IMG/VR virus record: IMGVR_UViG_3300045999_003247
Coordinates: 1-62,477 of that record
DNA length: 62,477 nt
Strand: one strand, 5' to 3'
Source: a virus
Taxonomy: Duplodnaviria; Caudoviricetes
The notes beneath the pieces were generated by a model, which did not search any database, was not told the DNA's origin, and worked only from the letters and a program-made list of their open reading frames with translations. Both the position numbers and the translations under genes were made by a program. Shown one piece after another: positions 1 through 62,477 of this stretch; within the stretch, counting starts at the first letter, position 1; each line of letters starts with the position of its first letter.

Positions 1-5
1 GAAGG

Positions 6-802
6 GAGCTAAAGCCACCGCCACCGCGACCCGGGGCGTTTTTTGGGGCCCCGGGGCCCGGGCCCGGGCGCGCGCCGAGCGCTGCGGCTCGGGAGCCGCG
101 GACCGTGCGCCGACGCCGGCGGGCCGGGAGCCGGGAGCCGGGAGCCGTGCGCACAAATACCGCTTGACGTGCGGGGCGCTGGACCTGAAAGCGCCGCGAC
201 GCGACTTCACCGTGCCGGTCTACCAGATCAGCTAACGATCCCCAGAACGACGAAGGGCGCCAGTAGGCGCCCTTTTTTTTCGCTCGCGATCACGCGCCGA
301 GGCGCACGACGAAGCCTGACACGTCCGCCCGGGCCGGGCCCTTGGCGCGCAGACCCACGACGACGTTGGCCGGATCCGTGAAGCGCAGGTCCGTCAGATC
401 TCCATCGATGACGCGCGCGCCGCCCCAGAACAGCGGCAGCGGCGCGCCGCGGGCCGTGTCGAAAACCACGGCGACGTTGCGCCCGTGATCGAGCGCGCCC
501 AGCGCTTTCCGCGCATACGCGGGATTCGCGCCCGAATAGCTCACCGTTAGGTGATAATTGGCCGGCACCTTCCGCCCCGGGAGTTTCGTGTAATCGTAAA
601 ATTGCACGTCAGGGAATTGCTCAAACAGCGTCTTCCCATCGCCGCCGCGCATATTTTCCCACGCGATGTCGGACGTCCCGTTGAGGCGGACCGCGAGCCG
701 GACCGCTTGGCGATCCGCTTTCCGCAAAGCAATCCGAATATCGGCGGCGATCGCATCCACGAAGGCGACCGGGTCGCGCTTGAAAGCCTCCGTCTTCGCG
801 GC
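6..802 (+). repeat. Left copy of imperfect terminal direct repeat
   Basis: 6-179 is identical to 61479-61652; 247-802 aligns to 61886-62477 with a 36-bp indel and many synonymous substitutions. Confidence 0.95.
253..280 (+). terminator. Rho-independent terminator
   Basis: AAGGGCGCC-AGTA-GGCGCCC followed by T8; identical copy at 61892-61919. Confidence 0.85.
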
Positions 803-991
803 GCGCGCCTGCTGTACGTTTGAGAATGCGCCGCGGCCAGCCATGTTCAGGCACGGCGCTTGGCATTGCGCCAAGCGCGACATGGCGCACAGATCATCAT
901 CGGGCCGCAGGTACAGAATCGCCGTCAGGTACTCGCCGCCACGATCCGATTTGATCGTTTTCGCGTTATTCCCGATCGCAAGGTATCGCAT
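290..991 (-). CDS. GP88-family phage protein (Cys-motif protein)
   Basis: RLNGTSD, FYDYTK, NVAVVF and DGDxTDLRF motifs recalled from the GP88 family; Cx7Cx3C near the N-terminus; ATG at 991 follows AGGAAG. Confidence 0.7.
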   Translation of the reverse strand: MRYLAIGNNAKTIKSDRGGEYLTAILYLRPDDDLCAMSRLAQCQAPCLNMAGRGAFSNVQQARAAKTEAFKRDPVAFVDAIAADIRIALRKADRQAVRLAVRLNGTSDIAWENMRGGDGKTLFEQFPDVQFYDYTKLPGRKVPANYHLTVSYSGANPAYARKALGALDHGRNVAVVFDTARGAPLPLFWGGARVIDGDLTDLRFTDPANVVVGLRAKGPARADVSGFVVRLGA

Positions 992-1038
992 GCTTCTTTC
1001 TTCCTGTATAGCGCGCCGCGGGTCACGGCGCAGGGAAA

Positions 1039-1067
1039 ATCCTAGTTTATCCACGCGCAAAGCGCAA
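1039..1067 (-). promoter_or_regulatory. Sigma70-like promoter for the GP88-like gene
   Basis: TTGCGC-N17-TAGGAT on the - strand, followed by a hairpin (1013-1031) and CTATACAG (1004-1011). Confidence 0.55.
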
Positions 1068-1164
1068 GCGCTGTTCGATACCGCGCGCACGGTTCTGAGC
1101 GGAATCGGCCGCGGACCGGGGCCAAGTTTAAAACGTGAGCGATGCGCACATCGGTCGGGGATGC

Positions 1165-1313
1165 ATTCCAGAACGGAATGGTTTCGCTCGATTTATTCCG
1201 TTCTGGAATAAATACCGCCTCAATCGAGGCGCATAAATCGATAGGCTCCGCCTATCAATGGCGCAGCCTATCAGAAGTCGGAATTGGATAGGTAAAGGCT
1301 ATCGATAGCCTTT
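1165..1313. promoter_or_regulatory. Cluster of palindromes / putative operators
   Basis: 15-bp inverted pair 1165-1179 / 1195-1209; GATAGGC-TCC-GCCTATC at 1240-1256; perfect 20-bp palindrome at 1294-1313. Confidence 0.55.
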
Positions 1314-1372
1314 GGTTCTCGGCGGAGAATGTAAGCGGTGCTAACATGGTTGGCACCGCTTACGTCGGGCAG

Positions 1373-2458
1373 TTAAGCGGCAAGCTTCAGCAGATCGCCC
1401 GCTTTTGTTTCAAAGTCGACGCGCGCATCTGTCCATTCGATTTGTCTCGCGTAGGCGGTAGCACCCGTGACGGCGTCCCACAAGGTTTCAATGGGCCGGC
1501 CTTCGTCCAGCATATGCGCGTGCTGGATTTTGTCGGCCATTCTCGGTCCGAATCGTGTGGCCAAAAAGGCTTCGACCTTGTCGATCTTAGTTGACTGCGC
1601 CGAGCGCAAAACGCGGTCAATTTCGCCCGTGCTGGCGCGGCTGTATTCCAGAAGCGCAGGCGCGACTTGATCTAAAAAACGGTCGGGAGCGCTGGCAGTG
1701 TGGCGGATACTGATTTCTTCGAGCTCGTGGGCCCCCCAGACGATGCGATTTGCGCACACGTAGTCGAACAGGAAGGTTTTTACCCGCAAAGCACCCGCGC
1801 CGACTTCAGAATTCGTGACAAAAAAACCGCGCGCGAGGTTGCCGGTCTGACCATTTCGGCGCCCGGGGAGCTCGATTCTGTTTTTTTCGTCGGCCAGAAA
1901 AACGAACATGTCCCTGTCAGAGGCAAAAAGCGTCGTGTTACGTTTCGTAACCTCGACGTCATGGCCGAATTCGCCCGGCACTCGCCAATCCCCGCTGACG
2001 CCATCACCGAACCGGTCGACAAGGGCGGAAACGACGTCCGAATTCCAGATGCGCCCGTACCGCGGCCCGGTCATGGCCATAATCTCCGACCGCCCGTTCT
2101 TCCGCAGCAGAACGCCGACGTCTTGCGCCTCGCGCTCAACCTGCAAACCATAATTCAAACAATCAGCGGCCAGCGGTGCCGGTAGGTCGCGGAGATACCC
2201 GGCGGGAGCGCCGACCAGCGCAGCCGCTTGGCCGAACGCCCAGTGCGTGGGCTCGAACTGGTATCCGGACGGGCCCTGCACCAGCACCCCTCTGTTGTCG
2301 TCCGTCGGGACGACATGCAGGCGTCGGCTGCTGACGACGCACTCGCGGCTGATCTGCCGGTTATGCAGCATCGTTTCGCGCATGTCCACCAGACTGGTGA
2401 AGCGCTCTTCTGAAGGCCGAGTTGCCCACTGTCGGCTGGCTTGCATCAAAGTCGTCAT
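1373..2458 (-). CDS. DUF932-family protein
   Basis: Y.RIWN, ASDRDMFVFL, GFFVTNSEVG, FLFDYVCANR and IRHT motifs; start chosen by SD (AGGGAG) spacing. Confidence 0.7.
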   Translation of the reverse strand: MTTLMQASRQWATRPSEERFTSLVDMRETMLHNRQISRECVVSSRRLHVVPTDDNRGVLVQGPSGYQFEPTHWAFGQAAALVGAPAGYLRDLPAPLAADCLNYGLQVEREAQDVGVLLRKNGRSEIMAMTGPRYGRIWNSDVVSALVDRFGDGVSGDWRVPGEFGHDVEVTKRNTTLFASDRDMFVFLADEKNRIELPGRRNGQTGNLARGFFVTNSEVGAGALRVKTFLFDYVCANRIVWGAHELEEISIRHTASAPDRFLDQVAPALLEYSRASTGEIDRVLRSAQSTKIDKVEAFLATRFGPRMADKIQHAHMLDEGRPIETLWDAVTGATAYARQIEWTDARVDFETKAGDLLKLAA

Positions 2459-2504
2459 TCTCATTCTCCCTGTATAGAACCGATGCGTTAGTGCATCGGC
2501 AGTC

Positions 2505-2533
2505 ACTCTAAGTCAAACAAAAGCCATCGTCAA
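2505..2533 (-). promoter_or_regulatory. Sigma70-like promoter for the DUF932 gene
   Basis: TTGACG-N17-TAGAGT, followed by a perfect 7-bp hairpin (2480-2499) and CTATACAG (2470-2477). Confidence 0.65.
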
Positions 2534-2754
2534 CCCCGCGCGCGGGATGCTCGCAGTTGGGCCTCTCGGCAAACGTCCAGTTCGAGGTATAGCCGAACGC
2601 AGTAGGATGCGTCGTCCCTGAACTGGCGCAAGCAAGAGTTGATGTCCCCGTTTGCGTACTGAAGGCGGCATCGCCAGAACTCAACGCTTTCATCAGCGCG
2701 GCGTGCGAACTTCGCGGCATAGGCTTCCGTCATCATTCGGGGGGCGTCGGGCAT
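2530..2754 (-). CDS. Hypothetical protein (74 aa)
   Basis: ATG at 2754 preceded by CTATACAGGAG. Confidence 0.6.
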   Translation of the reverse strand: MPDAPRMMTEAYAAKFARRADESVEFWRCRLQYANGDINSCLRQFRDDASYCVRLYLELDVCREAQLRASRARG

Positions 2755-2785
2755 AAAAAACGTTCTCCTGTATAGAACGGCTGCG

Positions 2786-2971
2786 TTATTGCTTTCGATT
2801 CCATAGGCGCTGGACGGCCAGCATACCGGCCAGTTTAAGCGCCTGCCCGAGCGTGGCGTCGGGCGGTCTATTGGCAGCCAATGCGGCATTCATGTCCGCC
2901 CGCTGACGCTCGTGCGCTACGATCATGGCCCTGATTTTGGCGGCGTCCATCCACTTGGTTTCCTGTTCCAT
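2786..2971 (-). CDS. Hypothetical protein (61 aa)
   Basis: ORF with upstream GGAG; fills the gap in a co-oriented gene array. Confidence 0.55.
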   Translation of the reverse strand: MEQETKWMDAAKIRAMIVAHERQRADMNAALAANRPPDATLGQALKLAGMLAVQRLWNRKQ

Positions 2972-3018
2972 ATCTATCTTTCTCCGTTATTGGCCCCGCA
3001 TTTGGGAAGTACAAGGTC

Positions 3019-3444
3019 TCACAAAATAACATCACCGGTCAATACGTTCTTCAGCATTTCCCAGTGCACCTCGCCCCAGTTCCACCGCGCGAGCGGACGA
3101 ACGTCAATCCCGCCCTCATGCAGCCGAATCGCCTGCTCCCCGCCGTAGAGCAAAAGCTCGCACTCATGCACGCGCTTTCCCATGGGCGCATGCAGGACCA
3201 AGATGTAAGACGGGCATCCATGTTCGGTGTGTCGCATATGGAACGCGATCTGGTGAGGCGACAGGCGCACCTGCCGACCATGGCGCACGACCTTCAACTC
3301 GACCAGCGCAAAGCCTCTGTTTTTGAATCCGATCAGGACATCCGGTATGCCGAGTCCGACCCTACTTTCGATCCGGGTAAAAAGGCAGCCGGACATTTGC
3401 GCCGTCATTCGTCGATACAACACGGCTTCTGGTTTTGCGGGCAT
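3019..3444 (-). CDS. VRR-NUC / Holliday-junction-resolvase-like PD-(D/E)XK nuclease
   Basis: E...RIE...GIPD...VELK...LSPHQ motif. Confidence 0.75.
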   Translation of the reverse strand: MPAKPEAVLYRRMTAQMSGCLFTRIESRVGLGIPDVLIGFKNRGFALVELKVVRHGRQVRLSPHQIAFHMRHTEHGCPSYILVLHAPMGKRVHECELLLYGGEQAIRLHEGGIDVRPLARWNWGEVHWEMLKNVLTGDVIL

Positions 3445-4162
3445 TGTCTTCCGTCTCGATAGGCTCTGGAGGCGCTGAGAGCGCCTCTGGGGCGTCTTCA
3501 GTCTCCCCGCTGGTCGGGTAGTCGTCCTCGAACTCTGCGTCCTCCGCGGCGTCCACGGGCGGCTGGTCGTCATCCGTCAGCGTCTGCTGCACCTGCTCCG
3601 GCGTCACGTCGATGACAGGAGACCCCGCGCCGTAAACGCGCTTGATTTCTTCGAGCTTCCGCATGACTTCGTCGCGTGACATCGAGTCGATTGTCCCGTG
3701 TCGGATCTCTTTCCGGTCGATATAGATCGACCCAATCGCTTGCCCCCGCCGATACTCGGCCTGCACGGCAGCGCCGTAGGCGCCCGCGGCCAGCGCTTGG
3801 TCGCGGATCACCTGCAGGTCATGCATGTGCCGCTCGAACGTGGTGCCGTATTTCTCGGCCATCTCGGCACGCGCGGCCTGCACTGCCGCGACCACGTGCG
3901 GGCTGATCGCCGGGTCGAGCAGGCGCTCGACCGCAGGCTTTGCTTTGGCCGGCGGATAGCCGGCACGTATGGCAGCCTCACGCGCAGATATCGAGCCAAC
4001 ACTGCTCGTCAGCTCTTGGACAAAAGTCCATTCCTGCGTAGTCAGCGGCTTGTTCTTTTTCGGGCTGTCGGGAACCGGCTGGGTCAGCTTCTTGGTCGCG
4101 GCCGGTGAGAGCTTCCGGCGCGGCATCCGCGCCGAGAACTCGTCGTCCTTTTTGGACGGCAT
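3362..4162 (-). CDS. terS: Terminase small subunit
   Basis: LTxQExxFV...AREAAIRAGY N-terminal HTH, helical core and acidic tail; TGATG coupling to the upstream gene. Confidence 0.75.
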   Translation of the reverse strand: MPSKKDDEFSARMPRRKLSPAATKKLTQPVPDSPKKNKPLTTQEWTFVQELTSSVGSISAREAAIRAGYPPAKAKPAVERLLDPAISPHVVAAVQAARAEMAEKYGTTFERHMHDLQVIRDQALAAGAYGAAVQAEYRRGQAIGSIYIDRKEIRHGTIDSMSRDEVMRKLEEIKRVYGAGSPVIDVTPEQVQQTLTDDDQPPVDAAEDAEFEDDYPTSGETEDAPEALSAPPEPIETEDNARKTRSRVVSTNDGANVRLPFYPDRK

Positions 4163-4383
4163 CAGGCGACGCGCCACACGCGCCAGCCGCCCTCGACGTT
4201 TAGGCAGCTAAAACGACCGCCGACGCGGCGTTGAAACATCGACGCAGCACTGCGGATAGCTGACGACGTGCGCTTCGTGTGTTCTGCATCGGGCACGAAA
4301 AAACTATCGCCTACGGTCATGTCCCCGAACGGAAACTTGGACCGTGTTACAGGCATCTGAACACCCTGTTCGATTGCATACAT
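4162..4383 (-). CDS. Small DNA-binding-like phage protein (DUF7303-like)
   Basis: KFPFGDMTVGDSFFVP...RVWR motif. Confidence 0.65.
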   Translation of the reverse strand: MYAIEQGVQMPVTRSKFPFGDMTVGDSFFVPDAEHTKRTSSAIRSAASMFQRRVGGRFSCLNVEGGWRVWRVA

Positions 4384-4435
4384 GATTCTTGCTCGCTGTT
4401 GTGACTAGGCTGTCCGGTAGTGGGCAGCGTGGCGC

Positions 4436-4444
4436 ACTATACCA
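4436..4444 (-). promoter_or_regulatory. Extended -10 promoter upstream of the terS operon
   Basis: TG-G-TATAGT on the - strand. Confidence 0.4.
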
Positions 4445-4539
4445 CAACCTAGTCTTGTGTGGTTTTGAATGCGTAACCTGTGGCCTTCGGCCTGCAAGGG
4501 CCCTCCGGGCAAAAAACAGGGGTTGCATAGTACTTTTTG

Positions 4540-4890
4540 CCAAGAAATAAAAAAAAAAAAACAAAAAATTGTCTCGCGCGCGATCCCCAGATGAATTTCG
4601 TCTATCCTGTAGGTGTAATGTAACGTGCAGTCGTAACCCCTTGATTCCATTACGTTATTACGGCATTACGTCTATTACGTCTATTTTCAAAAAAAAAATT
4701 TCATTTCACTACTTTTCTGGAAAGGGACTAGTAATACGCCCAAAACAGCCCAAAAACCCCGTTCCGCGGTCCTTTCTTGACAATCCCTGCCCCTTTCCCC
4801 CTTCTCCGCCCCTCCTGTCACCCGTCCGCCACCCTGTCCTTCACGCCCCTTTCCCCCTTCTCCGCCCCTCAAACCCCTCTAAAATTACCC
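4540..4890. other. Putative replication origin (non-coding; A-tracts and iteron-like repeats)
   Basis: A-runs, four ATTACG at 8-9 bp spacing (4649-4679), 26-bp direct repeat (4789-4814 / 4845-4870). Confidence 0.45.
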
Positions 4891-4892
4891 CG

Positions 4893-5078
4893 TCATCCCG
4901 TCTCCGCCCCCTGTTTTTCAACAACCTGCCTGCCATGTGCGACTTGTTTAGCGAGTTCTTCCAGCAAAACATTTTGCACTTCTATGCGCCTTCTCAGCTC
5001 GTTGATGTACTCCTGAAGCTCAACGCTTTCGATTTTGACGGGCGGTCCGTGGGTCGTGGTCTGTGCTGGTCTAATCAT
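4893..5078 (-). CDS. Hypothetical coiled-coil protein
   Basis: ATGA overlap with the upstream gene; GGAGG SD. Confidence 0.6.
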   Translation of the reverse strand: MIRPAQTTTHGPPVKIESVELQEYINELRRRIEVQNVLLEELAKQVAHGRQVVEKQGAETG

Positions 5079-5314
5079 TTCTGTACCTCCGTGGTCCGTG
5101 GGTCGTCGTTATTTGCCATCCGCGTGTACCAGACAGCCTTTTGCAGGTCTTGTGTGGGGGTGGCGTGTTTTAGCTGGGCGCGCCAAAGGTACTTTATGGC
5201 GTTGCCTCTGCAGAAGGCGACGAAGCCATCGGGCCCGAGGGCGGCGCGGATGGCGTCGATACACTCCACGTCGCCGGCACTGTAGTGCGGAGGGCGATTG
5301 ACCATGTCTTTCAT
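5075..5314 (-). CDS. DUF3310 protein (T7 gp1.7-like nucleotide kinase family)
   Basis: VNRPPHY..GDVECIDAI, FCRGNAIKYLWR and DLQKAVWY motifs. Confidence 0.85.
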   Translation of the reverse strand: MKDMVNRPPHYSAGDVECIDAIRAALGPDGFVAFCRGNAIKYLWRAQLKHATPTQDLQKAVWYTRMANNDDPRTTEVQK

Positions 5315-5757
5315 TGGCTGGGCTCCTTGACGAAGATGCCATCTGGTCTGAGCGTTCCGCGGCGCGTGCGAATTTCATCGTAGGCGCCTTCGAGGCAGTC
5401 TAGGAGTTCGAGGCCGGAGAGTTTGGCGCCGATGATGAGTGTGACGAAAATATCGCCATAGGCGTCGGCAACTTCGTCCCGCGAGCCGCGGTTAATGGCC
5501 GTAAGCAGCTCCTGCACTTCTTCGAGCGTCTTCAGGCCCTGTGCCATGGGGTTGCTGTTGGGGATGATCTTTCTGTTGGATGCCCAGTTGGTGACGAGGT
5601 CTTCCAGTACGTCGTACTTTAGCAAGTGGTTTCTCCCGATGCGGTTGTTGACGGCGAGCAGTTCGGCGAAGCAGATAAGGTCATCCGCGTGTCGTGCCAC
5701 GAAGACCTCGTCGAACCCTGCCTGCGCTGCGGTTTTTAGGATGTCAGTAATGGTCAT
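5311..5757 (-). CDS. MazG-like nucleotide pyrophosphohydrolase
   Basis: W...R.I, QxLKTLEEVxEL, DAYGD and AYDEIRxRRG...DGIFVKE motifs. Confidence 0.8.
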   Translation of the reverse strand: MTITDILKTAAQAGFDEVFVARHADDLICFAELLAVNNRIGRNHLLKYDVLEDLVTNWASNRKIIPNSNPMAQGLKTLEEVQELLTAINRGSRDEVADAYGDIFVTLIIGAKLSGLELLDCLEGAYDEIRTRRGTLRPDGIFVKEPSQ

Positions 5758-5969
5758 GCCGTTATCTCTAGCATGATGGAATCCAGAACGTCCTTGTTGA
5801 CATCGTCCAGTTGCCCCGCGGCATGGATATGACGAATCACGTCAAGCATTTCTTGGTGCTCAAAGTACAGCTTTCTCAGCATGCTGGCAGCTTCTTCCAG
5901 CTCTAGCTCGCCCGTAACATCGGACTTATGTTCGAGCCACCGGGAAAGCCATAACGCATCTCTTTTCAT
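5754..5969 (-). CDS. Hypothetical protein
   Basis: ATGA-coupled ORF. Confidence 0.6.
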   Translation of the reverse strand: MKRDALWLSRWLEHKSDVTGELELEEAASMLRKLYFEHQEMLDVIRHIHAAGQLDDVNKDVLDSIMLEITA

Positions 5970-6334
5970 GGTGTTACCCCCAGTCGCGGCCTGAATCGAA
6001 TAGTGAACGCGCGCGGTTGACCTTTGGTGAATTTACGGCTCACTTCGTTGGAGTAAGCAGATTCTTCCAGTTCTATAGAAGTCGCGGTCATTACAAAGTA
6101 CCACGTACCAGACAGTCCGCTGATCGTATGCTCTCGGGCATCCGGCGTGATGGTCACTTGCTGCGTGTAATTACCCGGCTCCTGTCCGTAGTAAAGCGTG
6201 TATGACAGGATCTCCGATGCGGGAAGTTCCATTCCATCCACATAAAAGTCGGGTGGAGTCCATTCAATCACTGCGGACGCGGCATGCGCGACCGATGTCA
6301 ACACCATCAAACCCAACGCTATAACTTTTTTCAT
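5966..6334 (-). CDS. Secreted fibronectin type III domain protein (copy 1)
   Basis: Sec signal peptide (MKK-hydrophobic-AHA); W.P, Y.LYYG...GNY, GTWYF..TA...ES..SNEV FN3 pattern. Confidence 0.75.
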   Translation of the reverse strand: MKKVIALGLMVLTSVAHAASAVIEWTPPDFYVDGMELPASEILSYTLYYGQEPGNYTQQVTITPDAREHTISGLSGTWYFVMTATSIELEESAYSNEVSRKFTKGQPRAFTIRFRPRLGVTP

Positions 6335-6549
6335 TCCTGTTCTCCTCGTTTACGTACAGCCGCTGCCAGAAAATCCGCGACGAACGTCGCGACGCCAAGT
6401 CGGCGCCCAGCACGCTCGATAGTCTGAGCACACGCCTCACGCTCTACTTCGATAGCTTCTAACACCACCGTCACAACCAGATCCTTCAAAGGCTGTGCCG
6501 TAATGCTGCCGTGTTTTGAAATCAGAGCTTCGATGTCGTCTATTGTCAT
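6331..6549 (-). CDS. Hypothetical protein (EREACA family)
   Basis: Coupled ORF with the EREACA motif seen in small phage proteins. Confidence 0.6.
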   Translation of the reverse strand: MTIDDIEALISKHGSITAQPLKDLVVTVVLEAIEVEREACAQTIERAGRRLGVATFVADFLAAAVRKRGEQE

Positions 6550-6845
6550 TATTGCTGCGCCTTTTCTCCGATGTGTTCAAACGGCGATCCGTGAACTGTC
6601 GCACGCACGTCTTTAATAAGCGCGTGAGTTTCTTTACCCCTTGCTCTGATGGCTTTGGCACAGTCAATGCACCCTTCGTTGTAGAGATATTGTGTCCATG
6701 CTGCCGTTGTCTCCTCGCACACTTTGGCACACTCCTCCCGTTCTGCTGCGGCGACGAGAGCGGCGAAGCGCTCAGCCCTAGGGTCTATGTGCCACGCAAG
6801 ATATCCAGCCTCTTTCGCCATTCGGATAATGTCTTCTCTGGTCAC
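6549..6845 (-). CDS. Hypothetical protein (MTREDIIRMA / EREECA family)
   Basis: GTGA coupling; ERFAALVAAAEREECA motif. Confidence 0.65.
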   Translation of the reverse strand: MTREDIIRMAKEAGYLAWHIDPRAERFAALVAAAEREECAKVCEETTAAWTQYLYNEGCIDCAKAIRARGKETHALIKDVRATVHGSPFEHIGEKAQQ

Positions 6846-6988
6846 TTCAAAATCTCCCGCTCCAGAATCGCGACCATCTCGCCAATCTCCTCGATCAGAT
6901 AATCAGGCGTCCGTGTGTCCCGATAGATGCCGACCGATTCAAGCGCCGAAAGAAGGCGCATCAGGCGTAACAGTTCTTGCTTGGTCAT
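6842..6988 (-). CDS. Hypothetical protein (48 aa)
   Basis: MTKQELLRL start after GGGGAG; ATGA overlap. Confidence 0.55.
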   Translation of the reverse strand: MTKQELLRLMRLLSALESVGIYRDTRTPDYLIEEIGEMVAILEREILK

Positions 6989-7329
6989 TTTCTTCTCCCC
7001 CTGCTTTTCTCTACGGTCCCGTAGCCGGTCCCGTAGCCGTATCCGTAGCCGTATCCGTAGCCGGTCCCGTTGCCGTATCCGTAGCCGTATCCGTAGCCGG
7101 TCCCGTTGCCGGTCCCGTTGCCGTATCCGTATCCGTAGCCGTATCCGTAGCCGTATCCGTAGCCGTATCCGTAGCCGGTCCCGTTGCCGGTCCCGTTGCC
7201 GTATCCGTAGCCGGTCCCGTCGCCGTATCCGTCGCCGTATCCGTCGCCGTATCCGTAGCCGTATCCGTTGGCGTATCCGTAGCCGGTCCCGTCGCCGTCG
7301 CCGCTGCCGACAGAAAAGAATATGGGCAT
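6985..7329 (-). CDS. Gly-Tyr (GX)n repeat protein
   Basis: About 48 GX dipeptides encoded by hexamer repeats (7016-7305); TAATG coupling to the upstream gene. Confidence 0.7.
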   Translation of the reverse strand: MPIFFSVGSGDGDGTGYGYANGYGYGYGDGYGDGYGDGTGYGYGNGTGNGTGYGYGYGYGYGYGYGYGYGNGTGNGTGYGYGYGYGNGTGYGYGYGYGYGTGYGTVEKSRGRRK

Positions 7330-7622
7330 TACAGCCCCCATCCGTCGTGGACAGGTACACAGAAAATCTCTGCGCCTTCGGGCATATGTACGTCCGCAAT
7401 CGGGCGCAGGTCTGCCTGCTCAGTCTCGACCATCTTGGCAAAACCGATTGTGTCCCATGAGAAAACATGGACGGCTCGGCTCAGATGAATCCGTCCGTTT
7501 TCCCTAGTCACGTCTCCAGCAAAGATCCATCCACGATCTACGACGACCACAGCACGAGTGCCTGTCGGCAGACGGGAAGAAACGGGAGCATACTCAACAC
7601 CATTAATCGTTACGTTTTGCAT
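7329..7622 (-). CDS. DUF6948-like small beta-barrel protein
   Basis: AVVVVDRGWIFAG...LSRA...W pattern; GGAG SD before ATG 7622 (alternative start 7658). Confidence 0.6.
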   Translation of the reverse strand: MQNVTINGVEYAPVSSRLPTGTRAVVVVDRGWIFAGDVTRENGRIHLSRAVHVFSWDTIGFAKMVETEQADLRPIADVHMPEGAEIFCVPVHDGWGL

Positions 7623-7654
7623 TTTCAAGTCTCCTTGGATAATTTCTTCTCTGG

Positions 7655-7837
7655 TCATTCCACATGCCTCCACGTCTTACGCGCCACCACGGACTCAATG
7701 GCTCGTTTGCTGACCTCGAACTTCCGCGCCAGCACGCGATAGCTCAGATCCGGGTGAAGCTGGCGGATCAGGCGCACGTCGCTCTCGGTCAGCTTGGTGA
7801 AGTAATTCCGACGTCCCATTCTCTGGTGTACCTCCAC
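7655..7837 (-). CDS. Stand-alone HTH protein resembling the C-terminal domain of HNH endonucleases
   Basis: KLTESDVRLIR...LARKFEVS...I...RKTWRHV. Confidence 0.65.
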   Translation of the reverse strand: MEVHQRMGRRNYFTKLTESDVRLIRQLHPDLSYRVLARKFEVSKRAIESVVARKTWRHVE

Positions 7838-8199
7838 CCGTTGATCCCCTGCGCTTTGCTCAGACGTTTTTTAGCCCACAGTTCCATCAGAGGGCTTTTA
7901 GTAGATGCGTTTTCATCCACTTTCGCCCTCTCGATCCGTTCAATAAATGGGATCTTTTTCGTGACATCTTTGAATCCCCGCCGCCTGATCCAGCTCATAA
8001 CCGCATGTCGGCTAACCCCAAGCTCTGCCGCAATATCGTCGATGTCCAAGGTCTCCAGCATGCCCAGAAATTTCTCATCGCCGGGGTATTTCTTGTTGGC
8101 TGGCACAAACTTTTTAGTGCCCTTGCTCCGTTTTGAGGCCATGGCAACTTCCCAACTGATCGGGATCTTGGTCTCTTTCTTTCCTTCAACGTATCTCAT
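7789..8199 (-). CDS. HTH DNA-binding protein
   Basis: IDDIAAELGVSRHAVMSWIRR HTH; GAGGAGG SD; ATGA coupling. Confidence 0.65.
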   Translation of the reverse strand: MRYVEGKKETKIPISWEVAMASKRSKGTKKFVPANKKYPGDEKFLGMLETLDIDDIAAELGVSRHAVMSWIRRRGFKDVTKKIPFIERIERAKVDENASTKSPLMELWAKKRLSKAQGINGWRYTREWDVGITSPS

Positions 8200-8453
8200 C
8201 TCAGCACCTCCTCTTCCACAAACGCGTCGCGCGAGAAGTGGTCCCAGAGCACCTCCCACGCGTAGTTGGCCTTCATCTTTGTCTCGTGGTCCGCGCCGGC
8301 TTGAGCGGCATCCGCGATGGTTTCCTCGAAGAGTTCGCTGACAAGCGCTAGGGTGGCGGGACGTAGAGTACGTTGTCCGCACCAGATGCACGCGGGTTCT
8401 TGCACCGTGCTGATAGATAGGCACTCTTCGCAGATAGTCTTGTACGTTTCCAT
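8196..8453 (-). CDS. Zinc-ribbon hypothetical protein
   Basis: CEEC...CIWC. Confidence 0.6.
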   Translation of the reverse strand: METYKTICEECLSISTVQEPACIWCGQRTLRPATLALVSELFEETIADAAQAGADHETKMKANYAWEVLWDHFSRDAFVEEEVLR

Positions 8454-8477
8454 CTATTTCTCTCTTTCTGTTTGTGT

Positions 8478-8702
8478 TTACGAGAAAAGCAAGTGTAGCA
8501 GGATTACGATAGCAAACAACCCCCACAGACATACCACATAACCCGCAGCAGTTTCCCGCTTTTGCTCCTGCCGCTCGAAGTAGTCCCTGTAGTCTTCCGC
8601 GTCGGTGTAGCATTTGAAAGGACCGCGGACCGCGGACCGTGGTTCGATGTCACACTGTACTATTTTGTACCCAGCATCCCCAAGCACAATCCACCACATC
8701 AC
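8478..8702 (-). CDS. Hypothetical membrane protein
   Basis: C-terminal hydrophobic segment; GAGG SD. Confidence 0.55.
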   Translation of the reverse strand: MMWWIVLGDAGYKIVQCDIEPRSAVRGPFKCYTDAEDYRDYFERQEQKRETAAGYVVCLWGLFAIVILLHLLFS

Positions 8703-8703
8703 C

Positions 8704-8928
8704 TCACTCCTCTGATATGTGCTCTAAGATCTCATCTTCCAGTAGTATCTTCTGCGATTCATCTAGGACTTTCAACAGGTTTACAGATGATACCTTGCCG
8801 TCCTCGCGTTCCAGCTCGCACCGCACCTCGGTGATGTCGATCATGGGTTCGTCGAGTAACCCGTCGTCGATGACTTCATACGTTATGCTTACGTTTAGGT
8901 GTAGCTGTGTTAGATGCTTCTTCTTCAC
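8704..8928 (-). CDS. Hypothetical acidic protein
   Basis: GTG start after AGGAG. Confidence 0.55.
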   Translation of the reverse strand: MKKKHLTQLHLNVSITYEVIDDGLLDEPMIDITEVRCELEREDGKVSSVNLLKVLDESQKILLEDEILEHISEE

Positions 8929-9322
8929 GCTTTCTCCTGTTCTCTTCGATTCGAGCAAGCACTTCTGCTTCTTGTGTGGCTTTTTCCCAGAGCGCATCGA
9001 CTTGTTCGCGCACGATGGAGGCCATGGATTTGCCGTAGAATTTTTTCAATTCTTGTAGCTTTGCGCGCGTCTCGAAATGCACGATGACTGCTTGGAATTT
9101 GACGCCAGTGCGTTCAGACGGGGGCAGCCGCTTGTAGCGGTACGTCATCCGACGACCGGTTTTAGTGGTGATCTTGATCTTCGGATCTTCGACGCCGGAC
9201 TTTGCTAGGCGTCTTACGCCGAGGATTGGGTGCTTCTTACGAAATGTGGGGGCGTTGAGGTCAGCCCACTTGCGTCCCTTGGGTTTCGGCTTCTTTTCTG
9301 GAGTGTCATCGACATCAGACAT
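8876..9322 (-). CDS. Basic protein with a possible ribbon-helix-helix domain
   Basis: AGGAGG SD; AVIV..ETRAKL.EL....KSMASIVRE.V pattern. Confidence 0.55.
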   Translation of the reverse strand: MSDVDDTPEKKPKPKGRKWADLNAPTFRKKHPILGVRRLAKSGVEDPKIKITTKTGRRMTYRYKRLPPSERTGVKFQAVIVHFETRAKLQELKKFYGKSMASIVREQVDALWEKATQEAEVLARIEENRRKREEEASNTATPKRKHNV

Positions 9323-9374
9323 AGGTGGCCTCCTGATATTGTGCGTGAAGCATAATACCAGAGGGCCCCGGTGT

Positions 9375-11237
9375 TCAATGCGCGTCGCCCCAGCTCGTCC
9401 CGACTTCAACGTCTACGACGGACGGCACCTGCAGTTCCACTGCGTGGGCCATGATCCGTGCGGCGTGTTCCGCCTCTTCTTTGGATGAGACGGACAGCGC
9501 GATCTCGTCGTGCACCTGCAGCAGCAGGTGAAAGCCTGCTTCGTGAAGCGCGACCATTGCTGCCTTGGTCTGGTCGGCTGCGGAGCCTTGTATCAGCCTG
9601 TTCAGGCCCTTGTAGGTCATGGCGCGCTTGACCCGTGGTCCGTACTCGATGACGGCCTGCTCGTAGGGGAGCGCTTTGTTCACGCCCCATTGAACGGGCT
9701 CCCAGAGTGGGAACCGGCACTTTCGACCGAGTAGTGTGCGGATCGCGCCGCCGGAGGCGGGTTTTTCGATGCGTCGCATGACAGCGTCGATGGTGCCGCG
9801 CAAGAACGGGACGTTTGCGTGGAAGGTCGAGATAAGTTCGCCGGCATCTTCTATCGGCAGGTCCAGCGAGTGGGCGAGCTTTGCCTTGCCCATCCCGTAC
9901 ATCAGCCCGAGGCCGATGGTCTTTGCTTCTTTTCTACGGATGTTCGCCATGTCTGCGACCATCTGGTGGAAGTCGGTCTGCGGATTGTCTTTGTAGGCGC
10001 TGACCATTTTCTCGGCGCCGGGAAGTTCGAGCAGGCTGGCGTAATGGATGAGAAGTCTTGGTTCTTGGGCCGAGAAGTCATTCGCTGCCCACATCTGCCC
10101 TTCTTCGGGAAGGAACAGGGACCGCACCATTGGCCCGATGATTTCATGCCGTGCCGGCACCTGCTGCAGGTTCGGCGAGTTCATGGACAGGCGCCCGGTC
10201 ACCGTGCCGCCGTCCTCGGAGCGCATTTGATTGACGTGCGGGTGGATTCGCCCGTCTGCGGCGCTGTGGTCTAAGTAGGGCTGGAGGAACGTGCCGTGGG
10301 TCTTGTTGTATTCCCGAGATTCAAGGATCAGGTTGCCGATGGGGTGTTCTATTCCTTCTAGGAATGTCTTGGTGAAGCTCGGCTGGCCGTTCGCGGTTCG
10401 CGGGTAGTCGATCTTGAGCTTGTCGAAGGCTTTGGCGATGCTTGCCGCTGCCCAGATGTCCACGTGCTCCCCGGACAGGTTGCGGATTTTCAGCAGGTTT
10501 TCCTGCTCTTTCTCCTGCAGCGTCTTGATCACCGAGGCGCACTTTTCCCGGTCAAATCGGATGCCGCGGAAGGTCAGGTCGATCAGTATTGGCAGCAGCT
10601 TTGTCTCCAGCGCGAAGATGGACTCCAGCTCGTCGCGGCGGATGAGCGCGCGCAGGTGATGCCAGAGCTTCAACGTTAGCGCGGCATCCTGTTCTGCGTA
10701 GGGGCCGACGTGCATGGCCGGCAGCTTCCAGAGTCCCTTTTTAGGGTGTACGCCGAACTCTGCTGCCGCTTCTTTGAGGAGCTGCTCACTCTTGATCTCC
10801 TTCAGGTAATCAAAACCGAGCGAGTTGAGGGCGTAGCTAAAGCGGTTCTCGTCCAGCAGCGGCGCGGCGATCATGGTGTCGTAGATCGTGCCGTTGACCG
10901 TGAACCCTGTGGCTTTAAGCCAGCCCACGTCATATGCGGCGTTGTGGAAGATCTTGTCGGAGGGTAGTGCCAAAACCTTCTTGACCCAGCGCTCTACGAT
11001 GGCCTTGTCGAGGTTTCCGCCGCCTTGATGGGCTACGGGGAAGTATCCCTTCCAGCCGTCTACGGCGACTGCGTAGCCGACGATGAAGCCATCCTTGCGT
11101 GGCCAGCCGGGGCCGAGCGATTCAAGGTTCGGGTCGCAGGTTTCGAGGTCTATTGCGATTTCTGGGGCAGAAGACAGGTCTGGGAAAGACTCCGGTGGGG
11201 TCCACTCGGAGGAACTTGGGAAGAGCGGTAGTGTCAC
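9375..11237 (-). CDS. polA: Family A DNA polymerase with 3'-5' exonuclease domain
   Basis: Exo motifs DLET, FHNAAYD, YAEQD; TGRLS..PNLQ; motif A DFSAQEPR, motif B RKEAKTIGLGLMYG, motif C QVHDE. Confidence 0.97.
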   Translation of the reverse strand: MTLPLFPSSSEWTPPESFPDLSSAPEIAIDLETCDPNLESLGPGWPRKDGFIVGYAVAVDGWKGYFPVAHQGGGNLDKAIVERWVKKVLALPSDKIFHNAAYDVGWLKATGFTVNGTIYDTMIAAPLLDENRFSYALNSLGFDYLKEIKSEQLLKEAAAEFGVHPKKGLWKLPAMHVGPYAEQDAALTLKLWHHLRALIRRDELESIFALETKLLPILIDLTFRGIRFDREKCASVIKTLQEKEQENLLKIRNLSGEHVDIWAAASIAKAFDKLKIDYPRTANGQPSFTKTFLEGIEHPIGNLILESREYNKTHGTFLQPYLDHSAADGRIHPHVNQMRSEDGGTVTGRLSMNSPNLQQVPARHEIIGPMVRSLFLPEEGQMWAANDFSAQEPRLLIHYASLLELPGAEKMVSAYKDNPQTDFHQMVADMANIRRKEAKTIGLGLMYGMGKAKLAHSLDLPIEDAGELISTFHANVPFLRGTIDAVMRRIEKPASGGAIRTLLGRKCRFPLWEPVQWGVNKALPYEQAVIEYGPRVKRAMTYKGLNRLIQGSAADQTKAAMVALHEAGFHLLLQVHDEIALSVSSKEEAEHAARIMAHAVELQVPSVVDVEVGTSWGDAH

Positions 11238-12733
11238 AGTCGGAATCCTAGTTCGATTTGCTTCGGGTAGATGATGTGTAATGACTGCTTTGCGCGGGTC
11301 AGAGCAACGTATAGCAGACGGTTGACACCATCGGGGTTTTTGTCGTACTCGGAAACGAATTTTTTCGTAAGGTCTCCGACCAGCATCACGTGGTCGGCTT
11401 CACCGCCCTTCGCGCCGTGGATCGTGGAGAGCTGAATCGGCGCCTTGCCCGTGAGCCGCGTTCCGCGGCGCAGCAGCGCGATGATGTAGTTGCGCTTGTC
11501 GGCACCGATCTTTGTGAGCGCTTCGTGCCAGATGTCCGTGGTCAGAAGCCCGTGGTCCGTGACCAGTTTTTCGAGCGTATACATCTGCTCTGTACTGGCC
11601 GTTTTAAGGCCTTTGTAGCCGTGCTTTACGGCACCCTTGTCGAGGTACTGGTAGATCGTTTTGACGGTCTCAAAAGGCACTGCGTCGCCTTTGCGCAGGC
11701 GTTCCCAGCCGGTCACAGCGATGACCACTTTCTCGGGAATGGAGCGCTGTCCCTGCCGTTCAAACAGTAGCCCTTGCGAGCGCAGCCAGCCGTGCATGTC
11801 GGAGAGCATGTAATTCGCGGCGGCGAGGATCAGCCATTCGCCGCTTGCGACGTTTACGTCGTGGAAGTCTCCGTAATAGGTAATCGTCCCGCCCTCGACA
11901 CGCGGCTTCCAAACCTTGGGCTGCCTGCGTTTAATGCGCCGCACGACCCTGTCGGCGAGACTGTGTATGGCCGACGGGACGCGGTATGACTGGTCGAGCA
12001 CTTTTACGTTGCCGGCGAAGTTCAGGAAGGCTTCGACGTCTGCGCCGGCCCACGTGTAGAGCGCTTGGTCATCGTCGCCGGCCACGTAGCATTTCTGAGA
12101 CCGTTCCGCGAGCAGTAGCACCAGTGCCCACTGTAGTGGCGACAGATCCTGCGCTTCGTCGATGATCAGCGTCGTGAGCCGCGGTAAGCGATCCGGTTGC
12201 TCTACGATCTGTTCGAGCAGGTCGGTGAAGTCGAGCAGTCCTTTGTCGGTTTTGTAGTGCCGGTAGGCGCGTTCTATGTACTCGAAGTGGCGCCACTCGA
12301 TCTTTATCTCGGAGCGATTGTAGTGCGTGCGCAGGTCGAGGCCCTTGATGCGTGCGATGTTGATTTCGTTCAGCACAGGGTGTTCGGCCTTCACGGCGAA
12401 CTCCTCATCGAGGCCGATGTTCACCTCGATCCCGGCATGATCCGCGAACTCCTTAAAGTGCTCTGCGCTCATCATGTCCTTCGTGCCAACGCCGAGGCAT
12501 CGGAACGCAAGGCTGTGCAGTGTTCTGAACCACGGGAAGTCCGTATCCGGGTTCAGACTCGGGAACTTTGTGAAAGCCCTGTCGCGCGCTTCGTTGGCGG
12601 CTTTGCGGGTGAACGCGAAGTAGCCAATCCTCGTTGGGTGGACGCCCGCCTCCAGTTCGGCGTTGACGACGTTCAGCAGATACGTCGTCTTGCCGGATCC
12701 CGGGGGACCGAAGACCTTAGTCGTCGTGGTCAA
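11234..12733 (-). CDS. UvrD/Rep-like SF1 helicase
   Basis: GPPGSGKT, IDEAQD, GDDDQ, QSYR, STIHGAKGGE, YVALTRA. Confidence 0.93.
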   Translation of the reverse strand: MTTTTKVFGPPGSGKTTYLLNVVNAELEAGVHPTRIGYFAFTRKAANEARDRAFTKFPSLNPDTDFPWFRTLHSLAFRCLGVGTKDMMSAEHFKEFADHAGIEVNIGLDEEFAVKAEHPVLNEINIARIKGLDLRTHYNRSEIKIEWRHFEYIERAYRHYKTDKGLLDFTDLLEQIVEQPDRLPRLTTLIIDEAQDLSPLQWALVLLLAERSQKCYVAGDDDQALYTWAGADVEAFLNFAGNVKVLDQSYRVPSAIHSLADRVVRRIKRRQPKVWKPRVEGGTITYYGDFHDVNVASGEWLILAAANYMLSDMHGWLRSQGLLFERQGQRSIPEKVVIAVTGWERLRKGDAVPFETVKTIYQYLDKGAVKHGYKGLKTASTEQMYTLEKLVTDHGLLTTDIWHEALTKIGADKRNYIIALLRRGTRLTGKAPIQLSTIHGAKGGEADHVMLVGDLTKKFVSEYDKNPDGVNRLLYVALTRAKQSLHIIYPKQIELGFRL

Positions 12734-12941
12734 AGTACACCTCGTCGCCGATCCAGACGAGCAGCGGCCCTTTGATGGTCTCTATGTTTTGTGTCATGTG
12801 GTCGATGGCCGCGTCTTCTTCCATCCCGTCACGATTAATCAGGATGCTTTGTATCTTGTAGGCGTCATAGACCATGCAGATATCGTCGTTGACCAATGAG
12901 ACTCCGAGAATGGCTTCATCAAACCCGTCTATCTTTTTCAA
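12717..12941 (-). CDS. Conserved small phage protein
   Basis: DGFDEAILG...VYD motif; overlaps both neighbours. Confidence 0.6.
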   Translation of the reverse strand: MKKIDGFDEAILGVSLVNDDICMVYDAYKIQSILINRDGMEEDAAIDHMTQNIETIKGPLLVWIGDEVYFDHDD

Positions 12942-14470
12942 AATGGTGTGTCCCGTAGTTGCTCGCGTGTGGTGAAGGGGGCGCTCTGTTTCTCAAAAGC
13001 CGGCATTCGCCAGCACCGCACCGCCCTGCCCTTCAGAAACAGACTCAGCGGTTCGCCTCCCATGTCCCGAAGGCGCTGTGCCATGCGCGGGGCGCTAAGA
13101 CTTTTGAAGTTGTTGCGCGTTAGGTGCGCTTCCAAGTCCTTGATCCGGAAGTAAACCTTTGCTTCGACTTCATCCACCCATGGGCGGCCCATCAGGATCT
13201 CGTCGCGGTCCATGGCGTTTTGTCGGTGCGCCGCAAATTCTTCCAGCAGGTCGGCGAAGCGACCGGTGACGCTGGTGTCTTCTGACGCTTCGACAATCTG
13301 CTCGGTCTCCACCATCTCCCGGAGGAGGGCGTTCAGCGTCTGTTCCCAGTCCTGCTTACGCAGTGTCGGGGGCAGCACGTTGATTTTGTCGATGCAGGCT
13401 TTCTGGAACGCCGACTGGTTGTAGAGGCTCTCTGTGTCCAGCTCGATACGTTTGTTGTTGATATCCAGAAACCACAACGGCGGTTCGGAGTTGTACTTAG
13501 ACAGGCTGGAGAGCTGCGGAGCGTCAGGCGCATCTCCCCCGATGCCGAACTTCCGCGTGCGGCAGAGTCCAGCGTTGCAGAACGCGTTGATCGGGGCGTC
13601 CTTGCACTTGTACTTGTAGTCCTTCTTACTGAGCTGCTTGATGATGACCTGCAGCTCGCTGTTCGGCAGCGGAGGGGCCACGTACTTGTAGTTGTACTCC
13701 ACCAGCGCGTCTTCCCAGCCACCCGGTTGTGCGCGCTTCAGGTAGATCCCGAGGTTGAACAGGGCGTTGTTTCGCGTCCCTTCTGGCACGCCTTGCGCGC
13801 AGATGGCCTGAAGGCATGGAGGGCCGTCCTTGACGGGGCTGTCGGCCTTCTTAGGCTCCTCTGGCGGCTCCATGGCCGCCTCGTCAGCGTAGGCATAGGT
13901 GTCGTAGAGGGTGTAGAACTCTTCGAGCGTAGCTGCCGCGCCATCGTCTCTAATCGCATAGCGCATCGACTCGTCGCCGCCGAAGTACGGCAGATTCAAG
14001 AAGTTACCGGTGTCGCCGCGCTCGACAAGGATCTCAGCCTGCTTCGGGAAGATTTCGCGACCGGCCTCGCCGAGCACTGCGGCGCAAGCCTTCAGGTAAC
14101 GCTGCATGTGTGCCGCGGCCACCGGTTCGCGGCTAAAGGCAAATACGTGGGCACCGCCAGACTTGCTGCGGCAGACAACCAGCGGCAGTTCCAGCTTCCT
14201 GATCTTCTGGATCAGCCCGAGATGGTCGAGCGGGTACTGGTCGATGTCTATGCAGCCCCACGTGCAGCTATTGTCGGCACGTATGGGGATGATCCCAAGG
14301 CTCGGGTCCACGCCCTGTAGGTGCTTCTCCCAGAGGTCGTCGGTTGGCGGCTTGCGGATGACGAACGCCTTCCCAGCCTGCTTGCCGCTCGCCTTGCTGC
14401 CGTCGATCTTGTACGTGCCGTAGGCAACGTCGAGGCCGCGGAAGATTTCTTTGAATCGTGTGATGTCCAT
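12938..14470 (-). CDS. AEP-type primase with PriCT domain
   Basis: CIDID, RSKSGGAH, EIFPKQ, GNFLNLPY; PPCL...EGTRNNALF. Confidence 0.85.
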   Translation of the reverse strand: MDITRFKEIFRGLDVAYGTYKIDGSKASGKQAGKAFVIRKPPTDDLWEKHLQGVDPSLGIIPIRADNSCTWGCIDIDQYPLDHLGLIQKIRKLELPLVVCRSKSGGAHVFAFSREPVAAAHMQRYLKACAAVLGEAGREIFPKQAEILVERGDTGNFLNLPYFGGDESMRYAIRDDGAAATLEEFYTLYDTYAYADEAAMEPPEEPKKADSPVKDGPPCLQAICAQGVPEGTRNNALFNLGIYLKRAQPGGWEDALVEYNYKYVAPPLPNSELQVIIKQLSKKDYKYKCKDAPINAFCNAGLCRTRKFGIGGDAPDAPQLSSLSKYNSEPPLWFLDINNKRIELDTESLYNQSAFQKACIDKINVLPPTLRKQDWEQTLNALLREMVETEQIVEASEDTSVTGRFADLLEEFAAHRQNAMDRDEILMGRPWVDEVEAKVYFRIKDLEAHLTRNNFKSLSAPRMAQRLRDMGGEPLSLFLKGRAVRCWRMPAFEKQSAPFTTREQLRDTPF

Positions 14471-14528
14471 TTCTCTTCTTTCTTATCAGAAAGAAGCGGG
14501 GGAGACCCTAGACCTCCCCCGCCCCATC

Positions 14529-15290
14529 TTAGAAGAACGAGCCGCCAGACCCTTCCGAAGCGTCTTCGTGCTTCACCTTCACGTCGCCCGCACCTACGGA
14601 GAGGGCGAAAGCCTTGCACATCGAGTAGACATCGCCGCTCTCAACAGAGCCGATGCGCTCGATCTCCCAGCCAAACCACTTACCCTTGTCGTTGGACTCA
14701 GCAACCGTCGTCAGCCGGTAAATCTGCGAGTACATCGGAGGGGTAAAAAGCCCATTCTTACCGCGCAGCTTGACGCTGTGCATCATCGAGTTCCACTTGC
14801 GGCTTTTCTTGAGCTGCGTGGACTTCATGACGATCAGCGCGGGGAACGGCGCATCGTCAGACATGACCATCACGTAGTGATTGGCCGTGTTCTCGATGTA
14901 GTTGCCGTTATCCAGATAGTCCTTGTTGTCACCCTGATCGCGGTTCGTGCGGCTCAGGATGTCGGACGTTGCCGGGTAGATATGGACCGGTGCACCACTG
15001 CCCGTGCCACGGGGCTGCCATTCGATGTACTGGCGCACGTAGGCGCAGGGCACCACGGTGATACCTTTCTTGCCATCGAACAGTTCGCCGGTGACGCTGT
15101 TGTAGATCATGCCGGGCAGTGCGCCCTCTACGTCACCAACCTCGGGGCTGGTGTTAGTCAGCAGGCGCAGGAACGGTAGGGCAAAGTCATCTTGCGACAT
15201 GCCGTCGAAGCCAGCGCTTGCGTCGTCCTCGAATGACGTGGACAGGACCAGTGCGTTTTCGTTCTTCTTTGCGAGTGCGTTCTCAGCCAT
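14529..15290 (-). CDS. Putative single-stranded DNA-binding protein
   Basis: Position in the replication module; acidic C-terminus ending in FF. Confidence 0.55.
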   Translation of the reverse strand: MAENALAKKNENALVLSTSFEDDASAGFDGMSQDDFALPFLRLLTNTSPEVGDVEGALPGMIYNSVTGELFDGKKGITVVPCAYVRQYIEWQPRGTGSGAPVHIYPATSDILSRTNRDQGDNKDYLDNGNYIENTANHYVMVMSDDAPFPALIVMKSTQLKKSRKWNSMMHSVKLRGKNGLFTPPMYSQIYRLTTVAESNDKGKWFGWEIERIGSVESGDVYSMCKAFALSVGAGDVKVKHEDASEGSGGSFF

Positions 15291-15300
15291 TTTTCGTTCC

Positions 15301-15855
15301 TCAAAGTGTCTTGATTACGGCTTTCTTCCCGATGAAGGCGCCGAAGAGTTCCGTTGGGAACTCATCGCCACGTTCCACCCGTTCCCTGACCCAAGCCTTG
15401 AGGGTCGAGGGCTCGACTTTTTCCGCTTGCTCAGAGCGGAAACCTTGCGTAGCCAGCACGGCGAGTAGCCGGTCGCACAGTTCTGCTTCGCCGCGCCCGA
15501 AGCGGACGCTGACGGTGTTCTTAATAATGTCATCGAAGCCATGGTCCCTGAGCCATTGGAAGGCTTCCGCGCGCCGTGCTTCGCTGATCGAGGCGCCGTA
15601 GAACGGCTTGATGTCGATGCTGCTGCCGTCTTCCATCTTGAAGCTGGACATACCCATCTCGGCCAGCGCTTCGGGGATGGTCTCCTCTGTCAGCTTGCGG
15701 TAGCGCTCCTTCGCGCCTTTGAGCGTTGTTTCGTGTTCCTCGATCTCTTTTTCGAGGGACTTGGCACGCTTCGCGAGTGCGGACACGCCGGTCAGTTGGT
15801 CGTCCTGCACACGCAGGGCTTCTGATTCTTGCTCGAATAGATTAGTCAAGCTCAT
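15301..15855 (-). CDS. Conserved phage replication-module protein
   Basis: Coiled coil, then IPEAL.EMG and AFQWLRDHG..DIIK; AAGGAG SD. Confidence 0.7.
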   Translation of the reverse strand: MSLTNLFEQESEALRVQDDQLTGVSALAKRAKSLEKEIEEHETTLKGAKERYRKLTEETIPEALAEMGMSSFKMEDGSSIDIKPFYGASISEARRAEAFQWLRDHGFDDIIKNTVSVRFGRGEAELCDRLLAVLATQGFRSEQAEKVEPSTLKAWVRERVERGDEFPTELFGAFIGKKAVIKTL

Positions 15856-16177
15856 AGCTGTCTCCTTTCTTAAACAGATCAATCTCTAGCGGCAGGTACC
15901 GCCGCTCGCGTTTATCCCACTTCAGAACACGAAATCGCCCTGCGTTCTTTGCAGCGGCTACTGCACAGCATATACCTATCGCACAAGGGTCGCCAATAAG
16001 CAACAAGAAGTCCTCATCGGTAAACTTCTCCAGCTTACGCTTAACCCTGCGCACAGTAGGGTCTACGCTAAAGCTCACCTGAGCGTTAGGTGGCAGAATC
16101 GTCTCGATCCTACCAAAGTCCAAAGCACTTGCAATGTTATGTTGCATTGTTTCGGACACAACATATACCGTTGGCAC
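15842..16177 (-). CDS. Conserved hypothetical phage protein
   Basis: GTG after AAGGAG; DFLLLIGDP and LKWD...Y motifs. Confidence 0.65.
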   Translation of the reverse strand: MPTVYVVSETMQHNIASALDFGRIETILPPNAQVSFSVDPTVRRVKRKLEKFTDEDFLLLIGDPCAIGICCAVAAAKNAGRFRVLKWDKRERRYLPLEIDLFKKGDSYELD

Positions 16178-16273
16178 AAAATTCTCCTTTCTCAAACGAG
16201 GGACAGAGCGTAGACTGTGTCACGGGCGCATTGCAAGCCCTACCAAAAAAGAAAGTTAGATCGGAGAGACATC

Positions 16274-17725
16274 ATGGACATGTGGCTAGAGCGATATCCG
16301 TTTAAGAACAAGCCTTATGCGCATCAAGCGTCGTATCTGGCGCGCTTTTGGAAGAGCCCTGTTGCGGCGCTGTTTGCCGACATGGGAACCGGCAAAAGTT
16401 TTATGTTAATCAACAACATATCTATGCTGTACGACAGGGGAGCCATTAACGCTGCGTTGATTGTCGCCCCGAAAGGTGTGTACCGCAACTGGGTAAACAC
16501 AGAGATTCCTAAGCATATCCCCGACCACGTCGTGTACCGGCTGGCTGCGTGGTCCCCGAGCCCTAAGAAGGCGGAAGTCGCAGCGCTGGACTCGCTGTTC
16601 GAGGTGTCAGAAGACCTGAAGATACTGGTGATGAACATCGAGGCGTTCAGCACGCAGCGCGGTGCGTCGTTCGCGCAGCGGTTTCTGATTAACCACAGCG
16701 CCATGATGGCGATTGATGAGTCCACGACCATCAAGACGCCGGGTAGCAAGCGGAGCAAGAACACGGAGAAGGTGGGCACGCATGCGCGTTATCGGCGGAT
16801 CATGACCGGATCTCCGGTCACCAAGAGCCCGTTAGACTTGTACCAGCAGTGTGCGTTTCTGTCGGAGGACTGTCTGAAGACGCCGTCTTATTACAGCTTC
16901 CAAGCGCGGTACGCGGTCACCGTAGAACGGCGCCTGCCCAGCCACACCTTCAAACAGGTCGTAGGCTACCAGCGACTAGATGAGTTAAAAGGTCTACTTG
17001 ATGATTTCAGCTTCAGGGTTAAAAAAGAAGAATGTCTTGATCTGCCAGACAAAGTATACGTGAAGCGAGAGGTAGACCTGACAGATGAGCAGATAAAAGC
17101 ATATAACCAAATGAAGGACATGGCGCTGGCTCTGTTTGACGAGGGGATGATGACCACGGTCAACGCCCTAACGCAGCTCATGCGCCTGCATCAGATCGCC
17201 TGCGGACACGTGAAACTGGACGACGGCACCGTGTTGGAACTGCCGAACCGGCGCGTCGATGAACTCCTGTCCGTGGTCGAAGAGACTGACGGCAAGATCA
17301 TCATCTGGGCGACTTACCGGCACGACATCGAAGCCATCAAACTGGCGCTGCAGAAAGCATACGGCATGGAGAGCGTCGGCACGTACTACGGAGAGACTGA
17401 CTCCGACGAGCGGCAGCGGGTGGTGGAAGAGTTCCAAGACCCGGACAGCGCGCTCCGGTTCTTTGTCGGCAACCCCAGCACCGGTGGTTACGGGTTAACC
17501 CTTACGGCAGCGTCAGTGGTCATCTACTACAGCAACTCCTTCGACCTTGAGAAGCGGCTGCAGTCCGAGGACCGCGCACATCGGATCGGGCAGACCAAGA
17601 ACGTCACTTACGTGGATCTCATCGCGGTCAACACCGTAGACGAGAAGATCGTCAAAGCGCTTCGTGACAAAATAAACATTGCAACGCAGGTGCTTGGAGA
17701 GGAAGTAAAGCAATGGTTGATCTGA
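16274..17725 (+). CDS. SNF2-family (SF2) helicase
   Basis: DMGTGKS, IDES, MTGSP, GGYGLTL, QSEDRAHRIGQ. Confidence 0.93.
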   Translation: MDMWLERYPFKNKPYAHQASYLARFWKSPVAALFADMGTGKSFMLINNISMLYDRGAINAALIVAPKGVYRNWVNTEIPKHIPDHVVYRLAAWSPSPKKAEVAALDSLFEVSEDLKILVMNIEAFSTQRGASFAQRFLINHSAMMAIDESTTIKTPGSKRSKNTEKVGTHARYRRIMTGSPVTKSPLDLYQQCAFLSEDCLKTPSYYSFQARYAVTVERRLPSHTFKQVVGYQRLDELKGLLDDFSFRVKKEECLDLPDKVYVKREVDLTDEQIKAYNQMKDMALALFDEGMMTTVNALTQLMRLHQIACGHVKLDDGTVLELPNRRVDELLSVVEETDGKIIIWATYRHDIEAIKLALQKAYGMESVGTYYGETDSDERQRVVEEFQDPDSALRFFVGNPSTGGYGLTLTAASVVIYYSNSFDLEKRLQSEDRAHRIGQTKNVTYVDLIAVNTVDEKIVKALRDKINIATQVLGEEVKQWLI

Positions 17726-18420
17726 TCCCCGTCCGCAAGAAGTACAAATATGAAACCTTGAAGCGGATGGACACGACCGAAGGGCGGTACTACGTGGACG
17801 AGGAGGGCTCTGCGCTGCCCTCCGTGACCACGATCCTGTCCGGTACGAAAGACAAAAGCAGCCTCGAAGCGTGGTCCGCGAGGATTGGTAAGGAAACCGC
17901 GGAGCGCATCAAAACCGACGCGGCCACCGTAGGCACGCACATGCACAACGTCATCGAGCGGATGGTGGCGTACAGGGATCTGCCGAAGCCCACAAACTGG
18001 CTCATGACCAAGGGCTATGAGATGGGCTACCGGCTGGTCAACACCTACTTCGAGAACCTGTCGGAGATTTGGGGGTCAGAGGTGCCGCTGTATTACCCGA
18101 ATAAGTATGCGGGGACCACGGACTTGGTGGGGATCTACCACGGCAACGAGTCGGTGATTGACTTCAAGCAGTCGCTGAAGCCGAAGCGCCATGAGTGGAT
18201 TGAAGACTACATGCACCAGCTTGCCGCGTATGCCCTTGCGCATGACGCGGTCCACGGTACGTCGATCACGCACGGCTACGTGCTGATCGCGCTTCAGAGT
18301 GGGGGTACGCAGGAGTTCAGTACCACCGGCTCTGAGTTTGCGGGTTACAAGGAGGCGTGGCTCAAGCGCGTGGAGGCGTTCAGGACGGCAATGCCGTCTG
18401 AAGCGCCGCCGCGCCCATGA
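17713..18420 (+). CDS. PD-(D/E)XK exonuclease (MGME1/RecB-like)
   Basis: LPSVTTIL, GT.MH, E, AGTTD, IDFK, QLAAYA. Confidence 0.85.
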   Translation: MVDLIPVRKKYKYETLKRMDTTEGRYYVDEEGSALPSVTTILSGTKDKSSLEAWSARIGKETAERIKTDAATVGTHMHNVIERMVAYRDLPKPTNWLMTKGYEMGYRLVNTYFENLSEIWGSEVPLYYPNKYAGTTDLVGIYHGNESVIDFKQSLKPKRHEWIEDYMHQLAAYALAHDAVHGTSITHGYVLIALQSGGTQEFSTTGSEFAGYKEAWLKRVEAFRTAMPSEAPPRP

Positions 18421-21400
18421 TCGCGTCGTTCGGGAAGAGCTGCTGAAGCATCAGCCGGCTGGTTGATGCTTGCGGCGCGCCACCCGGAGCAGGGGCCGGA
18501 GCAGCGCCACCGCCACCGCCCTGCATTGGAGCCATCCCCGGAACACCTCCGCGGGTTGACGGAGCGGTTGGAAGGGGTCTTGGATAGAGAACCTGTTCCC
18601 TTGTCCGTGCGGTTTCTTCGCTTTCCAGTAGACTGGTTGCAGGAGTGGTGAGGCGTATCGGAACAATGGCCCCCATCGAAGAAAGCATGTCGGCTACCTC
18701 GCGGTAGGCGTTCAGCTTTTCCTGCTGTGTCTTCCCACGTTGCAACATGAGTCGCATACGGTTAGGGTCCGCAGCAACTTCCTTCACCGTCGCCAGTGCG
18801 TTCATGCGCGGCAACTTGTTGAAAAGTTCCTGCGCGGTCTTCGCCAGCGCACCTGCCGCAGCAAGAGATCCCGGGCCTTCTGGTATGGCCCCAGACCCAA
18901 AATGCAGTGCGGCAAAACGAACTGCAAATTCGTCTATCGGTGACCCTACGCCCATTAACGAATTAAGTGCCTCACCGTTCTGGATTGCTTGCTGCGCGCG
19001 TGAGATAGGACGAATAAACCGGAGAATGTTTGCAACTTCTTCTCGGGTCATCAGACCCTGCGAACGGAGCATCTGAACAACCGACTGCTTTCCGGCTGAG
19101 ATGGGGGTGAACAGCTTGTCGCGGAATACTGCAGTGTTGAAACCGTTTGGACCACCAAGTGCTTGTTGGTATGCCCAGTCATACACCGCGCTTTTTAGGC
19201 CCCCAATCGCCAGTTCCGGATTATCCGAAGATCTTGCAACGTCAACCAGTCTTGAGAAGTCCCTGAACGGGTTCGGGTTGTTTTTTCGTAATGCACTGTC
19301 TACGGCAAGAATGGGCTTTTCACCCGCGGCAAGAACAGAAGTTAACGCCGCCGCTTTTTCCACCTCCTGAGCAGAGAGACTGTTTCGGTCCCGAACGGTG
19401 TTAAGCGCATTCTGGGCTTCTACTGCGTTAGTGAGATCGTTGCGAAGTTCTGGGAACTCGTTCAGCGCAGGATTCCTCGCGGCCCATGCGTTAATCTCGT
19501 TGATCTTAACTTCGCCGGTCGTCGGATTCACAAACCGCGGATCGGTAAGTATGCCTCTAAGGATTTTGTGAGTGGCATCCGTAACAGAAAGAACACGGTC
19601 TGCCGAGGCCTGTGCGAGGTCCGCGGACCTTACTTCAAACCTCGGATCTCCTACTAGCACGTCAGGAGCGCCGCTGAATTCCCTTGAAAAAAGTCCTACG
19701 GCGTCTTTGACGTCTTCAAAACGGGATGCGACGATGTCAGGACTGCCTCTTACCATGGATGCAACGGCAATCTCTGGAGAAAGGGCATCCTTGCCTGTCT
19801 TATCAGCAGCAGTCAGTGTGCGAGCGTAGCTGCGCTTGAAGTTGTCGTTCAGCGCCCTAGAAAACATCCGTGCCGTGTCATACGCGTCTGTGTTTATTTG
19901 GTCAAAATCGGACAGAATTGAGTTAGCTATTCTGCCGAACATCCTAGCGTCAGTGGCCGATGTTTGTGCTGTCCCTGCCGCGCTATCCCTTGCGTTGTCC
20001 AAAAACTTGGTGCGGATGTTGTATAGATCGGAGATATTTACAGGCTTTCCAAGAGGCAGATAGGTAACATCCCCTGTTTGCGGGTCTATCACCCTTCCAC
20101 TGCTTAGGTACTCCTCTGGTACAACCCCAGTTCTAACGCGTTCGGCGGAGTTCTGTCCTTGTCGATACAGGTCTACTGCAAAATCATTGATCCCAAGCTC
20201 ACCGAGTTGTTTTTGCATCCAAGACGGGAGGTCGCCTATGTCTTTGGTTGTTAGTTCTTCCAACACAGAAATAAGCGTGTTTCGCGGTACTACAGTCTTG
20301 GGGACTGCAGTCTCAAGCCTTCCCCCTGCCGATGGAGCAGTCGGAACGCGTTTCCCTGTTGCAAGTTCCCGTGTAAGTTGTCCGATATCAATCGGCTCTA
20401 GGTCAAAGGACTGACGATATGCGATTTCGTACAGTGCCCGTTCATATCTACGAAGGTCGGAAAGGGCCGCAAATGCGTTGGTCTTTAACGTTTCACCGAT
20501 GTCTGCCCTAGAGCCCGCCTGCCCTGCTATAAACGCAGATATAGACTGCTCTTGTGCCTCTGCAGTACGGCCTTTACCCGTGGCCAGCCGTGCTACTGCA
20601 TCCGCAACATTTCTTTCTGCTTGACCAATCCTAGCTTGGATCATGTCATCGAACAGGACCTGTTGCAGCTTCGCGGCTTCTGTCAAAAGTGCGGGATCTC
20701 CCGTTTCTTTTAGCCGAGAGATGAGGAGCTTAGATGCGGCGATCGCGTCTTGCCCCTGCCTTTGCACCTGCGCGCCATATGCAGAGTCGCCACGAACAAG
20801 TGTGTTCTCAAGAATCGCAAGAACAGAGTCCCCAGTAGCCTGCGCTGCGGTCGGAGAAGCCCCTGTTGGAGGAACCTGCGAGAGCGAACGAATCGTATTC
20901 CTGTACCAACGGTCCCTCAAAAGAGTTGCAGCTCTGGCGGCCTCCTTGTCTCCGTTAGCCGCCATCTCTTCCAACGTGCGGATCTGCGGTGTTTGAGACA
21001 AGATCGTATCAAGTGTCTGAAACAGCTCTCGTGCAGCACGTTCTTCCGTGCGCCCGCCCTTGAACTGTTGAATCAGATTGGTGACCGTGTTTTTGGCAGA
21101 ATTCAAGCCGTAGAGCAGCATTGATCCGGGTAAAAACCCGGCACCTAATTCTGCAGCAAAACGAGTGCGAGCATCCCCGGGGTCATACGCTTCTGCTACC
21201 CCACCAGCGGTGCCGATAACTCCAGCCGAAAGTGCTTCTGATGGGTAAAACACCCGTGGCGCCTGTCTGGCCGTTTGTCCTCCGGTGCGAAGAGCCCCGT
21301 AGACCATGTTCATGATGCGCCCACCGACGCGCTCGGGAATATCCTTCAGGAATCGTATTGCGGCTGACCCACCCAAGACGCCGCCCATGGTTTCGCCTGC

Positions 21401-21904
21401 CACACGGTACGGCATTGCCGCTTGCGAACTTACTGGAAGCGATTCTCCGACAAGATCAGACAGCGGGTCTGACGCGAGGTAAGCAACAGTTCCTGCCGTA
21501 CCCGCGGCAATGAAGGGAAGCAGTTTTGCTCCGGGAATAGGTATGTTTGCAAAAGGTGCGGTAGCGCTAAATGCCCGTGCAGCCGCAATGCTGGTTGGAG
21601 CAGCCTGTACAAGTTCTTCCGCAGCGCCAAATGCCACCTGTGCGGCGGCTTCGTTAGGCGTTACTTGTGGGACGATGCCGGGAAATTGTCGTTCTAACTC
21701 GCTGAAGTTTGACGTCTTTCGGGCTGCGTCTGATGCTTGTTGCTTTGAAAGCACAAACAGCCCAGATGGGCCCATTCCCATTGTGGCGAGGTACTGCCCC
21801 TGCCAGCCTGACGCAGGCGGTGTTGTTTCTGGCGTGGGCGGTACTTCCCCGTCAAAACGCATTCCGGGGAACTGTTCCTTAGCTCTGTTAGTAAAGTCGC
21901 TCAC
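18380..21904 (-). CDS. Large internal virion / ejection protein (1174 aa)
   Basis: Last gene of the four-gene internal-protein block; helical, with Gly/Ala hydrophobic segments. Confidence 0.6.
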   Translation of the reverse strand: MSDFTNRAKEQFPGMRFDGEVPPTPETTPPASGWQGQYLATMGMGPSGLFVLSKQQASDAARKTSNFSELERQFPGIVPQVTPNEAAAQVAFGAAEELVQAAPTSIAAARAFSATAPFANIPIPGAKLLPFIAAGTAGTVAYLASDPLSDLVGESLPVSSQAAMPYRVAGETMGGVLGGSAAIRFLKDIPERVGGRIMNMVYGALRTGGQTARQAPRVFYPSEALSAGVIGTAGGVAEAYDPGDARTRFAAELGAGFLPGSMLLYGLNSAKNTVTNLIQQFKGGRTEERAARELFQTLDTILSQTPQIRTLEEMAANGDKEAARAATLLRDRWYRNTIRSLSQVPPTGASPTAAQATGDSVLAILENTLVRGDSAYGAQVQRQGQDAIAASKLLISRLKETGDPALLTEAAKLQQVLFDDMIQARIGQAERNVADAVARLATGKGRTAEAQEQSISAFIAGQAGSRADIGETLKTNAFAALSDLRRYERALYEIAYRQSFDLEPIDIGQLTRELATGKRVPTAPSAGGRLETAVPKTVVPRNTLISVLEELTTKDIGDLPSWMQKQLGELGINDFAVDLYRQGQNSAERVRTGVVPEEYLSSGRVIDPQTGDVTYLPLGKPVNISDLYNIRTKFLDNARDSAAGTAQTSATDARMFGRIANSILSDFDQINTDAYDTARMFSRALNDNFKRSYARTLTAADKTGKDALSPEIAVASMVRGSPDIVASRFEDVKDAVGLFSREFSGAPDVLVGDPRFEVRSADLAQASADRVLSVTDATHKILRGILTDPRFVNPTTGEVKINEINAWAARNPALNEFPELRNDLTNAVEAQNALNTVRDRNSLSAQEVEKAAALTSVLAAGEKPILAVDSALRKNNPNPFRDFSRLVDVARSSDNPELAIGGLKSAVYDWAYQQALGGPNGFNTAVFRDKLFTPISAGKQSVVQMLRSQGLMTREEVANILRFIRPISRAQQAIQNGEALNSLMGVGSPIDEFAVRFAALHFGSGAIPEGPGSLAAAGALAKTAQELFNKLPRMNALATVKEVAADPNRMRLMLQRGKTQQEKLNAYREVADMLSSMGAIVPIRLTTPATSLLESEETARTREQVLYPRPLPTAPSTRGGVPGMAPMQGGGGGAAPAPAPGGAPQASTSRLMLQQLFPNDAIMGAAALQTALPS

Positions 21905-21917
21905 GCGAGCCCCTCTG

Positions 21918-23936
21918 TTATGGCTGTGCCAACGCGGGTTTGACCTGTGGGGTCAAATTACCCTCTTGATCCATGAGCAAAAACACCGTTCCGGAAGGAG
22001 CACTTGCCCACTTTCCCTGACTTTGTGGGTCATTCAAGAACAGCCGTCTGTTTTGAACCCCAATTACCTCTCGTGCCCTTTGCAGTTTTGACAATCTAAG
22101 TTTAGCGAGATTCCGGTCTTTTCTGGCTAGATCAGTGTTTTCGGCTTCATCCGCTGCCGCTCCCTGTAACGACTCTATCGCACGGTCTACCCCGTCTAAC
22201 GCGGCGTAGTACGAAGGCGTGTTAGAAAACAAACGCTGGTCAATAGAGGACAGTCGATCTCGTATGCCCTCAAACTCACGCACAGAGTAATCAGCTTTTC
22301 CAGTAAAGATACCCGTTAGTTGCTGGACCATGAGTGGAAGCGTTTGCGTTGCAGATTGTAGGTCAGGGCGGATCGTTCCTGCGACATCTGCTGGAATGTT
22401 TCTTACAACACCGGAAAGCGCCGTTGGAACGAAACCGGTTCCCTTTTCTGCAAGACTCAGTAGGGTAGCGGGTTCAGAACTTTCCACCCTGTTTACCGTA
22501 TCTACACTTGGAGGGACCTGAAACGCGTCTAGTGGTACAGTTCCTTGGGGCACTGCCTCCGGCGGAGCCGCAGTTGCCGCCGATGCTCCTTGGGCCCGAG
22601 CGGACATCGCGTCTTTCAACATCGGCAGATTTTCTGCCATGCCCGGTATGGTTACAGTATCCCCATTTTCATCTATGGTCGTTACGGGCTTGCTCAAAAG
22701 AGCATTTGCCGCCTGCACCAGAGCAGTCTCGTCTTCAGTAGTCTCGCCGCGCGCGTACCTATTGAGAAGTTCGGAGTTTGTGACAGTGTCATATGCCCAA
22801 CGCGGGCCTAAGCCCCCGCCGTACTTACTACCCGCTGCTATATTCGCCGCATCTATCCGCGTTCTTGCGGCCAAATCAGCGCGTTCATTCGCGCCTTGCT
22901 CTCGAACGGCAGCCATAAGGATATCGGTCTGCTCTGATTGGAGCCGTGCGTTGTAGTCACGGATCTCGTTTTGCTCTTTCTCGCTTGCTTCAAGCGCATA
23001 CAGAGAAAGCTGCCGACGGGTGTCTTGGATGTCCGATACGCGCTTCTGGATAGCTGCAGGAAGCGCACTGAACGCTGCTGCAAAACGACCTAAGCCGTCG
23101 CCAGATAGCGCTTCTCCGCCCGGGCCGCGGTTCGCGGCGTACCCAAGTGCTGCACCTGCAATGTCGAACAGGATGTTTGCCTTGGCGGACTGCTGGCTGG
23201 GCGCAAGGCCAAGCTCTTCATACTGCGCCATGCGCCTTTGCATCGCGTCGCCAATGGAAATCTCTGCTTTTGGCTTCCCGAGGTTAGTCAAAAGATCCTC
23301 AAACGGAGAAGAAGGCATTTGAGTTGCAGACGGGGTCACGCCTTCTTCATCTGACCCGTCTCTAAAACGTTGTACGAAGCCTCCATCCCGCATTTGGATC
23401 GGCGGCATACCTTCCGGCGGAATCGGCTGGCCATTCGGCCCCATCATCGCGCCACCGGGTGCCATACCGCCCCCGGGGGCTGGGGTAGCAGCAGCGAGCA
23501 GCGCTGCCATGTCACCGCCCGAGGGGGCAGGCGGGGCCGGTTGTGGCGGCATCCCCATCTCACCCCCGGGGGGCGGCGGCATCGGGGCCTGCGGTCCCTG
23601 AGCCATGGGCCCTGATTGGGGGAGCGCCCCAAGTCCAGCACCCTGCGCGAGGACCGGCTGCAGCATTGCGAGCACCGAGTCCGGCGTCTCTGCAGCGGCC
23701 TTGTACCCTACGAGGTCAGCAAGCTCTTCGCGGCGCGCGTCAACTGAGCGCATGTCGCCACGGAGGTTGTTCATGAGGATTTCTGGGGAATCCGGTTTCC
23801 GGTCGAGCATGCGAGCGGAGGAACCCTCGTCAGAGTCTTCCTCTTCTTCCATCTCATCTTCGTCTTCTCGGGCTTTGTCGAGAAAGCCCTGCATGATTCC
23901 GACGTTTTCAACGTCGTCCATCATCTTGCCTCTCAT
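21918..23936 (-). CDS. Putative internal virion / ejection protein (672 aa)
   Basis: Position; Pro/Met-rich linker; MRDGGFV motif. Confidence 0.55.
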   Translation of the reverse strand: MRGKMMDDVENVGIMQGFLDKAREDEDEMEEEEDSDEGSSARMLDRKPDSPEILMNNLRGDMRSVDARREELADLVGYKAAAETPDSVLAMLQPVLAQGAGLGALPQSGPMAQGPQAPMPPPPGGEMGMPPQPAPPAPSGGDMAALLAAATPAPGGGMAPGGAMMGPNGQPIPPEGMPPIQMRDGGFVQRFRDGSDEEGVTPSATQMPSSPFEDLLTNLGKPKAEISIGDAMQRRMAQYEELGLAPSQQSAKANILFDIAGAALGYAANRGPGGEALSGDGLGRFAAAFSALPAAIQKRVSDIQDTRRQLSLYALEASEKEQNEIRDYNARLQSEQTDILMAAVREQGANERADLAARTRIDAANIAAGSKYGGGLGPRWAYDTVTNSELLNRYARGETTEDETALVQAANALLSKPVTTIDENGDTVTIPGMAENLPMLKDAMSARAQGASAATAAPPEAVPQGTVPLDAFQVPPSVDTVNRVESSEPATLLSLAEKGTGFVPTALSGVVRNIPADVAGTIRPDLQSATQTLPLMVQQLTGIFTGKADYSVREFEGIRDRLSSIDQRLFSNTPSYYAALDGVDRAIESLQGAAADEAENTDLARKDRNLAKLRLSKLQRAREVIGVQNRRLFLNDPQSQGKWASAPSGTVFLLMDQEGNLTPQVKPALAQP

Positions 23937-23957
23937 TCGATGTTTTCTCGCTTCTCG

Positions 23958-26957
23958 TTAAATTCCGGCGGCTTTCGCGCCAGCATACGCCGTCAGTCCG
24001 GCCAATCCGATACCCGCCGCCTGCTGGAAGGGGCTGGGGCCTGCCTGACTTGCGGCTGCGGTGGACATCTGCGTGGACGGCGCGCCGCGGTAGATGTCGG
24101 ACAGGAACGATGCCTGCTGGTACGGAGCGTACAGCCGCTGCAGTTGCGTGGCGCGTGTTGCGTCGAGCGTCTGCTGGTTGTACGCCTGCTGCGCTTGGCC
24201 GACGTTGTAGAGCATGTTGATGTCGGCCTGTTGCATGCCCTGTGCTGCCTGACCGACGCCCAGTTGCTGCAGTCCCATCTGGCCGTACTGCTGCCCCAAC
24301 GCACCAAGGCCCTGCGACATCTGCTGGCCAATCCCGAACTGCTGTCCTGCCAGTGCACCGATGCCTTGACCGATGTTCTGGAACTGGCCGGCCTGCTGGC
24401 CGTAGATCGCGGCCAGTGCTTGCGCAGCGTCCGTTCTCTGGCCTGCTTGCTGTGCGAGCAGGTTGGCGATGTTCTGCTGGATGCCTGACTCTTGCCCCGC
24501 GACCGCCGCCTGCTGTGCGGCGAGATTGCCATACCCTTGCGCGGCTTGCTGGTAGATGTTCGCGGCGCTTTGGCCCAGTTGAGCCTGCTGCACGCCCAGT
24601 TGCCCGAGCCCTTGGCCGGCGGCAACGACGTTCTGTGCAAGGTTCCCGTAGAGGCCTGCGGCACCTTGGCCGAGCTGTGCCTGCTGAACCGCTTGCTGGC
24701 CGGCCACTTGGCCGATGTTCGCGAGCTGTGCTGCGGCGGCCTGTTCGGCTGCTGCGCGCTGCGATTCCATCGAGCCGAGCGTCTGACCTGCCTGTACGCC
24801 GAGTGCGCCCTGCTGTGCTGCGAGCTGGGCGGCCTGTTGGCCAAGCTGTCCTTGCTGTACGCCGGCTCCAATCGCACCGGTGCCCGCGCCCTGCAGCATC
24901 TGTGCTGCTTGCTGGCCGAGCTGTGCCTGCTGCGTCCCTGCGCCAATCTGGCCAATGCCGACCTGCCGAAGCATGTCTGCGGCCTGCTGACGCATCTGCG
25001 CTTGCGTAAGGCCGTATTGCCCTTGCAGGGCTTGGTTGGCGAGTGCCGCCTGCTGCGCGAACTGTGCGTTCTGCTGCGAGGAGGTCAGACCTGCTTGTTG
25101 GTTGGCCAGTGCGGCCTGAAGTGCCGCTTGCTGGTTCATGCCCTGCGCCTGCAAGCGGTTCGCTTCGTTCTGTACGTTCGCCTGCTGCTGGGAGGACATG
25201 TTTGCCAGCGCCGTTTGCAGGTTCGACTGCACGCCAAGCTGTTGTACGCCAAGCTGCGACGCAAGGTTCTGCTGTCCAACAGTAAGGCCGGCTTGCTGGT
25301 TCGCTAGAGCGGCTTGCATTGCCTGCTCCGCAGACATGCCTTGTGCCTGCAGTTGCGCAGCTTGGTTCTGCACGTTGGCCTGCTGTAAGGACGACAGGTT
25401 CGCCAGTGCTGTCTGAAGGCCCGTCTGCGTGCCCAACTGCTGGACACCCAACTGCGAGGCAAGGTTCTGCTGGCCTACCGTGAGGCCTGCCTGCTGGTTT
25501 GCCTGTTGCGCCGCAAGACCGGCTTGCTGCTCTACGTTGAACTGCTGCTGCGCTTGGCCGTAGGCTTCTTGCAGCCCTCTGGCACGTATATCTGCCTGCA
25601 GTTGTGAAAGGTTTCGAGCGGCTTCCGCTTCTACAACGCCTTCTCGCTCGCCGCCGAATGCGCCTGTCCTGACCGCCTGTGCGGCCCGCGCTTGCCGTGC
25701 AATCTCGTCAGCGCGCTGCGCCTCTCGGACCTGCGTGTTGACGACTTCCTGCATGTACGGAGACATGTACTGCTGGATAGCGCCCGGAGCGGTAATGGTG
25801 CCCGTCGAAACGCGTTCTGCCGGACCCATTTGATAGGTCTGCAGGTCGGGTCGGAACCCTGTCTGTGCTGCCGCCATTTGCGGGGTGATGATTTCACGCC
25901 CAGATACCCGCTCCGCAGCGCCCATTTGATAGGCCTGCAAGCCGGTAGGCGCTGCGGCTTGCGCGGCTTGGATAGTGCCTGTGCCAACCTGCTGTGCCCC
26001 GACCATGGGCGCCGCGCCCATTTGAGCGGCCTGTGCCGTGGGCGCTGCTCCGAAGTTCGCGGCCTGTGCTGCCTGCTGCGCGGCAAGCTGCTGTGTGGCA
26101 ATACCCTGCGCGAACTCAGGACGCATAGCGGCTTCTTGTGCCTGCTGTGCGCCTTGGAACAGTGCGCCGATACCCTGCTGGATGGCAGGCTGTCCCGCTG
26201 CCTGCTGTGCCGCCAGAGCGGCTTGTTGGCCTGTGGTCAGGCCCTGTGCAATCGCCTGCTGTGCGCCGCCAAGTTGCGGTACGCCTTGTTGCGCTGCGGC
26301 ACGAAGTCCTGCCGCTTGAAGCATCTGCTGCGAGCCGGTGAAGTCCGCCCCAGCCGCCTGCGCGGCCATGCGCTGGGCGTCGGACAGTCCGAGAATGCCT
26401 TGCCCCATGGTCGTAGTGGCTGGCTGCAGGTCCGCTTGGGACGAGCGTGCCGCCATGTTCTGTGCGGTCGCAAGCGCGTTAACGCCCGTTCCAATGTCTT
26501 GATAGGAACCGGTGAGTCGATTCGTAACGTCAGCTGCCAGCGCTCGCTGGCCTGCAAGGTCAAGGTAGCCAAGACCGGTGTTGATTTGCCCTACACCGCC
26601 GGCCATCCCCGCTGCCGCAGCACCGGCCTGCCCCATCGCGCTCTGTGCGCCAGCAAACTGCTGTCGAGTATCCGCCGCACGCAGGAGGTCTGCCGCTTCC
26701 TTTGTAGTACCCATGCCCCCAGCAAGCGCTTCGTTGGCAGAGGTGACATAGGGCATATACGCGCCAACGCCCTGCTGCTCTGCCGCACGCATCGCGGCGA
26801 CTTGAGCAGGGGAGAACCCGGCGACCTGATACCCGGGGAGCTGATCTGCAAATCCCGGTTGAAAGGCCAGATTTCGAGCTTGCTGCAGAAGCTGCAGCTT
26901 ATACGCCTCGATCTCCGGCGCTTCACGTATGATTTGCTGTTGTACGGCGTCTGCCAT
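23958..26957 (-). CDS. Gln/Ala/Gly-rich DNA-transfer (pilot-like) protein (999 aa)
   Basis: Q/A/G-rich 11-mer and 18-mer periodicity; YMSPY..V and GAFGG.R motifs; hydrophobic C-terminus. Confidence 0.6.
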   Translation of the reverse strand: MADAVQQQIIREAPEIEAYKLQLLQQARNLAFQPGFADQLPGYQVAGFSPAQVAAMRAAEQQGVGAYMPYVTSANEALAGGMGTTKEAADLLRAADTRQQFAGAQSAMGQAGAAAAGMAGGVGQINTGLGYLDLAGQRALAADVTNRLTGSYQDIGTGVNALATAQNMAARSSQADLQPATTTMGQGILGLSDAQRMAAQAAGADFTGSQQMLQAAGLRAAAQQGVPQLGGAQQAIAQGLTTGQQAALAAQQAAGQPAIQQGIGALFQGAQQAQEAAMRPEFAQGIATQQLAAQQAAQAANFGAAPTAQAAQMGAAPMVGAQQVGTGTIQAAQAAAPTGLQAYQMGAAERVSGREIITPQMAAAQTGFRPDLQTYQMGPAERVSTGTITAPGAIQQYMSPYMQEVVNTQVREAQRADEIARQARAAQAVRTGAFGGEREGVVEAEAARNLSQLQADIRARGLQEAYGQAQQQFNVEQQAGLAAQQANQQAGLTVGQQNLASQLGVQQLGTQTGLQTALANLSSLQQANVQNQAAQLQAQGMSAEQAMQAALANQQAGLTVGQQNLASQLGVQQLGVQSNLQTALANMSSQQQANVQNEANRLQAQGMNQQAALQAALANQQAGLTSSQQNAQFAQQAALANQALQGQYGLTQAQMRQQAADMLRQVGIGQIGAGTQQAQLGQQAAQMLQGAGTGAIGAGVQQGQLGQQAAQLAAQQGALGVQAGQTLGSMESQRAAAEQAAAAQLANIGQVAGQQAVQQAQLGQGAAGLYGNLAQNVVAAGQGLGQLGVQQAQLGQSAANIYQQAAQGYGNLAAQQAAVAGQESGIQQNIANLLAQQAGQRTDAAQALAAIYGQQAGQFQNIGQGIGALAGQQFGIGQQMSQGLGALGQQYGQMGLQQLGVGQAAQGMQQADINMLYNVGQAQQAYNQQTLDATRATQLQRLYAPYQQASFLSDIYRGAPSTQMSTAAASQAGPSPFQQAAGIGLAGLTAYAGAKAAGI

Positions 26958-26984
26958 GTTATTTTCCGCTAGTTAGCCCGTAGG

Positions 26985-29027
26985 TCAGCCGACCTTTCCG
27001 CCCTCAAGCATTTTCATCAGCTTATACATGCGCCGCGCGCCCTTGCGGCGGCTCCCACCACCTGCGTTACGCACGGCTCTGGCCGTCATCACAAACTCAC
27101 CGTCCGACAGCATCGCAGGGATGGAGTCAGAAGTCCCGGTCCCCGGGCCGTTGATCGGACCCGTCTTTCTCGGGAAATGCGTCTCGCCGCCCTGCTTGAA
27201 CGGGCGTGGTGCCATCGGATTAACGGCACCGCCCTGTGCATAGGTCCGCGGCACTTGGTACATGCCGGGGAGGTTATACGGCTGTGGGATACCGCCCGGC
27301 ATGTTGGTGATCGCGCCTTGCGGCACGTTGTACGTGGGCACCTGCGGCGCCGTCTGCGGCATAGGCACCGTGAACAAAGGGATCTGCCCTGCGTCCGCGT
27401 TTGCGCCTTGAAGGCCGTAGGACGGGGTTTGGACTACGGGGTTATACGGTTGCAGCGTTGCAGGCTGCAGCGATCCGGTAAAGAGCTGCGGGTTGTCCCG
27501 GATGTAGTCCTCGCCCGTGTACGAGCTTTCGTACAGGGGGTTTGCCGCAACTTCTTCTTGCTGGAACCCGCCAGTGGCAGCAGACAGCCCCAGTCCGGTG
27601 GCCACGGCAGGCGCGTAGCGCAGCAAAGAGCCTTGAGCTGCGTTTGGGTTGACGAGGAAAGCGTCCTTGAACCCTGCAAACGTAGGGGAAGCGCCGCCGG
27701 GGGCGAGTGATTTTACGAAGTCCCCTGCTCGACTAAAGAACGTGCTTTGTCCGCCGGCGGGGGGAGCGCCCGCCGTGGGGGCCGCCCCACCAGTGCCCGG
27801 AGCCGCCGCCTCCGCTTGAGGAGTAAAACGTGCGCCTTGCGGGGCTTCATTATAGGCATACGACCGTGGCCCGGTAGGCGGCTGCCCGGCTGGGGCAGCA
27901 GTGCGCGCGTTTTGGTATGCCGTTTTGGCGCCAACCGCAACGCCAGCAACAAGGCCTGCCGTAGCGGCTTCTTTGGGCTTCATGCCGCCGAGAATGCCGG
28001 TCCCCGCGGTAGCTACGCCGGTTCCAACGCCCTGTGCAAGTGCCCCTGTAGCGCTTCTTCCAAGCAAAGATCCAACCTGACCCGCAACGGCTTGACTTGG
28101 ATTGAATCCGCCGATTCCGCCACCACCACCGAAATAACCCATTGCGCCTGATACAAGGGCGTCCTTTAGGCTTCCGCCACCCGCCAGAGTGACGGCGCCG
28201 GCGGCAATTCCGGCAGTAGCCGCAGTGCCTAGACCCGCTATCGCTCCCCCAAGTGACCCTCCGATTGCAGTTCCTATGCCCGGCAGCGCAACCGTCAACC
28301 CCACAGTAGCCAAAACACGGCCAATCGGGCTTTTAAGGACCTTCTTTACGGTGTCTTTTACTTTCTTAAAAGCATTTTTAACGCCGCCGACCACCTTTTT
28401 CAAAAAGAACTCAGGCAGCCCCGTATCAGGGTTGATCGTCCCAGATCCGCCCATGCGCCGGAGCATCGCCGCTTCTTGCGGCGTAATGTGCGCCAGCAGG
28501 GTGTCCCCACGCCGGCCCTTCGACGCCAGATATTGCGCCATGTCGGCAAGGCCGCCACGTGCCATCTCCATCGGAGGCAATCCTGCTACCGTAGGAGACA
28601 CCTCCATCGCAGCGTTAGCGTTGCTGGACAGAGTGCTTAGGTACTCATTGATCGCCATCAGCGCAATGCCGATGAATGCCGGATCGTATTCTTCCGGCAA
28701 GTCATCGGCTTCCATCATGTCGCTGTCGATCAACTGCTGACGGATGCGCGGGTAGTCCGAAGGACTGTTGGCAAGGTACTCAAAAACATCAATAAGATCA
28801 GCGGCTTCTGTCGCCGTCAGATCCAAGTCTGCAATGCTTTCCCGGACGGCCTGACGTACAGCAGCCGCTTGATTAGGGTCGTTCGTCGAAAGACCAAGCG
28901 CGGTCAGCGCGGCGTCATACGTGTCCGCACTGGAGACGTAAACCGGCTCTTGCTGTGCGCCCTGCGGGGCTGGAGGAGCCTGCATGCCCTGCATATCAGG
29001 CAGGGACATGATGCCTTCATTTGCCAT
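26985..29027 (-). CDS. Putative internal virion / ejection protein
   Basis: GDTLLAHI...GGSGTINPDTGLPEF module; Gly/Ala membrane-like segment; GPGTGTSDSIPAMLSDGEFV motif. Confidence 0.6.
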   Translation of the reverse strand: MANEGIMSLPDMQGMQAPPAPQGAQQEPVYVSSADTYDAALTALGLSTNDPNQAAAVRQAVRESIADLDLTATEAADLIDVFEYLANSPSDYPRIRQQLIDSDMMEADDLPEEYDPAFIGIALMAINEYLSTLSSNANAAMEVSPTVAGLPPMEMARGGLADMAQYLASKGRRGDTLLAHITPQEAAMLRRMGGSGTINPDTGLPEFFLKKVVGGVKNAFKKVKDTVKKVLKSPIGRVLATVGLTVALPGIGTAIGGSLGGAIAGLGTAATAGIAAGAVTLAGGGSLKDALVSGAMGYFGGGGGIGGFNPSQAVAGQVGSLLGRSATGALAQGVGTGVATAGTGILGGMKPKEAATAGLVAGVAVGAKTAYQNARTAAPAGQPPTGPRSYAYNEAPQGARFTPQAEAAAPGTGGAAPTAGAPPAGGQSTFFSRAGDFVKSLAPGGASPTFAGFKDAFLVNPNAAQGSLLRYAPAVATGLGLSAATGGFQQEEVAANPLYESSYTGEDYIRDNPQLFTGSLQPATLQPYNPVVQTPSYGLQGANADAGQIPLFTVPMPQTAPQVPTYNVPQGAITNMPGGIPQPYNLPGMYQVPRTYAQGGAVNPMAPRPFKQGGETHFPRKTGPINGPGTGTSDSIPAMLSDGEFVMTARAVRNAGGGSRRKGARRMYKLMKMLEGGKVG

Positions 29028-29131
29028 GGTGGTCCTTTCCTTGTTCTGCCATAGGCCCGGCATGCGGGCCGCGCGTCGGGAAAGGACGCGAAGATGGCTC
29101 GATTATGATGGATGTCGTCACAGCCTGTCTA
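29028..29131 (-). promoter_or_regulatory. Structured 5' leader (candidate translational switch) and possible promoter
   Basis: Two perfect 6-bp hairpins closed by a 5-bp stem; 9-nt anti-SD; TAGACA-N18-CATAAT upstream. Confidence 0.55.
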
Positions 29132-29444
29132 CTTCAAGGTAGGACAGGTAGAAATTCACTGCAGCAGCACTGGAAGTCACCCGAAGATTGTCTCCACTCT
29201 CAAGGACACACGGGATTCCGCTAAACACGTCAAACGTGCCGTTAACCTCAAGTGGCCTATTTTTCTGCAGGTAATACGTGGTCCCTGTTCCAGTATGCGT
29301 GACTGTGACCTGAGAAGTAGCAGTGCCGTTGTTCGTGACCCGCAAAGAACGGACAACGGCTGAGTTTGCCTCTGGCACCGTATAGATGGTTGTCTCGGTT
29401 GCGGCAGAGGGGATAAGGACTTTTCTGAAATACTTATTGGCCAT
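29118..29444 (-). CDS. Small beta-rich virion protein
   Basis: TIYTVP...RVTN...LESGD.L pattern; late-gene context. Confidence 0.6.
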   Translation of the reverse strand: MANKYFRKVLIPSAATETTIYTVPEANSAVVRSLRVTNNGTATSQVTVTHTGTGTTYYLQKNRPLEVNGTFDVFSGIPCVLESGDNLRVTSSAAAVNFYLSYLEVDRL

Positions 29445-29452
29445 GTCCGCCT

Positions 29453-30862
29453 CTACTCTGTCAGGTCATAGAACGTGAGTGACCCGACCGCGTCCCCAGT
29501 GGTTGCACCAGAAACCGTGCGAATAGCAATAGTGTAGACATCGCTAGTGCCGGCAATAGAAACGCCCAACTGCAAGTCAAAGTTGTACGCATTTGAGAAG
29601 CTGGTGTTCTGCGTCCCACCAGAGCCAGATGACGTCACATAATCCGTTTGAACAATCGTCCCGCCCGTTATCGCCGTGGCTGCGACGTCATACTCCACAT
29701 TCGCGTCCGAAGGCACCGTAGCCGCCCATGTCGCACTAGTCAGCGTGGGGTTTTTGACCAGCGCTACTTCGTAGTTCTGACTGGTTGTTGGGAGCACCTG
29801 AACGCGGTTGGGCAGCACTATCGCTCCCGTCCTACCCGAGGCTAGGCGGATAGACACCAAGGGCAGGAAGGTCGTTCCGATAGTGCCTAGAATTGTTGTC
29901 CTTCGTGCAATGTGGTCAACCGACGTCTGCTGGAACCCCCCCTCTGATACGACAGTGCAGCAGATCGCCTTCATAGAGGCAGCAACCGCCGACGTGGTGC
30001 TCGTAATCTCGTAGCGAACCGGCAGGATTGCCGTGGTCATGTAGACGTTGGCAATGTCGTTAGCGTTGTTGAAGGTGTGGCAGACAATGTACTCACCATT
30101 AATGATGAACCCACACCGTACCGACCCAACCCCAAGCCACTCAAAATCCATCCAAAGGATCTGAGCCTTAGACGGGTCCAGCACCAGCCCTGAAGGGCCA
30201 GTGCCGTCGAGCTTGTCGCCGTTCCAAGAAGACTGGCTAACGGCCCGGGAGTCGCTGACGCTGCCCGTCACGTAGCTCCGCAGGACAAAGGAGTTCGTTG
30301 ACCCCGTCCTCTTAAAGAACACCCCGTTCTGCGCGTTGTAATAGCCCACCTGCTGCGTCAAGTTTGCGCTGGTACTGCTGTCCATCACAAAGGTGGCAAG
30401 TACAAGCAGCCCTTTACCCGGCTGGTACGGGAAAGAACGGTACGACTGGCGAATTACGGAGCCCACCCCGCCAGAGGTGACCTCCATCTTGACCGCCGCT
30501 TCGTTGGACAAGAACGTCGTCGTCCCCGTGCCGGTGGTGGATACGTCGAACTGATTGTCCGCGGCGTATCTGTTCTGACTGTCGAACAACGTGTAAGGCT
30601 CACTTACACGCTGCCGGCCAAACGCGTCAAGCGACGTCGGCGGAAATGAAATTGGATTCGGAAGACCGTTTGTGTCCATGCCGCCCCCGCCGTCCCCGTA
30701 CCAAGCATATGCCGAGTCTTTGTTCTCGGTAACCACAGGGGAATACGTGCTGTTAAGCTGAAAAATGACCTGTTCAAGCGAACGTACAAGCTGGTCGAAC
30801 TGCTCCGGGCTGTACATCGTCGCCGCAGCGTTCGGCAGACGGACGTTGAGTATCTTACTCAT
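29453..30862 (-). CDS. Virion-associated protein with DAFGR-type beta-sandwich domain
   Basis: Short helical N-terminus, Gly linker, then DAFGRQRVS, YQPGK and MDFEWLGVG motifs. Confidence 0.55.
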   Translation of the reverse strand: MSKILNVRLPNAAATMYSPEQFDQLVRSLEQVIFQLNSTYSPVVTENKDSAYAWYGDGGGGMDTNGLPNPISFPPTSLDAFGRQRVSEPYTLFDSQNRYAADNQFDVSTTGTGTTTFLSNEAAVKMEVTSGGVGSVIRQSYRSFPYQPGKGLLVLATFVMDSSTSANLTQQVGYYNAQNGVFFKRTGSTNSFVLRSYVTGSVSDSRAVSQSSWNGDKLDGTGPSGLVLDPSKAQILWMDFEWLGVGSVRCGFIINGEYIVCHTFNNANDIANVYMTTAILPVRYEITSTTSAVAASMKAICCTVVSEGGFQQTSVDHIARRTTILGTIGTTFLPLVSIRLASGRTGAIVLPNRVQVLPTTSQNYEVALVKNPTLTSATWAATVPSDANVEYDVAATAITGGTIVQTDYVTSSGSGGTQNTSFSNAYNFDLQLGVSIAGTSDVYTIAIRTVSGATTGDAVGSLTFYDLTE

Positions 30863-32712
30863 CTTAGGCCGTCAGGCTGGATGTCGACCCGCATGGTGCC
30901 GAAGCGCCAGTTGGACCCAACCCCGTCGCTCGCAACACGAAGACTGATCTGCCTCCCGCGCGCCCGAGTGTCCACTTTCTCCGTGTTCGGAGAAATCACA
31001 TACGGGTCAAGAGAACTCGGCACCGCAGATCCCTGCGGATACGGACGAAGCAGCAGGTGCACCGTCAGGTTCTCGCTCTGATCCTTGAAGTCAGGGATAA
31101 ACCGACGCATGTACATCATCTCGTCGCCGTCCCCAATGTCAAAGTAGCCAGATGTGATGTACGAGGGGATTGGATCGGTTACGGCGTTCACGCCGTCTTC
31201 GTGGTTGTACAAGCGTGATCGACCTGCCGTTACCCCGTAAATGGTCGAGATCGTCGCCTCAGTTGAAGTCGGATCATAGTCCATAGCCACGGGCTTATCG
31301 TAAGTGCCAAGATCCTGCCACGTAGTTCTCGATAACGTGCCGACCGACCAGACGCCTTCAAGGTAGTTGTAGGTGACGAAGCGATTGATGTAGTTTTGCC
31401 CGAGAGAGCAGTACCACCACGTTACCTCATTAAACTGTGTGTTGATGCCGACGTGCGTCTTAGCGGACTCTACGATGTTCATGTCCTTAAACACGTAGTC
31501 CTGCACCGTGCACGGCATCTTCTTCACCGTACCGTCAAACACGTAGAACGCGTCCTTACTCATCCAATAGGACACGCCATTCACATCCGCCGAAGCGTGC
31601 GGGCCAATGCACCCGCAGTTGGCGCCCAACTGCTGGAAGCCAAAGGTGTACGGCGGCCCGACATACTGCATGCCATGCAAGGACGTGTCCGTCCAGATCA
31701 AAATCTGACCACGAGAACGAAGCGCCGTTATGACCTCGTTGCCATCCGTGAGCCGTTGTCCACCCGCCGTGTTTGTAGCCGTTGCGGCGAACTCCTGCAG
31801 GTTCTCTTGACTGGAGAACCGCACATACATCGGATCCTGAGTGCTCGGCGTGCCAATCGTAGACTCCGTGCCAAAGCAAACCAAGTGCCGGTCAGGCGTT
31901 GAGACCAGCGCATAACGGCTCTTTGTGGGGGCGTTAGGGATTACCGCAGCACGCGTGTTGATGCCCGCAGACAAATCCCAGCGGTAAATTCCGCCGTTAA
32001 CGAGCTGGAGAATCAGGTCTTCGCCGAAGTTGTCAAACTGCCATACACGAGAACTTAACGACAATGCGGAAGACTGTGGGCGTGCCGTGCCCCACGTAGA
32101 CGCACTCCAAGTTCCAGTGCCCCATCCAAAGTCAAAATAACTAACATCCGTTCCAGTGTTGATCTGGTACGCCGCAGTTGCACTGCCAGCAGTGGAAACA
32201 GTGCTTGAGGCTTGCGTAGGGGACTGAATGCGGTAAGAACTTCCAGAAATAACCTCTAGGATCTCAAACTCGTTTTGTAAGCTGGCGTTGGTAATGCCCC
32301 CGGGGTTCCCTGTGACGCTGGAGAACGTAACGAAGTCCCCGACAATGGCCCCGTGATTAAAGTCATTCACCACGACATTCGTAGAGCCGGAAGTGGTGTT
32401 AAACGTGACTCCGGTTTCGGTGGCGCGAATCGGCGTGATGTCCGCCCAAATTCCACCGTAGAAAACATAGACCTTTCGTGTGGTGCCAATAGCAAGAGCG
32501 GGTGAGCCCGCTAGATCGTTCCACGTGAACACCTCACTGGCCATACCAAGAAAATACTCGGCAGACTCATTGAAGTTCGTCCATCCGCCCAGCTTCTCAG
32601 GAAGCCCGTACCGAAAGCGGATGTAATCGCCGTCGATCCAGCCGCCTTCCGCACCGTACTCGGTGTTCTGTTTGTCGATGCCCGGCTTCAGAAATAACCG
32701 CAAGAGAGGCAT
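30859..32712 (-). CDS. Tail nozzle / DNA stabilisation protein (P22 gp10 / T7 gp12-like)
   Basis: 617-aa beta-rich protein; RF..G.PEK.GG start; YVRFS motif; podovirus position. Confidence 0.65.
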   Translation of the reverse strand: MPLLRLFLKPGIDKQNTEYGAEGGWIDGDYIRFRYGLPEKLGGWTNFNESAEYFLGMASEVFTWNDLAGSPALAIGTTRKVYVFYGGIWADITPIRATETGVTFNTTSGSTNVVVNDFNHGAIVGDFVTFSSVTGNPGGITNASLQNEFEILEVISGSSYRIQSPTQASSTVSTAGSATAAYQINTGTDVSYFDFGWGTGTWSASTWGTARPQSSALSLSSRVWQFDNFGEDLILQLVNGGIYRWDLSAGINTRAAVIPNAPTKSRYALVSTPDRHLVCFGTESTIGTPSTQDPMYVRFSSQENLQEFAATATNTAGGQRLTDGNEVITALRSRGQILIWTDTSLHGMQYVGPPYTFGFQQLGANCGCIGPHASADVNGVSYWMSKDAFYVFDGTVKKMPCTVQDYVFKDMNIVESAKTHVGINTQFNEVTWWYCSLGQNYINRFVTYNYLEGVWSVGTLSRTTWQDLGTYDKPVAMDYDPTSTEATISTIYGVTAGRSRLYNHEDGVNAVTDPIPSYITSGYFDIGDGDEMMYMRRFIPDFKDQSENLTVHLLLRPYPQGSAVPSSLDPYVISPNTEKVDTRARGRQISLRVASDGVGSNWRFGTMRVDIQPDGLR

Positions 32713-32727
32713 TGCCGTGCCGCCGCG

Positions 32728-32901
32728 TCAGGTCTTCTTGCTGCGCGAGCCGCGGGCCGCGCGCATGTTGTCGACAAGATTGGGGTACGGACGACCCGCC
32801 TTCTTTGCCATCTTCTTGGCAGAAGCCTTCTTGGCCGCCGTAAGTGCTTCCGGCTTACCGAGTTTAGCAGGGCGCTTTTTATCCCAGACAGGTTCTTTCA
32901 T
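32728..32901 (-). CDS. Small Lys-rich protein (57 aa; not in the ORF track)
   Basis: MKEPVWDKKRP...AKKAGRPYPNLVDNMRAA; GAGGT SD. Confidence 0.7.
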   Translation of the reverse strand: MKEPVWDKKRPAKLGKPEALTAAKKASAKKMAKKAGRPYPNLVDNMRAARGSRSKKT

Positions 32902-32948
32902 ACGCCACCTCTACTTAGTAATCCTTGACGAGCACGTTCGGCGTGCAC

Positions 32949-35045
32949 CTATTGTAGGAAGATCAGAAAGTTTCCACCAGAACCGAATTGCCAGCCCGTA
33001 TTCCCCCCAAGGTTTACACTGTTTAGACCCGCGCGCCAAGACGCCCCGCCTGTCGCGGTGCTGTTTTGAATCTGCACGTAATCCACGCTAACCGACCCGC
33101 TAGACTTAGACAGCGTTGCGGGGGAGGTAGACGAGGAGTTTATTGTTACAGGGTTGCCCAACGTACCGTTTACGTTGAAATCAGTGACTGTTTGCGTTGT
33201 GCCTGCTGTGAACGTAAAGGTTGTGGGCTGTACGCCGTTAGCAATAGTCGTAAATGTGTTACTTCCAGTGACGATGAGTGCCCCTGCACCGTCGTTAGAT
33301 AGCGTGCAGTTATATGTCGCCCCGCCTCCCGCAAAAATCTTTGCGGCAACCCCTGTCATGCTTATCTTTCCCGTTCCGGTTCCCGCTGTTGTTGTAAAGT
33401 TTGGCGCAACAAGAGCAGAGCATGTGAACACGGAAACTGTGGGGGACTCACCTGTAACAGTAAGTGTTCCCCCGTTAAACGTCAGGTTTTTATTTACAAC
33501 ACTTCCGACTGTGTTGCCCACAAAAAACTGAAGGCAGCTCAGTGTTTTTCCGTTAAGGTCCGCTGTCCCCTCAAGTAGATATGCCTGCCTCGTCGTAGAT
33601 AAAGCGTCTAGAGGCTTGAACGTGTTAGATAAGAAGTATAAGATGGTCCCAAAAGAAACCCCGTTAGATGTTACGTTCTGGGTCTTTCTTCCAGAAAACC
33701 CAATACTGCCTCCAGCTTGAGACAACACCACGCCGGTACCGGTCTTCCAGTCTCCGTGAACGGAAAAAGCAGAGTTAACCGCAAACGTCATGGCGGTTGT
33801 TCGGCCAGACAGGTCTATGCTTCCAAAATTAAAAGTAGCACTGGTGGATACCGTGCCCGCCGCTCCCGTGTTATCAAAAACAGCAGTGTCTTGCGCAAGG
33901 GGGAAATTATCCACGGCAGGCGTTCCTCCAGAGGACAGCGCCCAGCCTGTGTTTTGGATGTTTCTTACACCACTTAAGTTCCAATAGACAGTTTTTGCCG
34001 CAGGGAACGTTATGCCAGAATTTCCACCGCAATCTCCTGCGCGTAGGGGAGAGGCAGGAGAGGCCGCGCCAGAAAGCGTAATGTCTCTAAAGTCACAGTT
34101 ATTAGCAGCAATTGCAGCGGCTGTTATTGTCCTAGAAGTCCTGCGAGCGCTTGAATAAACAGCGTTTCTGGATATGGCCGAGGCCCCGCTTATGGATAAA
34201 GTGCCGTTTACTGTCTGGTTATCGTAAAGGACTATTGATTTTACGCTAACGCTGGTAGCCGACACGGTTAGATTATTGAAGGTGTTTTGTCCGCTTATGC
34301 GGATGTCACCTGTTTCGGTGCCCGAGCCCGCGTTAGATGTATTAGAAAGGTTATAAAAAGTAACCCCTGACCCCCCGTGTATGGCCAGATACAAGCCAGA
34401 CGACAAGTTTCCTGATGCTGAGACAGAGGACGTCCCCGCAAGAAACGTCAGGTTCGTTGATGTGGAAAAATCAATAGGCCTAGTCGGCGCTCCAGTAAAT
34501 GAAGTGCTTGAAAGTGAAACCGTAGAACTTCCTAACGATATGGTCCTAGCATTGGAGTTGCTTGACGATATGGCTCCTTGCGACAGGCTATAGTTATTAG
34601 TTGTAAAAGTCCCACGTGTGACGGTCAGCAGCCCTCCGCTGCCCAACATCGCATCGCCAAGGGAAACTGTTATCCCAATTCCGTCTATCGTTACATATGG
34701 TAGTGATTTTCCAGCGGAGATCAGTGTTGAGTCGGCTGTTATGGTGACTGTTCCGAAGTAGTTCATCACCATAGTAGAAGCTAGGGTGATGTTCCCCGCG
34801 ACGGTGATCGCGCCTGTTGACGATGTAGCCAGAGTCCCTGTGAACCCCGTAAAAGTTATGCTTTTTGCACCCGTATTTGAGGGATCAATAGAAACGGTAA
34901 CTGCACCGCTGTTTGCGTCTATGAAAACGTCATCGGCAGTCGTTGGAACAGAAGCGCCTCCCGCTCCACCGGAAGTAGTCGACCACTTGGTCCCCGCCGT
35001 TCCGTCCCAATTAGCGGTGCCGCCAACCCAATAACGGTTAGCCAT
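32949..35045 (-). CDS. Tail-associated beta-helix protein (possible receptor-binding protein)
   Basis: RYWVGG..W...W...SGG...P...D.V.F motif, repeated internally; T/S/G-rich. Confidence 0.65.
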   Translation of the reverse strand: MANRYWVGGTANWDGTAGTKWSTTSGGAGGASVPTTADDVFIDANSGAVTVSIDPSNTGAKSITFTGFTGTLATSSTGAITVAGNITLASTMVMNYFGTVTITADSTLISAGKSLPYVTIDGIGITVSLGDAMLGSGGLLTVTRGTFTTNNYSLSQGAISSSNSNARTISLGSSTVSLSSTSFTGAPTRPIDFSTSTNLTFLAGTSSVSASGNLSSGLYLAIHGGSGVTFYNLSNTSNAGSGTETGDIRISGQNTFNNLTVSATSVSVKSIVLYDNQTVNGTLSISGASAISRNAVYSSARRTSRTITAAAIAANNCDFRDITLSGAASPASPLRAGDCGGNSGITFPAAKTVYWNLSGVRNIQNTGWALSSGGTPAVDNFPLAQDTAVFDNTGAAGTVSTSATFNFGSIDLSGRTTAMTFAVNSAFSVHGDWKTGTGVVLSQAGGSIGFSGRKTQNVTSNGVSFGTILYFLSNTFKPLDALSTTRQAYLLEGTADLNGKTLSCLQFFVGNTVGSVVNKNLTFNGGTLTVTGESPTVSVFTCSALVAPNFTTTAGTGTGKISMTGVAAKIFAGGGATYNCTLSNDGAGALIVTGSNTFTTIANGVQPTTFTFTAGTTQTVTDFNVNGTLGNPVTINSSSTSPATLSKSSGSVSVDYVQIQNSTATGGASWRAGLNSVNLGGNTGWQFGSGGNFLIFLQ

Positions 35046-35292
35046 CTATGATCCCCGGCTCTGGATTCGGCTCGGGCAATGGCTCGGGCAATGGCTCGGG
35101 CAATGGCTCGGGCAATGGCTCGGGCTCTGGAAGGATTATTGGATTCTCAATGTTGTAAACCCAACTTGTGACCCGTTCTAGTTTCATCTCTTCAATGACC
35201 TCCTGCGGAGGCAAAGGCTGATCCTCTGGGAAGTACAGCGCGTCACGGTATGTCCCGTACTGGGTTTCAGCTTCAAAGGTTATCTTTATCAT
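35038..35292 (-). CDS. Small protein with PEPL repeats (fibre chaperone-like position)
   Basis: Tandem 12-bp repeats at ~35069-35124. Confidence 0.6.
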   Translation of the reverse strand: MIKITFEAETQYGTYRDALYFPEDQPLPPQEVIEEMKLERVTSWVYNIENPIILPEPEPLPEPLPEPLPEPLPEPNPEPGIIDG

Positions 35293-35294
35293 TG

Positions 35295-38200
35295 TTATGC
35301 CTGTGTAGAAACAGCCAGAACGTCCCACCGCGCGTTGTAGGCGTTGTATATGCATCCTACATACGTGGTCTTGTTTGCAGTGGTAGCCGTTGGAAGTGTC
35401 ACGCCGATCTGCACATACGTTCCATTCCAAGTCAAAGCACGGCTTGTTCCGTTGTCTAGTATACGAAAAACCAGTTTACTCCCGTCAACAGGGGTTCCTG
35501 TTGGGGCGTTGATGGTAAGTCCTTCCGCAAGCGCCGTATAGGCATAGATGTCCGCAGCACTTACATCTGGGGTCAGGCTTGCTGCCGACGACGCAGAAAC
35601 CACTCTCGGATCAATGCGCTTGTTCGTCAGCGTTGCCGTGCCGTTTGTTGTTGCGACACCATTCGCTGCGTTAACAGAATTTCCTAGCGCCGTGACAACC
35701 CCTGTACCGGTAGTGGCGGAGGAAATCGCGGTGCCCGAGCCGCCCCCTAGTAACAAGGCGTTAGAAGCTAACGCGCCTGATTGGGTGACAACACCCCCGG
35801 TTGTATTGACCGAATTTCCTAGCGCAGTAAGAACGCCTGATCCGGTTGTGGTCGTTGCCGGTGCAGCCCCAGCGCCTCCGCCTATTACGAGGGAGTTTGC
35901 CGCTAGAGCAGCAGAAGATGCCCAAGAACTTGCACTGCTAAAGTATGGGATGCCCCCCGATGTACCCGCTACCGTTAATGCAAGCGTCCCAGTGGACGTG
36001 ACCGGAGATCCACTTACAGAAATCAATCCGCCGGTAAACGTTTGTCCAACAGAGGTAACTGTTCCGTTGCCCCCGGTGGTAGCAATCGTGATAGCGCCGT
36101 TCCCGTTTGTGATAGAAATTCCACTCCCAGCGGTCAGGGTGGACTTTGTGAGCGTATTACCGGTCGTGTTGCCAATTAAAAGTTGGCCATCCGTATACGA
36201 ATCTTGACCCGTTCCGCCTCGGCTCACCGACAACGTGCCCGTGGTGCCGCCGACAATAGGAAGCCCTGTGGCGTTGGTAAGCGTCAGTGCGCTTGGCGTT
36301 CCCAAGTTCGGCGTGGTCAAAACAGGAGACGTGGCTAGTACGTTATTTCCAGACCCCGTGTTCGTCACGCTGACGACGTTCTTGCTAGCGTCTAACGCCA
36401 ATGCCGTGCTGGCGGTCAGGCCTGAAAGCGTCGTTGTGCCGCTCGCGGACAGGCTGGTAAATGCGCCTGAATTTGCCGTTGTCGCTCCAACCGTGCCGTT
36501 GATGTTGATGCTAGCGGTGCCCGTCAGGTTCGTTACCGTACCTGATGAAGGAGTTCCCAACGCCCCGCCGTTAACAACAAACGATCCCGAACTGCCTGTG
36601 TTAACACCCAGAGCCGTGGCAACGCCCGTCCCAAATGACGTAATCCCAGTGCCGCCATTGGCTACGGCAAGCGTGCCCCCAAGAGTAATTGCACCGGTGG
36701 TTGCGCTCGAAGGCGTAAGTCCCGTAAGACCGCCGCTGAAAGAACTTACCGATCCGGAGGACGACACAATAATGTTTGCCGTGGAGTACCACTGCGTCGT
36801 ACTCGACGCATTGAACTCCATATAACCGCCGACCACGACTGAAATGGGGATGTTGGCGCCAAGGGCATCAATGGCACCGCCAGTGGCCGGAAAGACGTTG
36901 ATCGGGTTTGCGCCTTTGTTGACGATGATGATTCGGCGACCGGTAGTAGCCGTGGGCAGCGTCACCCCGCTGGGGTTGCTTGCCGCTGTCGTAATGACGT
37001 TGTAGTCACTCGTCAACGCCCCTTGACCCTGTGCGTTGGTTCCTGCCGTTACGGCAGCGTTGGTGCTAAATGTCTCCCCAGACAACGCAGGGGTAGTTAG
37101 GCTGGGGCTCGTTCCGAATACCAGCGCCCCGGATCCCGTTTCGTCGGTGACGGCCGCTGCAAGGTTTGAACTAGAGGGCGTCCCAAGGAACGTCAGAATC
37201 CCCGTACCAGTCGTGGTGGTAGAAGGCGCCGCGCCCGCACCGCCGCCAATTACCAGCGCGTTCGCAGCAAGAACGCCAGAACTGGCCATTGTGTTAGCGG
37301 CGTTAAAGTACGGCAGGCCGCCTGACGTGCCCCCCGTAAGCCCAGTGCCGCCCTGTGGAACAGTTACCGCAGCATTTGTGGACAACAGCGTCGTGCTTGC
37401 ATCCGGTAAGGTATACGTGCGGGAAGCAGTCGGGCCAGAAAAAGTAAGTTGCTGCGTTGCAATCGGCAACGTGGTGTTTGAATCAGGCAACGTTACCGTG
37501 CGGCTCGCGCTCAACGTTGCAGGCGTAAGAGATACCGTGTGCGACGATGTGCCGCCAGCACGGCCAACAAGAGCCACTCCGTCCTGCGTAGCAGCCGCAC
37601 GACTCAAGACCCCAGACGCGCTGGTAGAGACTACAGAAGTAAAAGCACCCGTGTTCGGGGTGGTCGCCCCCACCGTGCCGTTGATGTTGATGCTGGCTGT
37701 GCCCGTCAGGTTCGTTACCGTACCGGAGGAAGGAGTTCCCAACGCCCCACCGTTAACAACAAACGATCCCGAACTGTCCGTATTAACCCCCAGAGCCGTG
37801 GCAACGCCCGTCCCGAAGGAGGTGATACCCGTTCCGCCGTTTGCTACCGAAAGCGTACCTCCAAGGGTAATTGCTCCCGCCGTCGCACTTGAAGGCGTCA
37901 AGCCTGTAGCTCCGGCACTGAACGAAGTTACCGCACCTGTAGACGACACAATGATGTTCGCTGTGGAATACCATTGAGTCGTGCTCGACGCGTTTAACTC
38001 CATGTACCCGCCGACGACGATTGAAATCGGCGTGTTGGCGCCAAGCGCGTCAATGGCCCCGCCAGTGGCCGGAAAGACGTTGATCGGGTTTGCGCCCTTA
38101 TTAACGATAATGATCCGGCGACCAGTGGTCGCCGTGGGCAGCGTCACCCCACTCGGGTTATTTGCCGCTGTCGTAACGATATTGTAGTCACTGGTCAGCG

Positions 38201-39635
38201 CACCCTGCCCTTGCACATTGGTGCCCGCTGTTACCGCGGCGTTGGTGCTGAACGTTTCGCCCGACAAAGCAGGCGTAGTCAGGCTAGGACTCGTGCCAAA
38301 CACCAGCGCCCCGGATCCCGTCTCGCCGGTGACTGCCGCTGCAAGGTTCGCACTAGAAGGCGTACCAAGGAACGTCAAGATTCCCGTGCCCGTCGTGGTG
38401 GTAGAAGGCGCTGCGCCCGCACCGCCCCCGATCACCAGCGCATTCGCAGTAAGAACGCCCGAACTGGCTAGCGTGCTGGCGGCATTAAAGTACGGAAGTC
38501 CGCCAGAGGTGCCACCGGTCAGCCCCGTGCCGCCACTAGTGACGGGCAACGTTCCGGTCACCTCACTAGCAAGGTTCACGTTACCGGCAGTAAAAGCAGA
38601 AGTACCGTTCCCTTTCAAAACCCCCGTCAGGGTTGTCGCGCCACTACCGCCTCGAGTTACAGGCAGCGTGTTAATAGTCCCACCGTCTATAGGAAGGCCG
38701 GTAGCGTTGGTTAGAGTCAGCGAACTTGGCGTGCCCAAGTTCGGAGTTGTCAGGGTAGGAGATGTTGCTAGAACGTTATTGCCCGTACCCGTGTTTGTCA
38801 CGCTAGCGATGTTCTTGCTTGCGTCCAAAGCCAATGCAGTGCTGGCGGTCAACCCCGAAAGGGTTGCCGTGCCACTAGCCGACAGTGTAGTGAATGCGCC
38901 TGTGGTGGGCGTTGTCGCTCCAACCGTGCCGTTAATATTGATGCTGGCTGTGCCGCTGGCGTTTGTTAGTACGATTGCACTTGGCGTGCCCAAATTAGGC
39001 GTGGTCAGGGTGGGCGAGGTTGCTAGTACGTTACTACCCGAACCCGTATTCGCCACGCTAACGACGTTCTTGCTAGCGTCTAACGCCAATGCCGTGCTGG
39101 CGGTCAAGCCAGAAAGTGTCGCCGTGCTACTAGCCGTCAACGTCGTGAAAGCCCCCGTAGACGCACTGCTCGCGCCAATGGGCGTGCCGTCAATCGTCCC
39201 GCCATTGATGTCCACAAAGTCGGACATCTGAATGACGTTCGTGCCGTCAACGTACAAGTGCGCCTTACGACCGTTCGGAACCGTGATCCCCGTTCCAGCC
39301 GACGTCTTGACCGTAATACTCTGCGCGCCCGTGGTGTTGTTCTGGACGATGTACTGCTTCTGAATCGTCGGAACCACAAGCTCACGCGTCGCCGTCAAAC
39401 TCACCGCAGACGTTACGTTCAGCACTAACGCCCGTGCTGTCTGCGCCGCGTTCGTGTCTGTATACGTCAGAGTCAGGTTGGCGTCCGAGGCATAGCTCGG
39501 GTTTCCATAGCCAACAATCGCCTGCTCAAGCGTCGTGCCGAGGTTCGTATTAGTGATCGTGCCCCACGTACCGGGGTTCTCGCCGGTCCCCTGAAGCTCT
39601 ATTTTCAGGTTGGTCGAATACGTCGTGCTAGCCAT
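35295..39635 (-). CDS. Long tail fibre (1446 aa) with internal duplications
   Basis: GENPGTWG.ITN N-terminus; repeated LxVxxGGTG and TSPxLTTP motifs. Confidence 0.8.
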   Translation of the reverse strand: MASTTYSTNLKIELQGTGENPGTWGTITNTNLGTTLEQAIVGYGNPSYASDANLTLTYTDTNAAQTARALVLNVTSAVSLTATRELVVPTIQKQYIVQNNTTGAQSITVKTSAGTGITVPNGRKAHLYVDGTNVIQMSDFVDINGGTIDGTPIGASSASTGAFTTLTASSTATLSGLTASTALALDASKNVVSVANTGSGSNVLATSPTLTTPNLGTPSAIVLTNASGTASININGTVGATTPTTGAFTTLSASGTATLSGLTASTALALDASKNIASVTNTGTGNNVLATSPTLTTPNLGTPSSLTLTNATGLPIDGGTINTLPVTRGGSGATTLTGVLKGNGTSAFTAGNVNLASEVTGTLPVTSGGTGLTGGTSGGLPYFNAASTLASSGVLTANALVIGGGAGAAPSTTTTGTGILTFLGTPSSANLAAAVTGETGSGALVFGTSPSLTTPALSGETFSTNAAVTAGTNVQGQGALTSDYNIVTTAANNPSGVTLPTATTGRRIIIVNKGANPINVFPATGGAIDALGANTPISIVVGGYMELNASSTTQWYSTANIIVSSTGAVTSFSAGATGLTPSSATAGAITLGGTLSVANGGTGITSFGTGVATALGVNTDSSGSFVVNGGALGTPSSGTVTNLTGTASININGTVGATTPNTGAFTSVVSTSASGVLSRAAATQDGVALVGRAGGTSSHTVSLTPATLSASRTVTLPDSNTTLPIATQQLTFSGPTASRTYTLPDASTTLLSTNAAVTVPQGGTGLTGGTSGGLPYFNAANTMASSGVLAANALVIGGGAGAAPSTTTTGTGILTFLGTPSSSNLAAAVTDETGSGALVFGTSPSLTTPALSGETFSTNAAVTAGTNAQGQGALTSDYNVITTAASNPSGVTLPTATTGRRIIIVNKGANPINVFPATGGAIDALGANIPISVVVGGYMEFNASSTTQWYSTANIIVSSSGSVSSFSGGLTGLTPSSATTGAITLGGTLAVANGGTGITSFGTGVATALGVNTGSSGSFVVNGGALGTPSSGTVTNLTGTASININGTVGATTANSGAFTSLSASGTTTLSGLTASTALALDASKNVVSVTNTGSGNNVLATSPVLTTPNLGTPSALTLTNATGLPIVGGTTGTLSVSRGGTGQDSYTDGQLLIGNTTGNTLTKSTLTAGSGISITNGNGAITIATTGGNGTVTSVGQTFTGGLISVSGSPVTSTGTLALTVAGTSGGIPYFSSASSWASSAALAANSLVIGGGAGAAPATTTTGSGVLTALGNSVNTTGGVVTQSGALASNALLLGGGSGTAISSATTGTGVVTALGNSVNAANGVATTNGTATLTNKRIDPRVVSASSAASLTPDVSAADIYAYTALAEGLTINAPTGTPVDGSKLVFRILDNGTSRALTWNGTYVQIGVTLPTATTANKTTYVGCIYNAYNARWDVLAVSTQA

Positions 39636-39647
39636 CTCTAGTTCCTT

Positions 39648-41339
39648 TTAAGTAAGCACCTGCGTCCAAGATGCCGAGTGACTATCGTCAACTATAACCC
39701 AATTAGGCGTCTGGCCGTCATCTACCGGTCCCCAGACAAGCGGGGAGCCCACGTAGCCCGTCGCAACTACGCCTGTGACATTGACATCAGGATTGCTCGT
39801 GACGGAAACCGTGACCGCGCCAATCGAAGAGATACCCGCTATGCCGGTAACAAGCGCGTTTATTGAAATCGCGACCGAAACCGTTCCAACGTTCCCGGTT
39901 CCAGATACGCCTGTGACGTTGACGCTAACGCCTGCAGATGCAATAAGTTCTGCAGGGGAACCGGTCAGCGAATAAATGCCCGGAGTCGTGTCAACTAGAC
40001 GGTTGTATAGCGTCGTCGCGGAGGATCCGGTCAGCGTGTAGCTGCCGGCGGTCGTGTCAATCAGTCGGCCATAAAGGGCGGTCGCGGACGATCCGGTTAA
40101 GCTGTAGCTGCCGGCCGTCGTATCAACTAGACGGTTGTAAAGTGTCGTCGCGGACGAGCCCGTCAGCGTGTAACTGCCCGGGGTCGTATCCAGTTCAAGA
40201 GCCGCGACGTACTCAAGAGTCGCGGACGAGCCGGTTAACGTGTAGCTGCCCGGAGTCGTGTCCAGCGTAAGCGCTGCAACCACATCAAGGGTCGCGGATA
40301 CCCCAGTGAGCGTGTAACTACCGGCCGTCGTATCAACTAGACGGTCGTACAACGTCGTCGCAGACGAGCCGGTTAAGCTGTAACTGCCGGCAGTCGTATC
40401 AACTAGACGGTCGTACAACGTCGTCGCGGACGAACCGGTTAAGCTGTAACTGCCGGCAGTCGTATCAACTAGACGGTCGTACAACGTCGTCGCGGACGAA
40501 CCGGTTAAGCTGTAACTGCCGGCGGTCGTATCAACTAAACGGTCGTACAACGTCGTCGCGGACGAGCCCGTCAGCGCATAAGAACCGGGCGTGGTGTCGA
40601 GGGAGTAGGCGTTAGCTGCGGCGGATTGAAGCGGGAAAATGAACCGCTGCGGCTGATAGAGTTGCCACGGGTTTTGAGTGAGCGCGACAAGTTCTGAGTC
40701 GCTTAAACGCCTGTTCCAGACCCAGTAAGCGGCAAGATCGCCAAGACCGTCAGTCAGCGCGAACTGACCGCCGACATTGTTGATGGTAACGCCGCTCAGC
40801 GTTCTTGCATGGGCTGCTGTGCGCTTTTGCTCGCCATTCCAAAAAACGGCGGCTTCTGCGCCAGTTCCTGATGACGAGCGGAAAGCAATGTAAACCTGCT
40901 CTCCTTGCGGCACCTGCGGACCAACCGTTGCAGGAATAACGTCAGTTCCGCCAATTCGGATCTGAGCAAACCCGTTCGAGGTGGCTACGTTGAACAGCGT
41001 GCCGCCGTTCGATAAAGGACCTGTTCTCCAGATCCCTCCCCATGTCGTCGTGCGTGTTTTCGGAACGGCCGCCAGAATGGTCAGGCTCCCGTTCGTCGGA
41101 ACCGTCCACTCATCACCGGTAGCGTAAGAGAATGCCCAAGTAGTCCCGACGCGGGAGATCAGATTCCCGCCAGTCCCCGGCTCGATAAGCGCCGTGGTGA
41201 GCGGCGCATTAGTGACGAGATCGCGCTTAGAAGTAGCAGCGCCAGCCCTGACGAGCTGGGCCGTCGCGGGGTGAGCCCAGTTGATCCTCGGTGGATACTT
41301 CGGCTGCGAAGTCCACTGGGCTTTAGGGAGAATGATCAT
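39648..41339 (-). CDS. Virion protein: LamG/ConA-like domain plus ten 22-24-aa repeats
   Basis: WNRRLSDSE...PWQ domain end; DTTxGSYxLTG repeats. Confidence 0.65.
   Translation of the reverse strand: MIILPKAQWTSQPKYPPRINWAHPATAQLVRAGAATSKRDLVTNAPLTTALIEPGTGGNLISRVGTTWAFSYATGDEWTVPTNGSLTILAAVPKTRTTTWGGIWRTGPLSNGGTLFNVATSNGFAQIRIGGTDVIPATVGPQVPQGEQVYIAFRSSSGTGAEAAVFWNGEQKRTAAHARTLSGVTINNVGGQFALTDGLGDLAAYWVWNRRLSDSELVALTQNPWQLYQPQRFIFPLQSAAANAYSLDTTPGSYALTGSSATTLYDRLVDTTAGSYSLTGSSATTLYDRLVDTTAGSYSLTGSSATTLYDRLVDTTAGSYSLTGSSATTLYDRLVDTTAGSYTLTGVSATLDVVAALTLDTTPGSYTLTGSSATLEYVAALELDTTPGSYTLTGSSATTLYNRLVDTTAGSYSLTGSSATALYGRLIDTTAGSYTLTGSSATTLYNRLVDTTPGIYSLTGSPAELIASAGVSVNVTGVSGTGNVGTVSVAISINALVTGIAGISSIGAVTVSVTSNPDVNVTGVVATGYVGSPLVWGPVDDGQTPNWVIVDDSHSASWTQVLT
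39950..40605 (-). repeat. Coding tandem repeat, 66-72-bp unit x10
   Basis: DTT(A/P)GSY(S/T)LTGSSATTLY(D/N)RLV. Confidence 0.9.
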
Positions 41340-41848
41340 GCGATGTCGTACTTGATACCAACGTACTCAAATGAGTCATCATTGACAGCGTTGTTGTAGA
41401 GAGCGGCTCCCGTATTCTGAGTGACGTATAGCCCCCAAAACTTCGGAAGAACTCCCCCAAACAAAGATGCTACCGAGAACGGGAGCACGATATAGGCTTG
41501 GTTGTTTGTCGTCGCAGGGACAGCAACCGTAGCGCCCAGTCTGAGCCCATTCAAAATGCCTGTGTTGGTTAGGTTTGCCACGCTATCAACGCCATCTAGA
41601 TCGTCAAGATTGGTTGTCGCCAGCGATGTATCTGCGCCGTAGACGTAGATGGCAATGGTCGTATTTGCAGTCATGCCCGTAGAGCCGACCGAGACCTTCC
41701 CGGACACCAGCGCATCAATGTATTTGTTGGTCGTGTTATCCACCTGATTAGATTGCCGACCAGCAATGAATGTGGACGACGACGCAAGGTTTTGCAGATC
41801 CATCGTGATGGCGGTATTCGCGCTATAATTGATTGTGCTGGTCGCCAT
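41336..41848 (-). CDS. Hypothetical virion protein (170 aa)
   Basis: Coupled ORF, beta-rich. Confidence 0.65.
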   Translation of the reverse strand: MATSTINYSANTAITMDLQNLASSSTFIAGRQSNQVDNTTNKYIDALVSGKVSVGSTGMTANTTIAIYVYGADTSLATTNLDDLDGVDSVANLTNTGILNGLRLGATVAVPATTNNQAYIVLPFSVASLFGGVLPKFWGLYVTQNTGAALYNNAVNDDSFEYVGIKYDIA

Positions 41849-42331
41849 TTACGGGTTCCTCGACTGATAGACGTCTTGCCAAACGACAGTTTGACCAACC
41901 AGCTCGACGCTTTGAGGGATCAGCGCACAGGCAATGCCATTCGGCTGCTGGTATACCCGGTCGTACTCAGCCTGAGTAATGACGCTAGCAGCAAGCCAGC
42001 CGTCGAACAGCCCTTTGATCTCGGCTTCTTCAGTGTGCAGCAGCGAGCTGGTTCCGCCCATGATCAGATCAAGAAAGACCTGACACGAAGCGCGGATGGC
42101 TTCCGGCTGCTGCTGATCGACGCTCGCATTCCCGATACGAACACGCGGACCTTCTGCTGCCCAAAGCATAGCCGAGCCGGTCGTGATCGCCTGATATCCG
42201 GGGTTGCTCGGAGTATTCAGGATATCGGCAATCTCATACGCGCCGTCCGGCGTATTCGGAATGCTATTGAGCGCAGGCGTCGCGGCGATGTATGCGCCGA
42301 GGGTTGCGTACTGCTGTGGTGTTAATGACAT
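41849..42331 (-). CDS. Hypothetical protein (160 aa)
   Basis: Abutting ORF in the late operon. Confidence 0.65.
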   Translation of the reverse strand: MSLTPQQYATLGAYIAATPALNSIPNTPDGAYEIADILNTPSNPGYQAITTGSAMLWAAEGPRVRIGNASVDQQQPEAIRASCQVFLDLIMGGTSSLLHTEEAEIKGLFDGWLAASVITQAEYDRVYQQPNGIACALIPQSVELVGQTVVWQDVYQSRNP

Positions 42332-42334
42332 GGT

Positions 42335-42778
42335 TTACGCCAGTGTGAAGATAGTGCCGGGGCTGGTGTTATTAAACTTCAACGTGAACGTTTCCCCGGC
42401 GGCCAGCGTAACGCCACTACCCCCGTAATCAAACCACGCGATCAAGGCGTCCTCTGGGCTGGTAGAGCTGTCGTTGTACAGGACGGCATACCTAAACGTG
42501 GCCATGCCCCCGCCAGAACCGGTCCACTGCACCTCCGTGCCAGAAACGGTCGTAGTACCCGAGGTTTCACTTACCGTAATAGTGGTTGTCACGCCCCCGG
42601 TGGTATACCCGCCGCCAGAGGCGATCTGAGTAATGTCGGCCAGAACGGTATCCGTCGCAACTGGAGCGTCGGTATCTGGCACGAGCACGACCTTGAACGT
42701 GTTAGCGTCAAAGTCATGCACGCCACGAATAAGCTGGTCACTGAAATCCTGAAACTTGTTATAGGCTGAAGTCGGCAT
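42335..42778 (-). CDS. Tail-associated structural protein, paralogue of 42794-43231
   Basis: H.F...NTFK..L, Y..GG, A.(L/I)YNDS, D(Y/F)GG shared with the neighbouring gene. Confidence 0.65.
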   Translation of the reverse strand: MPTSAYNKFQDFSDQLIRGVHDFDANTFKVVLVPDTDAPVATDTVLADITQIASGGGYTTGGVTTTITVSETSGTTTVSGTEVQWTGSGGGMATFRYAVLYNDSSTSPEDALIAWFDYGGSGVTLAAGETFTLKFNNTSPGTIFTLA

Positions 42779-42793
42779 TTAAGAGTCTCCTAA

Positions 42794-43231
42794 CTATGCG
42801 ATACGGATGATGGCGTTACTGGCATCTGCGGTCGGAAAAATGACGGTAAAAGTGCCGTTGTTAGAGGTCTTTGCGCCTCCAAAATCAAGCACGCACACCG
42901 TCGGATCGCCCGCAGCACTGTCGTTGTAAATCAACGCACCGTAAGCGGTGATCGTTGAGCTAGTGAACGAAATATCCGCAAAATCGGTCAAGGCGGTCGT
43001 TCCGCTAGTCGTCGGAGTGACGTTGGTCAACGCTCCACCGCCCGCAACGTAGCTGCCCGACGCAGAAACCTCTCCAGAACTGGTGTACGCCGTCGTCGCC
43101 GCCGTAAAGGACGGGGTGTTGTCGTACAACGCCAGTTTGAACGTGTTTCCGGTGCTCAAGGTAAAATTGTGCACCGCCTGCAACAGCTCCCTTTTGAAAC
43201 TGGTGCACATGAAATTACCAGAAAACGCCAT
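42794..43231 (-). CDS. Tail-associated structural protein
   Basis: CTSFKRELL..HNF, TFKLALY, GALIYN, VLDFGG..TS.NGTF. Confidence 0.7.
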   Translation of the reverse strand: MAFSGNFMCTSFKRELLQAVHNFTLSTGNTFKLALYDNTPSFTAATTAYTSSGEVSASGSYVAGGGALTNVTPTTSGTTALTDFADISFTSSTITAYGALIYNDSAAGDPTVCVLDFGGAKTSNNGTFTVIFPTADASNAIIRIA

Positions 43232-43233
43232 CT

Positions 43234-43521
43234 TTATTTCCCCAACAAAGGTACGAGTTCAGGATGCCCCGCTTCTGAAAGACGAAGCGCAGTGGTCTGG
43301 CGGTCCTGATCTACCGCCTCCCTGAGATAGTGCTCTACAACCTGACGGATTTGGTCTTTAAATGCCCTAGCTTGCGCCTGAACTACAGGATCTGACCGAT
43401 CACCCACGTAAACGATCTTATCTGCAGCACGCTGCGCCAACTCGCCTACCGTCCAACCGCGGTTGACAGTAGTGGCAACGACAACGCCGTTAGTTACAGC
43501 AGGCATCTCTATGGTAATCAT
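43234..43521 (-). CDS. Conserved hypothetical protein
   Basis: TT.NRG...E.A, QARAFK and AGH motifs. Confidence 0.65.
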   Translation of the reverse strand: MITIEMPAVTNGVVVATTVNRGWTVGELAQRAADKIVYVGDRSDPVVQAQARAFKDQIRQVVEHYLREAVDQDRQTTALRLSEAGHPELVPLLGK

Positions 43522-44168
43522 GGCGACTCCGATTTGAGCGGAAGTCTAAGCATACCATCACGATACTCATCCCGACGACGCCGGCCCTGCTGCTCAACCG
43601 TCAGACCCTGCAACGCTTCCTTGTATGCATTGCGGAAGTAGCCCAACATGTTCTCCGGGCCTTTCATGTAGCTGTATGCCTGCACCAGACAGGCATACAG
43701 CAACGCTTCTGGAGCGTTGTTGCTGATCCAAGTCGTCGGCGTGGTGGAGGATAACTGGGTGGGCCGGTAGATGTAGCCCAGCTCCACTACAAAGTTCGCG
43801 TTAGGCGTGGGCGCTATGTAAAACGTGTTCTGGTCCCAAACCGAGTAATACTTCGGAACCCCTGTCGTGGCGCCGTTCGGCCAGTATTCCTTCATGAAGG
43901 ACGTGTCCCTGAAGTCAAGGAATACTTGATCACTGCCCGACGTGACCATCATGTATCGGTGCGTCAAGATGTCGGTCGGGGCCGTCAGGAACTTGTTCCC
44001 GTTGGTCATGTTCCCCGTCACTTCCAGCTTGAACACGTCCAGATCAATCTCTCGGAGAATCTGATTCTCCGCCATCGTGATGAACGTGTTGATCACCGCG
44101 TTGGTGAACACGTTGCTGTTCACCTCGGTGTAGTTCCGGATATTCGTAACCAGTTCGTCGTAGGTCAT
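43518..44168 (-). CDS. Head-tail adaptor (tail tubular protein A-like)
   Basis: MTYDEL...I, FI..AE, G.PKYY, APTP, P.ALLYA.L. Confidence 0.7.
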   Translation of the reverse strand: MTYDELVTNIRNYTEVNSNVFTNAVINTFITMAENQILREIDLDVFKLEVTGNMTNGNKFLTAPTDILTHRYMMVTSGSDQVFLDFRDTSFMKEYWPNGATTGVPKYYSVWDQNTFYIAPTPNANFVVELGYIYRPTQLSSTTPTTWISNNAPEALLYACLVQAYSYMKGPENMLGYFRNAYKEALQGLTVEQQGRRRRDEYRDGMLRLPLKSESP

Positions 44169-44515
44169 GATATGTCCACTGTCACTGAGCCAACGACGCC
44201 ACTAGCTATTAAAGGCTGGCCGACAATGTAGGGGCGCATGTCGTTCGTGCCCCTCGCTGTGCCGTAACTTTGAAAGGCAGTAAAGCCCGGCGCTCCAACA
44301 AAGACAGAGACGGGCTCAATTCGATCGGGTCGTGGATCTCGGAGGGCTATCGCATCGCCGCGATAACGTAAAGGCTCCAACTGCGGCTCTTTGGGCTCGT
44401 AGTCCTCCGGGCAGACCATGAATCCCTTCCAGTTCTTGCGAAGAACGTTGTACGAATACCGTTGTCCGCAGTAATCGCACAGACCAAGCGCATATTTGCC
44501 CGATGCAAAGGCCAT
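44165..44515 (-). CDS. Conserved Cys-motif virion-module protein
   Basis: CDYCG...VCPED.EPK.PQL. Confidence 0.65.
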   Translation of the reverse strand: MAFASGKYALGLCDYCGQRYSYNVLRKNWKGFMVCPEDYEPKEPQLEPLRYRGDAIALRDPRPDRIEPVSVFVGAPGFTAFQSYGTARGTNDMRPYIVGQPLIASGVVGSVTVDIS

Positions 44516-44516
44516 C

Positions 44517-45182
44517 TCAGCCCCCTAAGTCTGGCACGAACTGGACACTTGCAGTATCCCGGTCCTCCAATGCTGCCCTGTTGAAGTCTTCTTCGTAGAT
44601 GGCTTTAAGCGCCGTAAGCCGATCAGGCGCAAACTTGAGCGCAAGCTGATAGGCAAGCCCGGACGCTATGCAAGGCAAAAACCGGAAGTTGATGTCCGTC
44701 GTGTTCGTGTACCCGCCCGCATCTTGGATCCGTCGTATCCTGTAGTAAACAAACGTATACGTTTGATCTGCCGCAGGATAGAAGAAAACTTTCGGCGTGT
44801 TCGCGCGCTGGACGTAAAACTGCGCTGGGCGAGATTGCGTGGACTTATCCGGGACGTTCAGCCAGTCCTCTCTACTGATTCTCTCAATGTAGATGTCGCT
44901 GTTCGTTCCCTGAACATTCTGGCGAATGACCGCTTCAAGGACGTTGACCGTGTCGCTCGGCAGCGTGATCTCGTTCGTCCCCTGCGTCAGGGTGTACGTA
45001 CCCTGCTCAATCGTCCACAGATTGAGTCCACGGTTGGCCCAGTCCAGAAAAAGCAGGTTGAGCGAGCGGCGTGCCGAGTTGAGCTGATACCCACTCGTGT
45101 TGCGCATGCCGCAACGCTCAAACGCTTCTTCAACCAAGTCATCAATCGACAGGTTGAAGTCTGTTGTGCCCGAAGTGGCCAT
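44517..45182 (-). CDS. Head-tail adaptor / head closure protein
   Basis: VEEAFERCG, ARRSLN...WANRG.NLW, GLAY.L, YEE.F.RA..ED. Confidence 0.7.
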   Translation of the reverse strand: MATSGTTDFNLSIDDLVEEAFERCGMRNTSGYQLNSARRSLNLLFLDWANRGLNLWTIEQGTYTLTQGTNEITLPSDTVNVLEAVIRQNVQGTNSDIYIERISREDWLNVPDKSTQSRPAQFYVQRANTPKVFFYPAADQTYTFVYYRIRRIQDAGGYTNTTDINFRFLPCIASGLAYQLALKFAPDRLTALKAIYEEDFNRAALEDRDTASVQFVPDLGG

Positions 45183-45422
45183 TTAGTCGCAAGACCCGCC
45201 CATACGCATCTTGCGTACCTTGCCGCCCTTCTTGTAACCACGCACCATGCCGCCGCCCATCATGCCCATGGCCATGCGCTTGTGCTGATTAACCGCGCCG
45301 CCCTTTTTCATCATGATCGGGCCAGTCGTCTTGCTGGTCTCGGAAACAGTCTTGTTCTTCGAGCCGCCGCCTACCGCACCGCCACCACGGGTGGCACACC
45401 CCATACCACGTCCCATAGCCAT
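45183..45422 (-). CDS. Small basic Gly/Met/Lys-rich protein with four GG motifs
   Basis: GRGMGCATRGG; MKKGGAV, MMGGGMV, YKKGGKV, MRMGG. Confidence 0.7.
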   Translation of the reverse strand: MAMGRGMGCATRGGGAVGGGSKNKTVSETSKTTGPIMMKKGGAVNQHKRMAMGMMGGGMVRGYKKGGKVRKMRMGGSCD

Positions 45423-45425
45423 CTC

Positions 45426-45665
45426 CTATTTGCGAAGCTCGTCGAGCTTCTCTTCAAGTCTATTGAATCGCTGGTCTACGTGTGCGACAAACTTCTCAAT
45501 CCTATCATCGACCTCTTTACGGGTAATGTGGTCTCGGGCAACCTCCTCACGTGTCTTATTGAGAAGAATGCCTAATCGAGAGAGTTCCTCGAACCGAGCT
45601 TTAAGCATGAAACCCATCCCCGCAACCACTGCAGTGAGGAGGATGTTCCAGACCGTCATCTCCAT
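45426..45665 (-). CDS. Small membrane-anchored coiled-coil protein
   Basis: N-terminal TM segment; LLNKTREEVA...RLEEKLD. Confidence 0.65.
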   Translation of the reverse strand: MEMTVWNILLTAVVAGMGFMLKARFEELSRLGILLNKTREEVARDHITRKEVDDRIEKFVAHVDQRFNRLEEKLDELRK

Positions 45666-45953
45666 CTAGCACTTCCATCTTCGTCGCGCCTGACGAAGAC
45701 GGCTATCCGGGTCTTTCGCAGCCTCCGGATGCATCTTCATCTGCCCTGCAGAGCGTGCGCAAAATGACTTGCGACGCTTTGCACGGCCCGGGCTTGGGTT
45801 ATCTTCAGTAACTGCCGTCTGGAGCTTGCTCCCGGGATTGGCACGACGATAAGCGGCAACGCCCTTTTTCGTCATGCCGGCTCCCGCCTTGGTGGGCCTA
45901 AAGTTCCCACTTTTGACGGAAGTCCTAATCCCCATGCCCTTTTTAGTGGCCAT
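45666..45953 (-). CDS. DUF6321-like basic protein
   Basis: RRKSFCARS.G...DP.SRL..ARRRWKC. Confidence 0.75.
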   Translation of the reverse strand: MATKKGMGIRTSVKSGNFRPTKAGAGMTKKGVAAYRRANPGSKLQTAVTEDNPSPGRAKRRKSFCARSAGQMKMHPEAAKDPDSRLRQARRRWKC

Positions 45954-46255
45954 TATGCTAGTGCACCGCCTTGGAACAGCAGGGTTACACTGGCCACGTC
46001 TACTGCACTGACATCAATGAACACGCCTGAATCAAACAGGATGCCCATGTCCGGAAGAATCAAGTCATACGCCCCTGCAGCGGCAGGGGTGTTGACTGTG
46101 ATAAGTGCAGTAGCGCCTACCGTGGAACCATTCCGCAGCGAAAACGATGCCGCCGTGCTCGAACAAGTGTAGTAGATTCCCACTACCCGAGTTCGCCCGG
46201 CAATCGCATGAGCATCGGCAGTCTTAGTGACTGCCTGAATGTTGCTGACGCTCAT
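45953..46255 (-). CDS. Small virion structural protein
   Basis: P..GILF..G.F pattern; TAATG coupling. Confidence 0.6.
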   Translation of the reverse strand: MSVSNIQAVTKTADAHAIAGRTRVVGIYYTCSSTAASFSLRNGSTVGATALITVNTPAAAGAYDLILPDMGILFDSGVFIDVSAVDVASVTLLFQGGALA

Positions 46256-46267
46256 GAGAGCCTCCGA

Positions 46268-46705
46268 TTAAGCGGTTCGAGTAAAGGCGTAGGCAGTTGC
46301 ACTTGAAAACATCAGGGTGAATCGGGCAAGGCCCGTCGCACCCGAAGCGACGGTCAGGTCGCCAAAGGACCCTGCCGTATCTGCGCCTGCGGTAGAAATA
46401 ACGCCGTTAGTCGCAACAGCAATCGTGACGGTGTTCGCGCCGCCGGTGTTGTCGATGTACAGGTCAAACACGGTGCCTTTTACCGCACCAAGTGCTGCGC
46501 CAAGGAGCGTGCCGGTAGGCAGGGTGATGGTGGTGGCGGCGGCAGAAGTCGAGGTAATCCAGCCAGTGGCCACTTCCGCTGCGGTCGCGGTTGCCGTAGC
46601 GTTAATCGCTGCCGTGGTGGCGTGCGTGATACTTCCAGAGCCCGCGATATTGCCAATAAACCCATTGGTAGAAGCAACCGGGCCGCTAAATGTCGTACGA
46701 GCCAT
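46268..46705 (-). CDS. Capsid decoration / head fibre-like protein
   Basis: TTFSGPV.S.NGF N-terminus; first gene after the MCP. Confidence 0.6.
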   Translation of the reverse strand: MARTTFSGPVASTNGFIGNIAGSGSITHATTAAINATATATAAEVATGWITSTSAAATTITLPTGTLLGAALGAVKGTVFDLYIDNTGGANTVTIAVATNGVISTAGADTAGSFGDLTVASGATGLARFTLMFSSATAYAFTRTA

Positions 46706-46817
46706 CTAAAATCCCTCACATGCGAGTTCGTGTACGCCTGTCTGCATGTCGTCAGCCGGGGCTGTCAGACGTACGATGTTTCCCGGAATTTCAACTATAC
46801 AACAGCACTTCAGATAC

Positions 46818-46844
46818 AGAAAGGGGGCCAAGAGGCCCCCTTCT
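46818..46844 (-). terminator. Terminator-like hairpin after the MCP gene
   Basis: AAGGGGGCC-TCTT-GGCCCCCTT followed by TCTGT on the - strand. Confidence 0.7.
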
Positions 46845-46854
46845 GCATTCCGGG

Positions 46855-47760
46855 TTATGCGCCCGGCGAACCGAAGATCCCGCGAGGATCGCTAAAGCCG
46901 AAGCTATAGCGCTCACGAGCCTTGTACCGCACGTTACCGGTGTCGAAGTCGCCCTCGAAACCAGTCTTGATGGCCACGCGCTGGAACATCTTCATGCCGT
47001 TCGGAGCGTCGGTCTTGATAAACCATGCGTCCGGGTCGGTCAGGAAGTGGTTCACGGTGTAGCCTTGCGGCACCATGCCCATGTTGCGAACGGCGTTCAG
47101 ATCGTTGTCTGCCGTGCCAACCCGCAGGGTGGACTTCAGAATGCGATCCGCCGTGAACATGAGTTCCTTCGGGATAAGCAGCTTCAGACCCTGAACCGCG
47201 ATCTTTAGACCACGCTCGTCCGTGAACGCAGCGATGTCGATGAGCGCCTGTTCCAGCGAGGTTTCGCTGAGGTCCGCCGAGGTTGCCAACTCGTTCGACA
47301 GGTCCGGACCCGACAGGGTCGGGTGGTCCGTCGCGCACAGTGCCTTCCCGTCACCGCCCAGCGACGTGGTGAACGCGCCGTTCAGAATGGAAGCAGCTTT
47401 GATCTGCTTGGTCTGTGCCATCGAGCGCGCCAGTGCCTTGGTGTACCGAGCGGCAAGACGGTCATAGAGGTTGTCCTCAATGGCCTCTTCCGTCAGCGAG
47501 AAGGCAAGTGCAATCGTCTCGTGGGTATAGCGCGCAGTGAAGGTTTCTTGTGCTTGGTCGTATGCGACGCCTGCACCTTCCGTCTTCACCGGAGCTTCGC
47601 CAAAGCCCGATTCCATTACCTCTTCCTCGAACGCACGATCAGAGGTCTCTACCGCGTAAATCTCGGCATGCTCGTTCTCGTAGTTCTTGTACTCAAGGCC
47701 GAACAGGGCGTTAAGGCCCGGTTCCAGCTCTTTTACCAGTTGTGCACGTGAAATTGCCAT
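46855..47760 (-). CDS. Major capsid protein
   Basis: MAISRAQLVKELEPGLNALFG, S.RAFEE, RYTHET.AL, FLTD.DAWF, RERYSFG.SDPRG. Confidence 0.9.
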   Translation of the reverse strand: MAISRAQLVKELEPGLNALFGLEYKNYENEHAEIYAVETSDRAFEEEVMESGFGEAPVKTEGAGVAYDQAQETFTARYTHETIALAFSLTEEAIEDNLYDRLAARYTKALARSMAQTKQIKAASILNGAFTTSLGGDGKALCATDHPTLSGPDLSNELATSADLSETSLEQALIDIAAFTDERGLKIAVQGLKLLIPKELMFTADRILKSTLRVGTADNDLNAVRNMGMVPQGYTVNHFLTDPDAWFIKTDAPNGMKMFQRVAIKTGFEGDFDTGNVRYKARERYSFGFSDPRGIFGSPGA

Positions 47761-47773
47761 GGTTATTTACCCC

Positions 47774-48355
47774 TTACTGGCCAGCTACACCGGCACTGCC
47801 GTACAGGTGTTCGTTGATTTTAACAACTACGACAGTGTAGTTCGTAGCCAGTTCATTGCTAGGTACGTTCCACATGCCAACCAGCTTGAGGTTCAGCGCT
47901 GCAGTAGTAGCAATCGTTGAAGAATCAAGCGTCATGTTGGACAGGCCGGTATCCGTAGAGCCCGTGGTGCTAGCAGTAACATCGGCGTTTTTGCCGAAGT
48001 CCGACTGCACCGCATCTTCATCACACTGGATGATAAAGAGCTGGTTCGGATCATCAATTACGTCGGCAATAATTTTGCCTTCGGAAACGTTGATGCTGCC
48101 CGGGTAGTAGTTTTTCCACGTCGGCTTTTTGGTCGTAGGATCGACGTAAAAGCAGCCGTTGAACACGCCTACCGCAGCAGTGTGCGACGCCGGTGCGAAC
48201 TTCAGGATGTAGCCATCCTTCAGCGTAACCAGATCGCCCTGAAAAATCGCCCCGGACTGGTTATCGGCAATTTCATACCCGTACTGCTTTTGACCACCAG
48301 TAGCAGACAGATTGCCGAGGGGACGCAGACCAAAGGGCTTATTTGCATTCGCCAT
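47774..48355 (-). CDS. Capsid cement / minor head protein
   Basis: N.PFGLRP, IFQGDLV, GVFNGC.Y.D, DDP; directly upstream of the MCP. Confidence 0.65.
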   Translation of the reverse strand: MANANKPFGLRPLGNLSATGGQKQYGYEIADNQSGAIFQGDLVTLKDGYILKFAPASHTAAVGVFNGCFYVDPTTKKPTWKNYYPGSINVSEGKIIADVIDDPNQLFIIQCDEDAVQSDFGKNADVTASTTGSTDTGLSNMTLDSSTIATTAALNLKLVGMWNVPSNELATNYTVVVVKINEHLYGSAGVAGQ

Positions 48356-48378
48356 TTGTTATACCCTCAAAAAGTTAT

Positions 48379-48855
48379 TCACCGCTCCTTAGAGGAGCTG
48401 CCGAACGAAACACGGGACTTACGGTTCGGACGCTCGATTTGCATGCTCGAATGAGCGTTGCTCTTCATAAGCTCGTTATCCGCAGCCTGCATTTGGTCGT
48501 TCGCGCGTTGATTGTAATAGGCAGCACGCTCCTCTACGGTTTCTTGTGGGATACGAGCAAGAAGCAAGCCACCAACGCTGATCACGCCAGCATGGCGACC
48601 GTCATCCATCGTAGGTGCGGGAAAATCCGGGTGATCCTCAGACCGTACCAGCTCATATCCTTCACGAATACGGCCTGCAACATTTGTACGGTCTTCAACA
48701 CCACCAGCAGATGCCCGAATCCAACGGTGCTTGTATCCCATCGGCGCAGGGGGCGCATCAAGTCGCGAAGGAGGTGCCCACGGACGACGTCGCGCGTTCT
48801 TGAGCCGGGTCTCCGACTCACGAGAATCGCGATTCATAGGTTTGAAGTCGCTCAT
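48379..48855 (-). CDS. Conserved head-module protein
   Basis: W.PPS.L..P, HRWIR, REGYELV, GGLLLARIP. Confidence 0.7.
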   Translation of the reverse strand: MSDFKPMNRDSRESETRLKNARRRPWAPPSRLDAPPAPMGYKHRWIRASAGGVEDRTNVAGRIREGYELVRSEDHPDFPAPTMDDGRHAGVISVGGLLLARIPQETVEERAAYYNQRANDQMQAADNELMKSNAHSSMQIERPNRKSRVSFGSSSKER

Positions 48856-48860
48856 GTCAG

Positions 48861-49757
48861 TTACTCCTTGACGTACTTGGCGTATTCCTCAAGCGGAACG
48901 CCCAGCTTTTTTGCAATAGCCACTTGACTTGGGGTCAATCGGACAGTGCGGCGCGCAGAAGAGTTGATCCCAGAGGATCGTGAGGCCGGGGCTACCGTCT
49001 GCACGACACGGTTAGTCCTGCCTTGCGTCCCGGATGCATCCTGAAATTTTTGAGGAAAAGCATCTCGGATACGTTTATCTATTTCATCATAGTATTCGTC
49101 ACTGCTCGGGTCAATTCCTTCTATCTGAACAAGTTGACGATGAATTCCCCATGCAGCATGGGTCATTACAACATCCTGACCATACCACGGGTTCTTCTCT
49201 GCCCAATCCTCCACCCGCGGGTCAACCTGCTGCTGCGGCTGTTGGGCCGGCTGAGGCTGATACTGCTGCTGGGGCTGCGCCTGCTGTTGCTGCACGTACG
49301 CCTCATGCTGGGCGTTCGCAACCTGCAACTGAGAGTTTTCAAGCGTCAAAGCCGTAAGCCGCTGCTGGGCTTCCGTCTCCGTGTCAATATCGCCCTCTTC
49401 GCGCGCCTTGCGAATGATCTGCTTCAGCGCCACAACCTGTGTTTCAACACGATTGCGCGCCTCAACCAGACGTTCAGCGTCCGTGCGGACAAACTTCTGC
49501 TCAATCTGCTGCGCGTGCGCCTGTACCTGACGGGCGTAGTCGAGCGCCGCCTGCTCCCGACGCTCCGTCTCCCGAAGACGTGCCGTCAGCTTATGAATCC
49601 GCTTCTGAACACGGTCGTTGTACTCGTCAAGCTCCCGACCCTGCCCCTGCCCGCCTTCATCCGTAACAGTAGGGAGCGCCGGATCCTGTTCCACGACCGG
49701 CACCTGAACGGTGGCCGGCTCTTCGTTTTCACCAATGTTGAATTGTGCTTCTGACAT
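48861..49757 (-). CDS. Scaffolding protein
   Basis: Long coiled coil; W..KNPW; LTPSQVAIAKKLGVPLEEYAK C-terminus. Confidence 0.7.
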   Translation of the reverse strand: MSEAQFNIGENEEPATVQVPVVEQDPALPTVTDEGGQGQGRELDEYNDRVQKRIHKLTARLRETERREQAALDYARQVQAHAQQIEQKFVRTDAERLVEARNRVETQVVALKQIIRKAREEGDIDTETEAQQRLTALTLENSQLQVANAQHEAYVQQQQAQPQQQYQPQPAQQPQQQVDPRVEDWAEKNPWYGQDVVMTHAAWGIHRQLVQIEGIDPSSDEYYDEIDKRIRDAFPQKFQDASGTQGRTNRVVQTVAPASRSSGINSSARRTVRLTPSQVAIAKKLGVPLEEYAKYVKE

Positions 49758-49767
49758 GCCTAGCTCC

Positions 49768-50235
49768 TTACCACAAATGAAGAACGTCCTCAGGGTCAGC
49801 AACTACCCCCAAAACCTCGTCGTCGTTGATCAGCCGAATCTCCCCGCCGTCAATCGGGATGCGCGCGCCCGCGTAACGACCAAAGATGATCCAGTCCCCC
49901 TCCGCGCACCACGGGCCGGTGGAAAACTTGGATTCATCGGCATAGGCAAGAGAGCCCATCTTCAGCACGTAACCACAGACGGTGGTCAACTGCTGCTTAC
50001 GCTGCGTCTCTTCCGAAAGCACAATGCCGCCTTTAGTCTTCTCGGCGCCGCGATACGGCAGGATGGCAATGCGCCATCCCGTAGGAGAAGGAATGCGATC
50101 AATGACCGCTTGTTCGAGTTTCTCCGGCTTGAACCCTTCTGACGTGTAAGCGTCGTCCAGTGTCGGTACCCGGTTTGCTTCCTCTTCCGCCCACTTACGT
50201 TCCAGTGGGGTAAGTTCCATGTGTGGTCCTGCCAT
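49768..50235 (-). CDS. groES: GroES-like co-chaperonin
   Basis: P.GWRI, KTKGGIVL, GDWIIFGRYAG, RLINDDEVLG. Confidence 0.9.
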   Translation of the reverse strand: MAGPHMELTPLERKWAEEEANRVPTLDDAYTSEGFKPEKLEQAVIDRIPSPTGWRIAILPYRGAEKTKGGIVLSEETQRKQQLTTVCGYVLKMGSLAYADESKFSTGPWCAEGDWIIFGRYAGARIPIDGGEIRLINDDEVLGVVADPEDVLHLW

Positions 50236-50244
50236 TGGTTGCCC

Positions 50245-50445
50245 TCAGAGTAAAAAGCCGTCGTTGTCCGTTCTCGTTTCCAAAAGATCTTTCACGGACT
50301 GTTCTGCCAGCTTTAACCCCTCAAGACGACCCATCATGTAGCGATAACGCTCCATGTCAGAGATCGTGCCGTTCAGGATAATCTCCTCCGCCGCCGAGCG
50401 GAGCTTTCTGATTTCTTTCAGCACTGCGTCTGCAAATTCCAGCAT
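50245..50445 (-). CDS. Conserved small protein
   Basis: G...DME.YRYMMG..EGL. Confidence 0.65.
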   Translation of the reverse strand: MLEFADAVLKEIRKLRSAAEEIILNGTISDMERYRYMMGRLEGLKLAEQSVKDLLETRTDNDGFLL

Positions 50446-50463
50446 GGTAGAGTTCCATGAAAG

Positions 50464-50486
50464 CAGGCGGTTTAACGCACCGCCTG
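50464..50486 (-). terminator. Hairpin, possible terminator or attenuator
   Basis: CAGGCGGT-N7-ACCGCCTG followed by CTTTC. Confidence 0.4.
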
Positions 50487-50502
50487 AAGCGTAAAAGCAA
50501 GA

Positions 50503-50751
50503 TCAGTAAATACTGACCTTGCGATTCCCGTCTTTCTTCTTAACTACACGAGCCGGGGCGACCTCGCCACCGTCCTTCTTGTTGCGCGCCTTGCCTGCCT
50601 TGGCATAGGCAATCGCAGCCGCCTGCTTCACGGCAGCCGACTTGCTCTTAGGCTTGCTCGTGCCGATCTTTCCCTTCTCTTTGTACGCCCCAACCATCTC
50701 GCCGATGTTGGCGCTGATGGTCTTCTGGCTAGAGCCCTTTTTAAGCGGCAC
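50503..50751 (-). CDS. Small Lys-rich protein
   Basis: PLKKG.S..TIS.NI, KQAAAIA, KKDGGEV. Confidence 0.7.
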   Translation of the reverse strand: MPLKKGSSQKTISANIGEMVGAYKEKGKIGTSKPKSKSAAVKQAAAIAYAKAGKARNKKDGGEVAPARVVKKKDGNRKVSIY

Positions 50752-53062
50752 TGCGACCTCCTCGTGAGATTTGTAACTGTAGCTTCGCTTGATCCATCTG
50801 CATGGACTGCTGCGCCTTCTGCGTCTCCAACTGCAACTTCGCCTGATCCATCTGCATCTTCGCCTGATCTGCCGCAGCGCGCTGGTCCAGTTCCTGCTTC
50901 TTCAGGGCTACCAGCGGGTCTTCCTCGCCCCCGCCGGCAAGCTGGCTCTGCATGTCACGAACCTGCTGCATGTTGGTGGCACAACGGATAGCAACCATGC
51001 CTTCCTTCTGCAACGCCGACACCATCCGGTCAGGATCAGTGCCGTACATGCGGAACAGATCCGCCTCGACGTCTTCTTCCGACTTGATTCGGACGTGAGC
51101 CAAAATGTGCTGGTGCAGTTCCATCATGGCCATAGGATTCGACTGCATTGTCGGAGAAAGTGCCATCATCAAGTGCGCAGCAATGTGTGCATCGTGGTGC
51201 TGTCCCGCGAACGCCTTCAGTTTCATGCCGTTCAGCACAGAAGCGTTCTCGGTCATCGGATCACGGGGCATCTGGTTGTTCTGCGGGAGCAGAATACCGT
51301 CGATGTCGCGCACGTTCAGGGCCGCATAGACGCGGTAGTACGCTTCGTACATGTTGTGCATCTGCGGAGCAGACTGCGCCATGCCCAACTGCATCTGCGC
51401 GAGCTGTAGACGCTGCGCGCTGCTGAAGATGTTCGGGTCAGAAACCGGAACAACCGACACCAGTTTGTCAAAGTCAGTGCGCTTAACGCGTCGGCTGGCG
51501 CCGGGGACGTCATACGGGTACTCATCCGGTAGGTAGTACCCGAAACCCTCAAACAAAAGCCTAAATTCAAGCGATTGCGCGTAGTGCAGACGCTTGTGGA
51601 TGGCCGACATGACCATCGAACCGCGTTCCAGCAGCGCAATCGTCGTTCCGACCTGCGCATACTGGTTTCCATCGCCAACCTGCATGTCTGCAGTGCTAGA
51701 AAGGCGCTTCCCGGCCTCCACAACAAACCCGAGAAGCGTAAACAGAACCTGACTCGGCTCCTTGTACGGCAGCGGCAGCAAAGATGCCGAAAGTTCCGCC
51801 CCGCCCGCGTCAATATCGCGCCACTCGCCCGGCTGAATCGGGTCGGAGTCGTCCGCGATGCGCGCACCCTTGGCCTTAAAGCCCGCCGGCAGGTTTGCAA
51901 GCGTCCCGGCGTCAATCAGTTGACGCAAAGCGCTCGTTGCCGCCTTCGACAGGCCCCCAATCAGGTGTACAAAGCCCAGACCATACGCTCCGGGGCCCTC
52001 TACCAGCACGTAATGTACGAAATAGTTACGTCGGCAGCAGGTTTTGTCTTCTTCGCGCCAGTTTCGACGTATTCCGACGACCTGAAGCGTGTCTTCCACC
52101 ATCGTCACGACGTATGGCAGCTTTATGCCCGTCGGGTTTCCGGATTGGTCAAGGTCCTCAAATCCATGCAAGTCCAAATCGACCAGCATTTCGAGCAAAA
52201 ACACCTCATGACTCTCGTCAGAGGGCTGAAAACCGACCATTTTGTCAATTGCAGACTGGATTCGAGACGGATCATCAGAAGAAGGCTCAAGATCCGCGGC
52301 TACATCTAGGTATTCGCCCGCCAAAACACGCTTTCTGAATTCGTTTGAATCCATCGCAATGCGGTGAGTGAGCCGCGCGCACTGCGAAACGACGCTCGAA
52401 CCGTTGTACGGGATGTATACGTCGTCCGCCAGACACAACTTGGACACCATCCGGCCCAGTTGCATGTCGAAATAGACCTTTTTGAAGGTCGAACCGCCGT
52501 ATCCGGTGTAGTAAAGCAGTTGATCGAACTCAGGAGTGTACTCCTCCATGACGGTCGTCAACTGATAGTTCATGAAATCCTGAACGCGAGACGCCTGCTG
52601 GAACTTGTCCACCGTCTCTTTGCCCAAAACCTGCGTCCGAACAGGGCCGCTAGCCGGCATCAGCTCCTTAAACGCCTGCGCTTGGAACTGAATAATGGCC
52701 TCTTGGAGCATCGGGTGCGTCGTGCCTGACGCACCGCGGAAGGGTTTGCTGCGCTCTTCAATGCGAAGGCCCAACAGATCCAGTCCCTTGGCGTACATCT
52801 GCTCCCAATCAGACCTAGACGACTTGTCTGCCTCAAACAAAGCCGCCACGTCGAGAGCAATTCGACCCAAAACAGAAGGATCTACCACCTCTGCAAGGTT
52901 TGCGTAGAAGTCTACTTCCTTGTTGGACTTGGCATCCAACTCAACAATAGCGCCGCCTTCCTCATCAATAATGATCTCTACGTCCGGAAGCGCTTCCGCA
53001 TCTTCTGCGATGACCAGAATGCCGCTTTCCGGCGCCTGATTGACGGCTTTTTCTATAGGCAT
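50741..53062 (-). CDS. Portal protein
   Basis: D..SR..W, HP.L.EA..QFQA, G..FKK, LRQLIDAGTL.N, IHKRLH; Q-rich barrel-like C-terminus. Confidence 0.88.
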   Translation of the reverse strand: MPIEKAVNQAPESGILVIAEDAEALPDVEIIIDEEGGAIVELDAKSNKEVDFYANLAEVVDPSVLGRIALDVAALFEADKSSRSDWEQMYAKGLDLLGLRIEERSKPFRGASGTTHPMLQEAIIQFQAQAFKELMPASGPVRTQVLGKETVDKFQQASRVQDFMNYQLTTVMEEYTPEFDQLLYYTGYGGSTFKKVYFDMQLGRMVSKLCLADDVYIPYNGSSVVSQCARLTHRIAMDSNEFRKRVLAGEYLDVAADLEPSSDDPSRIQSAIDKMVGFQPSDESHEVFLLEMLVDLDLHGFEDLDQSGNPTGIKLPYVVTMVEDTLQVVGIRRNWREEDKTCCRRNYFVHYVLVEGPGAYGLGFVHLIGGLSKAATSALRQLIDAGTLANLPAGFKAKGARIADDSDPIQPGEWRDIDAGGAELSASLLPLPYKEPSQVLFTLLGFVVEAGKRLSSTADMQVGDGNQYAQVGTTIALLERGSMVMSAIHKRLHYAQSLEFRLLFEGFGYYLPDEYPYDVPGASRRVKRTDFDKLVSVVPVSDPNIFSSAQRLQLAQMQLGMAQSAPQMHNMYEAYYRVYAALNVRDIDGILLPQNNQMPRDPMTENASVLNGMKLKAFAGQHHDAHIAAHLMMALSPTMQSNPMAMMELHQHILAHVRIKSEEDVEADLFRMYGTDPDRMVSALQKEGMVAIRCATNMQQVRDMQSQLAGGGEEDPLVALKKQELDQRAAADQAKMQMDQAKLQLETQKAQQSMQMDQAKLQLQISRGGRSAA

Positions 53063-53112
53063 GGGCGGCAATCCTACTTATTTGCTACGCTTTTTGCTAG
53101 CGTGTGGAGGTT

Positions 53113-53466
53113 TTACTGGAGTGTTATTGTGAACTTTTGCGGCTTTCCCCGGCTAAATCTCCTCATGACCTCGTTTGATATGGCAGAGGTCTCAAGTTCA
53201 ACGGTCGTAACTGTTGCAACAAAGTACCAAGTACCCGACGAAAGGTCAGTTATTGAAAACTCGCGAGCATCGCCACTGACTGTGACGCTGTTGGTGTAGT
53301 TTCCCGACTCGGTTCCGTACAGCAGCTCGAAAGACAGGATCTCTTCTGGAGCAAGCGGCGTGCCGTCTTCATAAGCAGTCGGTGCAATCCACTTAATCGT
53401 TGCAGAGTAACTCGCAAGAGCAGTAGTAGGCAGCAGTAACAGCGCAGCTATAAGAACTTTGTTCAT
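53113..53466 (-). CDS. Secreted fibronectin type III domain protein (copy 2)
   Basis: Signal peptide ending ALA; same FN3 pattern as 5966-6334; ATGA coupling to the endolysin. Confidence 0.75.
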   Translation of the reverse strand: MNKVLIAALLLLPTTALASYSATIKWIAPTAYEDGTPLAPEEILSFELLYGTESGNYTNSVTVSGDAREFSITDLSSGTWYFVATVTTVELETSAISNEVMRRFSRGKPQKFTITLQ

Positions 53467-53951
53467 GATACACCCGTTAAAAATAAAGCTCGCTCATCTT
53501 GTCGGCGTTTTACAAGTCCCGGAAGCACACGGCCCGCCGCTTTTGTCCACTTCATGAACTCTTCCGCAGCTTCTTCGTACTCGCCACGGTTGATCTTCAT
53601 GCGCAAAGTGCTTCTTTGGAGATTCCCCAGACCTACATTAAAGGAGAACGAGACAAGAGCGTCAAACATTCCTTGCCGACCAACAGAAGCAGGGCAAGCT
53701 CTGGCCACGCCTTGCTCAAACCTGCCAAGGTCTTTAGCAAGAATAGCGTCAACCTCGTCCATGGTGAGCGCACGGTCCCAACCAGAGGGTATCGGTAGGT
53801 TCTTCCTGTCTTCATACTTAACCGAAATGTGGCTCGGATCAATGACGTGGCCCACGCCAACCGTCCACAAAAGCGCCGGACAACGGTACGGGCGAAGGCG
53901 GACGCCTTCGTGATGCTTGATCATCCGAATCGCTTCCGGACTGGTCTTCAC
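53463..53951 (-). CDS. Endolysin, GH24 lysozyme
   Basis: HEG.RL.PY.C....WTVGVGH, FDALVSFSFN.G, GLVKRR..E..LF. Confidence 0.93.
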   Translation of the reverse strand: MKTSPEAIRMIKHHEGVRLRPYRCPALLWTVGVGHVIDPSHISVKYEDRKNLPIPSGWDRALTMDEVDAILAKDLGRFEQGVARACPASVGRQGMFDALVSFSFNVGLGNLQRSTLRMKINRGEYEEAAEEFMKWTKAAGRVLPGLVKRRQDERALFLTGVS

Positions 53952-54433
53952 TTCTTGCTAAAAGCCTGAGAACCAAACCAAAACGCAATGATCGAGGACA
54001 GAATCAGCATTTCATCCTCGGAAAACACGTTCTCCATCGCCACCGCAAAGGCCACGCCTTGCGTGTAGGCGTACCAGACCCCCGCCGCGTTCAACGCCGC
54101 AAGCTCCAGTACAAAGATATACGTCACAACAGGACGCACCGACGCCCGCAGGTTGATCATCCACTGGCTGGCGCCCTTGCCAAGCTCAGTATCGTGCGCG
54201 TACAGCGCCTGCTTCTCCTGCGCGTCCGCCTGAATCTGGATCTGCTCAGTGCGGATCTCTTCTACCCGCTCCTGCGCCGCGAACCCGCGGCTGGCCATCT
54301 CCAGTTCCCGCTCTTTCTGGAGTTGCATGACCTCCAGTTCATGCCGCTTGTCCTGCCGGTCTTGAAAGACCTCAAGGATCTTCGGCAGCCCGCCTGCCAA
54401 GAAGCTCATGAACGTAGACAGCAGCGTCATCAT
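53948..54433 (-). CDS. Putative holin (3TM / GTA-holin-like)
   Basis: RASVRP, two C-terminal TM segments, FWFG; coupled to the endolysin. Confidence 0.65.
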   Translation of the reverse strand: MMTLLSTFMSFLAGGLPKILEVFQDRQDKRHELEVMQLQKERELEMASRGFAAQERVEEIRTEQIQIQADAQEKQALYAHDTELGKGASQWMINLRASVRPVVTYIFVLELAALNAAGVWYAYTQGVAFAVAMENVFSEDEMLILSSIIAFWFGSQAFSKK

Positions 54434-54435
54434 AG

Positions 54436-54849
54436 TCAGTTCCTCTTCGCAGACACGACATCGTTACCTTTGGTAACAGTTACGTGGTCGCCTTCTACGT
54501 CCACGCGCATCGGCATTTCCTCTCGGTCAAGCCGGTCCAACTTGTTGATCAAGTCCTTGATCACGCCAAATTCAGGCTTCTCTTGCTTCTCGTTAGCACC
54601 GGCAATGCCGTTCAGCATGCTGATCAAAGCTGTCAACGACGCGCCAAGCAGGCCCATGACCGCCGCAATCTTCTCGTTGTCCAAGACAAGGCTCGCGCCC
54701 ACGCCAATCGCCACGATCAACGTAATGTAGGCAAGCCCGTGCTTGCCAATCGCCTTGCCCGCAACCTCCTTCGCCGTGGAGTTTGCCTCCAACCGGTTCA
54801 GTTCCGCACGCGCCTGCGCCTTCAACAACCGAAGATCAACCGTCTCCAT
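54436..54849 (-). CDS. Two-TM membrane protein in the lysis module
   Basis: Two hydrophobic helices. Confidence 0.6.
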   Translation of the reverse strand: METVDLRLLKAQARAELNRLEANSTAKEVAGKAIGKHGLAYITLIVAIGVGASLVLDNEKIAAVMGLLGASLTALISMLNGIAGANEKQEKPEFGVIKDLINKLDRLDREEMPMRVDVEGDHVTVTKGNDVVSAKRN

Positions 54850-54854
54850 GTCTG

Positions 54855-57800
54855 CTACTTCCTACCTTGCGCCCGTTGAAGGAACGCTTGCGCTTCTGAA
54901 AGCACGTCTACCGGGCCGCCTTTGGCCATTTTACGGATGAATGCGGTGTTTTTGTCTACTAGGCCGCCGTGCTTAAATGGTACCCCTTCTGACCGAATAC
55001 GCTCCGCGGCTTTCTGATCCCAAACCACGGCGCGATGCATGCGTTCCACGCCGTTGTTGTCCGTTAGCGTCACCTGATTGATATCGAATCCCGGACCAAG
55101 GTCCTTTACAACCTGTTTTAAGTTATTTGGCAGTTTTTCGTATAGTTGAGCCTGTGAAGACTCTGCCCCCGGGAACGCCACAAAGTTGTCGCCTCTCCTG
55201 ATCGCCGCTGAGATGACGTTCTTTGCCATCAACTGCTGCAGTACCTGCGAGGACCTTTCCATGGCAGGGAAAGACTCTCTTGCAGAGTAGTCATTTTTTT
55301 CTACTCTTCGCGCTAGGCTCTGTCTTCTGCGAATCTGCCTCCACATCTCGGGTTGCGTCATGCTTGGGGTTTCGAATGCATCATTAATGGCAGCTATTTC
55401 GTCGATGTCTTCTTGCCTTCCTCCAATACGGCCTTTTTCTGATATCTCACGTCTTAAGTCAGACTGAAGCTCGCTAACATAGATTCCTTTAGCGGGCCCA
55501 AAGCCGGGGATGTTGGTTTCGTGCTCCGTGAAACGACTGAAAGCAATCTGGTTGGGGGATTGGAGCCCAGAGTGACGACCCTGAAACCCTAGTGTTAAGT
55601 TTTGTTTAATGCCGCTAAACTGATCCCTTATGTCTCTTCTAACGGAAGACCTCCACGAAGTTAGGGCGTCTTTAAGTGTGTCTAGTTCGTCAGCTAATTC
55701 TCTAGCGTACTCTGTTATTTGCCGTTGTGCGTCAGACTTTCTTTGAGGGTCTGAATTTGAGTCTGTAGAAAAAGCGTCATCAAAAGCAGTCTTTGCCTTT
55801 TGGTAGGTTGGTCCTGTGTAACTATCTTCGTCAACGTCGAGGGCCTTGGCCAGAATAGGCGCTGCTTCTTTCATCCCATCCAGAACGACCCTTGAGCGGG
55901 CCTCTTCGTAGGGCATTCCAGTGTCCATATACGTTTTTAATTCTGTGCCAATCGATGGGTATAGAATCTTATCCCTAGATACGTTTATAAGATCTGATTG
56001 CTGCGTTGCTTTTTCGTACAGGTCGAGTTTTTCCATAAGAGGCTCGACCTTAGGGGCGGCTTGCGGGCTAAGTCTTTTAATCCGCTCTAAAAACCCAATA
56101 GCCGCTTCTTTTTCTGCGTTTCCACCATGTTGGATATAGATACTAAGTGCGTGTTGTGCGTTGCCCATGTCCGACACCAGCGTTTTGGTGACGTCAACTT
56201 CACCAGAGGCCGCACCTTGATTAAGGTAGATCACCCCTACCGGCTGGCCTGCTTCTGAGTATACGTTGTCGTAACTTGCGTAAAATGCCCCCTTTACGGG
56301 CTCTCGGACCTGTGTCTCAAAGTCCGCAGGGTTGTAGGGGGTCTGCAGTCGGTTTAGAAGGTCGGAGGGCTCCAACCTAGATGCGTTATCAAGGTCGGCC
56401 AGTGCGTCTTTTGCACGACTGACCTCATAGCCCCTAAACTTGCCTTCCAACTGCCCTAAGAACTGCCGTTTTGTGGTTGCACCGGGCAATGACGCCACAT
56501 ATTGGTCCAAACGACCAACAAAAGGTGCTTCTGCAGTTGGAACCGGGGTGTAGATAGAGGCTGAAGAGGCCGGTTTTGCTCGTAGCCCCATGCCAGCAGC
56601 CGCCCCGACCCCTCCTACAACCCCCCCTACCCCGGGCAATGGCGGAACCTCATACGCTGAAAGCGTATCTCCAACAGATTGCAAAAAGCCCTGCGCCCCT
56701 GAAGTTCGGGGCCGGTAGGTAAACATCTCCCCGCCAAGGGCGGTGCTTTCCGCTATTCGGCGCGACGCTTCTTCGCTGCCAAAATCGCCTCTCGCAAGGG
56801 ACTGAATCGCCCCCGCCCCAAACCCTGCGGCTTGACCCAGCAATCCTGTCGTGCCCGCCGTCCCGAGCGTAGCCAAAACCTCCAGCGGAGCAGTGATCGC
56901 CTGTGGGATTGACTCCCCGAGATACCGCTGGGATTCAGGCTTTTTTGAGTCGGTTACCTCCCCGCCCTCGGCCATACGCTTTACCGCCGCCTTTCGCAAG
57001 AACGCCTGAGCCGCGAGCAACGGGTCTTGTTCCGCCACCTCTCCGCCGTCCTTGAACCGACGCGTCATCAAATCGCCCGCACGGCCAATACTCGCCTTCA
57101 TCAACTCCGGCGACGACAGGGTCTCTGTCGTGAAATCTATCCGCTGCTGGCCCGTTTTTTGGGTCTCCATGCTCCGTGGGCCGCGGGCCGTGGACAACTC
57201 ATCAAACTCCTCGACCATGCCCCGCGCACTACCACTCGGCGTTTCGCCACTGATCGGGCGCTTTGAAGCACGACGCAAAGTGCGCTTCTTCGGCGACACC
57301 TTTATGTCCACCCTCTCCCCGCCATCCGTTGAGAGGCTGTCCAGCATCTCCTTGGCAGTCGAGAAGTTGGTGTCAACCCGACGACGCTTCATCAACGCAC
57401 GGATCGCCTCAGCGTCCACTTCCCCGCCTTCAGCAAACGCGCCTACCGCACCGGGCGACAGGATTCGATTGCCAAACCGGTCGGTGTAGTAGCCCAGCGT
57501 CTCCTGCCCGCCAAGAATCGTTGGCGTCAGGTTGGGATTGGTCGCCAACTGCATGAGCGGCACCGCACCCGTCTCCAAGCTGATCGGCCCGGGGCCCGCG
57601 ACAGGGATCGTGCCGGGCGTCAGGCCGCCCGCATTCTGCTGGAAGAACGGCGTTCCAATGCTAGAAGGCTGCATCAGCGGACCCGGCAATGCATTTGTCG
57701 CCGTAATCGGACCTGAGTTGTACAGGTCTGGGGTCGGCATCGGCGTTACAGGACTCGGAATATACGGCTGCCCCTGCGCGGCCTCCGTACTTCCCGCAGT

Positions 57801-59858
57801 CGCGCCTTGGGTCGTGCCCGCAGCTGTACCAGTGCCCGTGAAGTTAAAACGGGGCATTGTGGCAATGCCGCTCGGCGTCGTTGCTTGCCGGTAACGGGCC
57901 AGCATCCGACCTACGTCAGAGTTGGGGTCAACCGACCCGAACATGCCGCCGAAAAAGTTGTTCGCCATCTGCGACGCTTCGGTGCGGTCCTCCACGCCGT
58001 TCATGTTCTGGTCGATGAACTGCGTCGTCGTCCCGCCGGCACCCGATACAGGAGAAATCCCACCCGTAGTCGGAGTGGGAGTCGGCTCCGCAGGGGTCGG
58101 CAACGGGCTGGTAATCAAGCCCGGAGGCGGTGCCGGCGGCGGAACTACCGGGGGTGGCGGCGCAACCGGTGGCGGGGGCGGAACTACCGGGGGTGGCTCC
58201 GCAACCGGAGGCGGTGCCGGCGGCGGAGGAGGAGGAGGAGGCGGTGGCGGCGGAGGTGCAACCGGGGGAGGCACCGGAACGACTGGGGGTGGCTCCGCAA
58301 CCGGTGGCGGGGGCGGCGGAACGACTGAAGGTTCCGGAGCAGGCGGCGGTGGAGGCGGCGGCGGTGGAGGCGGTGGTGGTTCTGGTTGTGGCGCAGGAGG
58401 CGGAGTGCCGCCGCCCGTAGTGCCACCACCAGCAGTACCACCACCCGTGGTTAACTGGTTCAGCACACCGCCGCGCGCGCTGAACTCCTGCAGCGTGAGC
58501 ACCGTGCCGTCAGCAAGACGAACGCCCGTCGGAACCTGAACCGTGCCGCCGGTCGGCAGGACAACGTCCCCCATGACCAACGTGGCGCCGGCGAAACTTC
58601 CACCCGTGGCAGTGCCCGTAGTCGTGGGCGAAGTGCCGGCAGTGCCAGTGCCAGTAGCGGTTCCGCCGGGAGCGGCCGCCGCCGCTGTACGGTCCATCTT
58701 CCGCTGCATCTCCTCCTTCAGCCGTCCATACATCCCGCTTGTTGGGAGCCTGTCTACACCCGTCGGGGCAGGGGCGGGCGCAGGGGCAGGAGCAACAGGA
58801 GCCGCGGTACGGTCCATCTTCCGCTGCATCTCCTCCTTCAGTTTTCCATACAACCCGCTTGTTGGGAGCCTGTCTACACTCGTTGGAGCAGGAGCAGGGG
58901 CAGGGGCAGGGGCAGGGGCAGGGGCGGGAGCAGCGGCAGGAGCAACCGCCGCGGTACGGTCCATCTTCCGCTGCATCTCCTCCTTCAGTTTTCCATACAA
59001 CCCGCTTGTTGGGAGCCTGTCTACACCCGTTGGGGCAGGAGCCGGGGCAACAGGAGCCGGGGCAACAGGAGCCGGGGCAGGCGGCTGATATGCCGACCCA
59101 GAAATGTTTAGTTTCTCCCCGTTAGGCAGCGTTACCGTCGTCGGAAGCGGGAAAGGGTAGTCCGTTCCAGTGCCCGTGGCCCGTGTTCCAGTGCCCGCAG
59201 TAGTCCGTGCCTCCTGAGCTGCCGCTTGTTGCGCACGTTCGGCGGCTGCACGCTGCGCTGCCACTTGTTGCGCACGTTCGGCGGCTGCACGCTGCGCTGC
59301 TTCCTGAGCTGCCGCTTGTTGCGCACGTTCGGCGGCTGCACGTTGCGCTGCGGCCTGTCGCGCCGCCTCTTGTCGAGCTGCTTCCTGTCGCGCTGCCTCT
59401 TGTCGAGCTGCTTCCTGTCGCGCTGCCTCCGCCGCACGCTGGGCAGCGGCCTGCTCCGCTAGGCGCTGACGTTCCGCAGTCGCCGCACGCTCCGCTTCCG
59501 CATACTGTCGCGCCGCCTCAATCCTTGCCGCCTCTGCACGGGCAGCCGCTGCCGCACGCCCCTGCTCTGCCGCCGCCTCTGCACGCGCACGTGCAGAACC
59601 CTCGTTGCCAGAATTGCCCTGACCACGCTCAGAAGCCGTCCTTTGCGACGCCGCACGGGCCGCACGGTTAGGCGCAAACTCACGCAAACCCGTAGCAGGG
59701 TTCACGGTCCCCGAACCGCCCATCGCCCGAAGCAACTCCGCCGCGCTCGGACTCAAATACGCAAGCTCAGTGTCCCCGCCCCTGCCCGCAGCAGAAACAC
59801 GACGGATAAACTCTTCCGTGCTGCTAATTGACCCCGTACCTCTACGACCTTTCGCCAC
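54855..59858 (-). CDS. Giant multi-module repeat-rich protein (1667 aa), probably virion-internal
   Basis: GDT module, EAARQ repeats, 3x 27-aa repeat, poly-Pro, five GGxV motifs, C-terminal ELQSD domain. Confidence 0.7.
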   Translation of the reverse strand: MAKGRRGTGSISSTEEFIRRVSAAGRGGDTELAYLSPSAAELLRAMGGSGTVNPATGLREFAPNRAARAASQRTASERGQGNSGNEGSARARAEAAAEQGRAAAAARAEAARIEAARQYAEAERAATAERQRLAEQAAAQRAAEAARQEAARQEAARQEAARQEAARQAAAQRAAAERAQQAAAQEAAQRAAAERAQQVAAQRAAAERAQQAAAQEARTTAGTGTRATGTGTDYPFPLPTTVTLPNGEKLNISGSAYQPPAPAPVAPAPVAPAPAPTGVDRLPTSGLYGKLKEEMQRKMDRTAAVAPAAAPAPAPAPAPAPAPAPTSVDRLPTSGLYGKLKEEMQRKMDRTAAPVAPAPAPAPAPTGVDRLPTSGMYGRLKEEMQRKMDRTAAAAAPGGTATGTGTAGTSPTTTGTATGGSFAGATLVMGDVVLPTGGTVQVPTGVRLADGTVLTLQEFSARGGVLNQLTTGGGTAGGGTTGGGTPPPAPQPEPPPPPPPPPPPPPAPEPSVVPPPPPPVAEPPPVVPVPPPVAPPPPPPPPPPPPPAPPPVAEPPPVVPPPPPVAPPPPVVPPPAPPPGLITSPLPTPAEPTPTPTTGGISPVSGAGGTTTQFIDQNMNGVEDRTEASQMANNFFGGMFGSVDPNSDVGRMLARYRQATTPSGIATMPRFNFTGTGTAAGTTQGATAGSTEAAQGQPYIPSPVTPMPTPDLYNSGPITATNALPGPLMQPSSIGTPFFQQNAGGLTPGTIPVAGPGPISLETGAVPLMQLATNPNLTPTILGGQETLGYYTDRFGNRILSPGAVGAFAEGGEVDAEAIRALMKRRRVDTNFSTAKEMLDSLSTDGGERVDIKVSPKKRTLRRASKRPISGETPSGSARGMVEEFDELSTARGPRSMETQKTGQQRIDFTTETLSSPELMKASIGRAGDLMTRRFKDGGEVAEQDPLLAAQAFLRKAAVKRMAEGGEVTDSKKPESQRYLGESIPQAITAPLEVLATLGTAGTTGLLGQAAGFGAGAIQSLARGDFGSEEASRRIAESTALGGEMFTYRPRTSGAQGFLQSVGDTLSAYEVPPLPGVGGVVGGVGAAAGMGLRAKPASSASIYTPVPTAEAPFVGRLDQYVASLPGATTKRQFLGQLEGKFRGYEVSRAKDALADLDNASRLEPSDLLNRLQTPYNPADFETQVREPVKGAFYASYDNVYSEAGQPVGVIYLNQGAASGEVDVTKTLVSDMGNAQHALSIYIQHGGNAEKEAAIGFLERIKRLSPQAAPKVEPLMEKLDLYEKATQQSDLINVSRDKILYPSIGTELKTYMDTGMPYEEARSRVVLDGMKEAAPILAKALDVDEDSYTGPTYQKAKTAFDDAFSTDSNSDPQRKSDAQRQITEYARELADELDTLKDALTSWRSSVRRDIRDQFSGIKQNLTLGFQGRHSGLQSPNQIAFSRFTEHETNIPGFGPAKGIYVSELQSDLRREISEKGRIGGRQEDIDEIAAINDAFETPSMTQPEMWRQIRRRQSLARRVEKNDYSARESFPAMERSSQVLQQLMAKNVISAAIRRGDNFVAFPGAESSQAQLYEKLPNNLKQVVKDLGPGFDINQVTLTDNNGVERMHRAVVWDQKAAERIRSEGVPFKHGGLVDKNTAFIRKMAKGGPVDVLSEAQAFLQRAQGRK

Positions 59859-59905
59859 GGCAGCACGCCCTCATCAAGGTTAGACTTCCGCAGCCATTCT
59901 ATTCC

Positions 59906-61372
59906 TCAGTAGTATTCAGGTACAAGGGACCCGCCCTCCCGCGACTCCTCCTGAAAATCCGTCTGTAACGACACAAAATTCCCCTGCCGAAACCGCATGA
60001 TCGCCTGCGTCGTCGAGTCCACCATGTCGTCGTTGTCCCCGTTCGGAAACTCCGCACACTCCTCCACCAACTCCTCCGCCCAGTCCGTGTCCGGCGCCCA
60101 TACCATCCCCGCCTCAAACACCGGCGCAACCGAATGTGCACGACTGATCTTGTCCGTACCCGCCCTACGACCACCGGGAGTGTACATAGTCACAGGAATG
60201 CCTACGCGACGTAACTCCTGCTGCAAGGTCACGCCAGTGGCCTTAGCCTCGATCAACACATTGTCAGGGTTCCAGTGGTAATACTGTTCTTTCGCGATGC
60301 GCTTTAGCTCAGGAAAGTCCCACCGACCACGGATAACATCCAACAGAACAATGTTAGGGCCGGAGTCTTGGTCAGGGTAGAACACGCCCCACGTCGTGAT
60401 CACACTGTAGTCTGCAGTTTCCTTCTTACTGTACGCAGTGTCATAGCTCTGGATTATATAATCCACCAACGGAGGCTGCATATCAGGCCATATGCGCCAC
60501 CACTCGCGCTTCAAAATAGCACCCTCGTCGTTCGTCGGCTGCTGTTGGTACATCGCGTTCCATTTACGCACCGACAAAGACGAACGAACCGCCTCTAACT
60601 CCTCAACTTTCCAAAACTCCGGCCACAACGCCTTCCCAGACGGCAAAATCGCAGGGAACTCAATCACCTCCCACTTGTCCGCGTTGTGACTCGACTGCGC
60701 CTTCAATAACCGCGCCGTCAAATCCTTCGTCCCCCACCGCGTCATGACCAATACAATCGCCCCGCCCGGCTGCAAACGCGTGCGAGGACCACTCTGGTAC
60801 CACTCCCACGCGTTCTCCAAAGCAAGATCCGACTGCGCGTCTTGCTCCGAATGCGGGTCGTCAATGATCAAAAGGTCCGCGCCCCTCCCCGTCACCGCAC
60901 CGCCCACACCAACAGCAAAGTAACTCCCGCCGTGGCTCGTGTCCCACCGCCCAGCAGCCTTGCTGTCCGCCTTCAACTCAACGCTCGGAAACAACTCCTT
61001 GTACCGATCCGTCGCCATCAAGTCCCGGACCTTCCGGCCAAACCGAACAGCAAGCTCCGCCGTGTGCGTCGCTTCAATCGCCTGTATCCGCGGACGACGG
61101 CCCATGAAAAACGCCGGCAACAAATACGACGCAAACTCAGACTTCGTGTGCCGCGGCGGCATGTTAATGATCAACCGCTTCAACGTCCCATTCGCAATCC
61201 TGTCAAACGCCCCCGCAATACGACGGTGATGCTCGCCAAGAATCGCCTCCGGCCACACGTACCGTACAAAGTCCAGAAAGTTAGTACGGGCCTTCTCCTG
61301 CGTCTCCAAAATGGCAAGGCGGTACTCTAACTTGATCCGCTCCTCCTCAACCTCTTTCGGAACAACAGACAT
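59906..61372 (-). CDS. terL: Terminase large subunit
   Basis: MPPRHTKS Walker A, IIDDP, VMTRW, YQQ.P, SYDTA, IEAKATG, DDMVDS.TQA. Confidence 0.95.
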   Translation of the reverse strand: MSVVPKEVEEERIKLEYRLAILETQEKARTNFLDFVRYVWPEAILGEHHRRIAGAFDRIANGTLKRLIINMPPRHTKSEFASYLLPAFFMGRRPRIQAIEATHTAELAVRFGRKVRDLMATDRYKELFPSVELKADSKAAGRWDTSHGGSYFAVGVGGAVTGRGADLLIIDDPHSEQDAQSDLALENAWEWYQSGPRTRLQPGGAIVLVMTRWGTKDLTARLLKAQSSHNADKWEVIEFPAILPSGKALWPEFWKVEELEAVRSSLSVRKWNAMYQQQPTNDEGAILKREWWRIWPDMQPPLVDYIIQSYDTAYSKKETADYSVITTWGVFYPDQDSGPNIVLLDVIRGRWDFPELKRIAKEQYYHWNPDNVLIEAKATGVTLQQELRRVGIPVTMYTPGGRRAGTDKISRAHSVAPVFEAGMVWAPDTDWAEELVEECAEFPNGDNDDMVDSTTQAIMRFRQGNFVSLQTDFQEESREGGSLVPEYY

Positions 61373-61636
61373 ACATACCCCGTTTGATAAAAATTTGCGA
61401 AAAATTTTTGCACGTAAATCAGAACGAGACAAGGCGGGGGGTTAATTGCTCACGGACCGGGATTCAGTGTCTAAAATCGAGCTAAAGCCACCGCCACCGC
61501 GACCCGGGGCGTTTTTTGGGGCCCCGGGGCCCGGGCCCGGGCGCGCGCCGAGCGCTGCGGCTCGGGAGCCGCGGACCGTGCGCCGACGCCGGCGGGCCGG
61601 GAGCCGGGAGCCGGGAGCCGTGCGCACAAATACCGC

Positions 61637-61665
61637 TTGACGTGCGGGGCGCGTCGCGGTCAAAT
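61637..61665 (+). promoter_or_regulatory. Sigma70-like promoter of the terminal cassette
   Basis: TTGACG-N17-TCAAAT; CTATACAG at 61676-61683. Confidence 0.4.
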
Positions 61666-61699
61666 CCGCGTGGTCCTATACAGCCAGACGGAGTCTAGA

Positions 61700-61873
61700 A
61701 TGAGAACGATCGACATGACGCCCACGTGGAGCGACATCGCGCCCGTGCTGTTCCGCATTATCCGCGACGCGGATAAGAGCGATTCGCTACGCACGGCGTA
61801 CGACGAATTGCTTCGCATGGCCGCGCTCGCCGACCGCGCCGTTGCGGCGGCAAAAGCGGAGGCCGAAGCATGA
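61700..61873 (+). CDS. Small hypothetical early protein (57 aa)
   Basis: GGAG SD; MRTIDMTPTW...ELLRMAALAD; followed by a terminator. Confidence 0.7.
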   Translation: MRTIDMTPTWSDIAPVLFRIIRDADKSDSLRTAYDELLRMAALADRAVAAAKAEAEA

Positions 61874-61891
61874 CCACAGAACAGCACGACG

Positions 61892-61919
61892 AAGGGCGCC
61901 AGTAGGCGCCCTTTTTTTT
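61892..61919 (+). terminator. Rho-independent terminator
   Basis: Identical to 253-280. Confidence 0.85.
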
Positions 61920-61964
61920 CGCTCGCGATCCGCGCGCCGAGGCGCGCGAACCACGGACCACGGA

Positions 61965-62477
61965 TCACGCGCCGAGGCGCACGACGAAGCCTGACACGTC
62001 CGCCCGGGCCGGGCCCTTGGCGCGCAGACCCACGACGACGTTGGCCGGATCCGTGAAGCGCAGGTCCGTCAGATCTCCATCGATGACGCGCGCGCCCCCC
62101 CAGAACAGCGGAAGCGGCGCGCCGCGGGCCGTGTCGAAAACCACGGCGACGTTGCGCCCGTGATCGAGCGCGCCGAGCGCTTTACGCGAGTACGCTGGAT
62201 TGGCGCCCGAGTAACTGACAGTCAAGTGATAGTTCGCCGGAACCTTGCGCCCCGGGAGTTTCGTGTAATCGTAAAATTGCACGGCCGGGAATTGCTCAAA
62301 CAGCGTCTTCCCGTCGCTTCCGCGCAGGTTCTCCCACGCGATGTCGCTGGTACCGTTGAGCCGTACCGCGAGCCGTACCGCTTGGCGATCCGCTTTCCGC
62401 AAAGCAATCCGAATATCGGCGGCGATCGCATCCACGAAGGCGACCGGGTCGCGCTTGAAAGCCTCCGTCTTCGCGGC
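61965..62477 (-). CDS. GP88-like protein, second allele (5'-truncated by the window end)
   Basis: Same protein as 290-991 with four amino-acid changes in the overlap. Confidence 0.75.
   Translation of the reverse strand, partial: AAKTEAFKRDPVAFVDAIAADIRIALRKADRQAVRLAVRLNGTSDIAWENLRGSDGKTLFEQFPAVQFYDYTKLPGRKVPANYHLTVSYSGANPAYSRKALGALDHGRNVAVVFDTARGAPLPLFWGGARVIDGDLTDLRFTDPANVVVGLRAKGPARADVSGFVVRLGA

Follow-up and report, generated by a model that had tools for sequence, protein, structure and literature searches.

Leaders in which a phage hides a ribosome-binding site behind an upstream complement are known from MS2 and T4. In the maturation (A-protein) leader of MS2 and other Levivirus, as one review presents it, a 7-nt Shine-Dalgarno (SD) sequence is paired by an upstream complement in a long-distance helix around further arms of a multi-helix junction, a local hairpin first holds that complement, and only non-equilibrated RNA is translated (PMC4615214); the same review credits the helix with covariation as well as mutational and probing evidence (PMC4615214). 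In the account of T4 given in PMC3014915, the initiation regions of e, soc, 49 and I-TevI are sequestered on read-through RNA and a late promoter lies inside the inhibitory structure, whilst the transcript from that promoter, which is without the inhibitory strand, is well translated. The put element of phage HK022 is reviewed as a cis-acting, promoter-proximal double-hairpin RNA of ~65 nt in a phage operon (PMC8632103). Of the structured RNAs by which uncultured phages regulate genes in cis, few have been charted.

Here we describe a short leader in a 62,477-nt stretch of Caudoviricetes DNA (IMG/VR record IMGVR_UViG_3300045999_003247; this whole stretch is called the window below). A sequence-only reading had picked out its stems, a 9-nt match between an anti-SD and the SD, and promoter-like hexamers, all of which we found on the minus strand where they had been placed. 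In order of transcription, the features are:

29118–29444, minus strand: p108, 108 aa, all-beta and jelly-roll-like, with a match to phrog_1276
29131–29126, minus strand: −35-like hexamer TAGACA, overlapped by the last codons of p108
29120–29118, minus strand: stop codon UGA of p108
29107–29102, minus strand: −10-like hexamer CATAAT, after an 18-nt spacer from the −35-like hexamer
29098–29094, minus strand: 5' strand of the closing stem P1, GCCAU, mostly upstream of the predicted start
29095, minus strand: predicted transcription start A, seventh nucleotide after the −10-like hexamer
29090–29072, minus strand: hairpin 1, CGCGUC-CUUUCCC-GACGCG, loop CUUUCCC at 29084–29078
29087–29079, minus strand: anti-SD GUCCUUUCC, three stem and six loop nucleotides of hairpin 1
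29071, minus strand: junction C, the one nucleotide separating hairpin 1 from hairpin 2
29070–29054, minus strand: hairpin 2, GGCCCG-CAUGC-CGGGCC
29052–29048, minus strand: 3' strand of P1, AUGGC
29047–29041, minus strand: unpaired A-rich linker AGAACAA, variable but A-rich in relatives
29040–29032, minus strand: SD region GGAAAGGAC, core GGAAAGG
29027–29025, minus strand: AUG of p680
26985–29027, minus strand: p680, 680 aa, putative virion or tape-measure-like protein

Like the MS2 leader as reviewed, this one has an upstream SD complement that is kept in relatives, the gene in MS2 being that of a low-copy virion protein (PMC4615214); its hairpin 1 holds the anti-SD and would compete with a long helix that encloses hairpin 2 as an arm, the closed form being predicted as the more stable. 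It differs from that description in belonging to a dsDNA phage, in which a DNA-dependent polymerase makes the RNA starting at the adjacent promoter, and in the place of its anti-SD, which is part of a hairpin loop and not the neighbour of a hairpin; the predicted loop–SD helix here, unlike its MS2 counterpart, shows no covariation. The two leaders have no sequence or Rfam relationship. As in the T4 e-type leaders of PMC3014915, a promoter lies within a conserved helix, in its 5' strand, upstream- and locally-initiated RNAs would differ, and the SD is predicted to pair with an upstream segment. In contrast to the T4 arrangement as described there, A29095 is upstream of the anti-SD (29087–29079), leaving the anti-SD on both RNAs with only P1 truncated, and predicted SD occlusion is equal on both RNA types (0.09 vs. 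0.06, unpaired probability).

The promoter between p108 and p680

Across the 91 distinct leaders, the −35-like hexamer is TGGACA (66), TAGACA (23) or ATGACA (2) and the −10-like hexamer CATAAT (47), GATAAT (42), CATTAT (1) or TATAAT (1), with an 18-nt spacer in 90 and a 17-nt spacer in one. The pattern [T/A]NGACA-N17/18-NAT[A/T]AT stands 11–13 nt ahead of hairpin 1 in 91/91, and in relatives with a 20-nt insertion the −35 is re-created outside the coding region. In one genome the promoter-like match alone is not significant (four sites vs. 7.4 ± 2.9 in shuffles), and GACA-N17–19-NATAAT arises in 27 of 100 shuffles; for this as for the other features, the convincing force comes from conservation in relatives. 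That conservation indicates a sigma-70-type promoter between the two genes. Its predicted start, by the usual geometry of sigma-70 promoters, is A29095; 75 of the 91 leaders have an A at the eighth nucleotide after the −10 with a C before it. The suggestion that transcription would begin inside the closing stem agrees with the conserved hexamers, which place the predicted start in P1. Read-through and promoter-initiated RNAs must then differ in P1, the 5' strand of which, lying mostly upstream of the predicted start, would be found on read-through RNA only. As an alternative start of p680, the first ATG of its open-reading frame (29063) was rejected: it falls within the loop of hairpin 2, and relatives do not conserve it.

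A conserved RNA family with a three-way junction

Hairpin 1 is present as a single copy in the window, as one copy per genome, and in at least 120 IMG/VR stretches. Selection on hairpin 1 only gave 91 distinct full leaders from these, and the whole architecture was found in 91 of 92 distinct flanked copies among the matches listed. Amino acid identity between these loci falls to 32–67% at the p680 N-terminus and 63–79% in p108, and variation is seen in P1 and hairpin 2, in the linker and in the initiation region of p108, whilst the SD core GGAAAGG is invariant (91/91). The leader was seen only in loci with p108. A scan of genome contigs gave at least 120 stretches, and among the matches listed two have the architecture; both are MAG contigs that resemble phage DNA, and no host could be inferred from them.

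The sequence-only reading had proposed a three-way junction of a closing stem and two hairpins, and covariation supports all three helices. Fourteen of the 17 pairs change on both sides, a number reached in none of 500 shuffles, and 86.1% of cells are paired vs. 28–55% in slid controls; a smaller set of relatives, gathered through the protein, gave 11 of 17 covarying pairs (0/500 shuffles). Two-sided changes are found at all six pairs of P1, where 72.1% of cells are paired, and at all five of hairpin 2 (86.1%), the latter drifting in sequence whilst keeping its structure. Hairpin 1 is paired in 99.6% of cells, has its compensatory changes in the divergent groups described below, and contains one pair that is U.G in 62 cases and U-A in 30. 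G.U pairs at several positions, these 62 included, fit RNA of the coding strand only. The junction C between the hairpins is shared by the main clade and the divergent groups; junctions J1/2 and J3/1 are variable. A further proposal, that GCCAU could alternatively pair with AUGGC at the start codon, found no such conservation: in many relatives the sequence is GCCAA or GGCAA and pairs instead with the strand after hairpin 2.

An Rfam cmscan of 28500–29700 on both strands, at E-values up to 10, gave no match in the leader and only two weak ones outside it (29474–29518, plus strand; 28603–28643, minus strand), both far below gathering thresholds, and we found no publication with the core sequence of the leader. 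By its conservation and covariation, the leader is a structured RNA family of the coding strand which Rfam does not hold.

Complementarity between hairpin 1 and the SD

The nine nucleotides of GUCCUUUCC (29087–29079) are the exact complement of GGAAAGGAC (29032–29040). When the 77 nt upstream were compared with the 17-nt initiation region, a perfect complement of at least 9 nt arose in 3 of 5000 dinucleotide shuffles, and one of at least 7 nt in 63. As the sequence-only reading implied, the anti-SD is displayed by a hairpin, and we find it invariant jointly with the SD (7-nt core, 91/91 distinct leaders). The covariation that the same reading had asked of loop and SD did not appear: none of the nine pairs has changes on both sides, and at 93.2% the paired fraction hardly exceeds the 92.5% of shuffles, 32 of 500 of which reach it. 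What argues for loop–SD pairing at the level of sequence is joint invariance only.

Scans of IMG/VR for loop variants with unchanged stems returned 63 stretches, of which 54 were chance matches in G+C-rich coding DNA and nine were leaders; no double change of loop and SD was among them. All nine leaders have the loop CUUUCUU with an unchanged SD, and one further variant, CUUUUCC, is known; each arises by C-to-U change and still allows G.U pairing with the SD. These scans turned up no variant with a U-to-C change, by which an A-U pair would be lost. The two nucleotides after the SD core are AC in 46, AT in 21, TA in 14, AA in 4 and TT in 4 of 89 leaders, and these positions pair with the stem in only 67 of the 89. 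The invariance of the hairpin 1 stem is not accounted for by loop pairing alone. Action of the loop in trans on other genes was also considered and rejected: GGAAAGG occurs nine times in the window vs. 8.8 expected, and only the p680 copy sits at a start.

In more divergent groups the promoter, hairpin 1, the single C and hairpin 2 are kept, with 10–11 nt between the −10 and hairpin 1, and the anti-SD is absent. The loops there are UUGUA, UCCC, UUCCC or CUUGC and the SDs also differ; duplexes between loop and initiation region (−2.0 to −5.5 kcal/mol) are no better than those of mismatched pairs (mean −4.1), SD accessibility is ordinary (0.27–0.85), and across these groups there is no loop–SD covariation at the level of the motif. 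It follows that the double hairpin, as conserved over all these groups, cannot have SD masking as its overall function.

Predicted folding of the leader

The conserved three-way junction is not the nearest-neighbour minimum-energy fold, as might have been supposed from the sequence-only reading; that fold is the SD-sequestered form. On read-through RNA the predicted energies are −26.0 kcal/mol for the junction vs. −32.5 kcal/mol for the SD-paired form, and on the promoter transcript −23.8 vs. −27.2 kcal/mol. In nested folds hairpin 1 and a 7–9 bp loop–SD helix are mutually exclusive, and hairpin 1 is replaced in 86 of 91 minimum-energy structures. The overall folding energy of the leader is unremarkable (z = −1.74, with 8 of 200 shuffles folding equally well). 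Over the 91 leaders the mean predicted unpaired probability of the SD is 0.09 for RNA beginning just after the −10 and 0.06 for RNA beginning at the predicted start, so that in these models the SD is almost always paired, and the p680 initiation region is predicted to be the second most occluded of 56 in the window.

The flanking genes

The leader had been placed ahead of an "ejection-protein operon", a label that is tentative at most. Matches of p680 in PHROG are weak, to tape-measure C-termini with one weak endolysin match, and neither Pfam nor the PDB gave a sequence match; its atlas neighbours are viral hypothetical proteins, and a homologue in DSL-LC04 is annotated as a tape measure protein. 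The alignments of relatives by tblastn start at p680 residue 1. For p108, an AlphaFold model (pLDDT 88.6) produced only weak fold matches, to capsid, pilus and fibre proteins.

A putative cis-acting gate on p680 translation

The explanation that we favour, with moderate confidence, is that the leader acts in cis to occlude the ribosome-binding site of the 680-aa gene in the main clade. Locally, the RNA would fold into hairpin 1, one C and hairpin 2, and on read-through RNA from the upstream genes P1 would close the two hairpins into the three-way junction. In the main clade hairpin 1 would present the invariant pyrimidine loop CCUUUCC, complementary to the invariant SD core GGAAAGG. The SD, once transcribed, would pair with this loop, either as a loop-to-SD pseudoknot or by a strand invasion that opens hairpin 1 and yields a 7–9 bp long-distance helix; in both forms the ribosome-binding site would be blocked and p680 translation held down, perhaps limited to fresh RNA on which the inhibitory helix has yet to form. 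The estimated barrier of the direct path from open to closed form is 12–15 kcal/mol, at which hairpin 1 could be a temporary trap. That a promoter should raise the mRNA level whilst the element next to it depresses translation of the first gene is not an obviously coherent design.

Rather than a ligand-sensing riboswitch, the leader looks like a fresh example of a known translation-throttling logic. The RNA is short and absent from Rfam, has a promoter built in and a three-way junction that covariation supports, and occurs in more than 100 natural variants. Should loop–SD pairing work, dsDNA phages would share SD hiding by an upstream complement with MS2 and T4, the pairing would control how much of a large virion protein is made, or when, and the promoter, hairpins and masked SD would form a compact natural part for studies of co-transcriptional folding.

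A more elaborate version, which we consider somewhat unlikely, is a two-state gate, in which hairpin 1 is a metastable trap on nascent RNA or a factor that binds hairpin 1 decides the state. Hairpin 1, in the three-way junction form, would occupy the anti-SD during transcription and only nascent transcripts would be translated, before loop–SD lock-in; in the factor version, a phage or host factor on the invariant hairpin would pick the winning state. If true, this would be a kinetic or factor-controlled switch of the MS2-maturation type on a virion protein, in a widespread lineage of uncultured freshwater phages, and the promoter built into the closing stem would let read-through and local transcripts be handled differently.

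Alternative explanations

Stem-loops at the 5' end of a transcript, such as that of ompA, are established stabilisers of mRNA, and the leader resembles them in having a stable hairpin a few nucleotides from the predicted 5' end. It could, though we hold this with little confidence, be a structural element for mRNA stability or processing, to which the anti-SD match is a clade-specific addition or by-product. Its hairpins, beginning ~4–6 nt into the promoter transcript, would shield against 5'-end-dependent decay of a downstream operon of ~10.7 kb with four very long genes; on read-through RNA P1 would insulate the fold, possibly beside an A/U-rich cleavage site. Retention of the promoter, hairpin 1, C and hairpin 2 in all groups, including those without the anti-SD, speaks for such a role, as does the nearly fixed distance from the −10 to hairpin 1. 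For stabilisation, however, a stem of any sequence would do, whereas hairpin 1 has been kept much more strictly than hairpin 2, and its loop accepts no changes other than C-to-U; 5'-terminal stabilisers, in contrast to this leader, need neither an invariant loop nor a matching SD, and the SD invariance is left unexplained. P1, moreover, covaries though it is upstream of the predicted start.

The invariance of hairpin 1, stem and loop, over 91 distinct leaders in which hairpin 2 drifts would also suit a binding site on the RNA for a protein that recognises its sequence and sets p680 expression, a translational repressor or activator from phage or host, and both the one copy per genome and the restriction of the leader to loci with p108 are in keeping with this. 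We nevertheless judge it unlikely, since the SD invariance would need a separate reason and no candidate regulator emerged: p108 itself, with its jelly-roll-like beta sandwich, its weak matches only and no hint of RNA binding, was rejected as one. Less likely still is a repressor on the inverted repeat in DNA, at about +5 to +23, as the repeat in its most frequent form is an imperfect palindrome at the DNA level where the RNA has a U.G pair (62 vs. 30).

Two hairpins directly downstream of a conserved promoter and followed by four very long genes recall put, the stems of which are likewise separated by a single nucleotide; the nascent hairpins would here bind their own RNA polymerase and carry it past Rho-dependent or intrinsic stops. 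This is very unlikely on several counts. The double hairpin has 37 nt and plain 5–6 bp stems, about half the size of put as reviewed (PMC8632103), and that description has no counterpart of the SD complementarity; the anti-SD/SD invariance is left unexplained. Terminator-like sites in 16000–35500 are at chance (22 vs. 19.6 ± 4.4), none of them strong, in a scan for sites of the intrinsic kind; the covariation of P1 also implies a role on read-through RNA. If the double hairpin were nonetheless a stabiliser or an antiterminator, the family would still be a new phage RNA motif.

The leader had been called riboswitch-like, and a true sensor, a small-ligand riboswitch or RNA thermometer toggling between the three-way junction, which leaves the SD free, and the form that pairs it, would use the two mutually exclusive folds of similar predicted energy; a hairpin loop, A-rich tail and purine tract also loosely recall the small pseudoknot riboswitches. 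We think this the most improbable of the explanations, and ligand sensing in particular fits poorly, given that no Rfam family matches at E-values up to 10, that the conserved unpaired nucleotides are the mutually complementary loop and SD plus one junction C, with no evident pocket, and that the gene context is one of virion structure and not of metabolism. Finally, an intrinsic terminator (hairpin 2 is followed by UAUGGCAG, without a U run, and the scan gives no site at 29054–29090), an RNase III site (no helix is long enough) and a small self-cleaving ribozyme (no Rfam match) were each dismissed.

Occurrence in public data

Two true RNA runs hold only short pieces of the locus (29066–29289), and two further runs of doubtful RNA label are probably DNA. 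The public runs that hold the stretch are lake or freshwater metagenomes, in all of which it is present as contigs.

A conserved leader RNA between p108 and p680

The record is a complete virus genome (62.5 kb, CheckV 100%) with nearly all genes on the - strand, among them a portal-like protein (50741-53071), a 1446 aa tail-fibre-like protein, two "virion structural" proteins (617 aa and 469 aa) and primase, helicase and DNA polymerase genes. A 90-nt spacer on the - strand separates the stop codon of p108, a 108-aa open-reading frame, from the AUG of p680, a 680-aa open-reading frame after which three more very long ones are listed. The sequence-only reading had described a three-way junction here, with a Shine-Dalgarno (SD) sequence complementary to a hairpin loop, and its description and coordinates were correct:

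Elements of the leader and its flanks
29444-29118, - strand: p108, UGA stop at 29120-29118
29131-29126, - strand: -35-like TAGACA, followed by an 18 nt spacer
29107-29102, - strand: -10-like CATAAT
29098-29094, - strand: GCCAU, 5' strand of the closing stem (P1), then CUU
29090-29072, - strand: hairpin 1, CGCGUC-CUUUCCC-GACGCG
29087-29079, - strand: anti-SD GUCCUUUCC, exact complement of GGAAAGGAC
29071, - strand: junction C
29070-29054, - strand: hairpin 2, GGCCCG-CAUGC-CGGGCC, then U
29052-29048, - strand: AUGGC, 3' strand of P1, then AGAACAA
29040-29032, - strand: SD region GGAAAGGAC, then CACC and AUG
29027-29025, - strand: AUG of p680 (680 aa)

The ORF lister begins the p680 frame at an earlier in-frame ATG (29063), which sits in the hairpin 2 loop and is unconserved among relatives, whose tblastn alignments begin with the first residue encoded from 29027. 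Longest-ORF callers would add 12 false codons from this first ATG (29061-29063, - strand), hiding the leader. The first p680 codons, M-A-N-E-G-I-M (29007-29027, - strand) are conserved at the nucleotide level; codon 7 is a second in-frame AUG preceded by GAAGG at an SD-like distance, and could serve as an alternative start if the first SD is masked.

Perfect complementarity of at least 9 nt linking the initiation region to the 77 nt before it arose in 3 of 5000 dinucleotide shuffles (at least 7 nt in 63 of 5000). The total folding energy did not stand out (-36.5 kcal/mol, z -1.74, matched by 8 of 200 shuffles) and the promoter-like match alone was not significant in the window sequence, so the case for the leader rests on relatives.

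IMG/VR contains at least 596 relatives of the 469-aa protein, the best 80 of which were kept for comparison. Among 81 loci, p108 followed by a p680 homologue occurred in 19; the spacer was similarly long in all of these, and hairpin 1 was conserved letter-for-letter in 18. The leader was absent from 15 inspected loci without p108, where the next gene starts 10-45 nt past the stop of the 469-aa gene with an ordinary SD. Because promoter and leader are present only with p108 (loci compared: window 29118-29444, - strand; L017-L023, L034-L037, L043, L054, L069, L076, L077, L080), p108, promoter and leader look like one module, inserted or deleted. Scanning IMG/VR with the hairpin 1 sequence gave at least 120 stretches, and 91 of the 92 distinct flanked copies had the full architecture; the sole exception (L120) was rejected as a chance match in coding DNA. 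The same pattern gave at least 120 stretches in prokaryote genomes, with the architecture in only two among the matches listed. These two, L251 and L258, are contigs binned into bacterial MAGs (one labelled Bifidobacterium) with the phage leader complete; mis-binning of phage DNA is a likelier explanation than a prophage. Within the window, pattern and covariance-model searches both found a single hairpin 1 copy. The leader is a real RNA family of an uncultured freshwater phage lineage, undescribed as far as our searches reach: the Infernal comparison with Rfam suggested by the sequence-only reading returned no matching family, and a literature text search found no occurrence of a 13-nt leader core.

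Promoter and secondary structure

TAGACA-N18-CATAAT had been proposed as a possible promoter, and its hexamers and spacing are kept in all 91 distinct leaders, which fit [T/A]NGACA-N17/18-NAT[A/T]AT. The -35 is TGGACA in 66, TAGACA in 23 and ATGACA in 2, the -10 is CATAAT in 47, GATAAT in 42 and another form in 2, the spacer is 18 nt in 90 and 17 nt in one, and hairpin 1 follows the promoter-like element after 11-13 nt in all 91. One subgroup carries a 20-nt insertion between the p108 stop and the -10 (L003-L008, L015, L331-L347, L359-L398); here the coding copy of the -35, a GTGGACA at the end of p108, is decayed, and another GTGGACA lies exactly 18 nt before the -10. Such rigid spacing over otherwise free sequence points to the hexamer pair being a bipartite site at the DNA level, namely a promoter. 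Transcription usually starts 7-8 nt past the -10; we infer A29095 as the start, and an A occupies the eighth position in 75 of the 91 leaders.

With the SD omitted, the full three-way junction appeared in the predicted folds of 72 of 89 distinct leaders and hairpin 1 in 84. A covariance model was made from these 89 sequences by imposing the three-way junction, and two alignments were built on it; both are fitted to that model, which favours its structure. The p108-collected alignment (70 hits from 82 sources, 37 distinct rows) had both-side changes in 11 of 17 pairs and 85.8% of cells paired, versus 25-51% in slid controls; the pattern-collected alignment with divergent groups added (97 hits from 100 sources, 94 distinct rows) had them in 14 of 17 pairs with 86.1% paired, versus 28-55%. 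Neither count of both-side changes was reached in 500 shuffles. By stem, the larger set had both-side changes in 6 of 6 pairs of P1 (72% of cells paired), 5 of 5 of hairpin 2 (86%) and 3 of 6 of hairpin 1 (99.6%), the invariance of the last being partly by construction since most rows were chosen by its sequence. The compensatory changes in hairpin 1 came from the divergent groups (CGCAUC/GAUGCG, CACGUC/GGCGUG, CAUGC/GCAUG). One hairpin 1 pair is U.G in 62 and U-A in 30 of the 94 rows, and G.U occurs at several positions; these G.U pairs fit coding-strand RNA only. The covarying positions of P1 lie 3-6 nt past the -10, upstream of the predicted start, so P1 is possible only on RNA reading through from p108. 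The suggestion that two transcript types fold differently thus holds for P1, but not for the anti-SD, which both RNAs contain.

Proposed pairing of the hairpin 1 loop with the Shine-Dalgarno sequence

GGAAAGG was present in 91 of 91 leaders selected on hairpin 1 only, and the p108 initiation region drifts freely in the same loci (31 distinct pairs). Nearest-neighbour folding predicted a mean unpaired probability for the SD of 0.09 in RNA from just past the -10 and 0.06 from the predicted start, with the anti-SD:SD helix replacing hairpin 1 in 86 of 91 minimum-energy structures; the p680 initiation region was the second most occluded of 56 in the window (crude gene call). In 67 of 89 leaders (AC 46, AU 21) the two nucleotides past the SD core could lengthen the helix into the stem of hairpin 1; in the other 22 they cannot, so the conserved helix core is 7 bp, CCUUUCC:GGAAAGG. 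Covariation between loop and SD, the check put forward with the original claim, did not appear: none of 9 pairs showed a both-side change, and the paired share of cells was 93.2%, versus 92.5% in shuffles. Five scans for loop variants with unchanged stems gave 63 stretches, 54 chance matches and nine leaders, all CUUUCUU with the SD unchanged; CUUUUCC is the other known variant. Every tolerated loop change is C-to-U with a G.U pair retained, and U-to-C changes, each of which would cost an A-U pair, were absent from these scans and the known leaders, a pattern that is weak evidence in agreement with loop-SD pairing. SDs of the GAAAGGAG type precede two other predicted starts (15855 and 16177, - strand), a hint that the 3' tail of the host 16S may continue as CCUCCUUUC, a sequence that the hairpin 1 loop would closely mimic.

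Among 52 distinct junctions between p108 and the next gene, 32 had the exact hairpin 1, 15 a variant leader and five none. The variants share the promoter, two hairpins and junction C of the main clade (which includes the window) and differ in hairpin 1 sequence, with loops UUGUA, ACUUUAUUU, UCCC, UUCCC, AUCCUUCCAGA or CUUGC/CCUGC, and in their SDs. Duplexes between each variant's loop and its own initiation region, at -2.0 to -5.5 kcal/mol, are no stronger than mismatched pairs, which average -4.1; the main clade reaches -15.9 kcal/mol. SD accessibility in the variants is ordinary (0.27-0.85). One group (L321, L332, L335, L340, L026) has lost the anti-SD, its loop now being UUGUA or ACUUUAUUU; a local 6-bp hairpin (UACUUU-UGA-AAGGUA) covers the SD and may be a different way to mask the same site. 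The anti-SD reading is plausible from exact complementarity, the invariant GGAAAGG and the predicted pairing of the SD, but is weakened by the lack of compensatory change and the absence of the complement from divergent groups. Loop masking would be a trait of the large main clade, not of the whole family, and the double hairpin must serve, or once have served, another purpose.

Mechanism and alternatives

We give roughly even chances to the leader acting in cis, with its hairpin 1 loop blocking the ribosome-binding site of p680. Beyond the sequence facts we infer each step: hairpin 1 would fold first, the SD would emerge ~45 nt later and dock on the loop through 6 bp (about -5.5 kcal/mol), and would then invade the stem to form 7-9 bp (-8.8 to -13.4 kcal/mol). 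Predicted energies favour the closed form over the best SD-free form, at -32.5 versus -26.0 kcal/mol in read-through RNA and -27.2 versus -23.8 kcal/mol in the promoter transcript, with a direct-path barrier of 12-15 kcal/mol in a model unable to use the loop as a toehold. Such a leader would resemble that of the MS2 maturation gene, in which, as PMC4615214 describes, an upstream complement reaches over a multi-arm junction to pair the 7-nt SD and a metastable hairpin holds this pairing back, such that nascent RNA alone is translated. It would be unlike the T4 gene e type, whose inhibitory strand is missing from the promoter transcript (PMC3014915), as here both RNAs contain the anti-SD.

A 5' stabiliser or processing insulator matches the parts conserved in all groups but leaves the invariance of loop and SD unexplained, and we consider it unlikely. 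The invariant hairpin 1 stem would suit a protein operator, a doubtful reading given that no candidate protein emerged: the predicted p108 structure is a jelly-roll-like beta fold, and its structural matches are all weak. It is improbable that the leader is a put-like antiterminator, as its double hairpin, although directly after a promoter, is half as large as put and terminator-like sites are about as frequent as chance predicts. Least probable is a ligand or temperature sensor, there being no Rfam match and no conserved pocket, and the original riboswitch label is unsupported.

Flanking genes

A search of the phage collection gave a single named relative, DSL-LC04, a metagenome-assembled lake phage (64% identical at the DNA level over 57% of a 1.5-kb query), to which its authors could assign no known family and for which they predicted a Pseudomonadota host (PMC10611076). 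Its homologues of p680 and p108 are annotated "tail tape measure protein" and "hypothetical". p680 has weak PHROG matches to tape-measure C-termini and one to an endolysin, no Pfam or PDB sequence match, and only viral hypothetical proteins as atlas neighbours, so the "ejection protein" label is a guess. At the operon end, a 1174-aa protein (18380-21904, - strand) matches the Pfam RNase III N-terminal domain below threshold (E 0.008; 16.6 bits, cut-off 26.8), probably by chance.
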